From Acaryochloris thomasi RCC1774 (GTDB lineage: Bacteria > Cyanobacteriota > Cyanobacteriia > Thermosynechococcales > Thermosynechococcaceae): a DNA stretch of 32,000 nucleotides. A model generated the notes under the pieces. It did not search any database. It was not told the origin of the DNA and saw only the letters and a program-made list of their open reading frames with translations. Position numbers and translations under genes: made by a program. The stretch covers positions 30,001-62,000 of the forward strand of contig NZ_PQWO01000010.1 of NCBI RefSeq assembly GCF_003231495.1. Reading direction: 5' to 3'. How positions within the stretch are numbered: position 1 is the stretch's first letter; the number at the start of each line of letters is the position of its first letter. Shown piece by piece: positions 1 through 32,000 of this stretch.

Positions 1-1684
1 ATGGGGCAATAGAAAAATCATTGAGACAACGCTCAGTAGAAGCTCGATCTCGAAGAGTAATATGATTAGAAAGCCTAAAGATTTCAGAAACAACCTGCAT
101 ATAAATTGGTTGTGACAATGGTCCAAGACCACATCCTTCAATCCTGGCAATTGAATTATATTTTGCACTTTGGATAAAAGCATAAAGGATATGATTGAGA
201 GGCTCAATATCCATTAAAGGGCCGCCGCCAACAACCATCTCATCAACTTCTGCGCAAACGCTATCAAAGTTCTGAGTATAAGTTTCGACAATAGTAATTT
301 CACCAAGCTCCATTTCTTTTATTGTCCATTGAGATATAAATGGGAAGAGACTGGAGAGATAGATTGTCTTAGGAGGAATAGATCGAGTTCGGAGATTTCG
401 AACGATAGTCGATAATATAGCCTTATCGCCTACAGTTTCAGTTCCATACCAACCAAGAATTAATACTTTTTGAGAGTTTAAGTTAGAAAAATCATAACTA
501 AGGGATTCAATCTTAGAATATTTTATTGACTTGCTAATAAGAAGATCACATTTATATTTGTTTTTCCTAATACGAGAAAATATTTTCTCGTTCAATAATT
601 CATTTATAGTCAAAGACTCATGGTAGTCATGAATACAAGAGGAACAATCATTCTCGATAATCGCCTCCCTTGTTCTTAGATTCTGAAAATAGATATTTGA
701 TGCAGATTCGTTTAAAGAATTACCAAGGACTGGAGATTTAGGGGAGCAATATAGTAAATCGCCTGATGAGGCTAAAACTACGGCATTTGATTGATAAGGA
801 CATCCAATTTGTCTTGGCTTACCCTCCGTTAGCATTTTCCTTATATTCCTATATGTCTTTTTGTAAATTTCATCTGTTTCAAAAGCATGCTCTAGACGGA
901 AGAAAAAAAGACCTAGATGATAGGAAGTAACATCATCAAATGCTCTTATAAATTGAGATTGCTCAGCGTTATATAATCTATCTATAAATTCTGCTACTCT
1001 AAAACGTCCATATATTCCTTTTGATATCGCATAGTCGAGAAGTTCATCAACATATAGTGCATTTGAAGCTGAAATAGTACATCCAAAGGATGTATTTATT
1101 CCTGTTTCATTATGAAAAAAATCTAAGAGAGAAGTAGCAGTATTAAAATTGCCCTTACGACCTCGTACCACATCATGTATTTCACTGATGCCATCTAAAG
1201 ATATCATCAAGTTGAAATCAACATCATATGAATTACAAACTTCGGCACAGTCTAAAACTTTCTGTCTAACTGAATTTTCTATGATTCCATTAGTAATTAA
1301 TCCAGCACCTAAAATCTTTGGTTTCTTAGTACAAATTACTTCAAAAATCTCAGAAAGATCAGACCTCAGGGTCGGCTCACCACCACTCACACCAATGTAT
1401 TTTATATCACTAAATAATGGGTCTAGTAATACTATACTTAGTTCAGAAGGGCTGATCTCCTTGCTTTTTTTGTTTTTCCATATCAAGCACATCTGGCAGC
1501 GAGAATTACATGTATCATTGACCAATAGATTTACGACTGTTGGCTTAGGAGGTACTATCTTTCTTAGTTTTTTAAATCGGAGGTCCCTATAAGCAGACAT
1601 CACAAAGGGTTTAATCTTATTCAGTCTTTCCCTGTAAATCTTTGGGATTAAGCGTTTAGCATAGCTTTTGATATGATTTTTCAT
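1..1684 (-). CDS. Radical SAM protein (CX3CX2C plus twitch/SPASM-like Cys motif) fused to a polysaccharide pyruvyl transferase domain. The C-terminus lies beyond the left window edge.
   Basis: Absent from the supplied ORF track because there is no stop inside the window. I translated the minus strand from the ATG (reverse complement of cat at 1682-1684). The frame stays open for 561 codons down to position 2. Sequence: MKNHIKSYAKRL..VNLLVNDTCNSRCQMCLIW..YIGVSGGEPTLR..CPYQSNAVVLASSGDLLYC..CSSCIHD..KVLILGWYGTETVGDKAILSTIV..MVVGGGPLMD. I checked positions 481-661 triplet by triplet and found no stop at the domain junction. The + ORF at 1149..1592 is its antisense shadow. Confidence 0.8.
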   Translation of the reverse strand, partial: MKNHIKSYAKRLIPKIYRERLNKIKPFVMSAYRDLRFKKLRKIVPPKPTVVNLLVNDTCNSRCQMCLIWKNKKSKEISPSELSIVLLDPLFSDIKYIGVSGGEPTLRSDLSEIFEVICTKKPKILGAGLITNGIIENSVRQKVLDCAEVCNSYDVDFNLMISLDGISEIHDVVRGRKGNFNTATSLLDFFHNETGINTSFGCTISASNALYVDELLDYAISKGIYGRFRVAEFIDRLYNAEQSQFIRAFDDVTSYHLGLFFFRLEHAFETDEIYKKTYRNIRKMLTEGKPRQIGCPYQSNAVVLASSGDLLYCSPKSPVLGNSLNESASNIYFQNLRTREAIIENDCSSCIHDYHESLTINELLNEKIFSRIRKNKYKCDLLISKSIKYSKIESLSYDFSNLNSQKVLILGWYGTETVGDKAILSTIVRNLRTRSIPPKTIYLSSLFPFISQWTIKEMELGEITIVETYTQNFDSVCAEVDEMVVGGGPLMDIEPLNHILYAFIQSAKYNSIARIEGCGLGPLSQPIYMQVVSEIFRLSNHITLRDRASTERCLNDFSIAP

Positions 1685-1711
1685 CACTGACAATTATCTA
1701 TATATAGAGCA

Positions 1712-2488
1712 TTAGATGTAATTAAAATACTTTAGTAAAGTAGCAGCCTCTTCTAATATGAAATCTTCATCCTCACTGGAAAAGTGATTTTTCCAATCGC
1801 CACTTATCCCTTTTCTTACAAATATTGTTGATTTTTCTTCTGCATTTAAATCTTTAAACGGACGTCCTCTCTCGGCTTCAATTCTCTGCATTCTTTCGAA
1901 GGAAGAAGATTTTACAGCAGCCTTGATTTCCTCTTCGTTAAATCTATCTTTCCACAAAATACTTGCAAGCTTAGATACTTCTAAACAAGGATTTTTTAGT
2001 AAATCCTCATACCTAATTATTGAGATAATATTCGACGCATTAATCCATGAGTTGACGTGATCATGCCATCGACTCGGGAAAATATCTTGCTTTCTAATAA
2101 ATTTCGAGAATGTCATATCTAACATTAATTTTTTTCGTAAATAGTGATAATAGGAGACATATACATCTCTCGCGTCTCTCACAAGGTATATTACTTTAGG
2201 ATAGTTTTTGTTAAATAAATGATGACTTTTTATTATTCTTGGCCTTGATAAATTCTCAAGGATTTTACTATGCACACCAATCTCGGGAATGACTGAGATA
2301 GAGGTGTGAAAATCAATATCATCCTCTGTCTCAGTTATTAAATTTGCGATGATAAACCGAAGCCATGTATTCCCTGACTTTGGATAAGAGACTAGAAATG
2401 TATCATCAGGAAAAATTACTTCTTTAGCCCCCCCACCCCTAAATATTCGTGCCTTTACTTTTTTTGCAAACATAATTAAATTCTTCAA
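1712..2488 (-). CDS. PAPS-dependent sulfotransferase (Sulfotransfer_1-like)
   Basis: 258 aa. The 5'-PSB loop is YPKSGNTWLRF, the 3'-PB motif is RDARDVYVSYYH, and the C-terminal RKGISGDWKNHFS is typical of this family. It lies 27 nt upstream of the rSAM fusion gene and 3 nt downstream of wzt. Confidence 0.85.
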   Translation of the reverse strand: MKNLIMFAKKVKARIFRGGGAKEVIFPDDTFLVSYPKSGNTWLRFIIANLITETEDDIDFHTSISVIPEIGVHSKILENLSRPRIIKSHHLFNKNYPKVIYLVRDARDVYVSYYHYLRKKLMLDMTFSKFIRKQDIFPSRWHDHVNSWINASNIISIIRYEDLLKNPCLEVSKLASILWKDRFNEEEIKAAVKSSSFERMQRIEAERGRPFKDLNAEEKSTIFVRKGISGDWKNHFSSEDEDFILEEAATLLKYFNYI

Positions 2489-2491
2489 AAA

Positions 2492-3778
2492 TCATTTTTT
2501 GTTGTATGTTTTCCAGCTCGCCTGCGAACGAATTAGACCTTCATTCTTTCCTCTTGCATTATCATTTATGCTAATATCTGCAATCTCTAGATATAATACA
2601 CTGTCGATACTTATAAAATTTTTTACCCCTCTCATGCCAGCGTTGATTTTTAGTGAAAATTGTCCGGAATTCAGAAAATTTCCTGGAATTTTACATCGAC
2701 TTACATAACGTCCTGGGCATCGAGATGCACCTATCTCTTCGCCATAAACATCATAGGTATCAAATAGTTTGACCCCACTAAAAGTGTTGACAGTTACTCC
2801 AATCCTGTAAGAGGTAATATCCTTTAATAGATCGTACTCTATTTCAATATAAAAATCAGATCTTGGATCGATATGTGAAGTGATTTTCCCTTGATTGTTT
2901 ACAATGCGGATAGCTTTCAATAAAAATTCATTTACATTTAGATTGGCTATACCTTTTTTCCATATTTTTTCGCCTTTCTTAGTTGCATTAGAGCTTAAAT
3001 ATTGTGCAACAATATGCTCTGCATTATCGTTTGCACGGAGCGTTCCATTCTCAATCCAAAAGGCACTTTGACAAAGTTGAGTCACAGCTCCCATATTATG
3101 GCTGACGAACAAGACAGTTCGCCCCTTATTTGTGGCGATATCTTCCATTTTACCTAAACATTTATTTTGGAAAGCAATGTCTCCAACAGCTAAGACTTCA
3201 TCAACGACAAGAATTTCTGGTTCCAAATGTGCAGCGACAGCAAAGGCTAATCTGACATACATGCCACTCGAATATCGTTTTACTGGGGTATCTAAAAACT
3301 TTTCAACCTCAGCAAAATCAACGATCTCTTCAAATTTACGTTTAATTTCAAATCTGCTCATCCCCAAAATAGCACCATTCAGATAGATATTTTCTCTACC
3401 AGTCAGTTCTGGATGAAAGCCCGTACCCACTTCTAATAAACTAGCAACTCTCCCATTAATAAAGATCCGCCCAGTGGTCGGTTCAGTAATACGGCTAAGG
3501 ACCTTTAGAAGAGTCGATTTTCCAGCACCATTCCTGCCAATAATGCCAACGCGATCGCCTTGTTTAATCTCAAACGAGACATCGCTCAATGCCCAGAAAT
3601 CTTCTTTCGTAGGCCCCTCACCACTGTTGTTGCTCAGTGGATTAATATATCTTCCAACGGCTTTAGCCCTATCCGCCAATACATCCCGTAGGGCCTTGTA
3701 TTGCGATTGCTCTGCCTGCTTATAACCAATAATGTATTTCTTACCTAGATTCTCAGCCTTGATAACAGTCTCAGACAT
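2492..3778 (-). CDS. wzt: Polysaccharide/O-antigen ABC exporter ATP-binding subunit (Wzt/TagH/KpsT type) with a C-terminal extension of about 180 aa
   Basis: 428 aa. Walker A is GRNGAGKSTLLK, the ABC signature is YSSGMYVRLAFAVA, and Walker B is ILVVDEVLAVGD. Residues from about 250 to 428 form an extra non-NBD domain, comparable to the Wzt C-terminal glycan-binding domains. Confidence 0.85.
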   Translation of the reverse strand: MSETVIKAENLGKKYIIGYKQAEQSQYKALRDVLADRAKAVGRYINPLSNNSGEGPTKEDFWALSDVSFEIKQGDRVGIIGRNGAGKSTLLKVLSRITEPTTGRIFINGRVASLLEVGTGFHPELTGRENIYLNGAILGMSRFEIKRKFEEIVDFAEVEKFLDTPVKRYSSGMYVRLAFAVAAHLEPEILVVDEVLAVGDIAFQNKCLGKMEDIATNKGRTVLFVSHNMGAVTQLCQSAFWIENGTLRANDNAEHIVAQYLSSNATKKGEKIWKKGIANLNVNEFLLKAIRIVNNQGKITSHIDPRSDFYIEIEYDLLKDITSYRIGVTVNTFSGVKLFDTYDVYGEEIGASRCPGRYVSRCKIPGNFLNSGQFSLKINAGMRGVKNFISIDSVLYLEIADISINDNARGKNEGLIRSQASWKTYNKK

Positions 3779-3788
3779 AACTCACCTC

Positions 3789-4625
3789 TCAAATTACATC
3801 TGCAAATGTGCGTTCCATTCGGCGGAAATACCAGATACCACTCCCCAACAGAAACAGTACTAGCCCTAATGACAACGCAAAACCTAAACCATAGAGTTGT
3901 GTCTCGTGGCCTAAGATAGACCAACGAAAACCGTCGATAACCCCGACCATTGGGTTAAGAAAGTAGAGCAACCGCCATCTCTCGGGCACAATGCTACTGC
4001 TAAAACCAACTGGAGAGATATAGAGTCCAAACTGGACAACAAACGGCACGATGTATCGAAAATCTCGATACTGAACATTAAGTGCAGCCAACCACAATCC
4101 AACCCCCATCGCTGCAGCAAAGGCAATCATAATAAACAGCGGCAGTACTAAAATGCGCCAACTGGGTACAAAGTTATACCAGGCCATTAATCCCACCATA
4201 ATCATCCCCGAGATCAAAAAATCCACAAAGCTGACAATTACAGCGCTGGTGGGAATAATTAAGCGAGGGAAATATACCTTCGACAGCAAGTTAGAATTCG
4301 AGATCAGACTATTGCTGCATTCTGTCAGTGCATTTGCGAAAAACTGCCAAGGTAACATTGCGGCAAAAACTAGAATGGGATAAGGCACTCCCTCAGATGG
4401 GAGTTTAGCCAAATTACCAAAGACAACGGTAAACACCATCATTGTCAAGAATGGCCGAATTAAAGCCCAAGCAATACCAATTACTGTTTGTTTATAGCGC
4501 ACCAAAACATCACGCCATGCGAGGAAATAGAACAGCTCTCGATATCGCCATAAGTCTTGCCAGTACTGGCGTTCAGTACGTCCAGCTTCAATAATTAATT
4601 CTGGCGGATGTTGCTGTTTGCGCAT
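3789..4625 (-). CDS. wzm: ABC-2 type polysaccharide exporter permease (Wzm/TagG/KpsM type)
   Basis: 278 aa and polytopic. The N-terminal YRELFYFLAWRDVLVRYKQTVIGIAWALIRP is typical of ABC-2 permeases. It sits 10 nt upstream of wzt on the same strand. Confidence 0.85.
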   Translation of the reverse strand: MRKQQHPPELIIEAGRTERQYWQDLWRYRELFYFLAWRDVLVRYKQTVIGIAWALIRPFLTMMVFTVVFGNLAKLPSEGVPYPILVFAAMLPWQFFANALTECSNSLISNSNLLSKVYFPRLIIPTSAVIVSFVDFLISGMIMVGLMAWYNFVPSWRILVLPLFIMIAFAAAMGVGLWLAALNVQYRDFRYIVPFVVQFGLYISPVGFSSSIVPERWRLLYFLNPMVGVIDGFRWSILGHETQLYGLGFALSLGLVLFLLGSGIWYFRRMERTFADVI

Positions 4626-4935
4626 TAAAGAACCGTATGTTAAACAGCGGGTGGCTCATCCATAACATACCCATACTGAGGCATTTTTTGTCAGAGCAAG
4701 ACAGAGCAGCAGCATTTCAGTAATAGTGAGGAACAAGTATATACGGTCTTACCCCCCTGTCCCCTTCAATCAGATACAAGCAGTAGAGTCTCACCATTTT
4801 TTATGAAGCAACGACAAAGATATGGCTACATACCCCCTTTTATCTCGTAAGGCTCACTAATCTGTGTCTTACAGCAAGATGTCTCTTTCTATGAAACCTA
4901 GGGAAAAACATCAATATTTTTGATCCTGTCTCTCT

Positions 4936-5760
4936 ATGAGTGATACAAAGCAAGATAACCACAGAAAGCATCATTTACTGGGTGTTCTATTAAATATCAC
5001 AAGTTATGAGGACGCTTGCGATCGCATCTCGAACTGGGCACTGACCAAACAATCCTGCTACATCATTGCAGCAAACGTTCACGTCGTAATGACGGCTTAC
5101 TGGAATTCCGCCTATCGACAAGTCGTGAATCACGCGGCAATGGTTACCCCCGATGGAATGCCCTTAGTTTTGGCACTGCGCTGGTTAGGCTGGCCTCAGG
5201 CCACCAGAGTCTATGGCCCAGATTTAATGCTGCACTGCTGTCAGCGGGCGGCTCAAGATAAACTACCCATCTATTTGTATGGCGGGACAAATGCCATGCT
5301 GAAAAAGCTACAGCAAAATCTTGTGCTGCGCTTTCCAGAATTAAAAATTGTAGGGGCATACTCCCCTCCCTTCCGAGACCTAACCTTAGAAGAAGAGCAG
5401 CAAAGTCTTGAGCAAATCCATCAAAGTGGTGCAGCTATTGTCTTTGTCGCCCTCGGCTGTCCCAAACAAGAGCTATGGATGGCAAGACAGCAGGGTCAAC
5501 TAGACGCCGTCATGATTGGTGTAGGCGCAGCCTTTGGTTTTCATAGCGGCGAAGTGAGTCAAGCTCCACGATGGATGATGGCACTCAGTTTAGAATGGCT
5601 ATATCGTTTAATGACTGAACCTAAGCGTCTCTGGAAACGCTATCTCATAAACAATCCAGCCTTCGTTTTGTTACTGAGTCGAGAACTTCTTCGGCATACC
5701 TTGAAGCAAGATCAAACTTCCGCAGTGTCCCAAGCCAATGATCGCGACATCGCTGGGTAG
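4936..5760 (+). CDS. WecG/TagA/CpsF family (GT26) glycosyltransferase, a probable ManNAc-type transferase
   Basis: 274 aa. Family hallmarks are MVTPDGMPLVLALRWLG, IYLYGG and FVALGCPKQELWM. It is transcribed divergently from wzm across a 310-bp gap. Confidence 0.8.
   Translation: MSDTKQDNHRKHHLLGVLLNITSYEDACDRISNWALTKQSCYIIAANVHVVMTAYWNSAYRQVVNHAAMVTPDGMPLVLALRWLGWPQATRVYGPDLMLHCCQRAAQDKLPIYLYGGTNAMLKKLQQNLVLRFPELKIVGAYSPPFRDLTLEEEQQSLEQIHQSGAAIVFVALGCPKQELWMARQQGQLDAVMIGVGAAFGFHSGEVSQAPRWMMALSLEWLYRLMTEPKRLWKRYLINNPAFVLLLSRELLRHTLKQDQTSAVSQANDRDIAG
5018..5025. repeat. HIP1 (GCGATCGC), one representative of 12 dispersed copies
   Basis: Copies I found by eye are at 3551, 5018, 6198, 6366, 6724, 7110, 8582, 19085, 19291, 22447, 25976 and 29903 (start coordinates). 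This octameric palindrome is highly over-represented in many cyanobacterial genomes. Confidence 0.85.
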
Positions 5761-5796
5761 GATAGGCATAGTGGTTTATCATGTCTCATCCTTAGC

Positions 5797-7245
5797 TTGC
5801 TTGCTGTGCACCAACCCACCCCAAAAACACCGCTTCACGAGGATATTCGAGCGATTCGTTCAGCTAACCCTGGACGCAAAAGTTTACAGCAACGGCTAAA
5901 TATGGGCGTGCTCGTAGCTGTAGATTTAGCGGCTCTTGGCTGCGCTTGGAGAATTGCAGCACAACTCAATAAGCTTTACTCTCCTATTCCCTCTCAACTT
6001 GTATGGTGGAACTTCCTAGGGCTACCAAGCTTGTTTTGGGTCTTTTCTGGGATAACTCTAGTAATTTTGTTTAGTGGTGGACTTTACAGCCGCGCCATCG
6101 CCTGGAAAGACTATGTGCGCTCTGCCCAATTGGTCAGCCTCGCCTACCTGTTGGCTCTAGTCGTCAGTTACTTCTATGACCCAAAGCTGGATGCCCCGCG
6201 ATCGCTCTTTTTCAGTGCCTGGTTCCTGAGCGTTACTTTCATCATCGGGTTTAGACTCCTCTCCACCCTTTTGCTCCAGCAGCTTGAGCAGAGACAGCCC
6301 ACAGTAGCTCTATTCCTAATTGCTCCTGCTGAGCGCTTGCCGCGTCTCTCCAAATTGCTAGAGCAGCGATCGCACTACCACATTGTCGGTGCCGCCCTTG
6401 CCTCCACTGCCAGCGCGAACGCAACTCTCAATTCCATCCTCAGATCTAAAGCCCAGGAAGTCATCGTCGCAGAACTACCGCCAACGGAACTTGCCTCTAC
6501 CCTCTATTGGCAACTCCGGCGCTTAGGAATAACCCTCCGCCTGATACCATCCAGCGTAGAAGTGCTGCATCGTCGCGGTATCTCCGAAATTTTTGCCGGA
6601 ATGCCCACCCTGCGAGCCGCGCCGCCGATGCTTCTAGGGCTAGACTACCGGACTAAACGAGCTATTGATATGGTTGCTGCCGCCTGCGGGTTGTTGGTGC
6701 TGGCTCCTTTTTTAATTGGAGTTGCGATCGCAATTAAAACAACCTCTCCCGGCTCCGTTTTTTACCGGCAAGAGCGCGTCGGACTCCACGGCAAAGTCTT
6801 TCAGATGTGGAAATTTCGCACAATGGTAGCGAACGCTGCTATGCTTCAGGCCAAACTAGAAGCACAGAACGAATCACAGGACGGGATTCTATTCAAGATA
6901 AAAGATGACCCGCGCATGACTAAGATTGGTAGCTTTCTACGCCGGACCAGCATCGACGAACTGCCTCAACTTATTAATGTATTAGTCGGACAAATGAGTT
7001 TAGTGGGACCACGCCCATTACCCATTCGAGATGTTGAGCGTTTTAACTCATGGCATCATATTCGGCATCAGGTCGTTCCCGGCATAACTGGGCTGTGGCA
7101 AATCTCAGGGCGATCGCACATCGACGACTTTGACCAAGCCGCCCGCCTCGATCTCTACTACATCGACAACTGGACGCTGAATCTAGACTTTGAAATCCTG
7201 GTTGAAACCGTTCGGATTGTTCTGTTTGCCAGTGGTGCCTATTAG
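5797..7245 (+). CDS. Polyprenyl-phosphate glycosylphosphotransferase (WbaP-like, Bac_transf domain), the initiating enzyme for Und-P-linked glycans
   Basis: 482 aa with N-terminal TM helices. The C-terminal domain reads KRAIDMVAAACGLLVLAPF..SPGSVFYRQERVGLHGKVFQMWKFRTM..DELPQLINVLVGQMSLVGPRP. The track start is TTG at 5797. An in-frame ATG at 5902 is an alternative start. Confidence 0.85.
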   Translation: MLAVHQPTPKTPLHEDIRAIRSANPGRKSLQQRLNMGVLVAVDLAALGCAWRIAAQLNKLYSPIPSQLVWWNFLGLPSLFWVFSGITLVILFSGGLYSRAIAWKDYVRSAQLVSLAYLLALVVSYFYDPKLDAPRSLFFSAWFLSVTFIIGFRLLSTLLLQQLEQRQPTVALFLIAPAERLPRLSKLLEQRSHYHIVGAALASTASANATLNSILRSKAQEVIVAELPPTELASTLYWQLRRLGITLRLIPSSVEVLHRRGISEIFAGMPTLRAAPPMLLGLDYRTKRAIDMVAAACGLLVLAPFLIGVAIAIKTTSPGSVFYRQERVGLHGKVFQMWKFRTMVANAAMLQAKLEAQNESQDGILFKIKDDPRMTKIGSFLRRTSIDELPQLINVLVGQMSLVGPRPLPIRDVERFNSWHHIRHQVVPGITGLWQISGRSHIDDFDQAARLDLYYIDNWTLNLDFEILVETVRIVLFASGAY

Positions 7246-7252
7246 AGCAAGC

Positions 7253-9781
7253 CTAGCTTTCAGAAGCCTGTATAGATCGCCATAAGCTTTCGCAGAAAGG
7301 CTGTAGAGCGATATCTAATGCTGGACTATAAGCAAGAGAGGGGAAAAGCTCAGCCAAAAACTGAGACACCGCAGCATTCTCGACCACTGGGAAAAAGTCA
7401 GACGGAGCAGGACCATCAATGTGGCGACTGAGAACCCCAAAACCAGCACGAACGCGCGGATATTGTTGTAAGGGAGCATTTTTCTTAACCCACTGTTCGA
7501 AAGAATCAGAGCGCTCCATACCTGCCTGAAGAGCCTGAACATCCTGCGGTTTCGGTAGAGCTTGATTGGCCTGCAGTAGCGCTCTTTCAAGCCACTGGAT
7601 CCGTTGTTGAGGCTCTAACCAAGCCTTGAGGATAGGGATATTAGTAGAGATAGCCTCACCTCTAGAGATCGATAAAACAGCCTTTCCAAGGGGGGGGGCA
7701 CTTTTTTCCCATTGAGCTGCCGCAGCGGAGAGATTGCCCTGCCACCAATACACGCCACCTAAACATTGATGCAAGTAGGCCGTTAAAGAATCTTGGGCGG
7801 AGTGAGTCTTTAGCAGTTGTTGATAGAGCTGCACCACCTCTTCTTGTACTTGAGGGTAAAACGTTGCTGTCGGCGGCGATTGCAGCAAGGGACTGGTGAG
7901 AAAGAGAGGATCTCTGAGAATTTCAAGAGCAATGGCCTGCACCCCTAAATCTGCTTTGCCCTGTAACAGCAGACTTTGCCCCAAACTATAGAATCCCCCG
8001 CGTTTGGCAGGCATAAGCTGCGTAGATTTAAGAAAAGATTCAGTTGATTGGGACGGCTGGCGATTCAAGAGCTGTTGCCAACCCAGACTACTGGTCCCTG
8101 ACTCTTGAGAAGGAGACACCTGAACGTGACGCTCGAAAAACTCCAGGCTTTGCCTAGCTCTAACTTGATTAATCTGAGCGTCATCACTACGGACACTGCC
8201 CAAGTTCCAGCCCAACTGATAGGAGTAGTAAGGCTCCCAAGGAGCAAGCTGATGGGCCTGCTCTAGATCCGTAGTAAAGGATTCAAATTGCTCTTCTGCT
8301 AAAGCCGCAAAACCTCGACTAGAAAGCTGCCACGCTCGATGAATAGGCGCGAGCCATATCCCTACAGCCAACAATAGTCCCACTAGTCCCCAGCATAAAA
8401 TCTTGATACGCTTCGTGCTGTGCACCTCAGAAGATAACGGTAAATATTGGCGCAGAAGCGATAGCAGACCGACTAGGTAAAGAATCAGGGTGCCGCTGAT
8501 GCAAACAATATCGAGCTGATAATCAGTCAAGGCAACGATGCCATACCCGCCTAGCCCCGCAAGCAGACTCCAGGACATAATGCGATCGCCCTCTAATTCT
8601 ACGGGCTGTGCTTGCCACAGCCTTACCCCCCAATACACCAACCAGCCAATCATAAAGATGCATAGAGCAATCCCCAGCGCACCCAACTCAGCCCAAACCT
8701 GGGCAGGCGTCCCGTGGAGTTGATACACCAGTTCAGCTTCTCGGCCAGCCCAAGCCGGTCGATAGGACTGGTAAAGTAACGGAACACTGCCGGGTCCGGC
8801 ACCCAAGAGTGGGTGAGCCAGCCCCATTGCCCATCCCGTTGCGTTCGTAATCAAACGAAATGCAACGGTGCTCCCCGCACTATCCCGAGAGAAAGCACTC
8901 ACTAGCAGCGCACGCAGCCGATTGTTCGCCAGTACCGTACCGAAAAGACCAATCAATAGGCCCAGCCCCATCAGCCAACGGAAGCGTGGCGATAGGCGCT
9001 TCAGTAGTACTACTCCAGAGACGGCTACTAGAGCCATGCCCAACCACCCTCCACGGGAACTAGTGGTATAAAGATCCACAAGCCCTAAAAGCGCACCCAG
9101 GCCCCATACCCATTTCCATTTCGATGAGGCCCGTAGGCAAAGCCCTATAAGCAGCGGCAAGGTCAAAACTAGAAAACCCGCCACATAATTTTGGTGTCCA
9201 ATGGGTGCCCAGTTGCGCAGCTCCAATACTGAAAAATCAAAGGAGCGCTCCAGTCCCGAAGCTCGTAAGTCAGCCAAACGGTTCATTTCTGGTAGCAGGG
9301 TTTGAAAGAACCAGAGGCTAAGACTCACCGCAATAAATGCCAAACTCAAGCCACCTTGGGCAGCGAGGAGCTTCTGTCTTCGTGACGGACTAGAACACCA
9401 AGTGTTGAGAGCATAGAGGGCGGCTATTGCACATAATGCAGCCCAACTATGCCAACGAGCCTGCTGCGGGAATTGAGCCAAGAGCGTTGACCCCAATACC
9501 CCCAAAACGGTGAGCGCTGTTCCATAATCAAGGCCATAGCCCAATCGGGTGAGCTGAAACTGCATCCACCACGTTCTGAGCAGCCACAGCCAGGGCAGAA
9601 ATAAGCCAACCTGCCAAAGCAAGACCCAGGGCCAAGCCACCACTAAACTACTGCTGTCGGGCAATAGCGTAAATAGAGCATAAAAGCCAAATGCGAGGGG
9701 GCCAAACAGATCTCTAGAAGAAGATGGCTGGACAGATGTCTTTAGAGACGCAGTTCCATTAGACTCCATTGCAGCTCCCAA
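7253..9781 (-). CDS. O-antigen ligase / Wzy_C family polytopic membrane protein with a C-terminal soluble helical-repeat (TPR-like) domain of about 360 aa
   Basis: 842 aa with many TM segments through about residue 480. The motif YTTSSRGGWLGMALVAV is typical of the Wzy_C/O-antigen ligase loop. The track start is TTG at 9781, but the ATG at 9769 (MESNG..) is the more likely start. The gene converges on the phosphoglycosyl transferase gene with a 7-nt gap. Confidence 0.75.
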   Translation of the reverse strand: MGAAMESNGTASLKTSVQPSSSRDLFGPLAFGFYALFTLLPDSSSLVVAWPWVLLWQVGLFLPWLWLLRTWWMQFQLTRLGYGLDYGTALTVLGVLGSTLLAQFPQQARWHSWAALCAIAALYALNTWCSSPSRRQKLLAAQGGLSLAFIAVSLSLWFFQTLLPEMNRLADLRASGLERSFDFSVLELRNWAPIGHQNYVAGFLVLTLPLLIGLCLRASSKWKWVWGLGALLGLVDLYTTSSRGGWLGMALVAVSGVVLLKRLSPRFRWLMGLGLLIGLFGTVLANNRLRALLVSAFSRDSAGSTVAFRLITNATGWAMGLAHPLLGAGPGSVPLLYQSYRPAWAGREAELVYQLHGTPAQVWAELGALGIALCIFMIGWLVYWGVRLWQAQPVELEGDRIMSWSLLAGLGGYGIVALTDYQLDIVCISGTLILYLVGLLSLLRQYLPLSSEVHSTKRIKILCWGLVGLLLAVGIWLAPIHRAWQLSSRGFAALAEEQFESFTTDLEQAHQLAPWEPYYSYQLGWNLGSVRSDDAQINQVRARQSLEFFERHVQVSPSQESGTSSLGWQQLLNRQPSQSTESFLKSTQLMPAKRGGFYSLGQSLLLQGKADLGVQAIALEILRDPLFLTSPLLQSPPTATFYPQVQEEVVQLYQQLLKTHSAQDSLTAYLHQCLGGVYWWQGNLSAAAAQWEKSAPPLGKAVLSISRGEAISTNIPILKAWLEPQQRIQWLERALLQANQALPKPQDVQALQAGMERSDSFEQWVKKNAPLQQYPRVRAGFGVLSRHIDGPAPSDFFPVVENAAVSQFLAELFPSLAYSPALDIALQPFCESLWRSIQASES
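7690..7698. repeat. G9 (coding-strand C9) homopolymer inside the O-antigen-ligase-family CDS
   Basis: The sequence reads ccaagggggggggcactttttt. On the coding strand this is AGT GCC CCC CCC CTT (..SAPPL.., around residue 695 of 842). Confidence 0.9.
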
Positions 9782-9839
9782 GAATAAACGTTGGTTAAGG
9801 ACAGCACTCAGAGTCTATCTATATAGATCGAGACTTCCC

Positions 9840-10035
9840 TCAGCAGTGAGGATACCCGATTCTTTGGTGAAATTGGATGCAAGGCTGGGTCAAGCGCAAG
9901 TATGCGGCGATGAGATGTTCAGAAACCTGCCGCACGAAAGTCTTTGCCAGCATGAGGCTGAGATCGTCTGCTGATCCAGTGCTGCCTATCTTGGCACTTG
10001 TAATGAGAGCACAACCACAACAGTATCCACAATCA
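9840..10035 (-). pseudogene. Probable decayed PIN-domain toxin (vapC remnant) downstream of vapB
   Basis: An ATG overlaps the vapB stop as ATGA. It opens MIVDTVVVVLSLQVPR and then hits a stop. MIVDT is a typical PIN N-terminus carrying the first acidic residue. PIN-like text continues in another frame (..FVRQVSEHLIAAYLRL..). Only about 200 nt remain before the neighbouring gene start, whereas an intact PIN needs about 390 nt. Confidence 0.35.
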
Positions 10036-10275
10036 TATGGAAAAGCCATCTTTGTTATAAAGGGAGCCTGGACCAAAATCATTGGCTTTACATTTCGCCG
10101 TAGATTGAAGGGTCGCCAAATGTTTTGCTAACCGTGTTTGCCGCCTCAGCCGCCTCTGCTCTCGATACTCATGCTCTAAAGCGGCTTTTACGATCTCGGT
10201 TGGGCCTTGCCCCGTCAGTTCACGCAGTCGCTGAATTAAGCAATTAACTTTGGCATTTTTAATATTGATATCCAT
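10033..10275 (-). CDS. vapB: Type II antitoxin VapB, Rv0623-like (PSK_trans_fac) family
   Basis: 80 aa. The N-terminus MDINIKNAKVNCLIQRLRELTGQGPTEIVKAALEHEY and the C-terminus ..SLYNKDGFSI match the family pattern M.L.IK..E...L...L...TG...TEAV..AL ... LYDE.GLP. Confidence 0.7.
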   Translation of the reverse strand: MDINIKNAKVNCLIQRLRELTGQGPTEIVKAALEHEYREQRRLRRQTRLAKHLATLQSTAKCKANDFGPGSLYNKDGFSI

Positions 10276-10611
10276 ATTTCCATAATTTAATTTCTACAAC
10301 CAAGTTATAGACCATCTTTCTTGGGCAGATACGGAGCAAAAACCGGCTTTATCGATAAAAGTACAAAAGGCTAGAATGCTTTACTGCGGCGGTGTTGGCA
10401 CGTGAGGAGTAATGAGACAAAGCACATTATGTCTATGCAGATCCACTGGCAGAGAACCGTCTTTATCAAGGCTCTATACTCTATGCGGAGAGCTTTCTAG
10501 GTAAGATCACTGAACTTTCATTGAGGTGATATGAAAACGGAAGGAGCTGGGTAATGTAGATGTGGGAGCGAAAACAACAACCTTAATTCCAACAAAGAGA
10601 GACTGAAGAAT

Positions 10612-11124
10612 ATGAAATCTACATTCACTGCTAAGTACCTCCAGCACCTAACTAGCAAGAAGAAGAACAACGAAGGATTCACGCTAATTGAGCTTTTGGT
10701 TGTGATCATCATCGTCGGCGTTTTGGCTGCCATTGCTCTACCTAGCTTCTTAAATCAGATTGGTAAAGCTCGGGGTTCTGAAGCTAAATCTACTCTAGGC
10801 ACAATCAACCGTTCTCAGCAGGCTTATCGTTTAGAAAATAATACTTTTGCAACCGCGACTGGTACTCTAGACGCTAGAATCACCGAAAAATTCTATAATG
10901 TTGGCGTCACTGCAGCGGGTGTCAATACTACCTTTGCAGCTCATACAGCAGCAGCAGTCAATGGTGATCTCAAGTCCTATGGTTCTGCAGTTTCTCAAGC
11001 TGCAGATGGTACATCTTTTTCACAGATTGTTTGTGAGACAGAGGCAAACACTCAAACTGCACCAGCGGTTACATCTACAGCTGCGGGCCATTGTGCTACT
11101 CTCAACAGCAAGTCTGTTGAGTAA
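10612..11124 (+). CDS. pilA: Type IV pilin (PilA-like) with a prepilin N-terminal cleavage/methylation domain
   Basis: 170 aa. The leader MKSTFTAKYLQHLTSKKKNNEG is followed by FTLIELLVVIIIVGVLAAIALP, giving G-1, F+1 and E+5. Two C-terminal Cys residues (CETEANTQTAPAVTSTAAGHC) form a D-region-type loop. Confidence 0.9.
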   Translation: MKSTFTAKYLQHLTSKKKNNEGFTLIELLVVIIIVGVLAAIALPSFLNQIGKARGSEAKSTLGTINRSQQAYRLENNTFATATGTLDARITEKFYNVGVTAAGVNTTFAAHTAAAVNGDLKSYGSAVSQAADGTSFSQIVCETEANTQTAPAVTSTAAGHCATLNSKSVE

Positions 11125-11173
11125 GTAACTTTCACAGATTGGTGAAGGCTACAGCTGCTCAACCATAAGAACA

Positions 11174-11199
11174 TCAGGTAGGTGGAAACATCTACCTGA
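11174..11199 (+). terminator. Hairpin 50 nt after the first pilin stop codon, a candidate intrinsic terminator
   Basis: The arms tcaggtaggt and atctacctga enclose the loop ggaaac. This gives a 10-bp stem with one G-U pair and a 6-nt loop. No clear U-tract follows (caccaataaaatc), so confidence is moderate. Confidence 0.45.
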
Positions 11200-11925
11200 C
11201 ACCAATAAAATCTTCTATAAGATATCGGAAATATTCTAGACCAGAAGTATAAACGCAGGTCATACCTTGGCAGTTTAAGATATGAGTGACACATATTTAA
11301 ATCTTTAACACTACAGTAGTACATATCACACATTCCGAATATTTTCAGACCATAAAGTTTGGATTATATGAAGAACCTACAGAAGGCAAATCCTACTGTT
11401 GCAGCAGTGAAGTGCAAATTGCAAGTCTCACTTCAAGCCCAAACCTAGGTAATCGATGCTTCCATTGGCTTTCAGAGAGTCAATTTACAAATATGAAAAC
11501 AAACTGAGCAGTCAATTGCATTTCAGAGGCTTGCTCTCGACAAAAACATATAAGCCAGCTAATACCTATAGCTAGTTGCTCTCGTTGACGAGACAATCAA
11601 AATTTCAAAGACTTTACTTTACTAGAACTTCAAAGTTCTAGCAATATTATCAGTGCAGTGCACCTTAGCACAATAGTCCGGACACTTTTTTAGTGCCTGG
11701 ATGACCATTCCTCTAGGGTTACGGAGTACCAATGATCATTAAATCAAAGTCAGGTCTGAACCTGAGTTGCATTTAATTCGATGTTTCCTACACTCCATAT
11801 ACTGAAAGCCTTATGGCTACGTTCTGAAAACTGTCCGGAGTATTGTCAGCAAACATTGCACATAAAACATTAATCCTCAAATATCAAAACGCTACAGCTT
11901 CGGTATTTTATTGCAATTTATCTAA

Positions 11926-12417
11926 TTGAAAACAATGTTAATGCTCAATCTATTATATCGGAATAAAGGCTTTACACTGATTGAGTTACTAGTAGCAATT
12001 GTTATTATTGGCGCATTGGGAGCAATAGCTTTACCCAGCTACTTAAATCAAGCTTCTAAGGCTAAAGGATCTGAAGCAAAATCGCATCTAGGAAATATCA
12101 AGACAGCGCAAGCAGCCTATCGGCTAGAGACTAACGCTTTTGCAACGAGCTTAGGCGATTTAGATGTAAGAGTTACCGGTAAATTTTACACCTATTCAGT
12201 TGAAGGCACTCCTACTTCTCTATATGCAGAGCATCGAGCAGTTCCTGGAGCAGGGAATAATGACTTAAGGCGCTATGCTTCTGCAGTATCTCAGCCCAAT
12301 GAGTCAGTATTGACATCAGTTATTTGTCAAAGCGACAGCTCTCTTGGTAGTGGTGGAACCGTGAACGTAGTCGATACAACGCTTGCCTGCGATACTGGAA
12401 GCAGTAAAATTGACTGA
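11926..12417 (+). CDS. Type IV pilin paralog (PilA-like)
   Basis: 163 aa. The sequence ..LLYRNKG FTLIELLVAIVIIGALGAIALPSYLNQASKAKGSEAKS.. aligns closely with the first pilin through about residue 75 of the mature protein and again at Y.SAVSQ and the C..C loop. The track start is TTG at 11926. In-frame ATGs at 11935 and 11941 are alternatives. Confidence 0.85.
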   Translation: MKTMLMLNLLYRNKGFTLIELLVAIVIIGALGAIALPSYLNQASKAKGSEAKSHLGNIKTAQAAYRLETNAFATSLGDLDVRVTGKFYTYSVEGTPTSLYAEHRAVPGAGNNDLRRYASAVSQPNESVLTSVICQSDSSLGSGGTVNVVDTTLACDTGSSKID

Positions 12418-12438
12418 TAAATAGATTTCGATTAGCTT

Positions 12439-14622
12439 ATGGATAATACTTATTCAAGCGATCAAGCGAAAAACTTAGTCCAAGCAGCAAAGTCTTCTTT
12501 CTCTGAAGGCAGGTATTCTGAAGCCGCTCAACTCTATGACCAGTTAGTTTCGCTACAACCTAAGATCAGCACACATTACTGGTACTTGGGTTTATCACTG
12601 CTGCTGATAGAGCAGGAGTCTGAAGCTCAGGCGACATGGCTCGAAGGGGTAGTAGAGTTTACAGAAGACGGCACACTTTCTCTTTTAAGCATTCTAAAAT
12701 TTGAAGTAGAAAGGCTCGAGACAGCCTTCAATATGCAATCAGCATGGTTGGTTCGAAAATACATCCAAGAGATTGACCCTGATGATTTAGAGAACCTCTT
12801 GATAGCTCTTGATCATTCTGCCAACTTAGGATTTCTTGCAGAGTCTGACGAACTAATCTATCAAGTTATAGATTTAATTGGCCAGCATGAACATTTCGAT
12901 AGCGATGCGTTGCCAAAAGTAGTAAGCAGCCTACTCATAAATTCCCCTCATTCTACTGCTGCTGTTGATTTTATAGAGATCTGTATAGAGAAATACACAA
13001 ACTCACAAAAATTAGCCAGTATTCTTTTCTCGATCATTAATGATATTCAGCAAAATCACTCTATTCGCAGAGAAAACGTTATTAGGCTAGTTCATTTATG
13101 TCTAGACTTCTCACCTCAAAACTCATCTGTCTTAATTAACCTAATCTCTCTCTATCAAGAGATAGGTCAATACAATAGAAGCATTGAGTATGGGAAACAA
13201 CTTGTTGAGGTCTCTAGAACTAAATTTGATAGGATCTCGGCAATCTATCTCCTTGTAAAAGGATTTCTTTTGTCTGGCGGCAAGTGGCTAGAAGCAGAAA
13301 GTTCCTATCGAGAGTGCCATCATCTAATTCAAAGTTTTCTGAGCGAATCTCCCAGTCTTGACTTAGATAAATCAATGCGCCTGCTCGTGATTACAGGAGT
13401 AAGTCCCTACTTCTCAGATAATCCAGCAGCACATAACATCATTCGAAAGCAAATAATTCAGTCTTCTTGCACGAATTTTTCTAGGCAATCGATAGATACG
13501 GAGAAGCGGCATCAATCTAACAGGCCTCTGCGAATAGGATATATATCATCTTGTTTCCGCAGGCACTCTGTTGCATGGTTGTCTCGGTGGATTTTTCAGT
13601 ATCATAATTCCGATAAGTTTCACATATATGCTTATTCGCTTAAGCGTACAGATGATGATTTACAGAACTTTATTGCCAATCAGGTACAGAATTTTGTTCA
13701 TGTCTCCCCTGACGCAAAACCTACAGAAATAGCAAAGCATATCCAGCAAGATGAAATTGATATTTTGGTGGATTTAGATAGTATTACTTCTAAGAAAATC
13801 TGTTCTGTCATGATGTTGAAGCCTGCGCCTATCCAAGTTACTTGGTTGGGATCAGATGCATCTGGTGTACCAGTAATTGATTATTTCATGGCGGATCAAT
13901 ATGTTTTGCCTGATACTGCTCACGATTATTACACCTCAAAAATCTGGCGTTTACCTAAGACATACGTCGCGGTTGATGGCTTTGAAGCTAGCACACCCAC
14001 GTTACGTCGTTGTCATTTAAGTATTCCCAACGACGCTGTTGTCTTTTTTAGCTCTCAGACAGGATATAAGCGACACCAAAAAACAGTTCACTTGCAGATG
14101 AAGATCCTGCGCGAAGTTCCTGGTAGTTTTTTCCTGGTGAGAGGATTATCTGATGGAGATTCTGTCCAAGCCTTTTTTGCAGATATAGCTGAGCAGGAAG
14201 GTGTAAGTTTCGACCGTTTTCGTTTTTTGCCAACTTTCCCTTCAGAAGAAATTCATCGAGCCAATTTACAAATTGCCGATGTCGTTCTAGATACCTATCC
14301 ATACAATGGTGCAACTACAACTTTAGAAACGTTATGGATGGGTATTCCTTTAGTTACTCGCGTAGGTGAGCAGTTCGCAGCCCGTAATAGCTATGCCTTC
14401 ATGATGAACGTAGGTGTTGCTGAAGGCATAGCTTGGACTGACGAAGAATATATAGAATGGGGCATCCGCCTGGGCACAGATGAAGCACTGCGCAAGAAAG
14501 TTGCTTGGCAGCTCAAGCAATCGAGACACACCTCACCCCTTTGGGATGCCAAGAAATTTACTTGCGAGATGGAAAACGCCTACTGCCAGATGTGGGCCAA
14601 GTACACCGAACAAGTCAGCTAA
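12439..14622 (+). CDS. TPR-containing GT41 family glycosyltransferase (O-linked GlcNAc transferase / SPINDLY-like)
   Basis: 727 aa. The N-terminus has TPR-like helices (GRYSEAAQLYDQLVSLQP..). The C-terminal GT41 blocks are LRIGYISSCFRRHSVAWL, KPAPIQVTWLGSDASGVPVIDYFMAD, FFSSQTGYKRHQK, and DTYPYNGATTTLETLWMGIPLVTRVGEQFAARNS. It starts 21 nt after the second pilin stop. Confidence 0.85.
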   Translation: MDNTYSSDQAKNLVQAAKSSFSEGRYSEAAQLYDQLVSLQPKISTHYWYLGLSLLLIEQESEAQATWLEGVVEFTEDGTLSLLSILKFEVERLETAFNMQSAWLVRKYIQEIDPDDLENLLIALDHSANLGFLAESDELIYQVIDLIGQHEHFDSDALPKVVSSLLINSPHSTAAVDFIEICIEKYTNSQKLASILFSIINDIQQNHSIRRENVIRLVHLCLDFSPQNSSVLINLISLYQEIGQYNRSIEYGKQLVEVSRTKFDRISAIYLLVKGFLLSGGKWLEAESSYRECHHLIQSFLSESPSLDLDKSMRLLVITGVSPYFSDNPAAHNIIRKQIIQSSCTNFSRQSIDTEKRHQSNRPLRIGYISSCFRRHSVAWLSRWIFQYHNSDKFHIYAYSLKRTDDDLQNFIANQVQNFVHVSPDAKPTEIAKHIQQDEIDILVDLDSITSKKICSVMMLKPAPIQVTWLGSDASGVPVIDYFMADQYVLPDTAHDYYTSKIWRLPKTYVAVDGFEASTPTLRRCHLSIPNDAVVFFSSQTGYKRHQKTVHLQMKILREVPGSFFLVRGLSDGDSVQAFFADIAEQEGVSFDRFRFLPTFPSEEIHRANLQIADVVLDTYPYNGATTTLETLWMGIPLVTRVGEQFAARNSYAFMMNVGVAEGIAWTDEEYIEWGIRLGTDEALRKKVAWQLKQSRHTSPLWDAKKFTCEMENAYCQMWAKYTEQVS

Positions 14623-14657
14623 CGGCAAAGCTATGCGGTCGTGGAGGGACTCTGCAC

Positions 14658-16244
14658 TCAGCTAACTGGCTGAGTGAGTGGTAAGTCCTGAGGCCATGCA
14701 ATTAAATTGAGGCGATCCTGATAGTCTCTCAATGAGGCAAGGGGAATCAAGGCTTTTGTAAATGGCTGATAACCGTGGATTTGATAGCCCTCCTTCTTCA
14801 GATAGTTCGTCACTTCGAGGTTGCTGCCCTGACTGCCAGCAATATTTTCGTAAAGAATAATAGGTTTGAACTTTGCTAATAGTGTTTTACTTCCTGCAAG
14901 CACAGATAGCTCATGCCCTTCAGCATCAATCTTTAGAAAGTCTATCTGCTGAAGATTTTCGCGATTACAAATCTCATCCAGCGTAAAACAATTCACCTTC
15001 TCTGCTCCATCTGGGGCATTCTCTTCCGCAACCAGCTCATTTAACTCACTCGCTGAATTGAGCGATAAATAGGAGGTACCGTTACGATCGCTAGCAGCCC
15101 CCGCATAAATCGTCACCCAATCAAACTGGTTCACTAGGCGAGTCTCCTCCAAGCAACGAATACAGCCTGAGAAGGGTTCCACAGCAATCACCCGTCCCTC
15201 AGAACCAACCCGCTTAGCGGCGCTAAACGTATACACGCCCACATTGGCTCCCACATCAATCACAGTCATCCCTGGCTGCAGCCAATGCCGCCAAAATTCC
15301 ATCTCATCCTCGAACCAGTCCCCTTCCGCCAGCAGCACACTCGTCACAATGCTACGAAAGCTAGGCTCAACAGCAAGCGTAATCTCTTGGTCAAACGCAA
15401 CATAGGTATTCGGTTGCTCCGCCGTCACTTGAGTCCACTGCTCAGAGGCGTCGTGCAAATTGCCACTCGTTAAACTCTGGGCAGTTGTCAACCAATGCTC
15501 AGCAGTTTGGCACTGCCCCAAATCACGATACGCAATATGAAGCGCCTGGAGTACAGACATTTCCTGGGGCGCTAATTCTGCGGCTCGATGAAGATACATC
15601 AGACTTTCCCAAGCCCCGTTCATGATGCCTGAAACTCCTGCCCTTAGATTAATTGACACAGAGCTGAGAATTGTTTGATTGGCAAGTTGCAGAAACCGAA
15701 AGCCTGTTGGGCTATAAAAGACAAACTGCGATCTCCACAGCACTTCACTCGCCAACTTCAGCCCCTGGGCAAATGCTGTCTGCTCTTCCATCATGTTGGC
15801 AAACCAACTCTGCATATCTTCGCTAGTTATCTGCCAAGTTAGAGGTCGATACATCAGTCCCTTCGGCACGTCTGAAAGCAGAGAAATTGGCTGCAACGCA
15901 CTCAGAATTAAATTGAAAGAGATGTCACAGGCTGTTTCACGATCTCCCAGCATGCTTTGCAGTAAAGCTAGATGAACCTGACAAAGCGAATGACTACCTC
16001 CTTGTTGCAAGGCATCCACCGCCATCTCGACATAAAACGATCGCATCATCCCATCATCAGACCGCTCAGCCTCAATTAGAGCCATGACCCCCACATTATT
16101 GCAATCCAACTCAGTCTTCGGATTCTCCCAATCCGTCTGCTCCAAGATCTCTATGACTCCACCCCTCATCTCAGATACCACCTCAACACCCAGAGCATCA
16201 AGATACTGGAAATAGGTCTCAGAATAGGACGTGCGATCACTCAT
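14658..16244 (-). CDS. FkbM-family SAM-dependent methyltransferase with an N-terminal domain of about 300 aa and unknown function
   Basis: 528 aa. The C-terminal third reads MTVIDVGANVGVYTFSAAKRVGSEGRVIAVEP..FLKIDAEGHELSVLAGS, which is the Methyltransf_21/FkbM pattern. I recognise no motif in the N-terminal region. The gene converges on the GT41 gene with a 35-nt gap. Confidence 0.8.
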   Translation of the reverse strand: MSDRTSYSETYFQYLDALGVEVVSEMRGGVIEILEQTDWENPKTELDCNNVGVMALIEAERSDDGMMRSFYVEMAVDALQQGGSHSLCQVHLALLQSMLGDRETACDISFNLILSALQPISLLSDVPKGLMYRPLTWQITSEDMQSWFANMMEEQTAFAQGLKLASEVLWRSQFVFYSPTGFRFLQLANQTILSSVSINLRAGVSGIMNGAWESLMYLHRAAELAPQEMSVLQALHIAYRDLGQCQTAEHWLTTAQSLTSGNLHDASEQWTQVTAEQPNTYVAFDQEITLAVEPSFRSIVTSVLLAEGDWFEDEMEFWRHWLQPGMTVIDVGANVGVYTFSAAKRVGSEGRVIAVEPFSGCIRCLEETRLVNQFDWVTIYAGAASDRNGTSYLSLNSASELNELVAEENAPDGAEKVNCFTLDEICNRENLQQIDFLKIDAEGHELSVLAGSKTLLAKFKPIILYENIAGSQGSNLEVTNYLKKEGYQIHGYQPFTKALIPLASLRDYQDRLNLIAWPQDLPLTQPVS

Positions 16245-16333
16245 GCTCTAACTCAAATTAGGGACAGAATCGATCTTAATATCCCCAATTTCGGGCGATC
16301 TGCACACACCCTTCTGAAATCTGTGACAGCAGA

Positions 16334-17323
16334 TCACGCATTACGAGCCAGCCAATTGACCAAATCAGTCTGGTCCGAAAAATCCAGCAGCGCATCACTT
16401 AAATTTTCTAACTGAGAGATAGGCAACCCCCGAATCTGTGCATCTACTGGGGATGAAATCGTTCCAAATCGTCGATTGAGCAACCGCAATATGAGCGCAA
16501 CCTCTCCTTCCTGACGACCTTCCTGACGACCTTCCTGACGACCTTCCTGACGGCCTTCCTGCAAAGCCTCTTGATAGACCTTTGTTTGTCTCAATTCCCC
16601 AAGGCTAAACATACGTTCAATCTCCTCTCGACTGAGTTTCGGAAACTTGTAAACCATAATCGTTTCAATCATCTCTATTATCTCTCGAATTTTAGGCGTT
16701 GCACTCCGCTGGCTTCGAGCCTGTTCAACGAGTCTCTGAGCCTGCATCTCGGCGGTCTGCGGCCTAGCAACAATAAGCTGCACTAAACCGACACCCAACG
16801 AATCAGTCTCAACGGTTTGCAAATCTTCCAAATAGATCCGCTGTACCTGTGGGCAATCGAGTAAAGAACGAAAAAGATGAGACTGAGATGGCTCAGTACT
16901 ACGCTTCGCAAATAGAACAGCGGCTCGCCAGTCAACCGCCTGCGGATACTGCTGCAAAAACAGGAAAATCTCTGAGAAGAAGCGGTGGTAGAACTCTGGA
17001 TCAGACTGAACCTGAACCTCCACAAACCAAACGGTAGGGTCAATCGCATCTGGCTGGGGTAAAAACACACCATCAATGCGGAATGCAACTTGCTTCAGCT
17101 CAACGGAGCGGAACTGGTAATTCTGAGCAGCTTGCGCAGGCTGGCCCAAGAGTTCAAAAAAGATACTGGGTGCAGTCTGGAAAATTCGGTAGAAAAGAGA
17201 ATCTGTCTTCAAGCAACATTCCTGCCTATTAACAGAATTGATTGTAGATGGAAAGTTGGACTGCCTTGATGATGAGAGCCTCGTGACTCTGCGGTGAAGA
17301 ACCGACAAAAGTCTCAGTACCAA
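16334..17323 (-). CDS. Rpn-family / DUF2887 + DUF4351 PD-(D/E)xK-like putative nuclease, a multi-copy family in cyanobacteria
   Basis: KTDSLFYRIFQTAPSIFFELLG is a typical N-terminus for DUF2887. FRIDGVF..WFVEVQ is the nuclease-like core. The C-terminal LILRLLNRRFGTISSPVDAQIRGLPISQLENLSDALLDF resembles DUF4351. The likely true start is the TTG at 17212 (MKTDSLFY), not the track start at 17323. Confidence 0.7.
   Translation of the reverse strand: MVLRLLSVLHRRVTRLSSSRQSNFPSTINSVNRQECCLKTDSLFYRIFQTAPSIFFELLGQPAQAAQNYQFRSVELKQVAFRIDGVFLPQPDAIDPTVWFVEVQVQSDPEFYHRFFSEIFLFLQQYPQAVDWRAAVLFAKRSTEPSQSHLFRSLLDCPQVQRIYLEDLQTVETDSLGVGLVQLIVARPQTAEMQAQRLVEQARSQRSATPKIREIIEMIETIMVYKFPKLSREEIERMFSLGELRQTKVYQEALQEGRQEGRQEGRQEGRQEGEVALILRLLNRRFGTISSPVDAQIRGLPISQLENLSDALLDFSDQTDLVNWLARNA
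16506..16561 (-). repeat. 12-bp tandem repeat of about 4.7 units (ccttcctgacga on the + strand) encoding (QEGR)4QEG
   Basis: Read directly from the sequence. Units lie at 16506-16517, 16518-16529, 16530-16541 and 16542-16553 (last base differs), with a partial unit at 16554-16561. The repeat sits in frame inside the DUF2887/DUF4351 CDS, between its two domains. Confidence 0.95.
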
Positions 17324-17480
17324 TAGCTCCCCTGTTCAGATCACTTCACATCTCTCTCGAGGAACCTTACCAGTCGTTTAAGTTTCTTCATATTTAGAGG
17401 TATTGTATTAATATCCGTGGCAACAAATAGCTATCGGTTTATCCCTGAATATGCTGTGAGGAACTGGGGGAAACAGGGAA

Positions 17481-18554
17481 GTGAAACAACAGTTGTCATC
17501 CAAATCCTTTCTGATGGGGCGGACGCCACTACAGCCCGTGCGCGTCGGCGTGATCGGCGTAGGCAACATGGGCCAGCACCACACTCGAGTGCTGAGCTTG
17601 CTCAAAGATGTCGAACTCATTGGTATTTCTGACCTTGATCGCGAACGGGGCATTGACACCGCCAGCAAATATCAGGTGCAGTTTTTTCACAACTATCGCT
17701 CGATGCTGCCCCACGTTGATGCAGTGTGCGTCGCAGTCCCGACCCGACTGCATCACGAAGTCGGGATGACCTGCTTGCAGGCTGGCATCCATGTCTTAAT
17801 TGAAAAACCAATCGCCGCCAGTATTGCGGAAGCCGAATCTCTCGTCAATACTGCAGCCCAACAACAGTGCATTCTGCAGGTGGGCCATATTGAGCGCTTT
17901 AACCCAGCCTTTCAAGAACTGACCAACGTTCTAAAAACAGAAGAAGTGCTAGCCCTCGAAGCCCATCGCATGAGTCCTTACTCCGATCGAGCAAACGATG
18001 TCTCAGTGGTTCTAGATTTGATGATCCACGACATCGATCTGCTGCAGGAAATTGCAGCCGCTCCCGTTATTAAGCTGACGGCCAGCGGCAGCCAGTCAGG
18101 ACCGGGCTATCTCGACTACGTGACGGCTACGCTGGGGTTTGCCAACGGCATTGTCGCCACGCTTACCTCTAGTAAGGTGACCCATCGCAAGCAGCGACGG
18201 ATAGTGGCTCACTGTAAAAACTCACTGACCGAAGCCGATTTCTTGAACAACGATATTCAGATTCACCGACAGGTCACAGCAAGCTGCATGGCGGCCCACG
18301 GACAGGTTCTCTACCGCCAGGATGGCCTCATTGAGCAGGTCTCTACGAGTAATATTGAACCCCTTCATGCGGAGTTAGAGCATTTTGTAAACTGTGTGCG
18401 AGGTGGCGATCAGCCGTCAGTGGGCGGGGCTCAGGCCCTCAAGGCTCTGCGGCTAGCTAGCCTGATAGAACAGATGGCACTTGATGGCTGTACCTGGGAA
18501 ACATCTAGCGATGGACTGGAGCTAAGCTCACCTTCTGCAACGCTGCAGATCTAA
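17481..18554 (+). CDS. Gfo/Idh/MocA family NAD(P)-dependent oxidoreductase
   Basis: 357 aa. The Rossmann start is VRVGVIGVGNMGQHHTRVL and the EKP motif is VLIEKPIA. The track start is GTG at 17481, and an in-frame ATG at 17514 is an alternative. Confidence 0.8.
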   Translation: MKQQLSSKSFLMGRTPLQPVRVGVIGVGNMGQHHTRVLSLLKDVELIGISDLDRERGIDTASKYQVQFFHNYRSMLPHVDAVCVAVPTRLHHEVGMTCLQAGIHVLIEKPIAASIAEAESLVNTAAQQQCILQVGHIERFNPAFQELTNVLKTEEVLALEAHRMSPYSDRANDVSVVLDLMIHDIDLLQEIAAAPVIKLTASGSQSGPGYLDYVTATLGFANGIVATLTSSKVTHRKQRRIVAHCKNSLTEADFLNNDIQIHRQVTASCMAAHGQVLYRQDGLIEQVSTSNIEPLHAELEHFVNCVRGGDQPSVGGAQALKALRLASLIEQMALDGCTWETSSDGLELSSPSATLQI

Positions 18555-18667
18555 AACTTAATCTCGACATCATCAGATCGAGTCACTTTCTCAATTTGAA
18601 TGGTCTACACTACAGATTGCAATAACCCAACGGGCTTCATTTAGACTTGGAGAGAGGATCGAGCAAT

Positions 18668-18811
18668 ATGTCTTCAGATTTTGACCGTGGCATCATGAAG
18701 TTTGAGGGTGCCGATAAACCTGTCACGATCGCTCTGTCTGCGGTGATCGTATTAGGTTCTATTGCTGTTTTGATTGGATGGGCACTGCGCTCTGCCTATA
18801 TCTTTAGCTAG
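18668..18811 (+). CDS. Unannotated small ORF encoding a predicted 47-aa single-pass membrane protein
   Basis: My own reading gives MSSDFDRGIMKFEGADKPVTIALSAVIVLGSIAVLIGWALRSAYIFS*. A GGAGAG-type purine-rich stretch lies about 10 nt upstream of the ATG. There is one 22-residue hydrophobic helix. It falls below the size cut-off of the supplied track. Its 3' end overlaps the 3' end of the convergent comF by 8 nt. Confidence 0.4.
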   Translation: MSSDFDRGIMKFEGADKPVTIALSAVIVLGSIAVLIGWALRSAYIFS

Positions 18812-19505
18812 TATTTTGCTGGCTCTGGCTGGAACGGTTGAAGCGTTGCGCTTGGGCAACTGCAACAGTACCGTGTACTTGAATGCCTGATTTCTGTAAA
18901 ACCTGGGTGGCGGCTTTGATAGTGGCCCCAGTGGTATATATATCGTCCAGTAACAGTACAGGCCATTTAGGTCGCTGACGCTTGAAGTCCGGTCCCAGGG
19001 CAAAGGCTTGCTCTAGATTGCGCTGACGTTCGGTGATGGTCAGACCAAATTGGGCTTGGGTGGCTCGACGGCGGATTAAGGCTTGCGATCGCATCTTCAA
19101 CCCGGTCACCTGACAAAAGCTACGGGCAATCAACTCTGCCTGGTTATAGCCCCGTTGAGATCGACGCTGATCATGGAGCGGAATCGGCACCACAACACAT
19201 TGCTGGAGCACCTCCTGCTGTAGCCACGATTGTGCCAACCACTGACCCAACGGACGTGCGATTTCAGCTCTGCCGTCATACTTGAGGAGTGCGATCGCTC
19301 GTTTTAGAGCACCCGCATAGTTCCCCCATGCCAACACCGTAGTGCTCGAACACTTACTTTGGCACACCTGTAGTTGAGACAAACAATCTGAGCAAAAAAC
19401 TGCTGTCGCCCAGCGTTGACAAAGGGGGCAGCGAGGCCGCAAGCCTAACCTAAGAATACCCTCGACAATGGAAACCCATGCCATCTGCCGAAACCTATTC
19501 GGCAC
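18804..19505 (-). CDS. comF: ComF-family protein (phosphoribosyltransferase-like competence protein)
   Basis: 233 aa. The N-terminal zinc-finger pattern is CPLCQR..FCSDC, and the PRTase motif is VLLLDDIYTTGATIKAA. The track start is GTG at 19505, and an ATG at 19484 is an alternative. Confidence 0.8.
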   Translation of the reverse strand: MPNRFRQMAWVSIVEGILRLGLRPRCPLCQRWATAVFCSDCLSQLQVCQSKCSSTTVLAWGNYAGALKRAIALLKYDGRAEIARPLGQWLAQSWLQQEVLQQCVVVPIPLHDQRRSQRGYNQAELIARSFCQVTGLKMRSQALIRRRATQAQFGLTITERQRNLEQAFALGPDFKRQRPKWPVLLLDDIYTTGATIKAATQVLQKSGIQVHGTVAVAQAQRFNRSSQSQQNTS

Positions 19506-19564
19506 TTGATAGAGAGATTGTGCAGAATACTGACAAAATACTCAAGACAGGCGCACCCGCGCTC

Positions 19565-19951
19565 CTAAGCCAACGTCTCCGGACAATAGCCCAGACCCTT
19601 GATAAACTGCTCTCTGAAGGCCTTGATCTCTGTTAAATCCGGTGCACCATGGGCAATGACCGCCACCTGATAGCGCTCCATCACCGTCACCGGAGACTGC
19701 CCATCTTCCAGCGCTTCTAGAACATTGCGGACCCTAACATTGGGGGAGTAGGAGACACCCAGCTCCATCAGGAAGGCTTGAAAGTCACCTTCAGCCTGCT
19801 CAGTCCATCCGGCCGCCTGGACCCGCAAAATCCAGCCGTTTAACCGATGAATAACACTCACAAACTGGGTCGGTAAATGCGGGCTGCTACGCAGATGTTG
19901 AATCGCGCGCAGTACGAGTGTTGAATTACTAAAGCTGTAGAGATAGTCCAT
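19565..19951 (-). CDS. Hypothetical protein (128 aa)
   Basis: A clean ORF with an ATG start, backbone-like composition and sensible spacing from its neighbours. I recognise no motif. Confidence 0.55.
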   Translation of the reverse strand: MDYLYSFSNSTLVLRAIQHLRSSPHLPTQFVSVIHRLNGWILRVQAAGWTEQAEGDFQAFLMELGVSYSPNVRVRNVLEALEDGQSPVTVMERYQVAVIAHGAPDLTEIKAFREQFIKGLGYCPETLA

Positions 19952-20169
19952 GCCATTTTCTCCGTGGGTGCTCTTGAGGCCCTCTTGCTAGCACCTGTTA
20001 CACCTGTCTTCTTCTATTGTCAGCGGGATTTTCTATGCCGGATACCGAAGAACCCCCATAATAATTAGGGAGTTATACCCAAACTTGAGAAAACCCCTTA
20101 AGAACTGGCTGAGATCCTCTCTCTGACTAAGTATTTTAGCCTAACGCCATTCTTCTTCATCGCGATTTT

Positions 20170-21261
20170 GTGCCCAGCATGTCTAACGCACCCTACTCCC
20201 AAGATCACTGTCTGAGCGCCTACGACTACACCCTCCCAGAGACCTTGATTGCCCAGACACCGATGGTGCCCCGCGATCGGTCACGTCTGCTCGTTGTTGA
20301 ACCCACCACCCACCAGCACCGACACTTCTACGAGCTCCCTCAGCTTCTGCGATCCGGCGATTTGCTAGTACTCAACAATACCCGCGTTATTCCAGCGCGA
20401 CTCTTGGGTTATAAGCTTTCAAGCAAGGGCGGTCAAATTCCCGTCGAGGTTCTGCTGTTAGAACCTCGACCCGACCAATGCTGGCTAGCGCTTGTCAAAC
20501 CCGGTCGGCGGCTCAAACCAGGAGCCAATATTATCTTTGGCAATCCGGAACAACCGAGCCTGCAGGCAACGGTTCTAGAAACAGATGCAGAAACACGGGG
20601 GCGCATTATCCAGTTTCATGTCGATTCTGGCAAAGTTTTAGAGGCCAAGATCCATCAGCTAGGGCAGCTCCCGCTCCCTCCCTATATTCACCATTCCAGC
20701 GCCGCACCTGAACAATATCAAACCGTCTTCGCTGAACAACCCGGAGCCGTCGCGGCCCCCACCGCTGGCCTGCACTTTACACCTCAGTTGCTAGAACAGC
20801 TTAGTGCTCAAGGCATCCAACAAGCCTGGATTACTTTGCATGTGGGTCTCGGCACCTTCCGCCCCGTCGAGATTGACCACATTACCGATCACAGGATGCA
20901 CGCCGAATGGATTGACATTTCTCCCGCCACAGTTGCAGCCGTTCAGCAGACCCAGGCTCAAGGGGGCCGCATTATTGCAGTGGGGACAACTGCCGTCCGC
21001 GCCCTGGAGGGAGCAGCGCAGTCGGGCACACTCCAGCCCTATCGAGGCAAAACGCAGATTTTTATCTATCCCGGTTATCAGTGGCAGGTCGTAGACGGGT
21101 TGATTACGAACTTTCATTTGCCCAAGTCGAGTTTGATGATGCTGGTGAGTGCGCTCATCGGTCGCCAGCGCCTGCTTACTCTCTATCAAGAGGCCATTGA
21201 CGAGCGGTATCGCTTTTACTCCTTTGGTGATGCAATGTTGATTATGCCCGTTAGAGATTGA
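20170..21261 (+). CDS. queA: S-adenosylmethionine:tRNA ribosyltransferase-isomerase (queuosine biosynthesis)
   Basis: 363 aa. LSAYDYTLPETLIAQTPMVPRDRSRLLVV, LVLNNTRVIPARL, PLPPYI and GLHFT are QueA hallmarks. The track start is GTG at 20170, and an ATG at 20179 is an alternative. Confidence 0.9.
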   Translation: MPSMSNAPYSQDHCLSAYDYTLPETLIAQTPMVPRDRSRLLVVEPTTHQHRHFYELPQLLRSGDLLVLNNTRVIPARLLGYKLSSKGGQIPVEVLLLEPRPDQCWLALVKPGRRLKPGANIIFGNPEQPSLQATVLETDAETRGRIIQFHVDSGKVLEAKIHQLGQLPLPPYIHHSSAAPEQYQTVFAEQPGAVAAPTAGLHFTPQLLEQLSAQGIQQAWITLHVGLGTFRPVEIDHITDHRMHAEWIDISPATVAAVQQTQAQGGRIIAVGTTAVRALEGAAQSGTLQPYRGKTQIFIYPGYQWQVVDGLITNFHLPKSSLMMLVSALIGRQRLLTLYQEAIDERYRFYSFGDAMLIMPVRD

Positions 21262-21264
21262 TTC

Positions 21265-21585
21265 ATGCAGCAAGAGCCGAAACCGGATGCCCAAGAGCAG
21301 GAGCTAGAGCTGCTGCGACAGGAAAAAATGATTTTACTAGGACTGATGGCGGGGGGATACGCCTACTTTTTGCGCCAGTTTATGATCGGCCATCACACCC
21401 CCACTGGCCTAAGCTCTGACCTATGCGAACAGACGATTCTAGATGCTCTTAAACGAGTGGTCTCTACTCAGGAGCGGTTTGGCTATGAGTATCTCTCTGA
21501 GATTGAAGCCGCGTTGACCCGCATGAGTCAGGCTTATCCTCTGGAGCCTTACGTGCAACAGGTGGCCTCACCTGAGCGCGATTGA
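21265..21585 (+). CDS. Hypothetical protein (106 aa)
   Basis: The ATG lies 3 nt after the queA stop, suggesting translational coupling. No motif recognised. Confidence 0.5.
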   Translation: MQQEPKPDAQEQELELLRQEKMILLGLMAGGYAYFLRQFMIGHHTPTGLSSDLCEQTILDALKRVVSTQERFGYEYLSEIEAALTRMSQAYPLEPYVQQVASPERD

Positions 21586-21644
21586 GGAACGAGGAACCAG
21601 AGTTCAGATAACGGAGAGGGTGCTGCAGCTCATTTTTGACCTGC

Positions 21645-22265
21645 CTACGTAAAGACTCGAACCTTGGACAGACTCTTTCGCTGGGCAGCTTCGCGCCGTT
21701 TATGCCGTGCGCGACGCAGCATGTTGATCGCCTTCCTAATCAGGCCGATCATAATCAAGATTACGGCTGTGGCCGCGAACAAAGGCAGCGCTAGACCCAG
21801 CAACGTCAAAAGAACCGACAACCCTGCTTCTGCAGTTGAAACAACTGGGGTGGCCGTCCCCACGGTTAAAGTGTTGGCAGCAAAGCGAGTGGCGGCAGTG
21901 GCGCTTTCTACAATTCCCGCTGAGCCGCCGCCAGCCAAAAGTGCCAGCGACCATTGGAGAACGGGATTAAGATCGCCTAGGCTGGCTGCAGTGAGGACGG
22001 TGCCAATGGCGATGGCTGTGGGAATCTCAATCAGATCTAGTAGATTGCTAATTCCCGGCACGTAGTAGGCCAAGATTTCAATGACGGTGGCTGTTGCTAA
22101 GACCATCAAAGCAGGGTAGGTTCCCAGCCACTGCAGACTAGGCAGCAGCTGGAGGTCGCCGATGAGGGCAGCAATGCTGAGGATTAAAGGGGGGATAAAG
22201 ATTCTCAGACCACAGGCGGCACTCAAGGTAATCCCAAGACATAGGCCAATCAATACGTCCATCAA
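21645..22265 (-). CDS. DUF4126-family integral membrane protein
   Basis: 206 aa. The N-terminus MMDVLIGLCLGITLSAACGLRIFIPPLILSIAAL and the overall Gly/Ala-rich TM pattern resemble DUF4126. The C-terminal tail is basic. Confidence 0.65.
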   Translation of the reverse strand: MMDVLIGLCLGITLSAACGLRIFIPPLILSIAALIGDLQLLPSLQWLGTYPALMVLATATVIEILAYYVPGISNLLDLIEIPTAIAIGTVLTAASLGDLNPVLQWSLALLAGGGSAGIVESATAATRFAANTLTVGTATPVVSTAEAGLSVLLTLLGLALPLFAATAVILIMIGLIRKAINMLRRARHKRREAAQRKSLSKVRVFT

Positions 22266-23096
22266 TGAATGTGCTCCTGTCCTTTGATGATGCAGCTGAG
22301 GTGGTCTTAAGGCTAGAGTTCTAGTGATCTTACCGAGCGATGAGTTAATGGTGCCCGGATTCTCAGTTTATGCTGTTGATCCAGATGCTGCATCTTGCAT
22401 CCATGAAGTTGATGCTTGGGGGGCACTTGGGACCGGATGTTGGTTGCGATCGCAACATCCTCTGTGACAATTCGCCACTGCTCCCTGAAGAGTTGCTGCT
22501 AGACTCTCCGAGAGCAAGCAACAGATCCAGAATGATTGTTTTGAACCACTGGTCCACCGACGGCAAGCCGACTGTCACTATTTCCTGCTTCCCCGCTGAA
22601 GCATAGTGATAAAGATTCGCTATATCTGCGAGATTCGAGCTAGCGTCGCTCCCTCAGAATCATCGCGACAAAACACTGGAGTCAACTTGCTTCTCCTGGG
22701 TTCTGTTAAGCGACCTTAGCACTCGACATTTTTCAGCTCATCAACAGCGTACCCAATGCTTAGTACATTGCTTGTGGACCAAATATGGGGTCAGGACTGC
22801 TGCTGCCATCTAGATCCACGACCCGGGATAAGATCTCTTTGATAAAGGCGACAGTTCGACAGGATGCACAGGAGACCCCGTCCATGTCTAAGACCCGATG
22901 ACTCTAGGTGCCCATCATGTGGGCTTAACCGTGCCTGATAAAGAGTCTCGGGCCTGTAAAAGCGCGATTCTCTAAATCTAAAGCGTGTCATCAATGAAGT
23001 TAGATCACAAAAGCGCAGAATTGGAAGTCTATGGGGTTAGATAGCTCGAAAGGGCGCTGAGCATCTAAACTATCAAACACACCTATACAGGCCCCT

Positions 23097-24296
23097 ATGG
23101 AAGTCCAAGACCTCTCCAACCTAGTTTTTCTAGGTTTATTCCTTGTGTTTGGAGGGCACGCCTACGAAATTGCTCGCTACCTACAGTTACCACGCGTGAC
23201 TTTGCTTGTGCTCACCGGCTTACTGGTCGGTCCCTCCGGGTTGGATATCATCCCCCTTTCCGTCATCAATATGTTCCCCACGATCGCCTACATTGCTTTG
23301 TCGATGGTGGCCTTCCGCTTAGGGGAAGCCTTTATTGACCTTGATCTTAAAGAAAAAGGTCTTGCGGTATTCAGTATCTCTTTGGGCAAGACCATTGCAG
23401 CCGCCAGCCTCGTCTTTGTAGGCGTGTTTCTGATCCAAAAAGATGTGGTTGTGGGTCTCTTGCTCGCAGCCCTAGCACCAGCTTCGGCTCCGGCAGCGAC
23501 CCTGGATGTTATTAGCGAGACCAAGGCTAAAGGTCCACTGACCCAAACCATTGTGAGTGTCTTGGCCGTTGACAATATTTTGAGCATTACCTTGTTTGCC
23601 TTGGTTCTGATCTTCACAGACTCACTGATGGACCAAGGCCAGTCATGGCAGGAGATTTTATTAGGAGGCTGGGAGATTTTCGGAGCCGTTATCTTGGGAT
23701 TTTCATTGGGCTGGCCCACCACCAAACTCGCTGAAGTCATTGATAAAGAAGAAGAACCAAGTCTACTGAAGATTCTGGGGGTGATTCTGCTCTGTGCGGG
23801 CTTAGCCTACCAGTTTCAGGTGTCCTATCTGCTAGCCTGCATTGTCCTAGGGATAACGGTGGCGAAGAGTAACCATCCTCCAATGCGCCAGGTCTTCTCG
23901 ACCGTCGAGACCATCGGGGAACCTTTTTTAGTCTTCTTCTTTTTATTAGCAGGATGCGAACTGCAGCTATCGGCGCTGACCACCCTAGGGTTAATCGGCA
24001 TTATTTACATGGTTGCCCGCTGTGCAGGGTTTGTGGTGGGAGGAACATTCGTCTCTCATTGGGTCAAAGCCGAACCTGTGATCCAGAAACATATTGGCTG
24101 GTGTCTATTCCCCCAAGCAGGTGTAGCTTTAGGGTTAGCGGTCATTGCCCTGGAGCATTTTCCCCAGATTGGACCGCTGTTACTCTCGGTGATTGTCAGC
24201 ACCACAGTGGTCTTTGAGCTGTTCGGTCCGACGGTAACTCGGTGGCATCTATTTCAGGCTAAAGAAGTAGTGGAGACACCAGAAATCGCAAAGTAG
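23097..24296 (+). CDS. Cation:proton antiporter (Na_H_Exchanger / CPA family)
   Basis: 399 aa with about 11-12 TM segments. The N-terminus FLGLFLVFGGHAYEIARYLQLPRVTLLVLTGLLVGPSGLDII is typical of CPA transporters. Confidence 0.8.
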   Translation: MEVQDLSNLVFLGLFLVFGGHAYEIARYLQLPRVTLLVLTGLLVGPSGLDIIPLSVINMFPTIAYIALSMVAFRLGEAFIDLDLKEKGLAVFSISLGKTIAAASLVFVGVFLIQKDVVVGLLLAALAPASAPAATLDVISETKAKGPLTQTIVSVLAVDNILSITLFALVLIFTDSLMDQGQSWQEILLGGWEIFGAVILGFSLGWPTTKLAEVIDKEEEPSLLKILGVILLCAGLAYQFQVSYLLACIVLGITVAKSNHPPMRQVFSTVETIGEPFLVFFFLLAGCELQLSALTTLGLIGIIYMVARCAGFVVGGTFVSHWVKAEPVIQKHIGWCLFPQAGVALGLAVIALEHFPQIGPLLLSVIVSTTVVFELFGPTVTRWHLFQAKEVVETPEIAK

Positions 24297-24348
24297 AGTC
24301 GTTCCCCAACCTGTGCGGTAGCAAGGCCGGACAGCCTTTCTGAAGGCT

Positions 24349-25269
24349 TTAACCTTCTGTCCCCTCAGCATTTGATGCGTTGCGCGTGGGAGTAGCGCCT
24401 GCAGACACAACCTTTGCTTTTAGATGACCGTCTTCATATTTTCCAATCCCGAGAAAACCCTCCGTTTCATGATGGACTTGCAGATATCCTGAATGGGTCT
24501 CGATGGGAAGCTTTTGACCCCAAACAAATCGCTGCGCCAAGTCTGCCGTTAAGGTTAGCGTAGGCAGGATCTGCAGCCCCACGTCCGGCGGAATGGGACG
24601 AAATTGTTGCTGTTCAAGCTGAGTCTCTAGTGCTGCAAACGTCAGACTATCAACCAGCGAGAACCCACCGCTGCGCGTTCGACTGAGCTGTGCGAGGGTC
24701 CCTCCGACCTGCAGCATCACCCCCAAGTCACGGGCAATAGAACGAATATAGGTTCCGGCTCCACAGGCAATTTCGACTTCAGCCTCCGGCCACTCCCCCA
24801 TCGGTCGCCAGTCCAGCAGCTTGAGGTCATAAACCTCTACCGAACGTGGTTTGACCGGCACCGGTTTACCCTGACGCGCCAGATCATAAAGCCGTTTGCC
24901 ATCCACTTGAATGGCACTATAGGCTGGTGGAATCTGCTGCAGCGGCCCTTGAAAATGCGTCAGCGCTGACTCCAGCATGGCTTGGGTGATATGACCGGCC
25001 TCTGTTGTTTCGATAACATCACCGGCTAAGTCATCGGTAGTGGTCGTCATCCCTAACCGGATCACGGCTCGATAGACCTTATCGCTGGGTAAATAAGTCA
25101 GCAGACGGGTAGCCCGTCCTAGGGCAATGGGCAGCACGCCGGTCGCCGACGGATCAAGCGTGCCACCGTGCCCCACCTTTTTCATGCTCAAAAGCCGCCG
25201 GACTTTACCGATACAGTCATGAGAGGTCATGCCCGCAGGCTTGTGTAAATTTAAGAAGCCAAACAGCAT
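24349..25269 (-). CDS. truB: tRNA pseudouridine(55) synthase
   Basis: 306 aa. GFLNLHKPAGMTSHDCIGKVRRLL..KVGHGGTLDPSATGVLPIALGRATR includes the catalytic Asp motif. Confidence 0.9.
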   Translation of the reverse strand: MLFGFLNLHKPAGMTSHDCIGKVRRLLSMKKVGHGGTLDPSATGVLPIALGRATRLLTYLPSDKVYRAVIRLGMTTTTDDLAGDVIETTEAGHITQAMLESALTHFQGPLQQIPPAYSAIQVDGKRLYDLARQGKPVPVKPRSVEVYDLKLLDWRPMGEWPEAEVEIACGAGTYIRSIARDLGVMLQVGGTLAQLSRTRSGGFSLVDSLTFAALETQLEQQQFRPIPPDVGLQILPTLTLTADLAQRFVWGQKLPIETHSGYLQVHHETEGFLGIGKYEDGHLKAKVVSAGATPTRNASNAEGTEG

Positions 25270-25292
25270 TTTTTATTTCCCCCTTCATGTTT

Positions 25293-26975
25293 CTATTCTT
25301 CCGCCGCTGCCTCTTCTAACATCAGATCTTGCGTGAGCGCCAAGGGCAGTGCAGGCTGGCTCAGGGTGGAGACGTATCCCGGCGTTAAGTATTCCAGATT
25401 TTGGGGTTGATTGGTGACAAAGGCATTCATGAAGGCCAAACTCAGTGTTTTGAGATCTTGACGCGCTTCATCAGGCGCGGGACCGCCGAGGGGCAGGTCT
25501 AAAATCTCTCCAATTGAGTTTTGATCGTCTGTAGCAGGCACTCCAATGGTAGAAAAATGATTTCCACCCACCATCATGAGCAAATACTTGTTGGGAGTGG
25601 TTAACCAGCTAAAGGGACGAATTTGTTCAGAGAGCGCAGGAGCTACGGTATCGGAGCTACCAGAGACAAGCATGACGGGAACTTCGATTTCGCCGTAGGC
25701 ATCAGACCCCAGGAGACTGCTGCCAATGGAGTTCACGGCAACGACGGCCTTAATTCTCGGATCTGCTAATTTATAGGGTTTGGGAATCAGCAGTCGAGCC
25801 TGACATTGAAACAGCAAAGACAGGTTAAGCGTGTTTCTGAGCTGGGCACAGTCTTCATAAAGCTGGTTGAAGGTCAGCGATGCACCGCCTAGGGCTAAGG
25901 CGGTATACCCCCCAAAGGATTGACCGAATACGCCCACTTGCTCCAAATTTAAGGGGCCGATGCTGGGATCGGTTTGCGATCGCATCTCCAGCACATCGAG
26001 CAAGAACGAAACATCTAGAGGCCGGTCAAGAAACTCCGTTGGCTTGATAATATTACGCGCACGCCCCTCCAGGAGCGCCTGTAGCTGAGCCGTATTACTG
26101 CCCGAATGCTCCGGCACAGCAACCACATAGCCATGGGAAGCAAGATGCTCTGCAAGGTAGGCATAGGTCTCTCGATTGGAATTGAAGCCGTGGGAAATGA
26201 CAATAACAGGTCGAGGCCCATCAGCCTTCGCCCTCGGAACATACAAATCTGCAAAGAACTTCCGAGTGCGTCCCGTATAGGTCTGTCTCTTGACGCTGTC
26301 ATCATTCAACTTTAGCGTTTGCTTCTGCCAAGCATAGGCCCCCTGAACCTGTAGCGTTTTGCCCCTCGCAATTAGATCCTCTTCAGGAACCACAGAGGGT
26401 TCAGCCTGAATGGCCTTGACCGCTAACTGAGTATCCTGGAGAACTTGCTGAGCCGACTCAAAGATCCCCAGAGCCGACCGTAGATCCACCTGAACCCCTT
26501 GGGTAGGAAAGTTGCGTATTGCCGAAAGCGCCGTCAGCCCTTCAGGATCCGCTGCCCCTAAAATCAACGCAGACCGGAGTGCCGTTAGACGACCCTGCCC
26601 CGACTTGGGACGCACCACCTGCCCTGCGCGCTGCAATAATCCCTCGCCCACAGGCGTATACAAAAACTGAGCCACAGACAATGGTGTCAGGTCAATCGGA
26701 GCAACCAAACCCGCTCTGAACTGCTCTAGCTGCTGATCGTCGAAAAAGCGAGTATAGGCTCCCAAACTCCCCTGGACTCGCCCCTCTTCGGCAAAGATCT
26801 CCAAGTCTCTCAGCGCAATCGAACGCTCGAAGAGAGAAAAAGAAATGTAGATGCGTTCAGCCGCCTGTGCCATCGGTGCCTGGCCACCCAGCACCGCCAG
26901 CCATAGACCACTTAGGCATCCTAGCCAGAATTTTTTGAACTGCGTCACTGATGGAACTCTCACGCTAAAGATCAA
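25293..26975 (-). CDS. Secreted DUF1400 + alpha/beta hydrolase protein (paralog 1)
   Basis: 560 aa. A signal-peptide-like sequence ..LWLAVLGGQAPMAQA precedes AERIY. The N-terminal block AERIYISFSLFERSIALRDLEIFAEEGR resembles DUF1400. The hydrolase core has VIVISHGF, the nucleophile elbow GQSFGG, then GSSDTV and GNHFS, a candidate Ser-Asp-His triad. The track start is TTG and is uncertain. Confidence 0.8.
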   Translation of the reverse strand: MIFSVRVPSVTQFKKFWLGCLSGLWLAVLGGQAPMAQAAERIYISFSLFERSIALRDLEIFAEEGRVQGSLGAYTRFFDDQQLEQFRAGLVAPIDLTPLSVAQFLYTPVGEGLLQRAGQVVRPKSGQGRLTALRSALILGAADPEGLTALSAIRNFPTQGVQVDLRSALGIFESAQQVLQDTQLAVKAIQAEPSVVPEEDLIARGKTLQVQGAYAWQKQTLKLNDDSVKRQTYTGRTRKFFADLYVPRAKADGPRPVIVISHGFNSNRETYAYLAEHLASHGYVVAVPEHSGSNTAQLQALLEGRARNIIKPTEFLDRPLDVSFLLDVLEMRSQTDPSIGPLNLEQVGVFGQSFGGYTALALGGASLTFNQLYEDCAQLRNTLNLSLLFQCQARLLIPKPYKLADPRIKAVVAVNSIGSSLLGSDAYGEIEVPVMLVSGSSDTVAPALSEQIRPFSWLTTPNKYLLMMVGGNHFSTIGVPATDDQNSIGEILDLPLGGPAPDEARQDLKTLSLAFMNAFVTNQPQNLEYLTPGYVSTLSQPALPLALTQDLMLEEAAAEE

Positions 26976-27025
26976 TCGACAAAGGTATAGAGCCTAAACA
27001 GGAAAGGACTTCAAGAACTCAAGCA

Positions 27026-28783
27026 TCATTGAGGCACGCGCGCTGTCTCTAAAACCGGCATTAAGTCCTGAGGCGAGAGCTGGCGAATCAGGCTCAGCGG
27101 CAAAGAAGACTGACTTAACTGCTGTACAGCCCCACTTGAGAGAGCTTCAGAAGGCTGTCCCTGCAAATGCGTCTGAAAAAATATCGTGCCTAAAGCCTTC
27201 AAATATTGACGAGCAACATTGGGCGTAGGCCCCACAAACTCGGGCGGAAGCGTCCAGAGCGTTTGAGCCGCCGGCCTCTCATCCTGAGTCGAAAAGTGAC
27301 TTGCCGACTCGATCAAAACCAAATATTTATGGGTCTGCGGCAACCAAGTGAAGGGCTGAATCTGCTCCTGCAGACTGGGCGTCACCGTATCCATACTTCC
27401 AGACACCATCATCACTGGAGCATTGATCTGTCCTAAGCCTTCAGAGCCGAAAATACTGCTGGTGATAGGACTGATAGCCAGCACAGCCTTGACCCGCGAA
27501 TCTCTTAGCGCATATTTTTTCAGCGGTACATCCAAAGCCTGACACTGAAGAATCTGGGAAATGTTCAGCGTCTCCTCAACTTGAGGACCACAGTCTTGGC
27601 GTAGTGTTGAGAAATTGAGGGTCCCACCGCCTAAAGCAAGCCCCGTGTAGCCACCAAATGAGTGCCCCACAACGCCTACCTGCTTAAGATTAAGACGTTT
27701 CCGAAGGCTGGCGGGTGAGCGTCGGGCCAACTGATCAAGCAAGAACGTCACGTCCAGGGGACGATCGATAAACTCCAGCGCCTGCGACATATCTCCAACC
27801 TCACCCGCTAACCATGCGCGGGTGTGCGCCGCCGAACTCCCTGGATGCTCGGGGACAGCCACGGCAAACCCATGGGAGGCTAAGTGTTGAGCCAAAGACG
27901 CATAGGCAAGCCGATCTGAGCTAAAACCATGGGAGATTACAATTACAGGGGCCGGATCCGATCGATCAGGCAGATAGAGATCGGCAGGGAACTGGCGAGC
28001 TTTGCCGGTCAACCGTAATCGTTTTGGGGTTCTGTCTTGAAGCCGTAACGTTTGCGTTTTCCAAGTGAAAGAACCGGGTTGCTGCAAAGCCTGCAGTTCC
28101 GCAACGCTTTGATCAGGACTAGCGGCACCTGCCGAGCGTTGCTGCACCAGCGCCACCGCCGCATTAGTCTGCTGCATCACCTGCCGCATCATTTGCAGAA
28201 GCGCTAGCCCTTCAGTTACATCTATCTGGATCCCTGCATCAGGGAAATTGCGCATCAAACTCAAAAGCGTTAACCCATCCGGATCAGCGGCCGCTGAGAC
28301 CAGCGCTGTCTTTAGAGCTTCTGGACTCGCACCACCAGACTTGGACTGTATGATTTTGCTGGCGCGTGCTAAAAGCACCTCACCCACGGGCGTTGACAGC
28401 AAACTGGGAATATTTTCGGGCGGAAGGTTTAGCTTTGTCTTAAGCGTCGCTCTGATCTGCTCAAGCTGTTTAGGTGATAGATATTCAGCAAAGGTTGCCA
28501 GATCACCACTCAGCCGTCCTTCCGTGGCATACATTTCCAGATCCGCGACCGGAACAGATAGCTCTAGAGCGGCGTATTGAACATAAATCTGCTCTGCTGC
28601 TGATGTCGGTGTAGCCATTGCCGCAAAGATCAGCATTCCTAGACTGCCAATCCATCTCCAAGACCGTGTAGCGTATCTCACTCTGCCTCTGCCTGAAACC
28701 GCAAAATTGTAGCCAACTATCAGTATGAATGTATTCTGGTCACTCTTCCCTATGACCCTCAGGACAGCACCCGTGTTCCTCAC
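27026..28783 (-). CDS. Secreted DUF1400 + alpha/beta hydrolase protein (paralog 2)
   Basis: 585 aa in the track. The blocks AEQIYVQYAALELSVPVADLEMYATEGR, VIVISHGF, GHSFGG, GSMDTV and ASHFS are collinear with paralog 1. The true start is probably the GTG at 28681 or the ATG at 28636, which would give a signal peptide ..GSLGMLIFAAMATPTSA before AEQ. Confidence 0.8.
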   Translation of the reverse strand: MRNTGAVLRVIGKSDQNTFILIVGYNFAVSGRGRVRYATRSWRWIGSLGMLIFAAMATPTSAAEQIYVQYAALELSVPVADLEMYATEGRLSGDLATFAEYLSPKQLEQIRATLKTKLNLPPENIPSLLSTPVGEVLLARASKIIQSKSGGASPEALKTALVSAAADPDGLTLLSLMRNFPDAGIQIDVTEGLALLQMMRQVMQQTNAAVALVQQRSAGAASPDQSVAELQALQQPGSFTWKTQTLRLQDRTPKRLRLTGKARQFPADLYLPDRSDPAPVIVISHGFSSDRLAYASLAQHLASHGFAVAVPEHPGSSAAHTRAWLAGEVGDMSQALEFIDRPLDVTFLLDQLARRSPASLRKRLNLKQVGVVGHSFGGYTGLALGGGTLNFSTLRQDCGPQVEETLNISQILQCQALDVPLKKYALRDSRVKAVLAISPITSSIFGSEGLGQINAPVMMVSGSMDTVTPSLQEQIQPFTWLPQTHKYLVLIESASHFSTQDERPAAQTLWTLPPEFVGPTPNVARQYLKALGTIFFQTHLQGQPSEALSSGAVQQLSQSSLPLSLIRQLSPQDLMPVLETARVPQ

Positions 28784-28881
28784 CTTGAGCCTCTCTACTT
28801 TGATGGTAGATTAAGGCTTAGATAGGGGTAAGTTTGTGCGCGGCATAGATGTAGTGGAGCCTGCCCCACCTCGGAGCTAGT

Positions 28882-30081
28882 ATGACTCAGGACCAACCGA
28901 CACCGCAAGACGCTGCCCAGGCTCCAAAAGCCCCGCAGCAGAAGGTCGAACCAGATGTAGTCCAGGCCCCAGAAGTGAAGGTCGAACAAGATCTAGCAGC
29001 CCAGCCTCCAGAATCCAGCGGGCAGAAGGCTGCTTCAGATCCAGTTCCAGATGCAGACGTCCAAGACAAACAAAAGCAAGCTGCGCAAAATGCAGACCCA
29101 GCTCGAGAAGCTCGTAGACAGAGAAGAGCTGCACAAAGCGTAGCGCCAGCCCCAGAGGCTCGCAAGGCCCGCAGGCCAAACGCTGCGGCCCCGCCACCAG
29201 AAGCCCGCCGACAGCGAAAAGCTGCGCCAGAAAATACAGAGACGCCTCAGGCATCAGAGGCACAGAAGCCTAAGCCGCCGAAATCCCCGGTGACAAAAGC
29301 GGTTCAGACAGTCACTCAAATCCTGACATCGGTATTCAACACCGTTAAAAAGCCCATCGTTGGCTCAAAAGCCTATACCAACAACAAGGCAAAATTTGAC
29401 TCGGGTTGGAAGCGCGTACAGCCCCTAGTCAAAGTCGTTCAGTGGCTTTGGAAAAAAATATTAAAGCCCTTCTGGACTAAGGTTGTTCAGCCACTATGGG
29501 GCAAGATTTTAGGGCTACTGCGCCCTCGACTACCAGGGCCATTCAAGACGCTCTCAGATCGAATTCTGACAGCGATTATTGTAGGACCGCTCGTTCTGAT
29601 TTGGTGGCTCATAAGTTCGTTAACGTCTGCGGCCCCTGTCGCTCAGTCGCCACCAGCTCAGCCCATTGTCAGTGCGCCTAAACCGGCTCCAGTTCCAGCG
29701 CCAAAACCTGTCTTAGAGGCACCTGCCGCACCTGCTATTGTTGAAGAACCCGTTGAACCGTTACCAGCAGAGCCGGAAGAACCACAGAAAGTGGTGCTAT
29801 CGGTGCAGCAGCAGGTGGCCCAGATTAGCGATCTCTACTCCACTGATTTGATTCCGCAGGTGCAGGCTGACTTTGAGGCGGATCGTCTCGTGGTGCAGGT
29901 CAGCGATCGCTGGTATAACCTCAGCAGTACAGAGCAAGATGAAATGGGGCTTGACGTTCTCCAACGGAGTGACGGTCTAGACTTCAAGACGCTAGAGTTT
30001 CGAGATCTTCAGGGGCAGCTTGTGGCCCGCAACCCCATCGTAGGTCCACATATTATTGTTCTGCAGCGCCATCAGACGTAA
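28882..30081 (+). CDS. Hypothetical low-complexity single-pass membrane protein. It has a Pro/Ala/Gln/Arg-rich N-terminus, a Trp/Lys amphipathic segment, one TM helix, a Pro/Ala linker, and a C-terminal domain of about 100 aa.
   Basis: 399 aa with an ATG start. The motif PEAR(R/K)xR(R/K) is repeated (AREARRQRRAA, PEARKARRP, PEARRQRKAA). The Trp/Lys segment is VQWLWKKILKPFWTKVVQPLWGKILGLL, the TM helix is ILTAIIVGPLVLIWWLISSL, and the linker is PKPAPVPAPKP. It is divergent from the hydrolase pair. Confidence 0.65.
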   Translation: MTQDQPTPQDAAQAPKAPQQKVEPDVVQAPEVKVEQDLAAQPPESSGQKAASDPVPDADVQDKQKQAAQNADPAREARRQRRAAQSVAPAPEARKARRPNAAAPPPEARRQRKAAPENTETPQASEAQKPKPPKSPVTKAVQTVTQILTSVFNTVKKPIVGSKAYTNNKAKFDSGWKRVQPLVKVVQWLWKKILKPFWTKVVQPLWGKILGLLRPRLPGPFKTLSDRILTAIIVGPLVLIWWLISSLTSAAPVAQSPPAQPIVSAPKPAPVPAPKPVLEAPAAPAIVEEPVEPLPAEPEEPQKVVLSVQQQVAQISDLYSTDLIPQVQADFEADRLVVQVSDRWYNLSSTEQDEMGLDVLQRSDGLDFKTLEFRDLQGQLVARNPIVGPHIIVLQRHQT

Positions 30082-30120
30082 TCGCAAAATGCTCCGGCAG
30101 AATTGGAGCATTTTGCGATT
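30080..30120 (+). terminator. Perfect 16-bp inverted repeat hairpin overlapping the stop codon of the preceding gene, a candidate terminator
   Basis: The arms aatcgcaaaatgctcc and ggagcattttgcgatt enclose the loop ggcagaatt. No T-tract follows (actcgttac). Confidence 0.55.
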
Positions 30121-30225
30121 ACTCGTTACTGTGGAGAGGTTATTCACTCCCATCTGCAACGTCAGCACAGATTGAGACGAGGGCCGGGGTGAACCATCAT
30201 TAATCGCCATGAGGATCCGAATCGC

Positions 30226-31707
30226 TTGCTGGACTCACCACAGGACCCCCCTATTCAGACCGCTGTTTCGATTCCCTCAGCATCTGTCAAAGAGGAATTT
30301 ACGGGGCTACAGCTTTGGAACATGAACGTGGGCTTCCTGGGCATTCAGTTTGGCTGGGGCCTTCAGATGGCCAATATGAGCGCCATTTTTGAGCATTTGG
30401 GAGCAACAGCCCATCAACTGCCCATTCTCTGGATTGCGGCTCCACTCACGGGCCTGTTCATTCAGCCCGTCATTGGTAATTTAAGTGACTTCACCTGGGG
30501 ACCGCTGGGGCGACGGCGGCCCTACCTGCTGGTGGGGGGGATTCTGGCGGCCCTTGCGCTTGCCCTCATGCCCCATTGCTCAACCTTATTGATGGCGGCG
30601 GCCCTGCTGTGGCTGCTGGATGCCAGCGCCAATATTAGTATGGTGCCCTATCGCGCCTTCGTCGGGGATTTGCTGCCAAAAAAGCAGCGCACTCAAGGGT
30701 TTGCTGTTCAAAGCCTGATGGTGGGAGCAGGAGCAGTGGTGGCGTCTGCTTTCCCTTGGATTCTCAGTCATGGCTTTGCCATTTCGAACATTGCCAGTGT
30801 CCAGCATCAGATTCCGCAGACGGTAGAACTGTCCTTTTATCTGGGCGCTGTTGTGTTTTTGAGCACGATTGTCTGGACTGTGATCACGACGCCGGAGTAT
30901 CCCCCCAAAAGTCTTGAGGCTCTGGAGCAGCGCCAAGAGGAGCGGGGCGGGCTCCGCAATAGTCTGCAAGAGAGCTGGAAGGCAATTCGAAGCATGCCTG
31001 CCACTATGCGCCAACTGGCCTGGGTCCAGTTCTTTACCTGGATGGGGATTTTCTGTTTCTTTATGTATTTCCCTCCGGCTGTGGCCCGCAATATTTTTGG
31101 AGCCACGAGTCAAGCCTCTCCTCTCTATAGCGCTGGAGTTGAATGGGCAGGTCTATGCTGTGCCGTTTTTAATGCGGTCTGTGTTGGGGTCTCATTTTTA
31201 CTGCCGTTGCTGGCCAAGCGCACCAGCCGCCAGATTACCCACAGTGTTTGTCTGCTCTGCGGCGCAGCGAGCTTACTGTCAATGGTCGTGATTCGAGATC
31301 AGTACGTCTTATTAATTGCCATGATCGGTTTTGGCATCGCTTGGGCCAGTGCTTTATCGATGCCCTATGCCATGCTCACGGGGGTTATTCCCGACAAACA
31401 ACGCGGTGTTTTTCAGGGAATCTTTAATATTTTTGTGGTGTTGCCTGAGATTGCCGTGGCTTTAGGGGCTGGGTGGGTCATGCAGTACCTTCTCCACGAG
31501 AATCGATTGATGGCAGTGGTGATGGGAGGTGTCTTTTTGCTAGTCGCAGCGGGTCTGACGCTTCTGGTTAAAATCAATCCGGTGACGACTCCTGCCGAAT
31601 TATCGCTAGACGTTGAGCAGCCTGAGAAAGATAAATCTCTGGTTGCTGACAACACAGATCAGCTTCCAGTTGAAGAGAAGCTTCCAGTTGAGAAAAGTCG
31701 TAGCTAG
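30226..31707 (+). CDS. MFS transporter of the GPH/SLC45 (sucrose/H+ symporter-like) type
   Basis: 493 aa with about 12 TM segments. The sequence GIQFGWGLQMANMSAIF..PVIGNLSDFTWGPLGRRRPYLLVGG contains the RRRP motif typical of sucrose-transporter-like MFS proteins. The track start is TTG. Confidence 0.75.
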   Translation: MLDSPQDPPIQTAVSIPSASVKEEFTGLQLWNMNVGFLGIQFGWGLQMANMSAIFEHLGATAHQLPILWIAAPLTGLFIQPVIGNLSDFTWGPLGRRRPYLLVGGILAALALALMPHCSTLLMAAALLWLLDASANISMVPYRAFVGDLLPKKQRTQGFAVQSLMVGAGAVVASAFPWILSHGFAISNIASVQHQIPQTVELSFYLGAVVFLSTIVWTVITTPEYPPKSLEALEQRQEERGGLRNSLQESWKAIRSMPATMRQLAWVQFFTWMGIFCFFMYFPPAVARNIFGATSQASPLYSAGVEWAGLCCAVFNAVCVGVSFLLPLLAKRTSRQITHSVCLLCGAASLLSMVVIRDQYVLLIAMIGFGIAWASALSMPYAMLTGVIPDKQRGVFQGIFNIFVVLPEIAVALGAGWVMQYLLHENRLMAVVMGGVFLLVAAGLTLLVKINPVTTPAELSLDVEQPEKDKSLVADNTDQLPVEEKLPVEKSRS

Positions 31708-31718
31708 GGTATTGGGCG

Positions 31719-32000
31719 ATGGTCAGTCAGGGTGTGGATAATCCCATTGGTTTACCGGCATTTGGGCGGCTGACCCAGTTATTGCTGCTGGCCGTCACCG
31801 TTTTGGTCTACTGCGTTTTGGGCATTGTCATTGCCAACTCTTTGTTTGTCAGTTACGTCGGGGCGAGTCATCTGCCGATTGCGTTTATCTGCATTGGCCT
31901 ATGTTCGATGCCGGCCTACGTCTTATTCTCGCAGGTTGCTGATCGCTACAGCCGTCTAAAGCTCTTCCGTTACGTGCTGCTGCTGTCGATGGTTTTGGCT
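31719..32000 (+). CDS. Polytopic membrane protein (MFS-like N-terminus), truncated by the right window edge
   Basis: My own reading from the ATG at 31719 gives MVSQGVDNPIGLPAFGRLTQLLLLAVTVLVYCVLGIVIANSLFVSYVGASHLPIAFICIGLCSMPAYVLFSQVADRYSRLKLFRYVLLLSMVLA. The frame is open to the end of the window. It is not in the track because it has no stop. It starts 11 nt after the MFS gene. Confidence 0.6.
   Translation, partial: MVSQGVDNPIGLPAFGRLTQLLLLAVTVLVYCVLGIVIANSLFVSYVGASHLPIAFICIGLCSMPAYVLFSQVADRYSRLKLFRYVLLLSMVLA

Follow-up and report, generated by a model that had tools for sequence, protein, structure and literature searches.

A radical SAM-pyruvyl transferase fusion protein in Wzm/Wzt surface-glycan loci of diverse bacteria

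At the left edge of a 32,000-nucleotide stretch of Acaryochloris thomasi RCC1774 DNA (the window), one open reading frame appears to join a radical SAM (rSAM) domain with a twitch-like cluster region to a polysaccharide pyruvyl transferase (PT) domain. Given this unusual pairing, we questioned whether the frame encodes a genuine two-domain enzyme, in which pathway such an enzyme would act, and what it may add to a glycan.

Domain architecture of the fusion protein

The frame runs on the minus strand from an ATG at position 1684 to the left window edge, giving 561 open codons (Table 1). An open frame of this length has a chance of about 3e-19 under the local base composition, and it was absent from the ORF listing of the window because it runs past the window end. 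The full-length protein (763 aa; P0001, A. thomasi RCC1774) is 100% identical over the part within the window, and the last 202 residues, which lie beyond the left edge, were taken from this identical database protein rather than by extending the contig, as the first-pass annotation had proposed.

Table 1. Coordinates of the fusion gene, its domains and its neighbours in the window
Feature	Position	Strand	Evidence
rSAM/twitch-pyruvyl transferase fusion, first 561/763 codons	2..1684	-	open frame, P0001 identity, Pfam + NCBIfam
N-terminal Rossmann half of CsaB-like pyruvyl transferase domain, residues 405-561	2..472	-	NCBIfam CsaB, PF04230, invariant residues
Helical linker, residues 356-404	473..619	-	AF2 helices 360-386; split point of two-gene version in L081
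Twitch-type auxiliary cluster domain, residues 295-355	620..802	-	invariant Cys, AF2, weak SPASM match
Radical SAM core, residues 48-240	965..1543	-	PF04055 at residues 56-193, AF2 secondary structure, invariant columns
GGEP SAM-binding motif, residues 101-104	1373..1384	-	translation; invariant in 75/75 relatives
CX3CX2C motif CNSRCQMC, residues 59-66 (C59, C63, C66)	1487..1510	-	translation; invariant in 75/75 relatives
Basic N-terminal helical segment, residues 1-47	1544..1684	-	composition 16 K/R vs 2 D/E; AF2 helices 2-12, 15-42
Sulfotransferase (Sulfotransfer_1), 27 nt upstream of the fusion gene	1712..2488	-	Pfam 4.6e-38
Wzt, ABC-transporter ATPase + C-terminal Wzt_C carbohydrate-binding domain	2492..3778	-	ABC_tran 8.1e-23, Wzt_C 9.9e-8, above cut-off
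Wzm, ABC-2 permease	3789..4625	-	Pfam ABC2_membrane 1.4e-17
WecG/TagA-family glycosyltransferase, divergent from wzm	4936..5760	+	Pfam 1e-62
Bac_transf initiating phosphoglycosyl transferase	5797..7245	+	Pfam 2.6e-66
842-aa membrane protein, Wzy_C / O-antigen-ligase domain	7253..9781	-	Pfam 4.9e-15

Pfam Radical_SAM (PF04055) matched the N-terminal half both in the 561-aa fragment (4.8e-11, 43.6 bits vs a cut-off of 29.5) and in the full-length protein (7.7e-11). In the AF2 model, six beta strands of a partial TIM barrel alternate with helices over residues 50-230, and the core ends in the conserved segment FRVAEFIDRLYN, in which 9 of 12 positions are invariant. Judged by their motif, C59, C63 and C66 are the predicted ligands of the SAM-binding [4Fe-4S] cluster. 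Further along, CPYQSNAVVLASSGDLLYC (residues 295-313) has the pattern CX12GX4C (C295-X12-G308-X4-C313), with a beta hairpin modelled between its two Cys (strands 301-304 and 309-311), and is followed by CSSC at residues 347-350 (C347-X2-C350). All four of these Cys were invariant in 75 of 75 relatives, and H352 was likewise invariant within the family. Pfam SPASM matched weakly over residues 295-350 of the fragment (0.076, 13.8 bits vs a cut-off of 21.5), and the full seven-Cys SPASM motif (CX2CX5CX3C) was not found, there being no CX5CX3C continuation after C350. The four conserved Cys after the core, in the absence of that continuation, therefore indicate a twitch-like protein with one auxiliary cluster and not a full SPASM protein.

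The fusion has in common with twitch/SPASM enzymes (anSME, BtrN, BlsE and MoaA, of the kind with sugar or small-molecule substrates, and SkfB and SuiB, which act on peptides) the CX3CX2C and GGEP motifs, the partial TIM barrel, and a Cys-bracketed beta hairpin plus CX2C. Foldseek returned SkfB, SuiB, BlsE, viperin, anSME and MoaA for the rSAM half, with rSAM structures at E values of 1e-7 to 1e-9, and all NCBIfam models scored far under their cut-offs on this half. These structural neighbours are too generic for a reaction to be assigned. BlsE, the second-best PDB sequence match (6e-8) and the one with the best TM-score among twitch-type matches (0.67), is a sugar-acid decarboxylase. The presumed substrate of the fusion is a polymer-linked sugar, for which we know of no characterised precedent.

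In the C-terminal half, KVLILGWYGTETVGDKAI begins at residue 405, and the domain contains GWYGTETxGDKAI (with D420 invariant) and GGGPLM (GGGPLMD being residues 486-492). Pfam PS_pyruv_trans (PF04230) stayed under its cut-off on the fragment (0.0016, 18.9 bits vs 25.3) because the window edge cuts the domain; on the full-length protein it rose to 8.7e-15 and 55.8 bits, and scores in relatives reach 4e-34. NCBIfam CsaB behaved similarly, matching the fragment at 1.9e-8 and aligning end to end with the C-terminal half of the full protein at 5.4e-20. Residues D420, R598, DDR652-654, R703, H705 and K727 were invariant in all 75 relatives. Foldseek matched this half to GT-B UDP-GlcNAc 2-epimerases and to the pyruvyltransferase Pvg1p (5ax7), while searching the PDB with the PT-half sequence yielded nothing above noise and no alignment to 5ax7. 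The catalytic residues proposed for Pvg1p are one Asp and two Arg, D106 on the acceptor side and R217/R337 on the PEP side (PMC4872226). By analogy of pattern rather than by alignment, D420, R598 and R703 would correspond to this trio, and we infer that the PT half is a CsaB-like, PEP-dependent pyruvyl transferase with a GT-B fold and PEP as donor. The domain match and the GT-B fold are common to the fusion and CsaB/Pvg1p/WbbZ-type transferases (PF04230), and the invariant Asp plus two Arg may be as well; those transferases lack the rSAM domain that the fusion has. Identity with CsaB itself was rejected, given 71.9 bits against the equivalog cut-off of 213.1 (TIGR03609) and the rarity of a WecG/TagA partner described below; the score is also well under the WcaK equivalog threshold.

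Both domains folded confidently in the AF2 model as one compact body (pLDDT 89.4, pTM 0.90), and catalytic residues of both were invariant among 75 full-length relatives from many phyla. The basic N-terminal segment may be a membrane-surface or partner-binding element, as its modelled helices and composition suggest. Much of what the first-pass annotation had read from the letters therefore holds: a single ORF, open for at least 561 codons, that fuses an rSAM/twitch domain with CX3CX2C and GGEP motifs and a CX9-15GX4C signature followed by CSSC to a CsaB/WcaK/EpsO-type PT domain. Among the models and the structure prediction that it had named as checks, Radical_SAM and PS_pyruv_trans each exceeded their cut-offs on the full-length protein and both domains folded; the SPASM model did not reach its threshold. 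Its analogy to BtrN-type dehydrogenases lost ground, as BtrN was absent from the PDB sequence matches and from the top 50 Foldseek matches, and what the two proteins share is limited to the general twitch architecture.

Gene neighbourhood and distribution

The family is large: we counted more than 1,100 homologues, and 225 clusters when those with E<=1e-30 were grouped at 50% identity. Matches were present in the genomes of at least 192 species from about nine phyla, including cyanobacteria, marine Bacteroidota, Planctomycetota, Verrucomicrobiota, Acidobacteriota and Chloroflexota. The fusion is thus no rarity. The first-pass annotation had allowed for a common family with an already assigned function, and only the commonness was found: public annotation gives the family both domain names with no function, and no curated family model names the fusion. 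In the full-text literature we found no paper on a protein with rSAM and pyruvyl transferase domains or on rSAM proteins in wzm/wzt loci, in keeping with the earlier statement that no characterised enzyme joins the two; the terminator survey of Mann et al. 2019 (Glycobiology) may list the architecture. What is new here is the gene context, in which the fusion is set in wzm-wzt-[tailoring]-fusion-GT4 loci across phyla.

Across 78 loci, wzm and wzt came first, followed in some cases by a gene for a sulfo-, methyl- or acetyl-transferase, and then by the fusion gene, a GT4 glycosyltransferase gene, and GT2 genes. Where more than 5 kb of upstream sequence was present, wzt was found in 48 of 59 loci and was absent from the other 11. 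Of 80 related loci, 13 had a sulfotransferase homologue, in many cases placed between wzt and the fusion gene, and the window sulfotransferase fills this variable tailoring slot. WecG/TagA was found in one and Bac_transf in two of the same 80, and WecG/TagA is therefore not a general partner of the fusion. In three loci (L012, L072 and L077), the fusion is the sole non-glycosyltransferase enzyme of the operon.

In 53 of the 78 loci the GT4 gene lay directly 3' of the fusion gene, and the two frequently overlapped by 4 bp; for the window's own copy, a downstream GT4 is expected from relatives only. These adjoining GT4s make up a separate orthologous group (reciprocal best hits in 60 of 62 cases), and the pairwise divergences of GT4 and fusion are correlated (r = 0.71). 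Both proteins are conserved at 38-65% identity across phyla, while other glycosyltransferases and sugar-nucleotide genes vary. Fusion of the rSAM and PT domains is not obligatory: in the same context, locus L081 carries them as a gene pair with an ATGA overlap, straight after wzm-wzt. Longer forms include rSAM-PT-GT4 triple fusions and a 3,783-aa assembly-line relative (rSAM-PT-GT4-TPR-MeT-GT2-GT2-GT4); TPR arrays, in place of a coiled coil, are present in some of the giant relatives. Fusion, split and co-evolution together link the rSAM-PT protein to GT4. It is very probably a genuine two-domain enzyme of an ABC-transporter-dependent (Wzm/Wzt) surface-glycan pathway.

The proposed end cap and its alternatives

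The conserved wzm-wzt-fusion-GT4 setting suggests that the fusion acts at the end of an ABC-transporter-exported glycan. Our working model, in which the position on the chain and the order of reactions are presumed, is that the fusion and its GT4 partner make the non-reducing end cap, a tentative reading that we place just short of evenly balanced. The fusion would act as a unit with the GT4 encoded just downstream: GT4 would add a dedicated last sugar, which the fusion would turn into a non-sugar-like cap, and adjoining sulfo-, methyl- or acetyl-transferases may decorate this cap further. Polymerisation would end with the cap, which Wzt_C would recognise before export, and the fusion would then be a functional counterpart of WbdD in E. 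coli O9a.

Few marks of a finished ABC-exported glycan are known, namely methyl, phosphomethyl and Kdo groups, with pyruvate only suspected. Wzt proteins with a carbohydrate-binding module (CBM) export capped chains only, and the terminator is a dedicated enzyme (PMC11231755). The position of the fusion gene parallels that of wbdD by analogy: like the WbdD-type terminators (E. coli O9a; Klebsiella O3/O5/O7/O12/O4), it is typically encoded straight after wzm-wzt, beside a Wzt with a C-terminal carbohydrate-binding domain. WbdD combines a kinase and a methyltransferase, and the fusion is likewise predicted to be a tailoring enzyme with two activities; WbbB and ORF6-O7 are fused to glycosyltransferase modules, as are some relatives of the fusion. 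However, these terminators have no sequence or fold relationship to the fusion, and they draw on ATP, SAM-methyl or CMP-Kdo, whereas the fusion is predicted to use PEP and radical SAM chemistry. A coiled-coil molecular ruler is said to mark known terminators (PMC11231755), and no long coiled coil was found in the AF2 model of the fusion (longest helices 15-42 and 610-635, with another at 360-386). For pyruvate as a stop signal the precedent is WbbZ, whose terminal pyruvate ketal caps the ABC-exported O antigen of Klebsiella O1b and halts polymerisation in vitro; pyruvate-based termination has been proposed for other bacteria without validation (PMC10629545). The Wzt that partners WbbZ has no CBM, and WbbZ itself is not required for export (PMC11231755), whereas most Wzt proteins adjoining the fusion have Wzt_C.

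This domain was present in 54 of 65 such Wzt proteins and was not detected in 11. Median identity between the Wzt_C domains was 15%, against 60% for the ATPase domain, and immediate adjacency of wzt and the fusion gene did not go with greater similarity. Since they are not conserved, the Wzt_C domains give no sign of a single shared cap ligand. Identity was 29.8% between loci with the same tailoring gene vs 17.8%, a hint on which we do not rely, as the 13 pairs are non-independent.

If the fusion instead modifies an internal residue of every repeat unit, by side-group pyruvylation and radical tailoring, GT4 would be part of the polymerase. Pyruvylation is internal to the repeat unit in most known systems, and most characterised PF04230 enzymes (WcaK, GumL, EpsO, and CsaB of Paenibacillus alvei) act on repeat-unit residues, which counts for this alternative, as do the missing coiled-coil ruler and the lack of a shared signature in the neighbouring Wzt_C domains. 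We nevertheless regard it as unlikely, though to be taken seriously, because a backbone-independent position explains more easily why the fusion and GT4 are conserved while the other locus genes vary, and because L012, L072 and L077, three loci with CBM-type Wzt, hold no other candidate cap-making enzyme. A position at the reducing end would be backbone-independent too. There the fusion would modify a primer or adaptor, as CsaB does with TagA on lipid-linked ManNAc-GlcNAc, for example in a pyruvylated SLH-protein anchor. This fits the closeness of CsaB to the PT half, and both the window and L012 have a WecG/TagA-family glycosyltransferase and a Bac_transf initiating transferase nearby. However, we down-weight this model to an improbable one because WecG is almost never linked to the fusion in other loci; in addition, the CsaB score falls far short of the equivalog cut-off, and where Wzt is of the CBM type the cap would still have to come from another enzyme, which several of these loci lack.

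The two remaining alternatives concern the protein itself. NCBI names it 'sporulation killing factor maturation protein SkfB', by which the rSAM half would be a peptide (RiPP) maturase and the PT fusion incidental, and SkfB is indeed the best PDB sequence match (3e-7 by single sequence, 5.5e-17 by profile) and the best Foldseek match. Yet that match is confined to the generic rSAM core (residues 46-225), the skfB model TIGR04403 gives only 28.8 bits where its cut-off is 300, the conserved neighbours, none of precursor-peptide size among ORFs of at least 90 aa, are glycan genes, and this rSAM subfamily occurs almost only fused to, or adjoining, a PT domain. The identity of P0001 as an SkfB sactipeptide maturase was rejected on the score, the core-only match and the glycan-gene neighbours, and a peptide substrate seems very improbable. 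The true two-gene version in L081 might raise the suspicion that the single frame results from faulty assembly or sequencing, or that two adjacent genes have fused and are decaying. But the same single-ORF architecture (about 720-800 aa) recurs across 78 independent loci and among more than 100 listed protein clusters of varied origin, the catalytic residues of both halves are all invariant, and the model forms a single compact body; we give this explanation next to no weight.

Proposed chemistry and implications

In the end-cap model, the PT half would take phosphoenolpyruvate and place a pyruvate-derived group (an enol ether, then a ketal) on a sugar hydroxyl. The rSAM half would split SAM to a 5'-deoxyadenosyl radical and take hydrogen from the same glycan terminus, with the auxiliary cluster, fully ligated by its four Cys, serving as a putative electron conduit. 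That one sugar undergoes two coupled modification steps, as the first-pass annotation suggested, is plausible and, as far as the predicted domains go, fits the data. For the radical step we can only guess: sugar C-H oxidation or epimerisation would be our first choice and radical chemistry on the PEP-derived enol ether our second, and any one specific reaction, taken singly, is unlikely.

A more speculative and rather improbable proposal joins the two reactions into one, for which no polysaccharide precedent is known. Here the PT half would install the enol ether or ketal on the last sugar and the rSAM half would use that product as radical acceptor or substrate, building in situ a bicyclic, higher-carbon, ulosonic-acid-like cap that Wzt reads as a stop-and-export signal. 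This may proceed through a PolH-like C-C bond between a sugar carbon and the enolpyruvyl group, or the ketal may undergo radical decarboxylation or rearrangement. In PolH catalysis, H-5' is abstracted and the resulting radical attacks the double bond of the enolpyruvyl group (PMC5365060). In the NikO/PolA systems, a sugar hydroxyl first receives an enolpyruvyl group from PEP, and the radical SAM enzyme PolH (NikJ) then forms octosyl acid by C-C cyclisation. The likeness is a chemical analogy only, limited to the pairing of a PEP-derived enol ether with a subsequent radical SAM step: NikO/PolA and PolH are not fused and have a nucleotide as substrate, their transferase resembles MurA and does not belong to PF04230, and PolH has one cluster, with CX3CX2C at residue 225, whereas the fusion has CX3CX2C at residues 59-66 and additional auxiliary-cluster Cys.

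To our knowledge, radical SAM chemistry on polysaccharides is almost unexplored. GT4, PT and rSAM, being naturally both fused and split, offer enzymologists a clean three-gene test system. If the joined reaction proves true, the fusion would found a new class of glycan chain terminators, and no radical SAM enzyme before it would have been shown to work on a bacterial polysaccharide during its growth. Even if it tailors repeat units only, its product is likely an undescribed sugar derivative. If it does make a cap, the family would embody a new and widespread termination chemistry, with a new sugar modification predicted on many environmental cell surfaces, which would matter for recognition by phages and grazers, for cyanobacterial sheaths and for the turnover of marine polysaccharides.

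Domain content of the fusion protein

The first-pass annotation had proposed that a single ORF at the left edge of the window joins a radical SAM (rSAM) domain to a polysaccharide pyruvyl transferase (PT) domain. Pfam and NCBIfam searches support both halves, the PT half over the full-length protein. The ORF was absent from the ORF listing because its frame runs off the window end; with a stop expected roughly every 14 codons at the local base composition, the chance of a 561-codon open frame is about 3e-19. A database protein from Acaryochloris thomasi RCC1774 (P0001, 763 aa) is 100% identical to the window fragment and adds 202 C-terminal residues. On the fragment, Radical_SAM (Pfam) passes its threshold (4.8e-11) and the CsaB model (NCBIfam) matches at 1.9e-8, while PS_pyruv_trans (Pfam) remains below threshold (18.9 vs 25.3 bits) because the window edge halves the domain. 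On P0001 PS_pyruv_trans reaches 55.8 bits (8.7e-15), and the isolated C-terminal half spans the whole CsaB model at 5.4e-20, well under the CsaB equivalog cut-off. Translation of the minus strand recovered every motif quoted in the first-pass annotation at its position.

Positions of the fusion protein, its motifs and other features of the window
Feature	Window position or protein residues	Strand	Basis or form
rSAM-PT fusion, N-terminal 561 codons	ATG at 1684 to left window edge	minus	open reading frame
CNSRCQMC	residues 59-66	minus	translation
GGEP	residues 101-104	minus	translation
CPYQSNAVVLASSGDLLYC	residues 295-313	minus	C-X12-G-X4-C
CSSC	residues 347-350	minus	translation
KVLILGWYGTETVGDKAI	from residue 405	minus	translation
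GGGPLMD	residues 486-492	minus	translation
sulfotransferase	1712-2488	minus	domain search
wzt with Wzt_C carbohydrate-binding domain	2492-3778	minus	domain search
wzm	3789-4625	minus	domain search
Wzy_C / O-antigen ligase protein	7253-9781	minus	
type IV pilin-like gene	10612-11124	plus	N_methyl + Pilin_GH
type IV pilin-like gene	11926-12417	plus	N_methyl + Pilin_GH
GT41-family glycosyltransferase	12439-14622	plus	
FkbM-domain protein	14658-16244	minus	
DUF2887 + DUF4351 protein	16334-17323	minus	
DUF1400 + alpha/beta-hydrolase	25293-26975	minus	
DUF1400 + alpha/beta-hydrolase	27026-28783	minus	

Residue conservation was assessed in an alignment of 28 diverse relatives and then in one of 75 full-length relatives from fetched genomes. 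Invariant residues comprised C59/C63/C66, GGEP, C295, C313, C347, C350, H352, R229, R236 and R291 in the rSAM half, and D420, R598, DDR652-654, R703, H705, D721 and K727 in the PT half, where GGG486-488 was also invariant save for one G486A exception. This invariance across 75 full-length relatives contradicts the reading of the single ORF as an artefact, which we regard as effectively excluded. Since the auxiliary cysteines number four and the CX5CX3C continuation is absent from the protein, the extension is twitch-like, with one predicted, fully Cys-ligated auxiliary cluster, rather than a full SPASM domain.

AlphaFold2 modelling from the alignment was confident (mean pLDDT 89.4, pTM 0.90), and the pTM indicates that the two halves would pack in a defined way. 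Foldseek comparison with the PDB placed the N-terminal half near SkfB, SuiB, BlsE, viperins, anSME and MoaA, and the C-terminal half near GT-B UDP-GlcNAc 2-epimerases and the yeast pyruvyltransferase Pvg1p. When PDB sequences were searched by profile, the matches included SkfB (5.5e-17), the sugar-acid decarboxylase BlsE (6e-8) and MoaA; BtrN, the analogy drawn in the first-pass annotation, appeared neither there nor among the top 50 Foldseek matches, so that the analogy has no specific support. For Pvg1p, a catalytic mechanism relying on one Asp and two Arg has been proposed (PMC4872226); D420, R598 and R703, all invariant, fit this pattern and may be the counterparts of those residues.

A broad family under generic names

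The domains belong to known superfamilies and the architecture is already in databases, so the protein is not categorically new; to our knowledge, the two chemistries are not known to be joined. The fusion is widespread: the family is large, phylogenetically broad and strongly conserved. No source searched assigns it a function. One search gave 1,106 homologues; among the 120 listed, 119 contain both Pfam domains and nearly all measure about 690-900 aa. Relatives occurred in 192 species (one genome scanned per species), across cyanobacteria, Planctomycetota, Verrucomicrobiota, Acidobacteriota, Chloroflexota, Bacteroidota, several Pseudomonadota classes, Desulfobacterota and a Paenibacillus. 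With the rSAM half alone as query, an exhaustive HMMER search found 225 clusters (50% identity) at E<=1e-30, and most of the 150 listed were 700-800 aa, the fused length; this rSAM subfamily therefore seems to occur essentially only together with a PT.

Database labels for relatives are generic: 'polysaccharide pyruvyl transferase family protein', 'radical SAM protein', or the two COG names together. None of the NCBIfam models claims the family, and full-text literature searches found no publication on it. P0001 itself is labelled 'Sporulation killing factor maturation protein SkfB' (NCBI, UniRef), a best-hit misannotation that we reject because the protein reaches 28.8 bits with the SkfB model, whose cut-off is 300, and because polysaccharide-synthesis genes surround it. 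The same evidence effectively excludes a RiPP maturase.

Conserved gene order around the fusion

The gene context is the main new result. We compared 80 related loci with 10-kb flanks, in which ORFs were called and then clustered, and found an order recurring across phyla: wzm, wzt, zero to three variable genes, the fusion gene, a GT4 and then GT2s. Wzt was present in 48 of the 59 loci having >5 kb upstream, and Wzt_C was detectable in 54 of 65 nearby Wzt proteins. The slot after wzt varies by lineage (by Pfam, hexapeptide acyltransferase, sulfotransferase, class I methyltransferases or PhyH-type dioxygenase), and one 315-aa family there (cluster 8) had no Pfam or NCBIfam match. The fusion is tied to one GT4 by synteny, co-evolution and fusion. 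This GT4 lies immediately downstream in 53/78 loci, typically with a 4-bp overlap; the adjacent GT4s are mutually best matches in 60/62 cases, and their divergence follows that of the fusion (r = 0.71). In L012, L072 and L077 the fusion is the sole non-glycosyltransferase enzyme of the operon.

In some relatives (P0129, P0202, P0237) rSAM, PT and GT4 form a triple fusion, the GT4 part being an orthologue of the adjacent GT4, and P0179 (3,783 aa) carries rSAM-PT-GT4-TPR-methyltransferase-GT2-GT2-GT4-TPR in one chain. Giant multi-module proteins also include P0193 and P0203; these proteins resemble glycan assembly lines built as one polypeptide, in which TPR arrays occupy the place that coiled coils take in known terminators. 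A metagenomic contig (L081, 6001-8222) holds a split form directly after wzm-wzt, in which the rSAM gene (381 aa) and the PT gene (359 aa) overlap by ATGA; this form would suit separate expression of the two activities.

In the window, a minus-strand run of wzm, wzt and sulfotransferase ends with the fusion as the last visible gene. The divergently transcribed genes encode a GT of the WecG/TagA family, an initiating transferase (Bac_transf) and a Wzy_C/ligase-like protein; WecG homologues (1/80 related loci) and Bac_transf (2/80) are not general partners. The Wzy_C protein is unusually long (842 aa), its sole assigned domain covering residues 229-373 and its C-terminal ~470 residues having none. 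G+C is 37% in the wzm-to-fusion block (1-4625; 34% in the first 3 kb) and 52% in the housekeeping part (16245-32000), a contrast typical of horizontally exchanged surface-glycan loci. The two pilin-like genes and the 727-aa GT41 directly after them (10612-14622), also low in G+C (0.38-0.43), may form a pilin glycosylation unit. The FkbM methyltransferase domain occupies only residues 330-489 of a 528-aa protein whose N-terminal 330 aa had no Pfam match. The DUF2887 + DUF4351 protein lies between the glycan-related block and housekeeping genes (queA, truB), and the DUF1400 proteins are tandem paralogues (PAF-AH, chlorophyllase or PETase-like).

A possible role at the chain terminus

We are confident that the fusion is a true two-activity enzyme working in a Wzm/Wzt glycan pathway. 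In ABC-transporter-dependent O-antigen synthesis, a CBM-bearing Wzt exports only chains with a specific non-reducing terminal group, installed by a dedicated terminator such as WbdD (kinase + methyltransferase) or the Kdo transferases in WbbB and ORF7-O4 (PMC11231755). WbbZ makes a terminal pyruvate ketal that caps Klebsiella O1b and stopped polymerisation in vitro; in other bacteria, termination by pyruvate has been suggested, without validation (PMC10629545). The fusion occupies the gene position of wbdD in E. coli O9a, and this position, the CBM-type Wzt, conservation despite variable backbone genes and the tie to GT4 together make a capping module the most likely role, albeit one we propose tentatively. 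Against it, the AlphaFold2 model has no coiled-coil ruler, which is typical of known terminators, and in some loci Wzt_C is missing or no Wzt lies within reach. The Wzt_C domains beside the fusion are also highly divergent (median 15% identity, vs 60% for the ATPase part) and no more similar where wzt abuts the fusion, and thus give no sign of a shared ligand. Variable tailoring could account for the divergence, but the one statistic in its favour comes from 13 non-independent pairs. Modification of internal repeat-unit residues is a serious rival to capping, and modification of the reducing-end primer a lesser one.

The analysis establishes domain content, conservation and genetic linkage, whereas the chemistry is a guess. 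In anSME- and BtrN-type dehydrogenases an auxiliary cluster of this kind, fully ligated by Cys, accepts an electron, and for this reason our first guess would be that a sugar C-H is oxidised or epimerised. Also attractive chemically is the possibility that the radical partner is the enol ether derived from PEP, as in the PolH reaction, in which 3'-enolpyruvyl-UMP is cyclised and octosyl acid phosphate results (PMC5365060). Any particular radical reaction is unlikely to prove the right one.

The setting of the fusion yields a specific, testable prediction. Under the capping model, the GT4 would put the last sugar on the chain, the PT half would pyruvylate that sugar with PEP as source, and the rSAM half would perform a radical step at the same terminus, to which neighbouring sulfo-, methyl- or acetyl-transferases may contribute lineage-specific decoration.

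Follow-up and report, generated by a model that had tools for sequence, protein, structure and literature searches.

Characterised systems for the export of finished glycans

In E. coli O9a, the export and finishing genes are arranged in the order wzm-wzt-wbdD-wbdA, and the hallmark of characterised capped systems is a terminator protein with a coiled-coil 'molecular ruler'. In both E. coli O9a and Klebsiella O3, export follows completion of the chain in the cytoplasm, and the carbohydrate-binding domain (CBD) borne by the ABC-2 ATPase, Wzt, reads a methyl-phosphate cap; the gene directly after wzt encodes a small-group transferase, a kinase/methyltransferase, and is followed by GT4 glycosyltransferases. 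The closest solved structure to the exporter described below is Aquifex aeolicus WzmWzt (8dku, 7k2t), in which the CBD binds a 3-O-methyl sugar cap (PMC9445017). [quoted passage not shown] The statement in the initial annotation of our locus that no pyruvate-capped Wzm/Wzt route had been described is therefore out of date.

That cyanobacterial polysaccharide clusters of the ABC type can contain sulfotransferase genes has already been noted bioinformatically (PMC8205485). The Synechocystis synechan (xss) cluster resembles the locus described here in having dedicated sulfotransferases, but synechan follows a Wzx/Wzy route and is sulfated on the repeat unit, with no exporter recognition role proposed for the sulfate (PMC8205485). 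In Aeromonas salmonicida, a gene with a sulfotransferase domain lies directly after that of a 438-residue, CBD-length Wzt, as in our locus; no sulfate was found in the O antigen, and the terminator is the Kdo transferase module of WbbB (PMC4483657).

A compact export operon in Acaryochloris thomasi

The DNA analysed is a 32,000-nucleotide stretch of the cyanobacterium Acaryochloris thomasi RCC1774, referred to as the window, whose left end carries four genes on the minus strand. These encode Wzm (4625..3789; 278 residues), the ABC-2 permease of a polysaccharide exporter; Wzt (3778..2492; 428 residues); a PAPS-type sulfotransferase (1712..2488; 258 residues) in a variable tailoring slot directly after wzt; and a radical-SAM/pyruvyltransferase fusion protein (FUS), which starts at the ATG at 1684 and runs off the left window edge (1684..<1), leaving the first 561 of its 763 codons inside. 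The initial annotation gave no strand for these genes. Its identification of all four products was correct, the Pfam domain calls hold, and so does its proposal that the genes are co-transcribed: the gaps between wzm, wzt, the sulfotransferase gene and FUS measure exactly 10, 3 and 27 nt and are too short to accommodate promoters or terminators of individual genes. The sole sizeable non-coding stretch in this part of the window is the divergent intergenic region between wzm and a WecG-family gene (4626..4935), where the promoters of both units presumably lie. A scan of the locus for consensus promoters and terminators returned matches at chance level, including a weak sigma-70-like match on the minus strand of this region (4763..4736) that does not rise above chance. 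Because the context of the FUS family continues into a GT4 glycosyltransferase gene, the four genes are probably the start of a longer operon, which is very probably incomplete in the window. In relatives, the operon goes on past FUS with the GT4 gene and further transferases, and the sulfotransferase and FUS thus cannot be called the only tailoring enzymes of the operon, as had been claimed.

Across the intergenic region lie further glycan genes. A WecG/TagA-family glycosyltransferase (4936..5760, plus strand; Glyco_tran_WecG, E = 1e-62), which likely adds the second sugar of a lipid-linked primer, has a 61%-identical orthologue in the cyanobacterial locus L012, where it belongs to a co-directional cluster with wzm-wzt-FUS. 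The same cluster encodes a 57%-identical orthologue of the next gene product, a polyprenyl-phosphate sugar-phosphate transferase or initiating enzyme (5797..7245, plus strand; Bac_transf, E = 3e-66), and ends in a 28%-identical counterpart of the 842-residue Wzy_C (O-antigen-ligase family) membrane protein (7253..9781, minus strand; Wzy_C, 56 bits), a candidate ligase for joining the exported glycan to its acceptor.

The exporter and the sulfotransferase

Wzm matches Pfam ABC2_membrane (64.4 bits) and is 79% identical to its L012 counterpart. The nucleotide-binding half of Wzt (residues 1–270; 2969..3778, minus strand) matches ABC_tran (82 bits), and its best matches among related loci are cyanobacterial, with 64–74% identity. 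The remainder of the protein, residues 271–428 (2492..2968 with the stop codon, minus strand), contains a Wzt_C match at residues 287–400 (32.5 bits against a cut-off of 30.4). The best solved relative of Wzt is the A. aeolicus protein (8dku, E = 1e-66), in an alignment that covers the CBD up to residue 384, although the two CBDs are only weakly similar. Permease, ATPase and Wzt_C features together point to a polysaccharide ABC exporter of the CBD-bearing, capped-glycan class, in agreement with the CBD-type Wzt originally proposed. No coiled-coil ruler is visible in the four genes, the sulfotransferase being a single domain and the FUS model compact, which distinguishes the locus from E. coli O9a and Klebsiella O3; a ruler protein could sit outside the window.

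The sulfotransferase, whose start codon is TTG, an ATG 15 nt downstream being an alternative, matches Sulfotransfer_1 (E = 5e-38), and its closest solved structures are cytosolic SULTs (E = 9e-26). It was searched for the 5'-phosphosulfate loop PKxGTTW, the catalytic His, the 3'-phosphate motif RDxxDxxxS and the C-terminal RKGxxGDWK, and it contains YPKSGNTW, KSH, RDARDVYVS and RKGISGDWK (RKGxxGDW), all of which are kept in orthologues of five phyla that are 41–59% identical. Domain, motifs and structural match mark it as a predicted PAPS-dependent sulfotransferase, and with every PAPS-binding and catalytic motif conserved it looks active. It occupies the position that the kinase/methyltransferase has after wzt in E. 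coli O9a and Klebsiella O3; FUS is an additional enzyme of the present locus.

A radical-SAM/pyruvyltransferase fusion

The full length of FUS was taken from P0001, a 100%-identical protein of the same strain, which scores 42.9 bits for Radical_SAM (cut-off 29.5) and 55.8 bits for PS_pyruv_trans (cut-off 25.3); the fragment inside the window is sub-threshold for the latter (18.9 bits). An AlphaFold model of the complete protein (pLDDT 92.3, pTM 0.92) is compact, its longest N-terminal helix spanning residues 15–42. The N-terminal half carries the motif C59xxxC63xxC66 (nt 1487–1510), whose cysteines are invariant or nearly so, and structurally resembles SkfB, BlsE, SuiB, anSME and viperin; together with the invariant C295, C313, C347 and C350, putative auxiliary-cluster cysteines, this suggests the SPASM/twitch branch of the radical SAM superfamily. 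The source record names the protein as an SkfB sactipeptide maturase, an assignment we rejected on score (TIGR04403, 28.8 bits against a cut-off of 300) and on its surroundings of polysaccharide genes.

The pyruvyltransferase-like domain begins at about residue 405 (nt 472 downwards). Polysaccharide pyruvyl transferases share the motifs NxGD, RxxxS/T and a His (PMC10629545) and a GT-B-like two-Rossmann fold; in FUS, R545xxxS549 and H705 show little or no variation, while the first motif reads T417xG419D420 (TxGD). The RxxxS and His motifs are common to FUS and WbbZ, an enzyme of the PS_pyruv_trans fold, but WbbZ is a stand-alone enzyme with NxGD, whereas FUS has a fused radical-SAM domain and lies beside a CBD-type Wzt. 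The C-terminal half matches GT-B-like UDP-GlcNAc 2-epimerases, as reported for WbbZ; WbbZ and Pvg1p themselves are absent from the top 50 structure matches of the model. The plain pyruvate ketal chemistry first suggested for this protein is not borne out, as the radical-SAM half points to other chemistry.

A pyruvyltransferase next to a TagA-like transferase and a TagGH-like exporter would also fit a peptidoglycan-linked secondary cell-wall polymer, pyruvylated by a CsaB-like enzyme and anchoring SLH-domain outer-membrane proteins. The WecG/TagA-family gene next door, a weak CsaB match and the presence of FUS loci in Paenibacillus and Chloroflexota are in keeping with it, as is the fact that TagH models provide the best NCBIfam names for Wzt, which the source record also calls TagH. 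The scores, however, fall far under the curated cut-offs, both for Wzt as a TagH teichoic-acid exporter (205 against 538 bits, and 178 against 320 for a second model) and for FUS as CsaB (34 against 213 bits), and both names were rejected. Wzt moreover carries Wzt_C, a Wzy_C ligase gene is adjacent, and the sulfotransferase and the radical-SAM domain are left unexplained; we consider a cell-wall polymer highly improbable.

Conserved gene order around FUS

FUS represents a large, uncharacterised family found in at least eight phyla, usually in the order wzm, wzt with a CBD, zero to three small tailoring genes, FUS and GT4, with which independent gene calls agree. The arrangement parallels wzm-wzt-wbdD-wbdA in E. 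coli O9a. A wzt gene lies within 10 kb of FUS in 59 of 80 loci, and on the same strand within 8 kb upstream in 44 of 60 related loci, counted at species level, whose upstream sequence extends for at least 5 kb, an arrangement far beyond chance. All 54 linked Wzt proteins that were compared have a C-terminal extension of 131–212 residues, and Wzt_C is matched in 48 of 55, the window's Wzt included. GT4 follows FUS immediately in at least 58 of 75 loci. The two are also found fused in one polypeptide, in some cases together with TPR, methyltransferase or further glycosyltransferase modules, and on this ground FUS and GT4 are predicted to act together.

This linkage raises the possibility that FUS and GT4 are the true chain terminator, making a pyruvate-derived epitope that the CBD reads, while the sulfotransferase only fine-tunes the residue. 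FUS is almost always linked to a CBD-type Wzt, in the position that wbdD has in E. coli O9a; in about 21 loci wzt and FUS have no slot gene between them; FUS is fused into GT4-TPR-methyltransferase assembly-line proteins; and terminal pyruvylation by WbbZ stops polymerisation in vitro (PMC10629545). We nonetheless regard such a cap as unlikely, since CBD clusters track the slot gene while FUS stays constant, and the closest FUS homologues (63–64% identical) adjoin a different CBD and a PhyH dioxygenase. The distribution of FUS among the closest CBD relatives, given below, also argues against it.

The CBD follows the tailoring slot

The slot after wzt varies among loci and holds a methyltransferase, acetyltransferase, sulfotransferase, PhyH dioxygenase or kinase-methyltransferase, all of them cap-type enzymes. 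The best cross-phylum match of a CBD shares its slot class in 30 of 55 cases, against a mean of 15.3 and a maximum of 28 in 5000 permutations, whereas the ATPase halves give 21 of 55 (p about 0.07); the sampled loci are not phylogenetically independent. The CBD type tracks the content of the slot, which is not clearly true of the ATPase domain; where FUS is present, it is again the neighbouring tailoring gene, and not FUS, that the CBD tracks.

For the window CBD, the top six matches among FUS loci are all sulfotransferase loci, from Planctomycetota, Bacteroidota, a deltaproteobacterium and one unclassified metagenome bin. A search of a 5.8-billion-protein set, made without reference to sulfotransferase or FUS, returned six nearest relatives that are 39–46% identical in the CBD. 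In every one of the six, wzt has between one and four sulfotransferase genes no more than two genes away, and one of these, as in the window, lies within two genes downstream; one of the six loci also has an APS kinase gene between wzm and wzt. FUS occurs in only one of them and is absent within 7 kb downstream of wzt in the other five. No sulfotransferase gene was present in 13 cyanobacterial loci with other CBD types, whose ATPase halves, where compared, are as similar or more similar to that of the window (L081/L082, 70–72%; L089, 71%; L012, 64%). The match is not without exceptions: in L035 and L040, whose CBDs resemble the window's, the slot contains a methyltransferase and a GT4 and no sulfotransferase. 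Wzt has Lys377 and Arg383 where, in a region of uncertain alignment, A. aeolicus has Thr346 and Asp354 of its methyl pocket/trap loop, and a Lys after the loop is invariant in the sulfotransferase-linked CBD group; these residues may hint at an anionic ligand.

Taken over about 90 related loci, the comparison suggests a match between the CBD of the exporter and the adjoining sulfotransferase. The proposal that sulfate and/or pyruvate forms the export signal can accordingly be divided: participation of sulfate in the recognition signal is supported indirectly, by the sulfotransferase genes near wzt in all six nearest CBD relatives, and pyruvate as the signal is not supported.

Mosaic composition of the operon

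A compositional break runs through wzt. GC3 is 0.26 in the CBD, 0.30 in the sulfotransferase gene and 0.26 in FUS, compared with 0.36 in the Wzt ATPase half, 0.45 in wzm and about 0.5 in host genes. Identity to L012 drops from 60–93% to 15–25% at about residue 240 of Wzt; the ATPase half is 64% and the CBD about 20% identical. The segment from the CBD to FUS has the look of a cassette gained by lateral transfer and attached to a wzm and wzt-ATPase backbone already resident, although the gradient could partly stem from stronger constraint on the ATPase half.

A proposed pathway of sulfation and export

We hold with roughly even confidence that these genes form an export-and-finishing module for an ABC-transporter-dependent, lipid-linked surface polysaccharide with a sulfate epitope read by the Wzt CBD. 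The phosphoglycosyl transferase and the WecG-family transferase would start the chain on undecaprenyl phosphate, and glycosyltransferases, probably encoded just past the left window edge to judge from relatives, would extend it in the cytoplasm. The PAPS-using sulfotransferase would add a sulfate ester, most likely on or near the non-reducing end residue. The CBD would then bind the sulfated epitope and pass the finished chain to the Wzm/Wzt channel, after which the Wzy_C-family ligase may join it to an acceptor. FUS, working as a unit with the GT4 that comes next in relatives, probably makes a pyruvate-derived residue on the same glycan that is further changed by radical chemistry; the specificity of the CBD would not be set by FUS. 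The sulfate-tag reading is weakened by A. salmonicida, where the sulfotransferase-domain gene coexists with a sulfate-free O antigen (PMC4483657).

Sulfate could also be a decoration, with the sulfotransferase and FUS modifying the repeat units of a sulfated, pyruvylated exopolysaccharide or capsule, the CBD binding the polymer generally or an unrelated terminus, and export being independent of sulfation. Clusters of close CBD relatives contain two to four sulfotransferase genes, one with the APS kinase, which suggests heavy sulfation and fits along-chain sulfation no less well than one cap at the terminus; the CBD might then bind a sulfated repeat. Sulfated cyanobacterial exopolysaccharides are known (PMC8205485), an outer-membrane polysaccharide export protein (Poly_export) is encoded near L082, and the four genes showed no coiled-coil terminator. 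Characterised CBD-bearing Wzt proteins, however, read the non-reducing terminus (PMC9445017, PMC11231755). The sulfotransferase gene lies where E. coli O9a has its terminator gene and the control locus L089 a methyltransferase gene, and CBD type co-varies with slot class across phyla. Decoration is in our view possible but the less probable reading.

Implications for capped-glycan export

A sulfate ester serving as an export-ready tag would add a novel mark to a pathway type that is already known. A broader proposition, which we put forward tentatively and regard as doubtful, is that the Wzt CBD and the gene after wzt make up a 'lock and key' cassette that can be exchanged, that the sulfate ester is an unrecognised export-licensing cap, and that FUS-GT4 is a new, phylum-spanning finishing enzyme making a radical-altered, pyruvate-derived terminal residue. 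If so, sulfate ester would join methyl, methyl-phosphate and Kdo among the export-licensing caps, and the FUS-GT4 residue might be, for example, reduced, decarboxylated or C-C linked, with the variable tailoring enzymes then acting on it.

Organization of the export and tailoring unit

Four genes on the minus strand form a compact unit: wzm (4625..3789), encoding an ABC-2 permease; wzt (3778..2492), encoding an ABC ATPase that carries a Wzt_C domain at its C terminus (32.5 bits; cut-off 30.4); a sulfotransferase gene (2488..1712; Sulfotransfer_1, E = 5e-38); and a gene that runs from 1684 past the left edge of the window, encoding a radical-SAM domain joined to a polysaccharide pyruvyltransferase domain (hereafter FUS; 561 of 763 codons inside the window). 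The gene coordinates bear out the initial annotation, which described four same-strand genes spaced by only 10, 3 and 27 nt. FUS and Wzt match database entries of Acaryochloris thomasi RCC1774 at 100% identity. Among solved structures, Wzt is closest to full-length Aquifex aeolicus Wzt, with which it also aligns across the C-terminal carbohydrate-binding domain (CBD). In the sulfotransferase, the PAPS-binding and catalytic motifs are all intact. A promoter and terminator scan of the window performed no better than chance, and no Rfam family matched within it. The public-record name of Wzt, "Teichoic acids export ATP-binding protein TagH", is an automated label that falls far under curated family cut-offs. 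A CsaB-type cell-wall polymer pathway was rejected on the same kind of evidence, its family matches lying far under the cut-offs.

The FUS family

The radical-SAM part of FUS contains the motif C59xxxC63xxC66 and four invariant cysteines further downstream, and both domains exceed the Pfam cut-offs when the full-length protein is scored. The AlphaFold model is confident (pLDDT 92.3, pTM 0.92). Its structural neighbors are SkfB, BlsE, viperin and anSME for the N-terminal half and GT-B-like UDP-GlcNAc 2-epimerases for the C-terminal half; neighbors of the latter kind were also described for WbbZ, a pyruvyltransferase (PMC10629545). The public-record name "Sporulation killing factor maturation protein SkfB" is again an automated label, far under family cut-offs.

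An exhaustive profile search recovered 834 family representatives at E ≤ 1e-30, and at least 150 cluster representatives at 50% identity are clearly full-length. In some representatives, one polypeptide comprises FUS-GT4, FUS-GT4-TPR-methyltransferase or more, and this fusion argues that FUS and GT4 act jointly within the assembly machinery. Four giant proteins of 3783 aa (P0279), 2388 aa (P0282), 2108 aa (P0299) and 1878 aa (P0277), which add GT4, TPR, methyltransferase and GT2 modules to the radical-SAM/pyruvyltransferase pair, look like complete polymerase-finishing assembly lines. Literature searches for an enzyme combining radical-SAM and pyruvyltransferase domains returned nothing relevant, and the fusion is described in no paper found; the family has no characterized member.

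Conserved gene order and a variable slot

Scanning one genome per species gave 80 FUS loci, distributed over Cyanobacteriota, Planctomycetota, Verrucomicrobiota, Acidobacteriota, Bacteroidota, several proteobacterial classes, Chloroflexota, Bacillota and an actinobacterial bin. A wzt gene lies within 10 kb of FUS in 59 of these loci, and on the same strand upstream of FUS in 44 of the 60 that have at least 5 kb of upstream sequence. Every one of the 54 FUS-linked Wzt proteins is extended at its C terminus by 131–212 aa, and Pfam Wzt_C matches 48 of 55 when the window's own Wzt is included. In at least 58 of 75 loci, a GT4 gene (~415 aa) directly follows FUS. The arrangement wzm-wzt-slot-FUS-GT4 was recovered independently in gene calls from metagenome contigs, and its order of wzm, wzt, transferase and GT4 is shared with E. 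coli O9a.

The slot between wzt and FUS holds zero to three genes. It is empty in ~21 loci and is otherwise occupied by a hexapeptide acyltransferase (14 loci), a Methyltransf_11 enzyme (10), a sulfotransferase (9–10), a PhyH dioxygenase (4) or, at further loci, TylF or FkbM methyltransferases. In a Bacteroidales bin (L031, 3049-4395), the slot protein has 449 aa with weak matches to APH/ABC1 kinase-like and methyltransferase families, reminiscent of the kinase-methyltransferase terminator WbdD. Methyl and methyl-phosphate groups are established caps (PMC9445017, PMC11231755). Two loci combine a PhyH-family dioxygenase with a sulfotransferase (L043, 8225-9933; L047, 8350-9978), which suggests that one residue is hydroxylated and then sulfated. 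Beside the two FUS homologues most similar to that of the window, the slot contains a dioxygenase and no sulfotransferase. Chance adjacency of the sulfotransferase was rejected, since in five phyla its orthologues (41–59% identical) accompany FUS or wzt.

The CBD co-varies with the adjacent tailoring gene

Among FUS-linked Wzt proteins, the CBDs group by slot content and not by taxonomy. In 30 of 55 cases, a Wzt has the slot class of its best cross-phylum CBD hit, against a permutation mean of 15.3, and none of 5000 permutations reached 30; the same test on the ATPase half gave 21 of 55 (p ~0.07). The window's ATPase half is closest to cyanobacterial proteins, and the top six matches of its CBD among FUS loci all come from sulfotransferase loci of other phyla or unclassified bins.

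An independent test used a whole-Wzt search, blind to both sulfotransferase and FUS, with the relatives then ranked by CBD similarity; the full-length protein served as query because a homologue search with the CBD sequence alone gave no matches. Each of the six nearest CBD relatives (39–46% identity over this domain) encodes sulfotransferases no more than two genes away from wzt, and only one of them, L083, carries FUS, together with an orthologous sulfotransferase 53% identical to that of the window. No sulfotransferase lies near wzt in 13 cyanobacterial loci with other CBD types, three of which have ATPase halves 70–72% identical to the window's; in one such control, L089, a methyltransferase directly follows wzt. 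The difference (7/7 vs 0/13) corresponds to a Fisher probability of ~1e-5 by our own arithmetic, for loci that are not independent samples. The initial annotation proposed sulfate and/or pyruvate as the export signal or chain-length terminator, or at least as a decoration. Co-variation of the CBD with the sulfotransferase lends indirect support to sulfate as a signal, and pyruvate in this role is not supported, five of the six CBD relatives being without FUS; pyruvate was therefore rejected as a determinant of this CBD's specificity.

In Anabaena sp. UHCC 0451 (L088), the cluster includes three sulfotransferases (Sulfotransfer_1, _2 and _4), and an additional gene between wzm and wzt (6361-6915) encodes APS kinase, the PAPS-forming enzyme. 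This locus in a culturable strain is a strong candidate for a sulfated ABC-exported polysaccharide. Multi-sulfotransferase clusters of this kind favor the main rival explanation, that sulfate is added along the chain instead of acting as an export signal, as does the absence of a coiled-coil ruler.

Mosaic structure and neighboring genes

GC3 falls across the unit, from ~0.5 in neighboring host genes to 0.45 in wzm, 0.36 in the ATPase half of wzt and 0.26 in its CBD, with 0.30 in the sulfotransferase and 0.26 in FUS. Compared with the wzm-wzt-FUS cluster of an uncultured cyanobacterium (L012), identity is 79% for Wzm and 60–93% over most of the Wzt ATPase domain, and drops to 15–25% from about residue 240 of Wzt onward. 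A recombination event within wzt that exchanged the CBD-sulfotransferase-FUS cassette would fit these gradients, to which constraint on the ATPase half may also contribute.

A WecG/TagA-family glycosyltransferase gene adjoins wzm in divergent orientation, and genes for a polyprenyl-phosphate sugar-phosphate transferase and a Wzy_C (ligase-family) protein (842 aa, minus strand) lie nearby. Their orthologues share one co-directional array in L012 (wzm, wzt, FUS, GT4, GT2, GT2, GT4, GT4, WecG, PHPT, Wzy_C), and in the window these three very probably serve the same glycan.

Directly adjoining the Wzy_C-family gene is a stretch of lower GC (10612-14622, 38–43%) with genes for two type IV pilin-like proteins (10612-11124 and 11926-12417), both of which combine a Pilin_GH domain with an N-terminal methylation motif, followed by a GT41 (O-GlcNAc-transferase-like) gene of 727 aa. 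The Wzy_C family includes pilin O-glycosylases, and the pilin-like, GT41 and Wzy_C genes could make up a module that glycosylates pilin with the exported glycan. An FkbM-family methyltransferase encoded at 14658-16244 (minus strand, 528 aa) has a weak match to Vibrio cholerae RfbT, the methyltransferase acting on the terminal sugar of the Ogawa O antigen. Members of the FkbM family recur in FUS clusters, and this one, though 10 kb off, could belong to the same pathway. A DUF2887 and DUF4351 protein is encoded at 16334-17323 (minus strand); in L081 and L084, the wzm-wzt clusters are bordered by similar nuclease-like genes (PDDEXK_10/DUF3782) and by toxin-antitoxin genes, a hint that these glycan cassettes are located in variable genome regions. 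Two tandem paralogues of 560 and 585 aa, each with DUF1400 and alpha/beta-hydrolase domains, occupy 25293-28783 (minus strand).

A putative sulfate-reading exporter

In the best reading of these comparisons, the product would be an ABC-dependent, lipid-linked surface glycan; the adjacent sulfotransferase would make a sulfated epitope read by the exporter, and FUS with its GT4 partner would add a pyruvate-derived, radical-modified residue. Wzm/Wzt exports the O antigen of Synechococcus elongatus, and related transporters affect exopolysaccharide in Synechocystis (PMC4390846). ABC-type cyanobacterial clusters with sulfotransferase genes were noted previously (PMC8205485), and in Aeromonas salmonicida an unexplained sulfotransferase-domain gene also follows wzt (PMC4483657). 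Klebsiella O1b carries terminal pyruvate on an ABC-exported O antigen, but its transporter lacks a CBD and export is cap-independent (PMC10629545, PMC11231755). With this precedent, the initial annotation's statement that no pyruvate-capped Wzm/Wzt route is known no longer holds. As far as checked, neither a sulfate-reading CBD nor the FUS-GT4 unit has been described in the literature compared, which did not include the 2019 terminator/CBM census.

To our knowledge, ABC transporters with a CBD export glycans licensed by only three cap chemistries, namely methyl, methyl-phosphate and Kdo. Sulfate, if it truly acts as such a signal, would be the fourth, and would provide a genetic handle on sulfated bacterial glycans of biotechnological interest; sulfate at chain ends only is easily overlooked by chemical analysis. 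The fixed place of FUS between a CBD-type exporter and GT4 makes its reaction a well-defined biochemical problem. As a general rule, co-variation of the CBD with the gene right after wzt would make cap chemistry predictable from sequence in many phyla.

Follow-up and report, generated by a model that had tools for sequence, protein, structure and literature searches.

The window analysed here, a 32,000-nucleotide stretch of the Acaryochloris thomasi RCC1774 genome, carries two type IV pilin genes followed by a GT41 glycosyltransferase gene. This arrangement raises the question of whether the three genes form a dedicated module in which the GT41 enzyme O-glycosylates pilin before export, as was originally predicted. 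The features of the locus are listed below.

10521..10560, + strand: SigF-type pilA promoter of pil1, consisting of GTGATATGAAA, 12 nt and CTGGGTAATGTAG (conservation and published match)
10612..11124, + strand: pil1, type IVa major prepilin of 170 aa, the conserved copy (Pfam and TIGR profiles, alignment)
11174..11199, + strand: 11-bp stem-loop, ~50 nt past the pil1 stop (fold, conservation)
11671..11845, + strand: 175-nt element with a terminal inverted repeat of roughly 19 bp, inserted between the pilins (similarity searches)
11926..12417, + strand: pil2, second, faster-evolving type IVa prepilin (profiles, alignment, tree)
12439..14622, + strand: ogtA-type GT41 glycosyltransferase of 727 aa (PF13844, 6.4e-57; human OGT, 2.5e-52; SPINDLY, 3e-44)
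14658..16244, - strand: helical-repeat FkbM methyltransferase of 528 aa, convergent on the GT41 gene (PF05050, 6.6e-24; TIGR01444, 6.7e-30)

A duplicated pilin with predicted separate transcription

The pil1 product matches the N_methyl (2.6e-9) and Pilin_GH (3.8e-20) profiles of Pfam and TIGR02532. Its 22-residue leader ends at G/FTLIE, the mature pilin has 148 residues, and two Cys flank a 21-residue loop. Compared with the first pilin of other genomes, the protein shows 78% identity in the nearest relative and 66% in two same-family genomes. The pil2 gene was called from a TTG codon as a 163-aa protein, but the called gene of the nearest relative aligns to the ATG at 11935. This ATG is likely the true start and would give a 160-aa prepilin with a 12-aa leader; the product is 80% identical to the relative's second pilin. 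The two pilins are paralogs, as predicted, with 53% identity over 130 aa (E = 8e-43). Alignment confirmed that they have the FTLIELLV... helices and the Y.SAVSQ...C stretch in common and diverge in their middle and C-terminal parts. A tree of 78 pilins places them as mutual closest relatives (SH-like support 99), with a shorter branch for pil1 (0.44) than for pil2 (0.89). The pil2 gene is an old tandem duplicate.

The pil1 promoter matches the SigF-dependent pilA1 promoter of Synechocystis, which has GGTAA at -12 within GGGTAAG (PMC2532724), and transcription is predicted to start near 10564. The GTGATATGAAA box and GGGTAA (10549-10554) are invariant in five related genomes. The arrangement GTGATAkGAAA-N-TGGGTAAGTTA, 114-129 nt upstream of the Gly(-1) codon, was found at 70 of 74 OgtA-linked pilins compared to 40 of 370 control windows. 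The stem-loop past pil1 probably terminates the pil1 transcript or stabilises its 3' end. The fold of 11120-11240 has an energy of -29.7 kcal/mol (z = -3.2), and none of 200 shuffles was as good. The hairpin is also present in L131, where the stem base is changed from C-G to U-A and DNA similarity past pil1 ends at 11235. The canonical SigF-type promoter and a separate 3' hairpin belong to pil1 alone; pil2 lacks this promoter, and so does the second pilin of Lyngbya PCC 8106, the one nearer to ogt. The predicted 21-nt spacing holds: the pil2 stop codon (12415-12417) is followed by 21 nt and the GT41 ATG at 12439, and the gap is the same in the nearest relative. Coupling to the GT41 gene therefore appears limited to pil2, with pil1 set apart by its own promoter and conserved hairpin.

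For the 175-nt element between the pilins, similarity searches found one copy in each of three congeners and another elsewhere in this genome. These copies lie in unrelated contexts and match it at 86-90% identity. The element is missing from the pilin spacer of the nearest relative and has no match in Rfam. As far as can be told, it lies outside the function of the module.

The GT41 enzyme belongs to the OgtA clade

The GT41 protein has the predicted length and a Glyco_transf_41 domain; its N-terminal half (about 1-354) is helical and its C-terminal half (about 355-727) is the GT41 catalytic part. All TPR matches fall under the Pfam cut-offs (E 0.002-0.009), so the TPR designation in the original prediction is likely rather than formal. 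Alignment to human OGT pairs K544 with K842, H376 with H558, H606 with H901, and T626/T627 with T921/T922. These residues, among them the catalytic Lys and His, are invariant across 12 orthologs. No 19-aa window exceeded a Kyte-Doolittle score of 1.6, and the enzyme is predicted to be soluble.

In the GT41 tree, the enzyme groups with Nostoc proteins inside the pilA-linked OgtA clade (support 97/97). Of the 74 related GT41 loci whose upstream flank was long enough to judge, 72 have a pilin as the immediately preceding gene on the same strand, an adjacency far beyond chance; the median gap in these relatives is about 170 nt versus 21 nt here. The genome has two further GT41 genes, paralogs on contigs C1 and C5. 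The Synechococcus elongatus enzyme, which was named in the prediction, does have a published role in pilin modification. It is not the ortholog, since it is 31% identical in the catalytic half only and groups in another GT41 clade with the C5 paralog, its best match here; the ortholog is Nostoc punctiforme OgtA. That the best-characterised enzyme sits in another clade counts against the module reading, as does a partial Mantel test in which TPR-specific co-variation with pilin was not found.

Candidate acceptor sites

Ser/Thr-rich segments had been proposed as acceptor sites. Both segments exist, each inside the Cys-Cys loop of its pilin, but conservation differs between the two. The pil1 loop is replaced by an acidic loop in the relative that is 78% identical, whereas the pil2 loop is conserved in the nearest relative. 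The Ser/Thr fraction over 75 linked pilins is 0.21 in the Cys-Cys loop compared to 0.18 in the whole protein. A conserved acceptor motif was not found, and this, like the non-conservation of the proposed loop, also counts against the module reading. The only mapped site in a cyanobacterial pilin, residues 67-75 of the Synechocystis protein, lies elsewhere than the Cys-Cys loop (PMC7076178).

An FkbM methyltransferase as the proposed fourth gene

All features predicted for a pilin-pilin-GT41 module are present, but the cassette appears to run past 14622 into the convergent FkbM gene. Residues from about 1 to 272 of its product form a TPR-like helical-repeat N-terminal domain, and those from about 323 to 520 a class I SAM methyltransferase domain of the FkbM type. 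In the AF2 model (pLDDT 81, pTM 0.78), 14 helices at the N-terminus precede a Rossmann-like domain. Foldseek aligned the model with class I methyltransferases and, with low TM, also with SPY and OGT; profile matches to designed TPR and BBS4 are weak. The gene is single-copy in the genome, and two same-family genomes carry the same pilin/ogtA/FkbM arrangement. It occurs in 10 of 17 relatives with an ogtA-type gene versus 0 of 13 without one. In 4 of these 10 genomes it lies beside ogtA, and in a fifth it is fused to a GT41 adjoining a pilin; in Microcoleus, a helical-repeat FkbM gene is fused to MT and GT4 domains. Counted on the other side, half of the FkbM-holding relatives have the gene apart from ogtA, and a same-genus genome has a GT4 and a 240-aa gene in its place. 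We propose from these patterns that the methyltransferase is the fourth member of the cassette.

The nearest relative has all four genes in the same order at about 78% identity. GC content is low, HIP1 is absent from the locus, and divergence between congeners is fast. The four genes evolve as a single unit that diverges fast across related genomes.

A model for pilin glycosylation and its alternatives

The locus is best explained as a pilA-ogtA form of the cyanobacterial major type IV pilin locus with a duplicated pilin and a partner methyltransferase, and we judge this account likely. In this model, pil1 would be transcribed from the SigF-type promoter to its own hairpin, and pil2 and the GT41 gene are probably co-transcribed. 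The soluble cytoplasmic OgtA-clade enzyme would attach a monosaccharide to Ser/Thr hydroxyls on the prepilin, either ahead of Sec-dependent membrane insertion or while this takes place. The donor would be a nucleotide sugar, putatively UDP-GlcNAc if the analogy to S. elongatus applies. The FkbM methyltransferase may next O-methylate the attached sugar. PilD processing and assembly would follow, placing sugars on the pilus surface, where they may influence piliation, surface behaviour and how stable the pilin is. The genome encodes a prepilin peptidase and PilB/PilT-type ATPases. Co-translational insertion counts against this order of events, since only the leader would then stay cytoplasmic and the time window for a cytoplasmic enzyme would be narrow.

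An indirect role for the GT41 enzyme was also considered. It could O-glycosylate cytoplasmic type IV pilus components, regulators or other proteins, with pilin stability or mass changing downstream, and adjacency to pilA would then reflect shared function rather than an enzyme and its substrate. GT41 enzymes are classically nucleocytoplasmic with many substrates. The S. elongatus ogt mutant is pleiotropic and shows cofitness with the whole pilus and competence machinery. Transfer to pilin in vitro by a cyanobacterial Ogt was not found in the literature consulted, where the evidence is genetic, lectin-based and a mass shift. According to the summary in PMC9306852, N. punctiforme lacking ogtA is non-motile and accumulates no PilA at all, instead of making a pilin of reduced size. 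There pilA is SigF-dependent and ogtA SigJ-dependent, and this separate regulation counts against the module reading. However, a position just 3' of the pilin at 72 of 74 loci and the 21-nt coupling are typical of enzyme-substrate pairs, the GlcNAc lectin signal and mass of S. elongatus PilA are lost in the mutant and in a K445A allele, a Microcystis pilin encoded beside an OGT bears ten O-monosaccharides by cryo-EM, and GT41 fusions and neighbours are glycan-building enzymes. We regard indirect action as unlikely.

Less probable still is that the enzyme, perhaps with the methyltransferase, serves pil2 alone in a specialised unit for a glycosylated pilin of alternative or minor type, leaving the SigF-driven major pilin unmodified or served by another enzyme such as the C1 or C5 paralog. 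The gap that couples just pil2 to the GT41 gene, the separate promoter and hairpin of pil1, the Lyngbya parallel, the conserved pil2 loop and the two additional GT41 genes all fit this arrangement. Against it, the single pilin before ogtA at 69 of 72 loci is the SigF-promoter-bearing major pilin, which identifies the major pilin as the ancestral OgtA partner, and pil1 is closer than pil2 to those pilins. We give very little credence to a periplasmic PglL/PilO-type route, in which an 842-aa Wzy_C membrane protein (7253-9781, divergent upstream) would transfer a lipid-linked glycan that the GT41 enzyme and methyltransferase merely help to build or tailor. Wzy_C domains occur in the oligosaccharyltransferases PglL, PilO and TfpO, and the product of this gene, which lies 830 nt from pil1, matches PF04932 (4.9e-15) and has many membrane segments, with a long additional domain at its C-terminus. 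Yet a homolog is absent within 8 kb of ogtA at 80 of 80 related loci, a profile search did not find PglL_A in its product, and the product is 71% identical to that of congener G001, as ordinary flanking genes are. The gene lies at the edge of a separate polysaccharide cluster, and GT41 enzymes target proteins, not lipid carriers.

The cytoplasmic O-glycosylation module therefore stands in part: homology, synteny and published work argue for it as a reasonable and best explanation, but only pil2 appears coupled to the GT41 gene. The observation is correct and largely ordinary, the pilin/GT41 cassette being an already described gene set. The reading matches published work (PMC9306852; PMC12288463; PMC12397347), so it is supported by homology and synteny and is not new. 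New here are the clade of the enzyme, the FkbM fourth gene, the transcription layout, the non-conservation of the acceptor loop and the divergence of the locus.

Comparison with known systems

Adjacency of pilA and ogtA, and the role of ogtA, are given as general for cyanobacteria in a 2025 review (PMC12288463, citing Khayatan 2017). The N. punctiforme genes pilA (Npun_F0676) and ogtA (Npun_F0677) have the same order and strand, a major pilin then a GT41, and the Nostoc pilin has the same SigF-type promoter upstream as pil1. The Nostoc pilA-linked GT41s are in the same clade as the window's enzyme, with 46-48% identity over the full length and about 62% in the catalytic half. In contrast, the pilin here is duplicated with the second copy 21 nt from the enzyme, and the enzyme is long-branched, its N-terminal half differing at about 70% of positions. 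Nostoc loci mostly have a second GT41 or large multi-domain GT/MT genes where this locus has the helical-repeat FkbM methyltransferase.

S. elongatus PCC 7942 Ogt (Synpcc7942_0051) is a soluble TPR-GT41 encoded near two tandem pilin genes (pilA 0048/0049) and adjoined by glycosyl- and methyltransferase genes. Genetically, PilA glycosylation and normal piliation depend on it. The catalytic Lys445, which corresponds to K544 here, is required, and loss of Ogt strips PilA of GlcNAc signal and mass. An S. elongatus-like genome that was examined has ogt upstream of its pilins, with an opposite-strand GT2-GT4 gene between them. The S. elongatus pilins are only remotely related to pil1 and pil2 (branch 2.98).

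The Microcystis aeruginosa CT-pilus cluster encodes a pilin (BH695_0841), a pilin-like protein (0840), an OGT (0839) and an FkbM methyltransferase (0838), and each subunit carries ten O-linked monosaccharides of 174 and 160 Da (PMC12397347). By gene content and order this is the same four-gene logic of subunit, paralogous subunit, GT41 and FkbM, and the filament likewise displays many O-linked monosaccharides on surface Ser/Thr; the CT subunit has a novel non-type-IV fold, whereas pil1 and pil2 are classical type IVa pilins. By simple arithmetic, the 160 and 174 Da residues would fit a deoxyhexose (146) with one or two methyl groups.

The periplasmic systems (Neisseria PglL, Pseudomonas PilO/TfpO and TfpW) also have a glycosylation gene beside the pilin, strain-variable loci and surface-exposed sugars. 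Their enzymes are membrane proteins that move lipid-linked glycans in the periplasm, whereas the enzyme here is a soluble GT-B nucleotide-sugar transferase. Haemophilus influenzae HMW1C is a GT41 encoded beside its secreted substrate, the HMW1 adhesin, which is modified in the cytoplasm before Sec export. HMW1C differs in adding N-linked hexoses to Asn, in lacking classical TPRs and in acting on a two-partner-secretion adhesin, but its modification of a substrate before Sec export shows that the order of events proposed here is feasible.

The pilin genes and the adjoining GT41 gene

The original prediction described two type IV pilin genes followed closely by a GT41 glycosyltransferase gene. 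Every feature it listed is confirmed by the open reading frames and the sequence. The methyltransferase gene at the end of the list is the proposed fourth member of the cassette.

10612-11124 (+): pil1, type IV pilin of 170 aa, prepilin motif G↓FTLIE; N_methyl, Pilin_GH and TIGR02532 matches
11926-12417 (+): pil2, type IV pilin, prepilin motif G↓FTLIE; N_methyl, Pilin_GH and TIGR02532 matches
12439-14622 (+): GT41 glycosyltransferase of 727 aa
14658-16244 (-): FkbM-family methyltransferase, convergent on the GT41 gene; PF05050 6.6e-24, TIGR01444 6.7e-30

In keeping with type IVa major pilins, both proteins carry a class III signal peptide with a short basic leader, Gly at -1, Phe at +1, Glu at +5, and a hydrophobic N-terminal helix (...G↓FTLIELLV...), and their N_methyl E-values are 2.6e-9 and 7.2e-9. 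The two share 53% identity across 130 residues (E 8e-43), and in a tree of 78 pilins each is the closest kin of the other, with pil2 on the longer branch. Alignment with the nearest relative, a 5.7-kb metagenome contig, indicates that the true pil2 start is most likely ATG 11935, which would give a 160-aa protein. Cys pairs enclose C-terminal loops of 21 and 22 residues, and 72 of 75 linked pilins have such a loop. At other sites the source genome encodes a prepilin peptidase and PilB/PilT-type proteins. That genome also contains a 178-aa pilin-like ORF (G000:C5:26392-26772, - strand) with 41% identity to pil1. This ORF retains the helix and the globular part, has neither the G↓FTLIE cleavage motif nor Glu5, and is located 20 kb from a second GT41 gene of the Synechococcus elongatus type (C5:3585-6011).

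The GT41 ORF begins 21 nt past the pil2 stop. Both catalytic lobes fit the Glyco_transf_41 profile (PF13844, 6.4e-57, two stretches), and the enzyme matches human OGT (2.5e-52) and SPY (3e-44). The donor sugar is UDP-GlcNAc for OGT and GDP-fucose for SPY. The catalytic or UDP-binding residues Lys842, His558, His901, Thr921, and Thr922 of human OGT align with K544, H376, H606, T626, and T627, all of which are invariant across 12 orthologs. In place of OGT residues K898, R904, and H920 the enzyme has S602, N609, and A625, and His498 is outside the alignment. All TPR matches in the enzyme are below the Pfam cut-offs (E 0.0016-0.009); TPR hits are on record for many of the orthologs. The enzyme has no hydrophobic segment and is therefore predicted to be soluble.

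The GT41 belongs to the OgtA clade

Eighty related loci were fetched for comparison, 74 of them with enough upstream flank. A same-strand pilin gene is directly upstream of the GT41 gene in 72 of these 74 loci, as in the window. The locus is very probably the pilA-ogtA module. Related genomes commonly have ogtA in tandem duplicate, with both copies full-length (G018, G027, G005, G016, and G022).

The source genome contains three GT41 genes. A catalytic-domain tree places the window's enzyme in a 15-row clade (support 97/97) with the pilA-linked GT41s of Nostoc, Fischerella, and Microcoleus. The original prediction had drawn a parallel with S. elongatus, and one relative encodes a 639-aa GT41 along with a tandem pair of near-identical pilins. 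The catalytic Lys of this GT41 is ORF residue 451, or 445 counted from the second Met, and the protein is evidently of the S. elongatus Ogt type. It aligns with the window's enzyme only in the catalytic half (31% identity), groups with the C5 paralog in the tree, and scores 265 bits against that paralog compared to 157 bits against the window's enzyme. By best match and clade, both of which point to C5, the window's enzyme falls outside the S. elongatus Ogt (Synpcc7942_0051) orthogroup. The tree and the BLAST scores thus make the window's gene orthologous to OgtA but paralogous to S. elongatus Ogt. The pilA-linked GT41s form a clade apart from the one studied biochemically in S. elongatus, whose Ogt, of that different clade, hydrolyses UDP-GlcNAc (PMC9306852).

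Promoters and transcription units

Two boxes upstream of pil1, GTGATATGAAA and CTGGGTAATGTAG separated by 12 nt (10521-10560), are invariant in five related genomes. The architecture GTGATAkGAAA-N11/12-TGGGTAAGTTA occurs in 70 of 74 ogtA-linked pilins, 114-129 nt upstream of the Gly(-1) codon, compared to 40 of 370 control windows; it is a pilA promoter architecture fixed phylum-wide. The SigF-dependent pilA1 promoter of Synechocystis has GGTAA at -12 within GGGTAAG (PMC2532724), and the pil1 arrangement fits it. A SigF-type promoter was sought upstream of pil2 and was absent; Lyngbya PCC 8106 likewise lacks one at its second, ogt-proximal pilin. At 50 nt past the pil1 stop, a stable hairpin is kept in the nearest relative with one compensatory change; no hairpin was found between pil2 and the GT41 gene. 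From this layout, we infer that pil1 is probably monocistronic and highly expressed, and that pil2 and the GT41 gene would share a separate transcript.

In Nostoc, SigF is needed for pilA and SigJ for ogtA. A SigJ J-box promoter for the GT41 gene inside pil2 was considered and rejected: one near-match, GGGAATAAT (12253-12261), is not kept in the nearest relative. The J-box is not enriched upstream of ogtA (1 of 72 loci and 1 of 360 controls), and matches across the window are at chance level.

An FkbM methyltransferase accompanies ogtA

The methyltransferase has the Methyltransf_21/TIGR01444 domain and the class I fold of the FkbM family. In its AF2 model (pLDDT 81, pTM 0.78), 14 N-terminal helices in a repeat arrangement precede the class I methyltransferase domain. 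Foldseek with this model returned methyltransferases, along with SPY and OGT at low TM-scores, and profile searches gave weak TPR matches. The idea that the methyltransferase and the GT41 share a common substrate-binding N-terminal domain was discarded (hhalign probability 5%).

The nearest relative (L131) has the window's gene order of pilin, spacer, pilin, 21 nt, GT41, and convergent methyltransferase, with identities of 78, 80, 78, and 77% for the four genes in turn. Two same-family genomes carry a pair of pilins, ogtA in one or two copies, the methyltransferase, and then the same DUF2887 gene. Full-length methyltransferase homologs adjoin ogtA in 9 of 80 loci. The gene is present in 10 of 30 relatives, and in four it is convergent and adjacent to ogtA. 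A fifth relative (G021, L132 6525-10319) encodes a 1264-aa GT41-FkbM fusion ORF divergent from the adjoining pilin gene. In Microcoleus (L046 11228-16066), the helical-repeat FkbM module is the C-terminal part of a 1612-aa protein with GT4 domains. Another relative (G011, L130 5605-9051) has a 1148-aa GT4-GT41 fusion directly after a pilin. Of 17 relatives that have an ogtA-type gene, 10 also carry the methyltransferase, and all 13 that have no such gene lack it; because the genomes are kin, this co-occurrence is not an independent test. The source genome has a single copy. We propose from synteny, fusions, and phyletic pattern that the methyltransferase belongs to the pilA-ogtA module. That one methyltransferase family tracks pilA-linked GT41s in these ways makes it a concrete candidate for a pilin-sugar tailoring enzyme.

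In 61 of 70 loci, the 5 kb after ogtA contain glycosyltransferase or methyltransferase genes, among them second GT41s, GT4, Methyltransf_11/24, and short FkbM genes as well as giant fusions. Further glycosyl- and methyltransferases almost always follow the pilA-linked GT41s.

Candidate acceptor sites on the pilins

Ser/Thr-rich C-terminal segments had been put forward as acceptor sites. Both segments exist and are inside the Cys-Cys loop; they may still serve as acceptors, but comparison gives no preference to them. The loop is hypervariable across 75 linked pilins, and its median Ser/Thr fraction (0.21) is close to that of the whole protein (0.18), leaving Ser/Thr enrichment unsupported as a family-wide acceptor signature. 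In the relative whose pil1 is 78% identical, the loop is acidic with few Ser/Thr. Ser/Thr are better conserved in two other places. One is immediately ahead of the first Cys and has two columns with 70-90% Ser/Thr; the other is the loop past the long helix, at T56 and T59 of mature pil1. The sole mapped cyanobacterial site, Synechocystis residues 67-75 (PMC7076178), falls in the region of the latter loop. Co-evolution with the pilin globular domain specific to the GT41 N half was not detected (Mantel r 0.72 and partial r 0.31 with the N half, 0.73 and 0.34 with the C half), and there was no domain-specific signal.

Composition and evolution of the locus

The GC content is 44% in pil1, 38% in the spacer, 42% in pil2, and 41% in the GT41 gene, compared to 50.2% for the genome. 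A 10.5-kb stretch (8583-19084) is without a HIP1 site (GCGATCGC), for which the genome average is 0.56 per kb. In a comparison with a same-genus genome (G001), identity is 71-91% for the flanking proteins, and for the GT41 it is 28% over the N half and 60% over the C half. G001 has a GT4 gene and a 240-aa gene, the latter without a Pfam match, where the methyltransferase would be. All that is left of the methyltransferase in G001 is a 56-aa remnant of its N-terminus beside DUF2887 (G001:C780, L122 8412-8579, 54% identity), which marks a recombination breakpoint within the methyltransferase gene. A further congener is without an ogtA-type gene and differs in the region upstream of the common right flank.

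The low GC and the HIP1 gap suggest a simple foreign island, a reading rejected because the arrangement, including the DUF2887 neighbor, is conserved in two same-family genomes. Two other genera of the family share the four-gene order, and for this reason a fast-diverging locus that occasionally exchanges cassettes fits better than recent acquisition.

Several neighboring features were also recorded. The DUF2887/DUF4351 gene (16334-17323, -) is a recurrent pilA-ogtA neighbor, downstream in the window and three related genomes and upstream in ~13 Nostoc-type loci; a DUF4351 gene is upstream in the nearest relative, and the source genome has only four copies. The pilin spacer contains a discrete, sharply bounded 175-nt element (11671-11845, +) whose ends form a ~19-bp inverted repeat (CAATAGTCCGGACAC...TGTCCGGAGTATTG). 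Three same-genus genomes have one copy each and the source genome has a second one (G000:C14:21094-21269), all at 86-90% identity to it. The copies sit in unrelated contexts and are more conserved than the coding flanks (72-79%), and the nearest relative's spacer lacks the element. It could represent a MITE-like sequence or a structured small RNA; an Rfam scan of 9700-16500, which includes it, gave no match. An 80-aa Rv0623-like antitoxin-type gene (10033-10275, -; PSK_trans_fac 1.5e-12) is located between a Wzy_C gene and pil1. The 842-aa Wzy_C protein was dismissed as a conserved pilin partner, with no homolog within 8 kb in the 80 related loci; the 848-aa gene at the equivalent position of an S. 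elongatus-like genome is an unrelated GT2-GT4 fusion.

Mechanism and relation to known systems

In S. elongatus, Ogt (Synpcc7942_0051, next to pilA 0048/0049) is a soluble enzyme that needs Lys445 and is required for the PilA GlcNAc signal, full PilA mass, and normal piliation (PMC9306852). The same study counts 77 of 201 cyanobacterial genomes with ogt adjacent to a pilin gene and makes the case for glycosylation in the cytoplasm. [quoted passage not shown] A 2025 review treats the adjacency and its role as general knowledge (PMC12288463). The reading of the locus as a cytoplasmic pilin O-glycosylation module is thus sound and correct in kind, and in view of this work it is not new. The module, re-derived here from sequence, adds one more member to those in the cyanobacterial pilus literature. 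The OgtA-clade assignment, the methyltransferase partner, and the promoter architecture extend it modestly.

Direct O-glycosylation of one or both prepilins by the GT41 in the cytoplasm is the probable mechanism. The main rival, indirect action of the GT41 through cytoplasmic pilus-machinery proteins, is unlikely. A periplasmic O-oligosaccharyltransferase of the PglL/PilO type is suggested by the upstream Wzy_C gene, but this system is very unlikely, with no PglL_A match and no homolog within 8 kb in the 80 loci. With direct glycosylation as the preferred reading, OgtA would attach a monosaccharide to the type IV pilin in the cytoplasm, and the helical-repeat FkbM methyltransferase would then O-methylate that monosaccharide. 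Methylation of the attached sugar is a tentative assignment. Tentative, too, is the full proposal, in which two-step cytoplasmic decoration places methylated monosaccharides, similar to those suggested below for the Microcystis CT pilus, on the type IV pili of many cyanobacteria and is encoded by a fast-diverging, swap-prone pilA-ogtA island. If it is true, the variable downstream glycosyltransferase and methyltransferase genes give each lineage its own pilus surface, and such lineage-specific surfaces would matter for phage attachment, aggregation, and biofilm behavior.

The closest published parallel to the window's four-gene cassette is the Microcystis CT-pilus cluster, which consists of a pilin, a pilin-like gene, OGT BH695_0839, and FkbM BH695_0838 (PMC12397347). 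Ten O-linked monosaccharides, with masses of 174 and 160 Da, decorate the CT filament, and the authors read them as processed O-GlcNAc (PMC12397347). Unlike that reading, our own arithmetic suggests a deoxyhexose with two or one methyl groups, masses that would fit a SPINDLY-like transferase acting with a methyltransferase.
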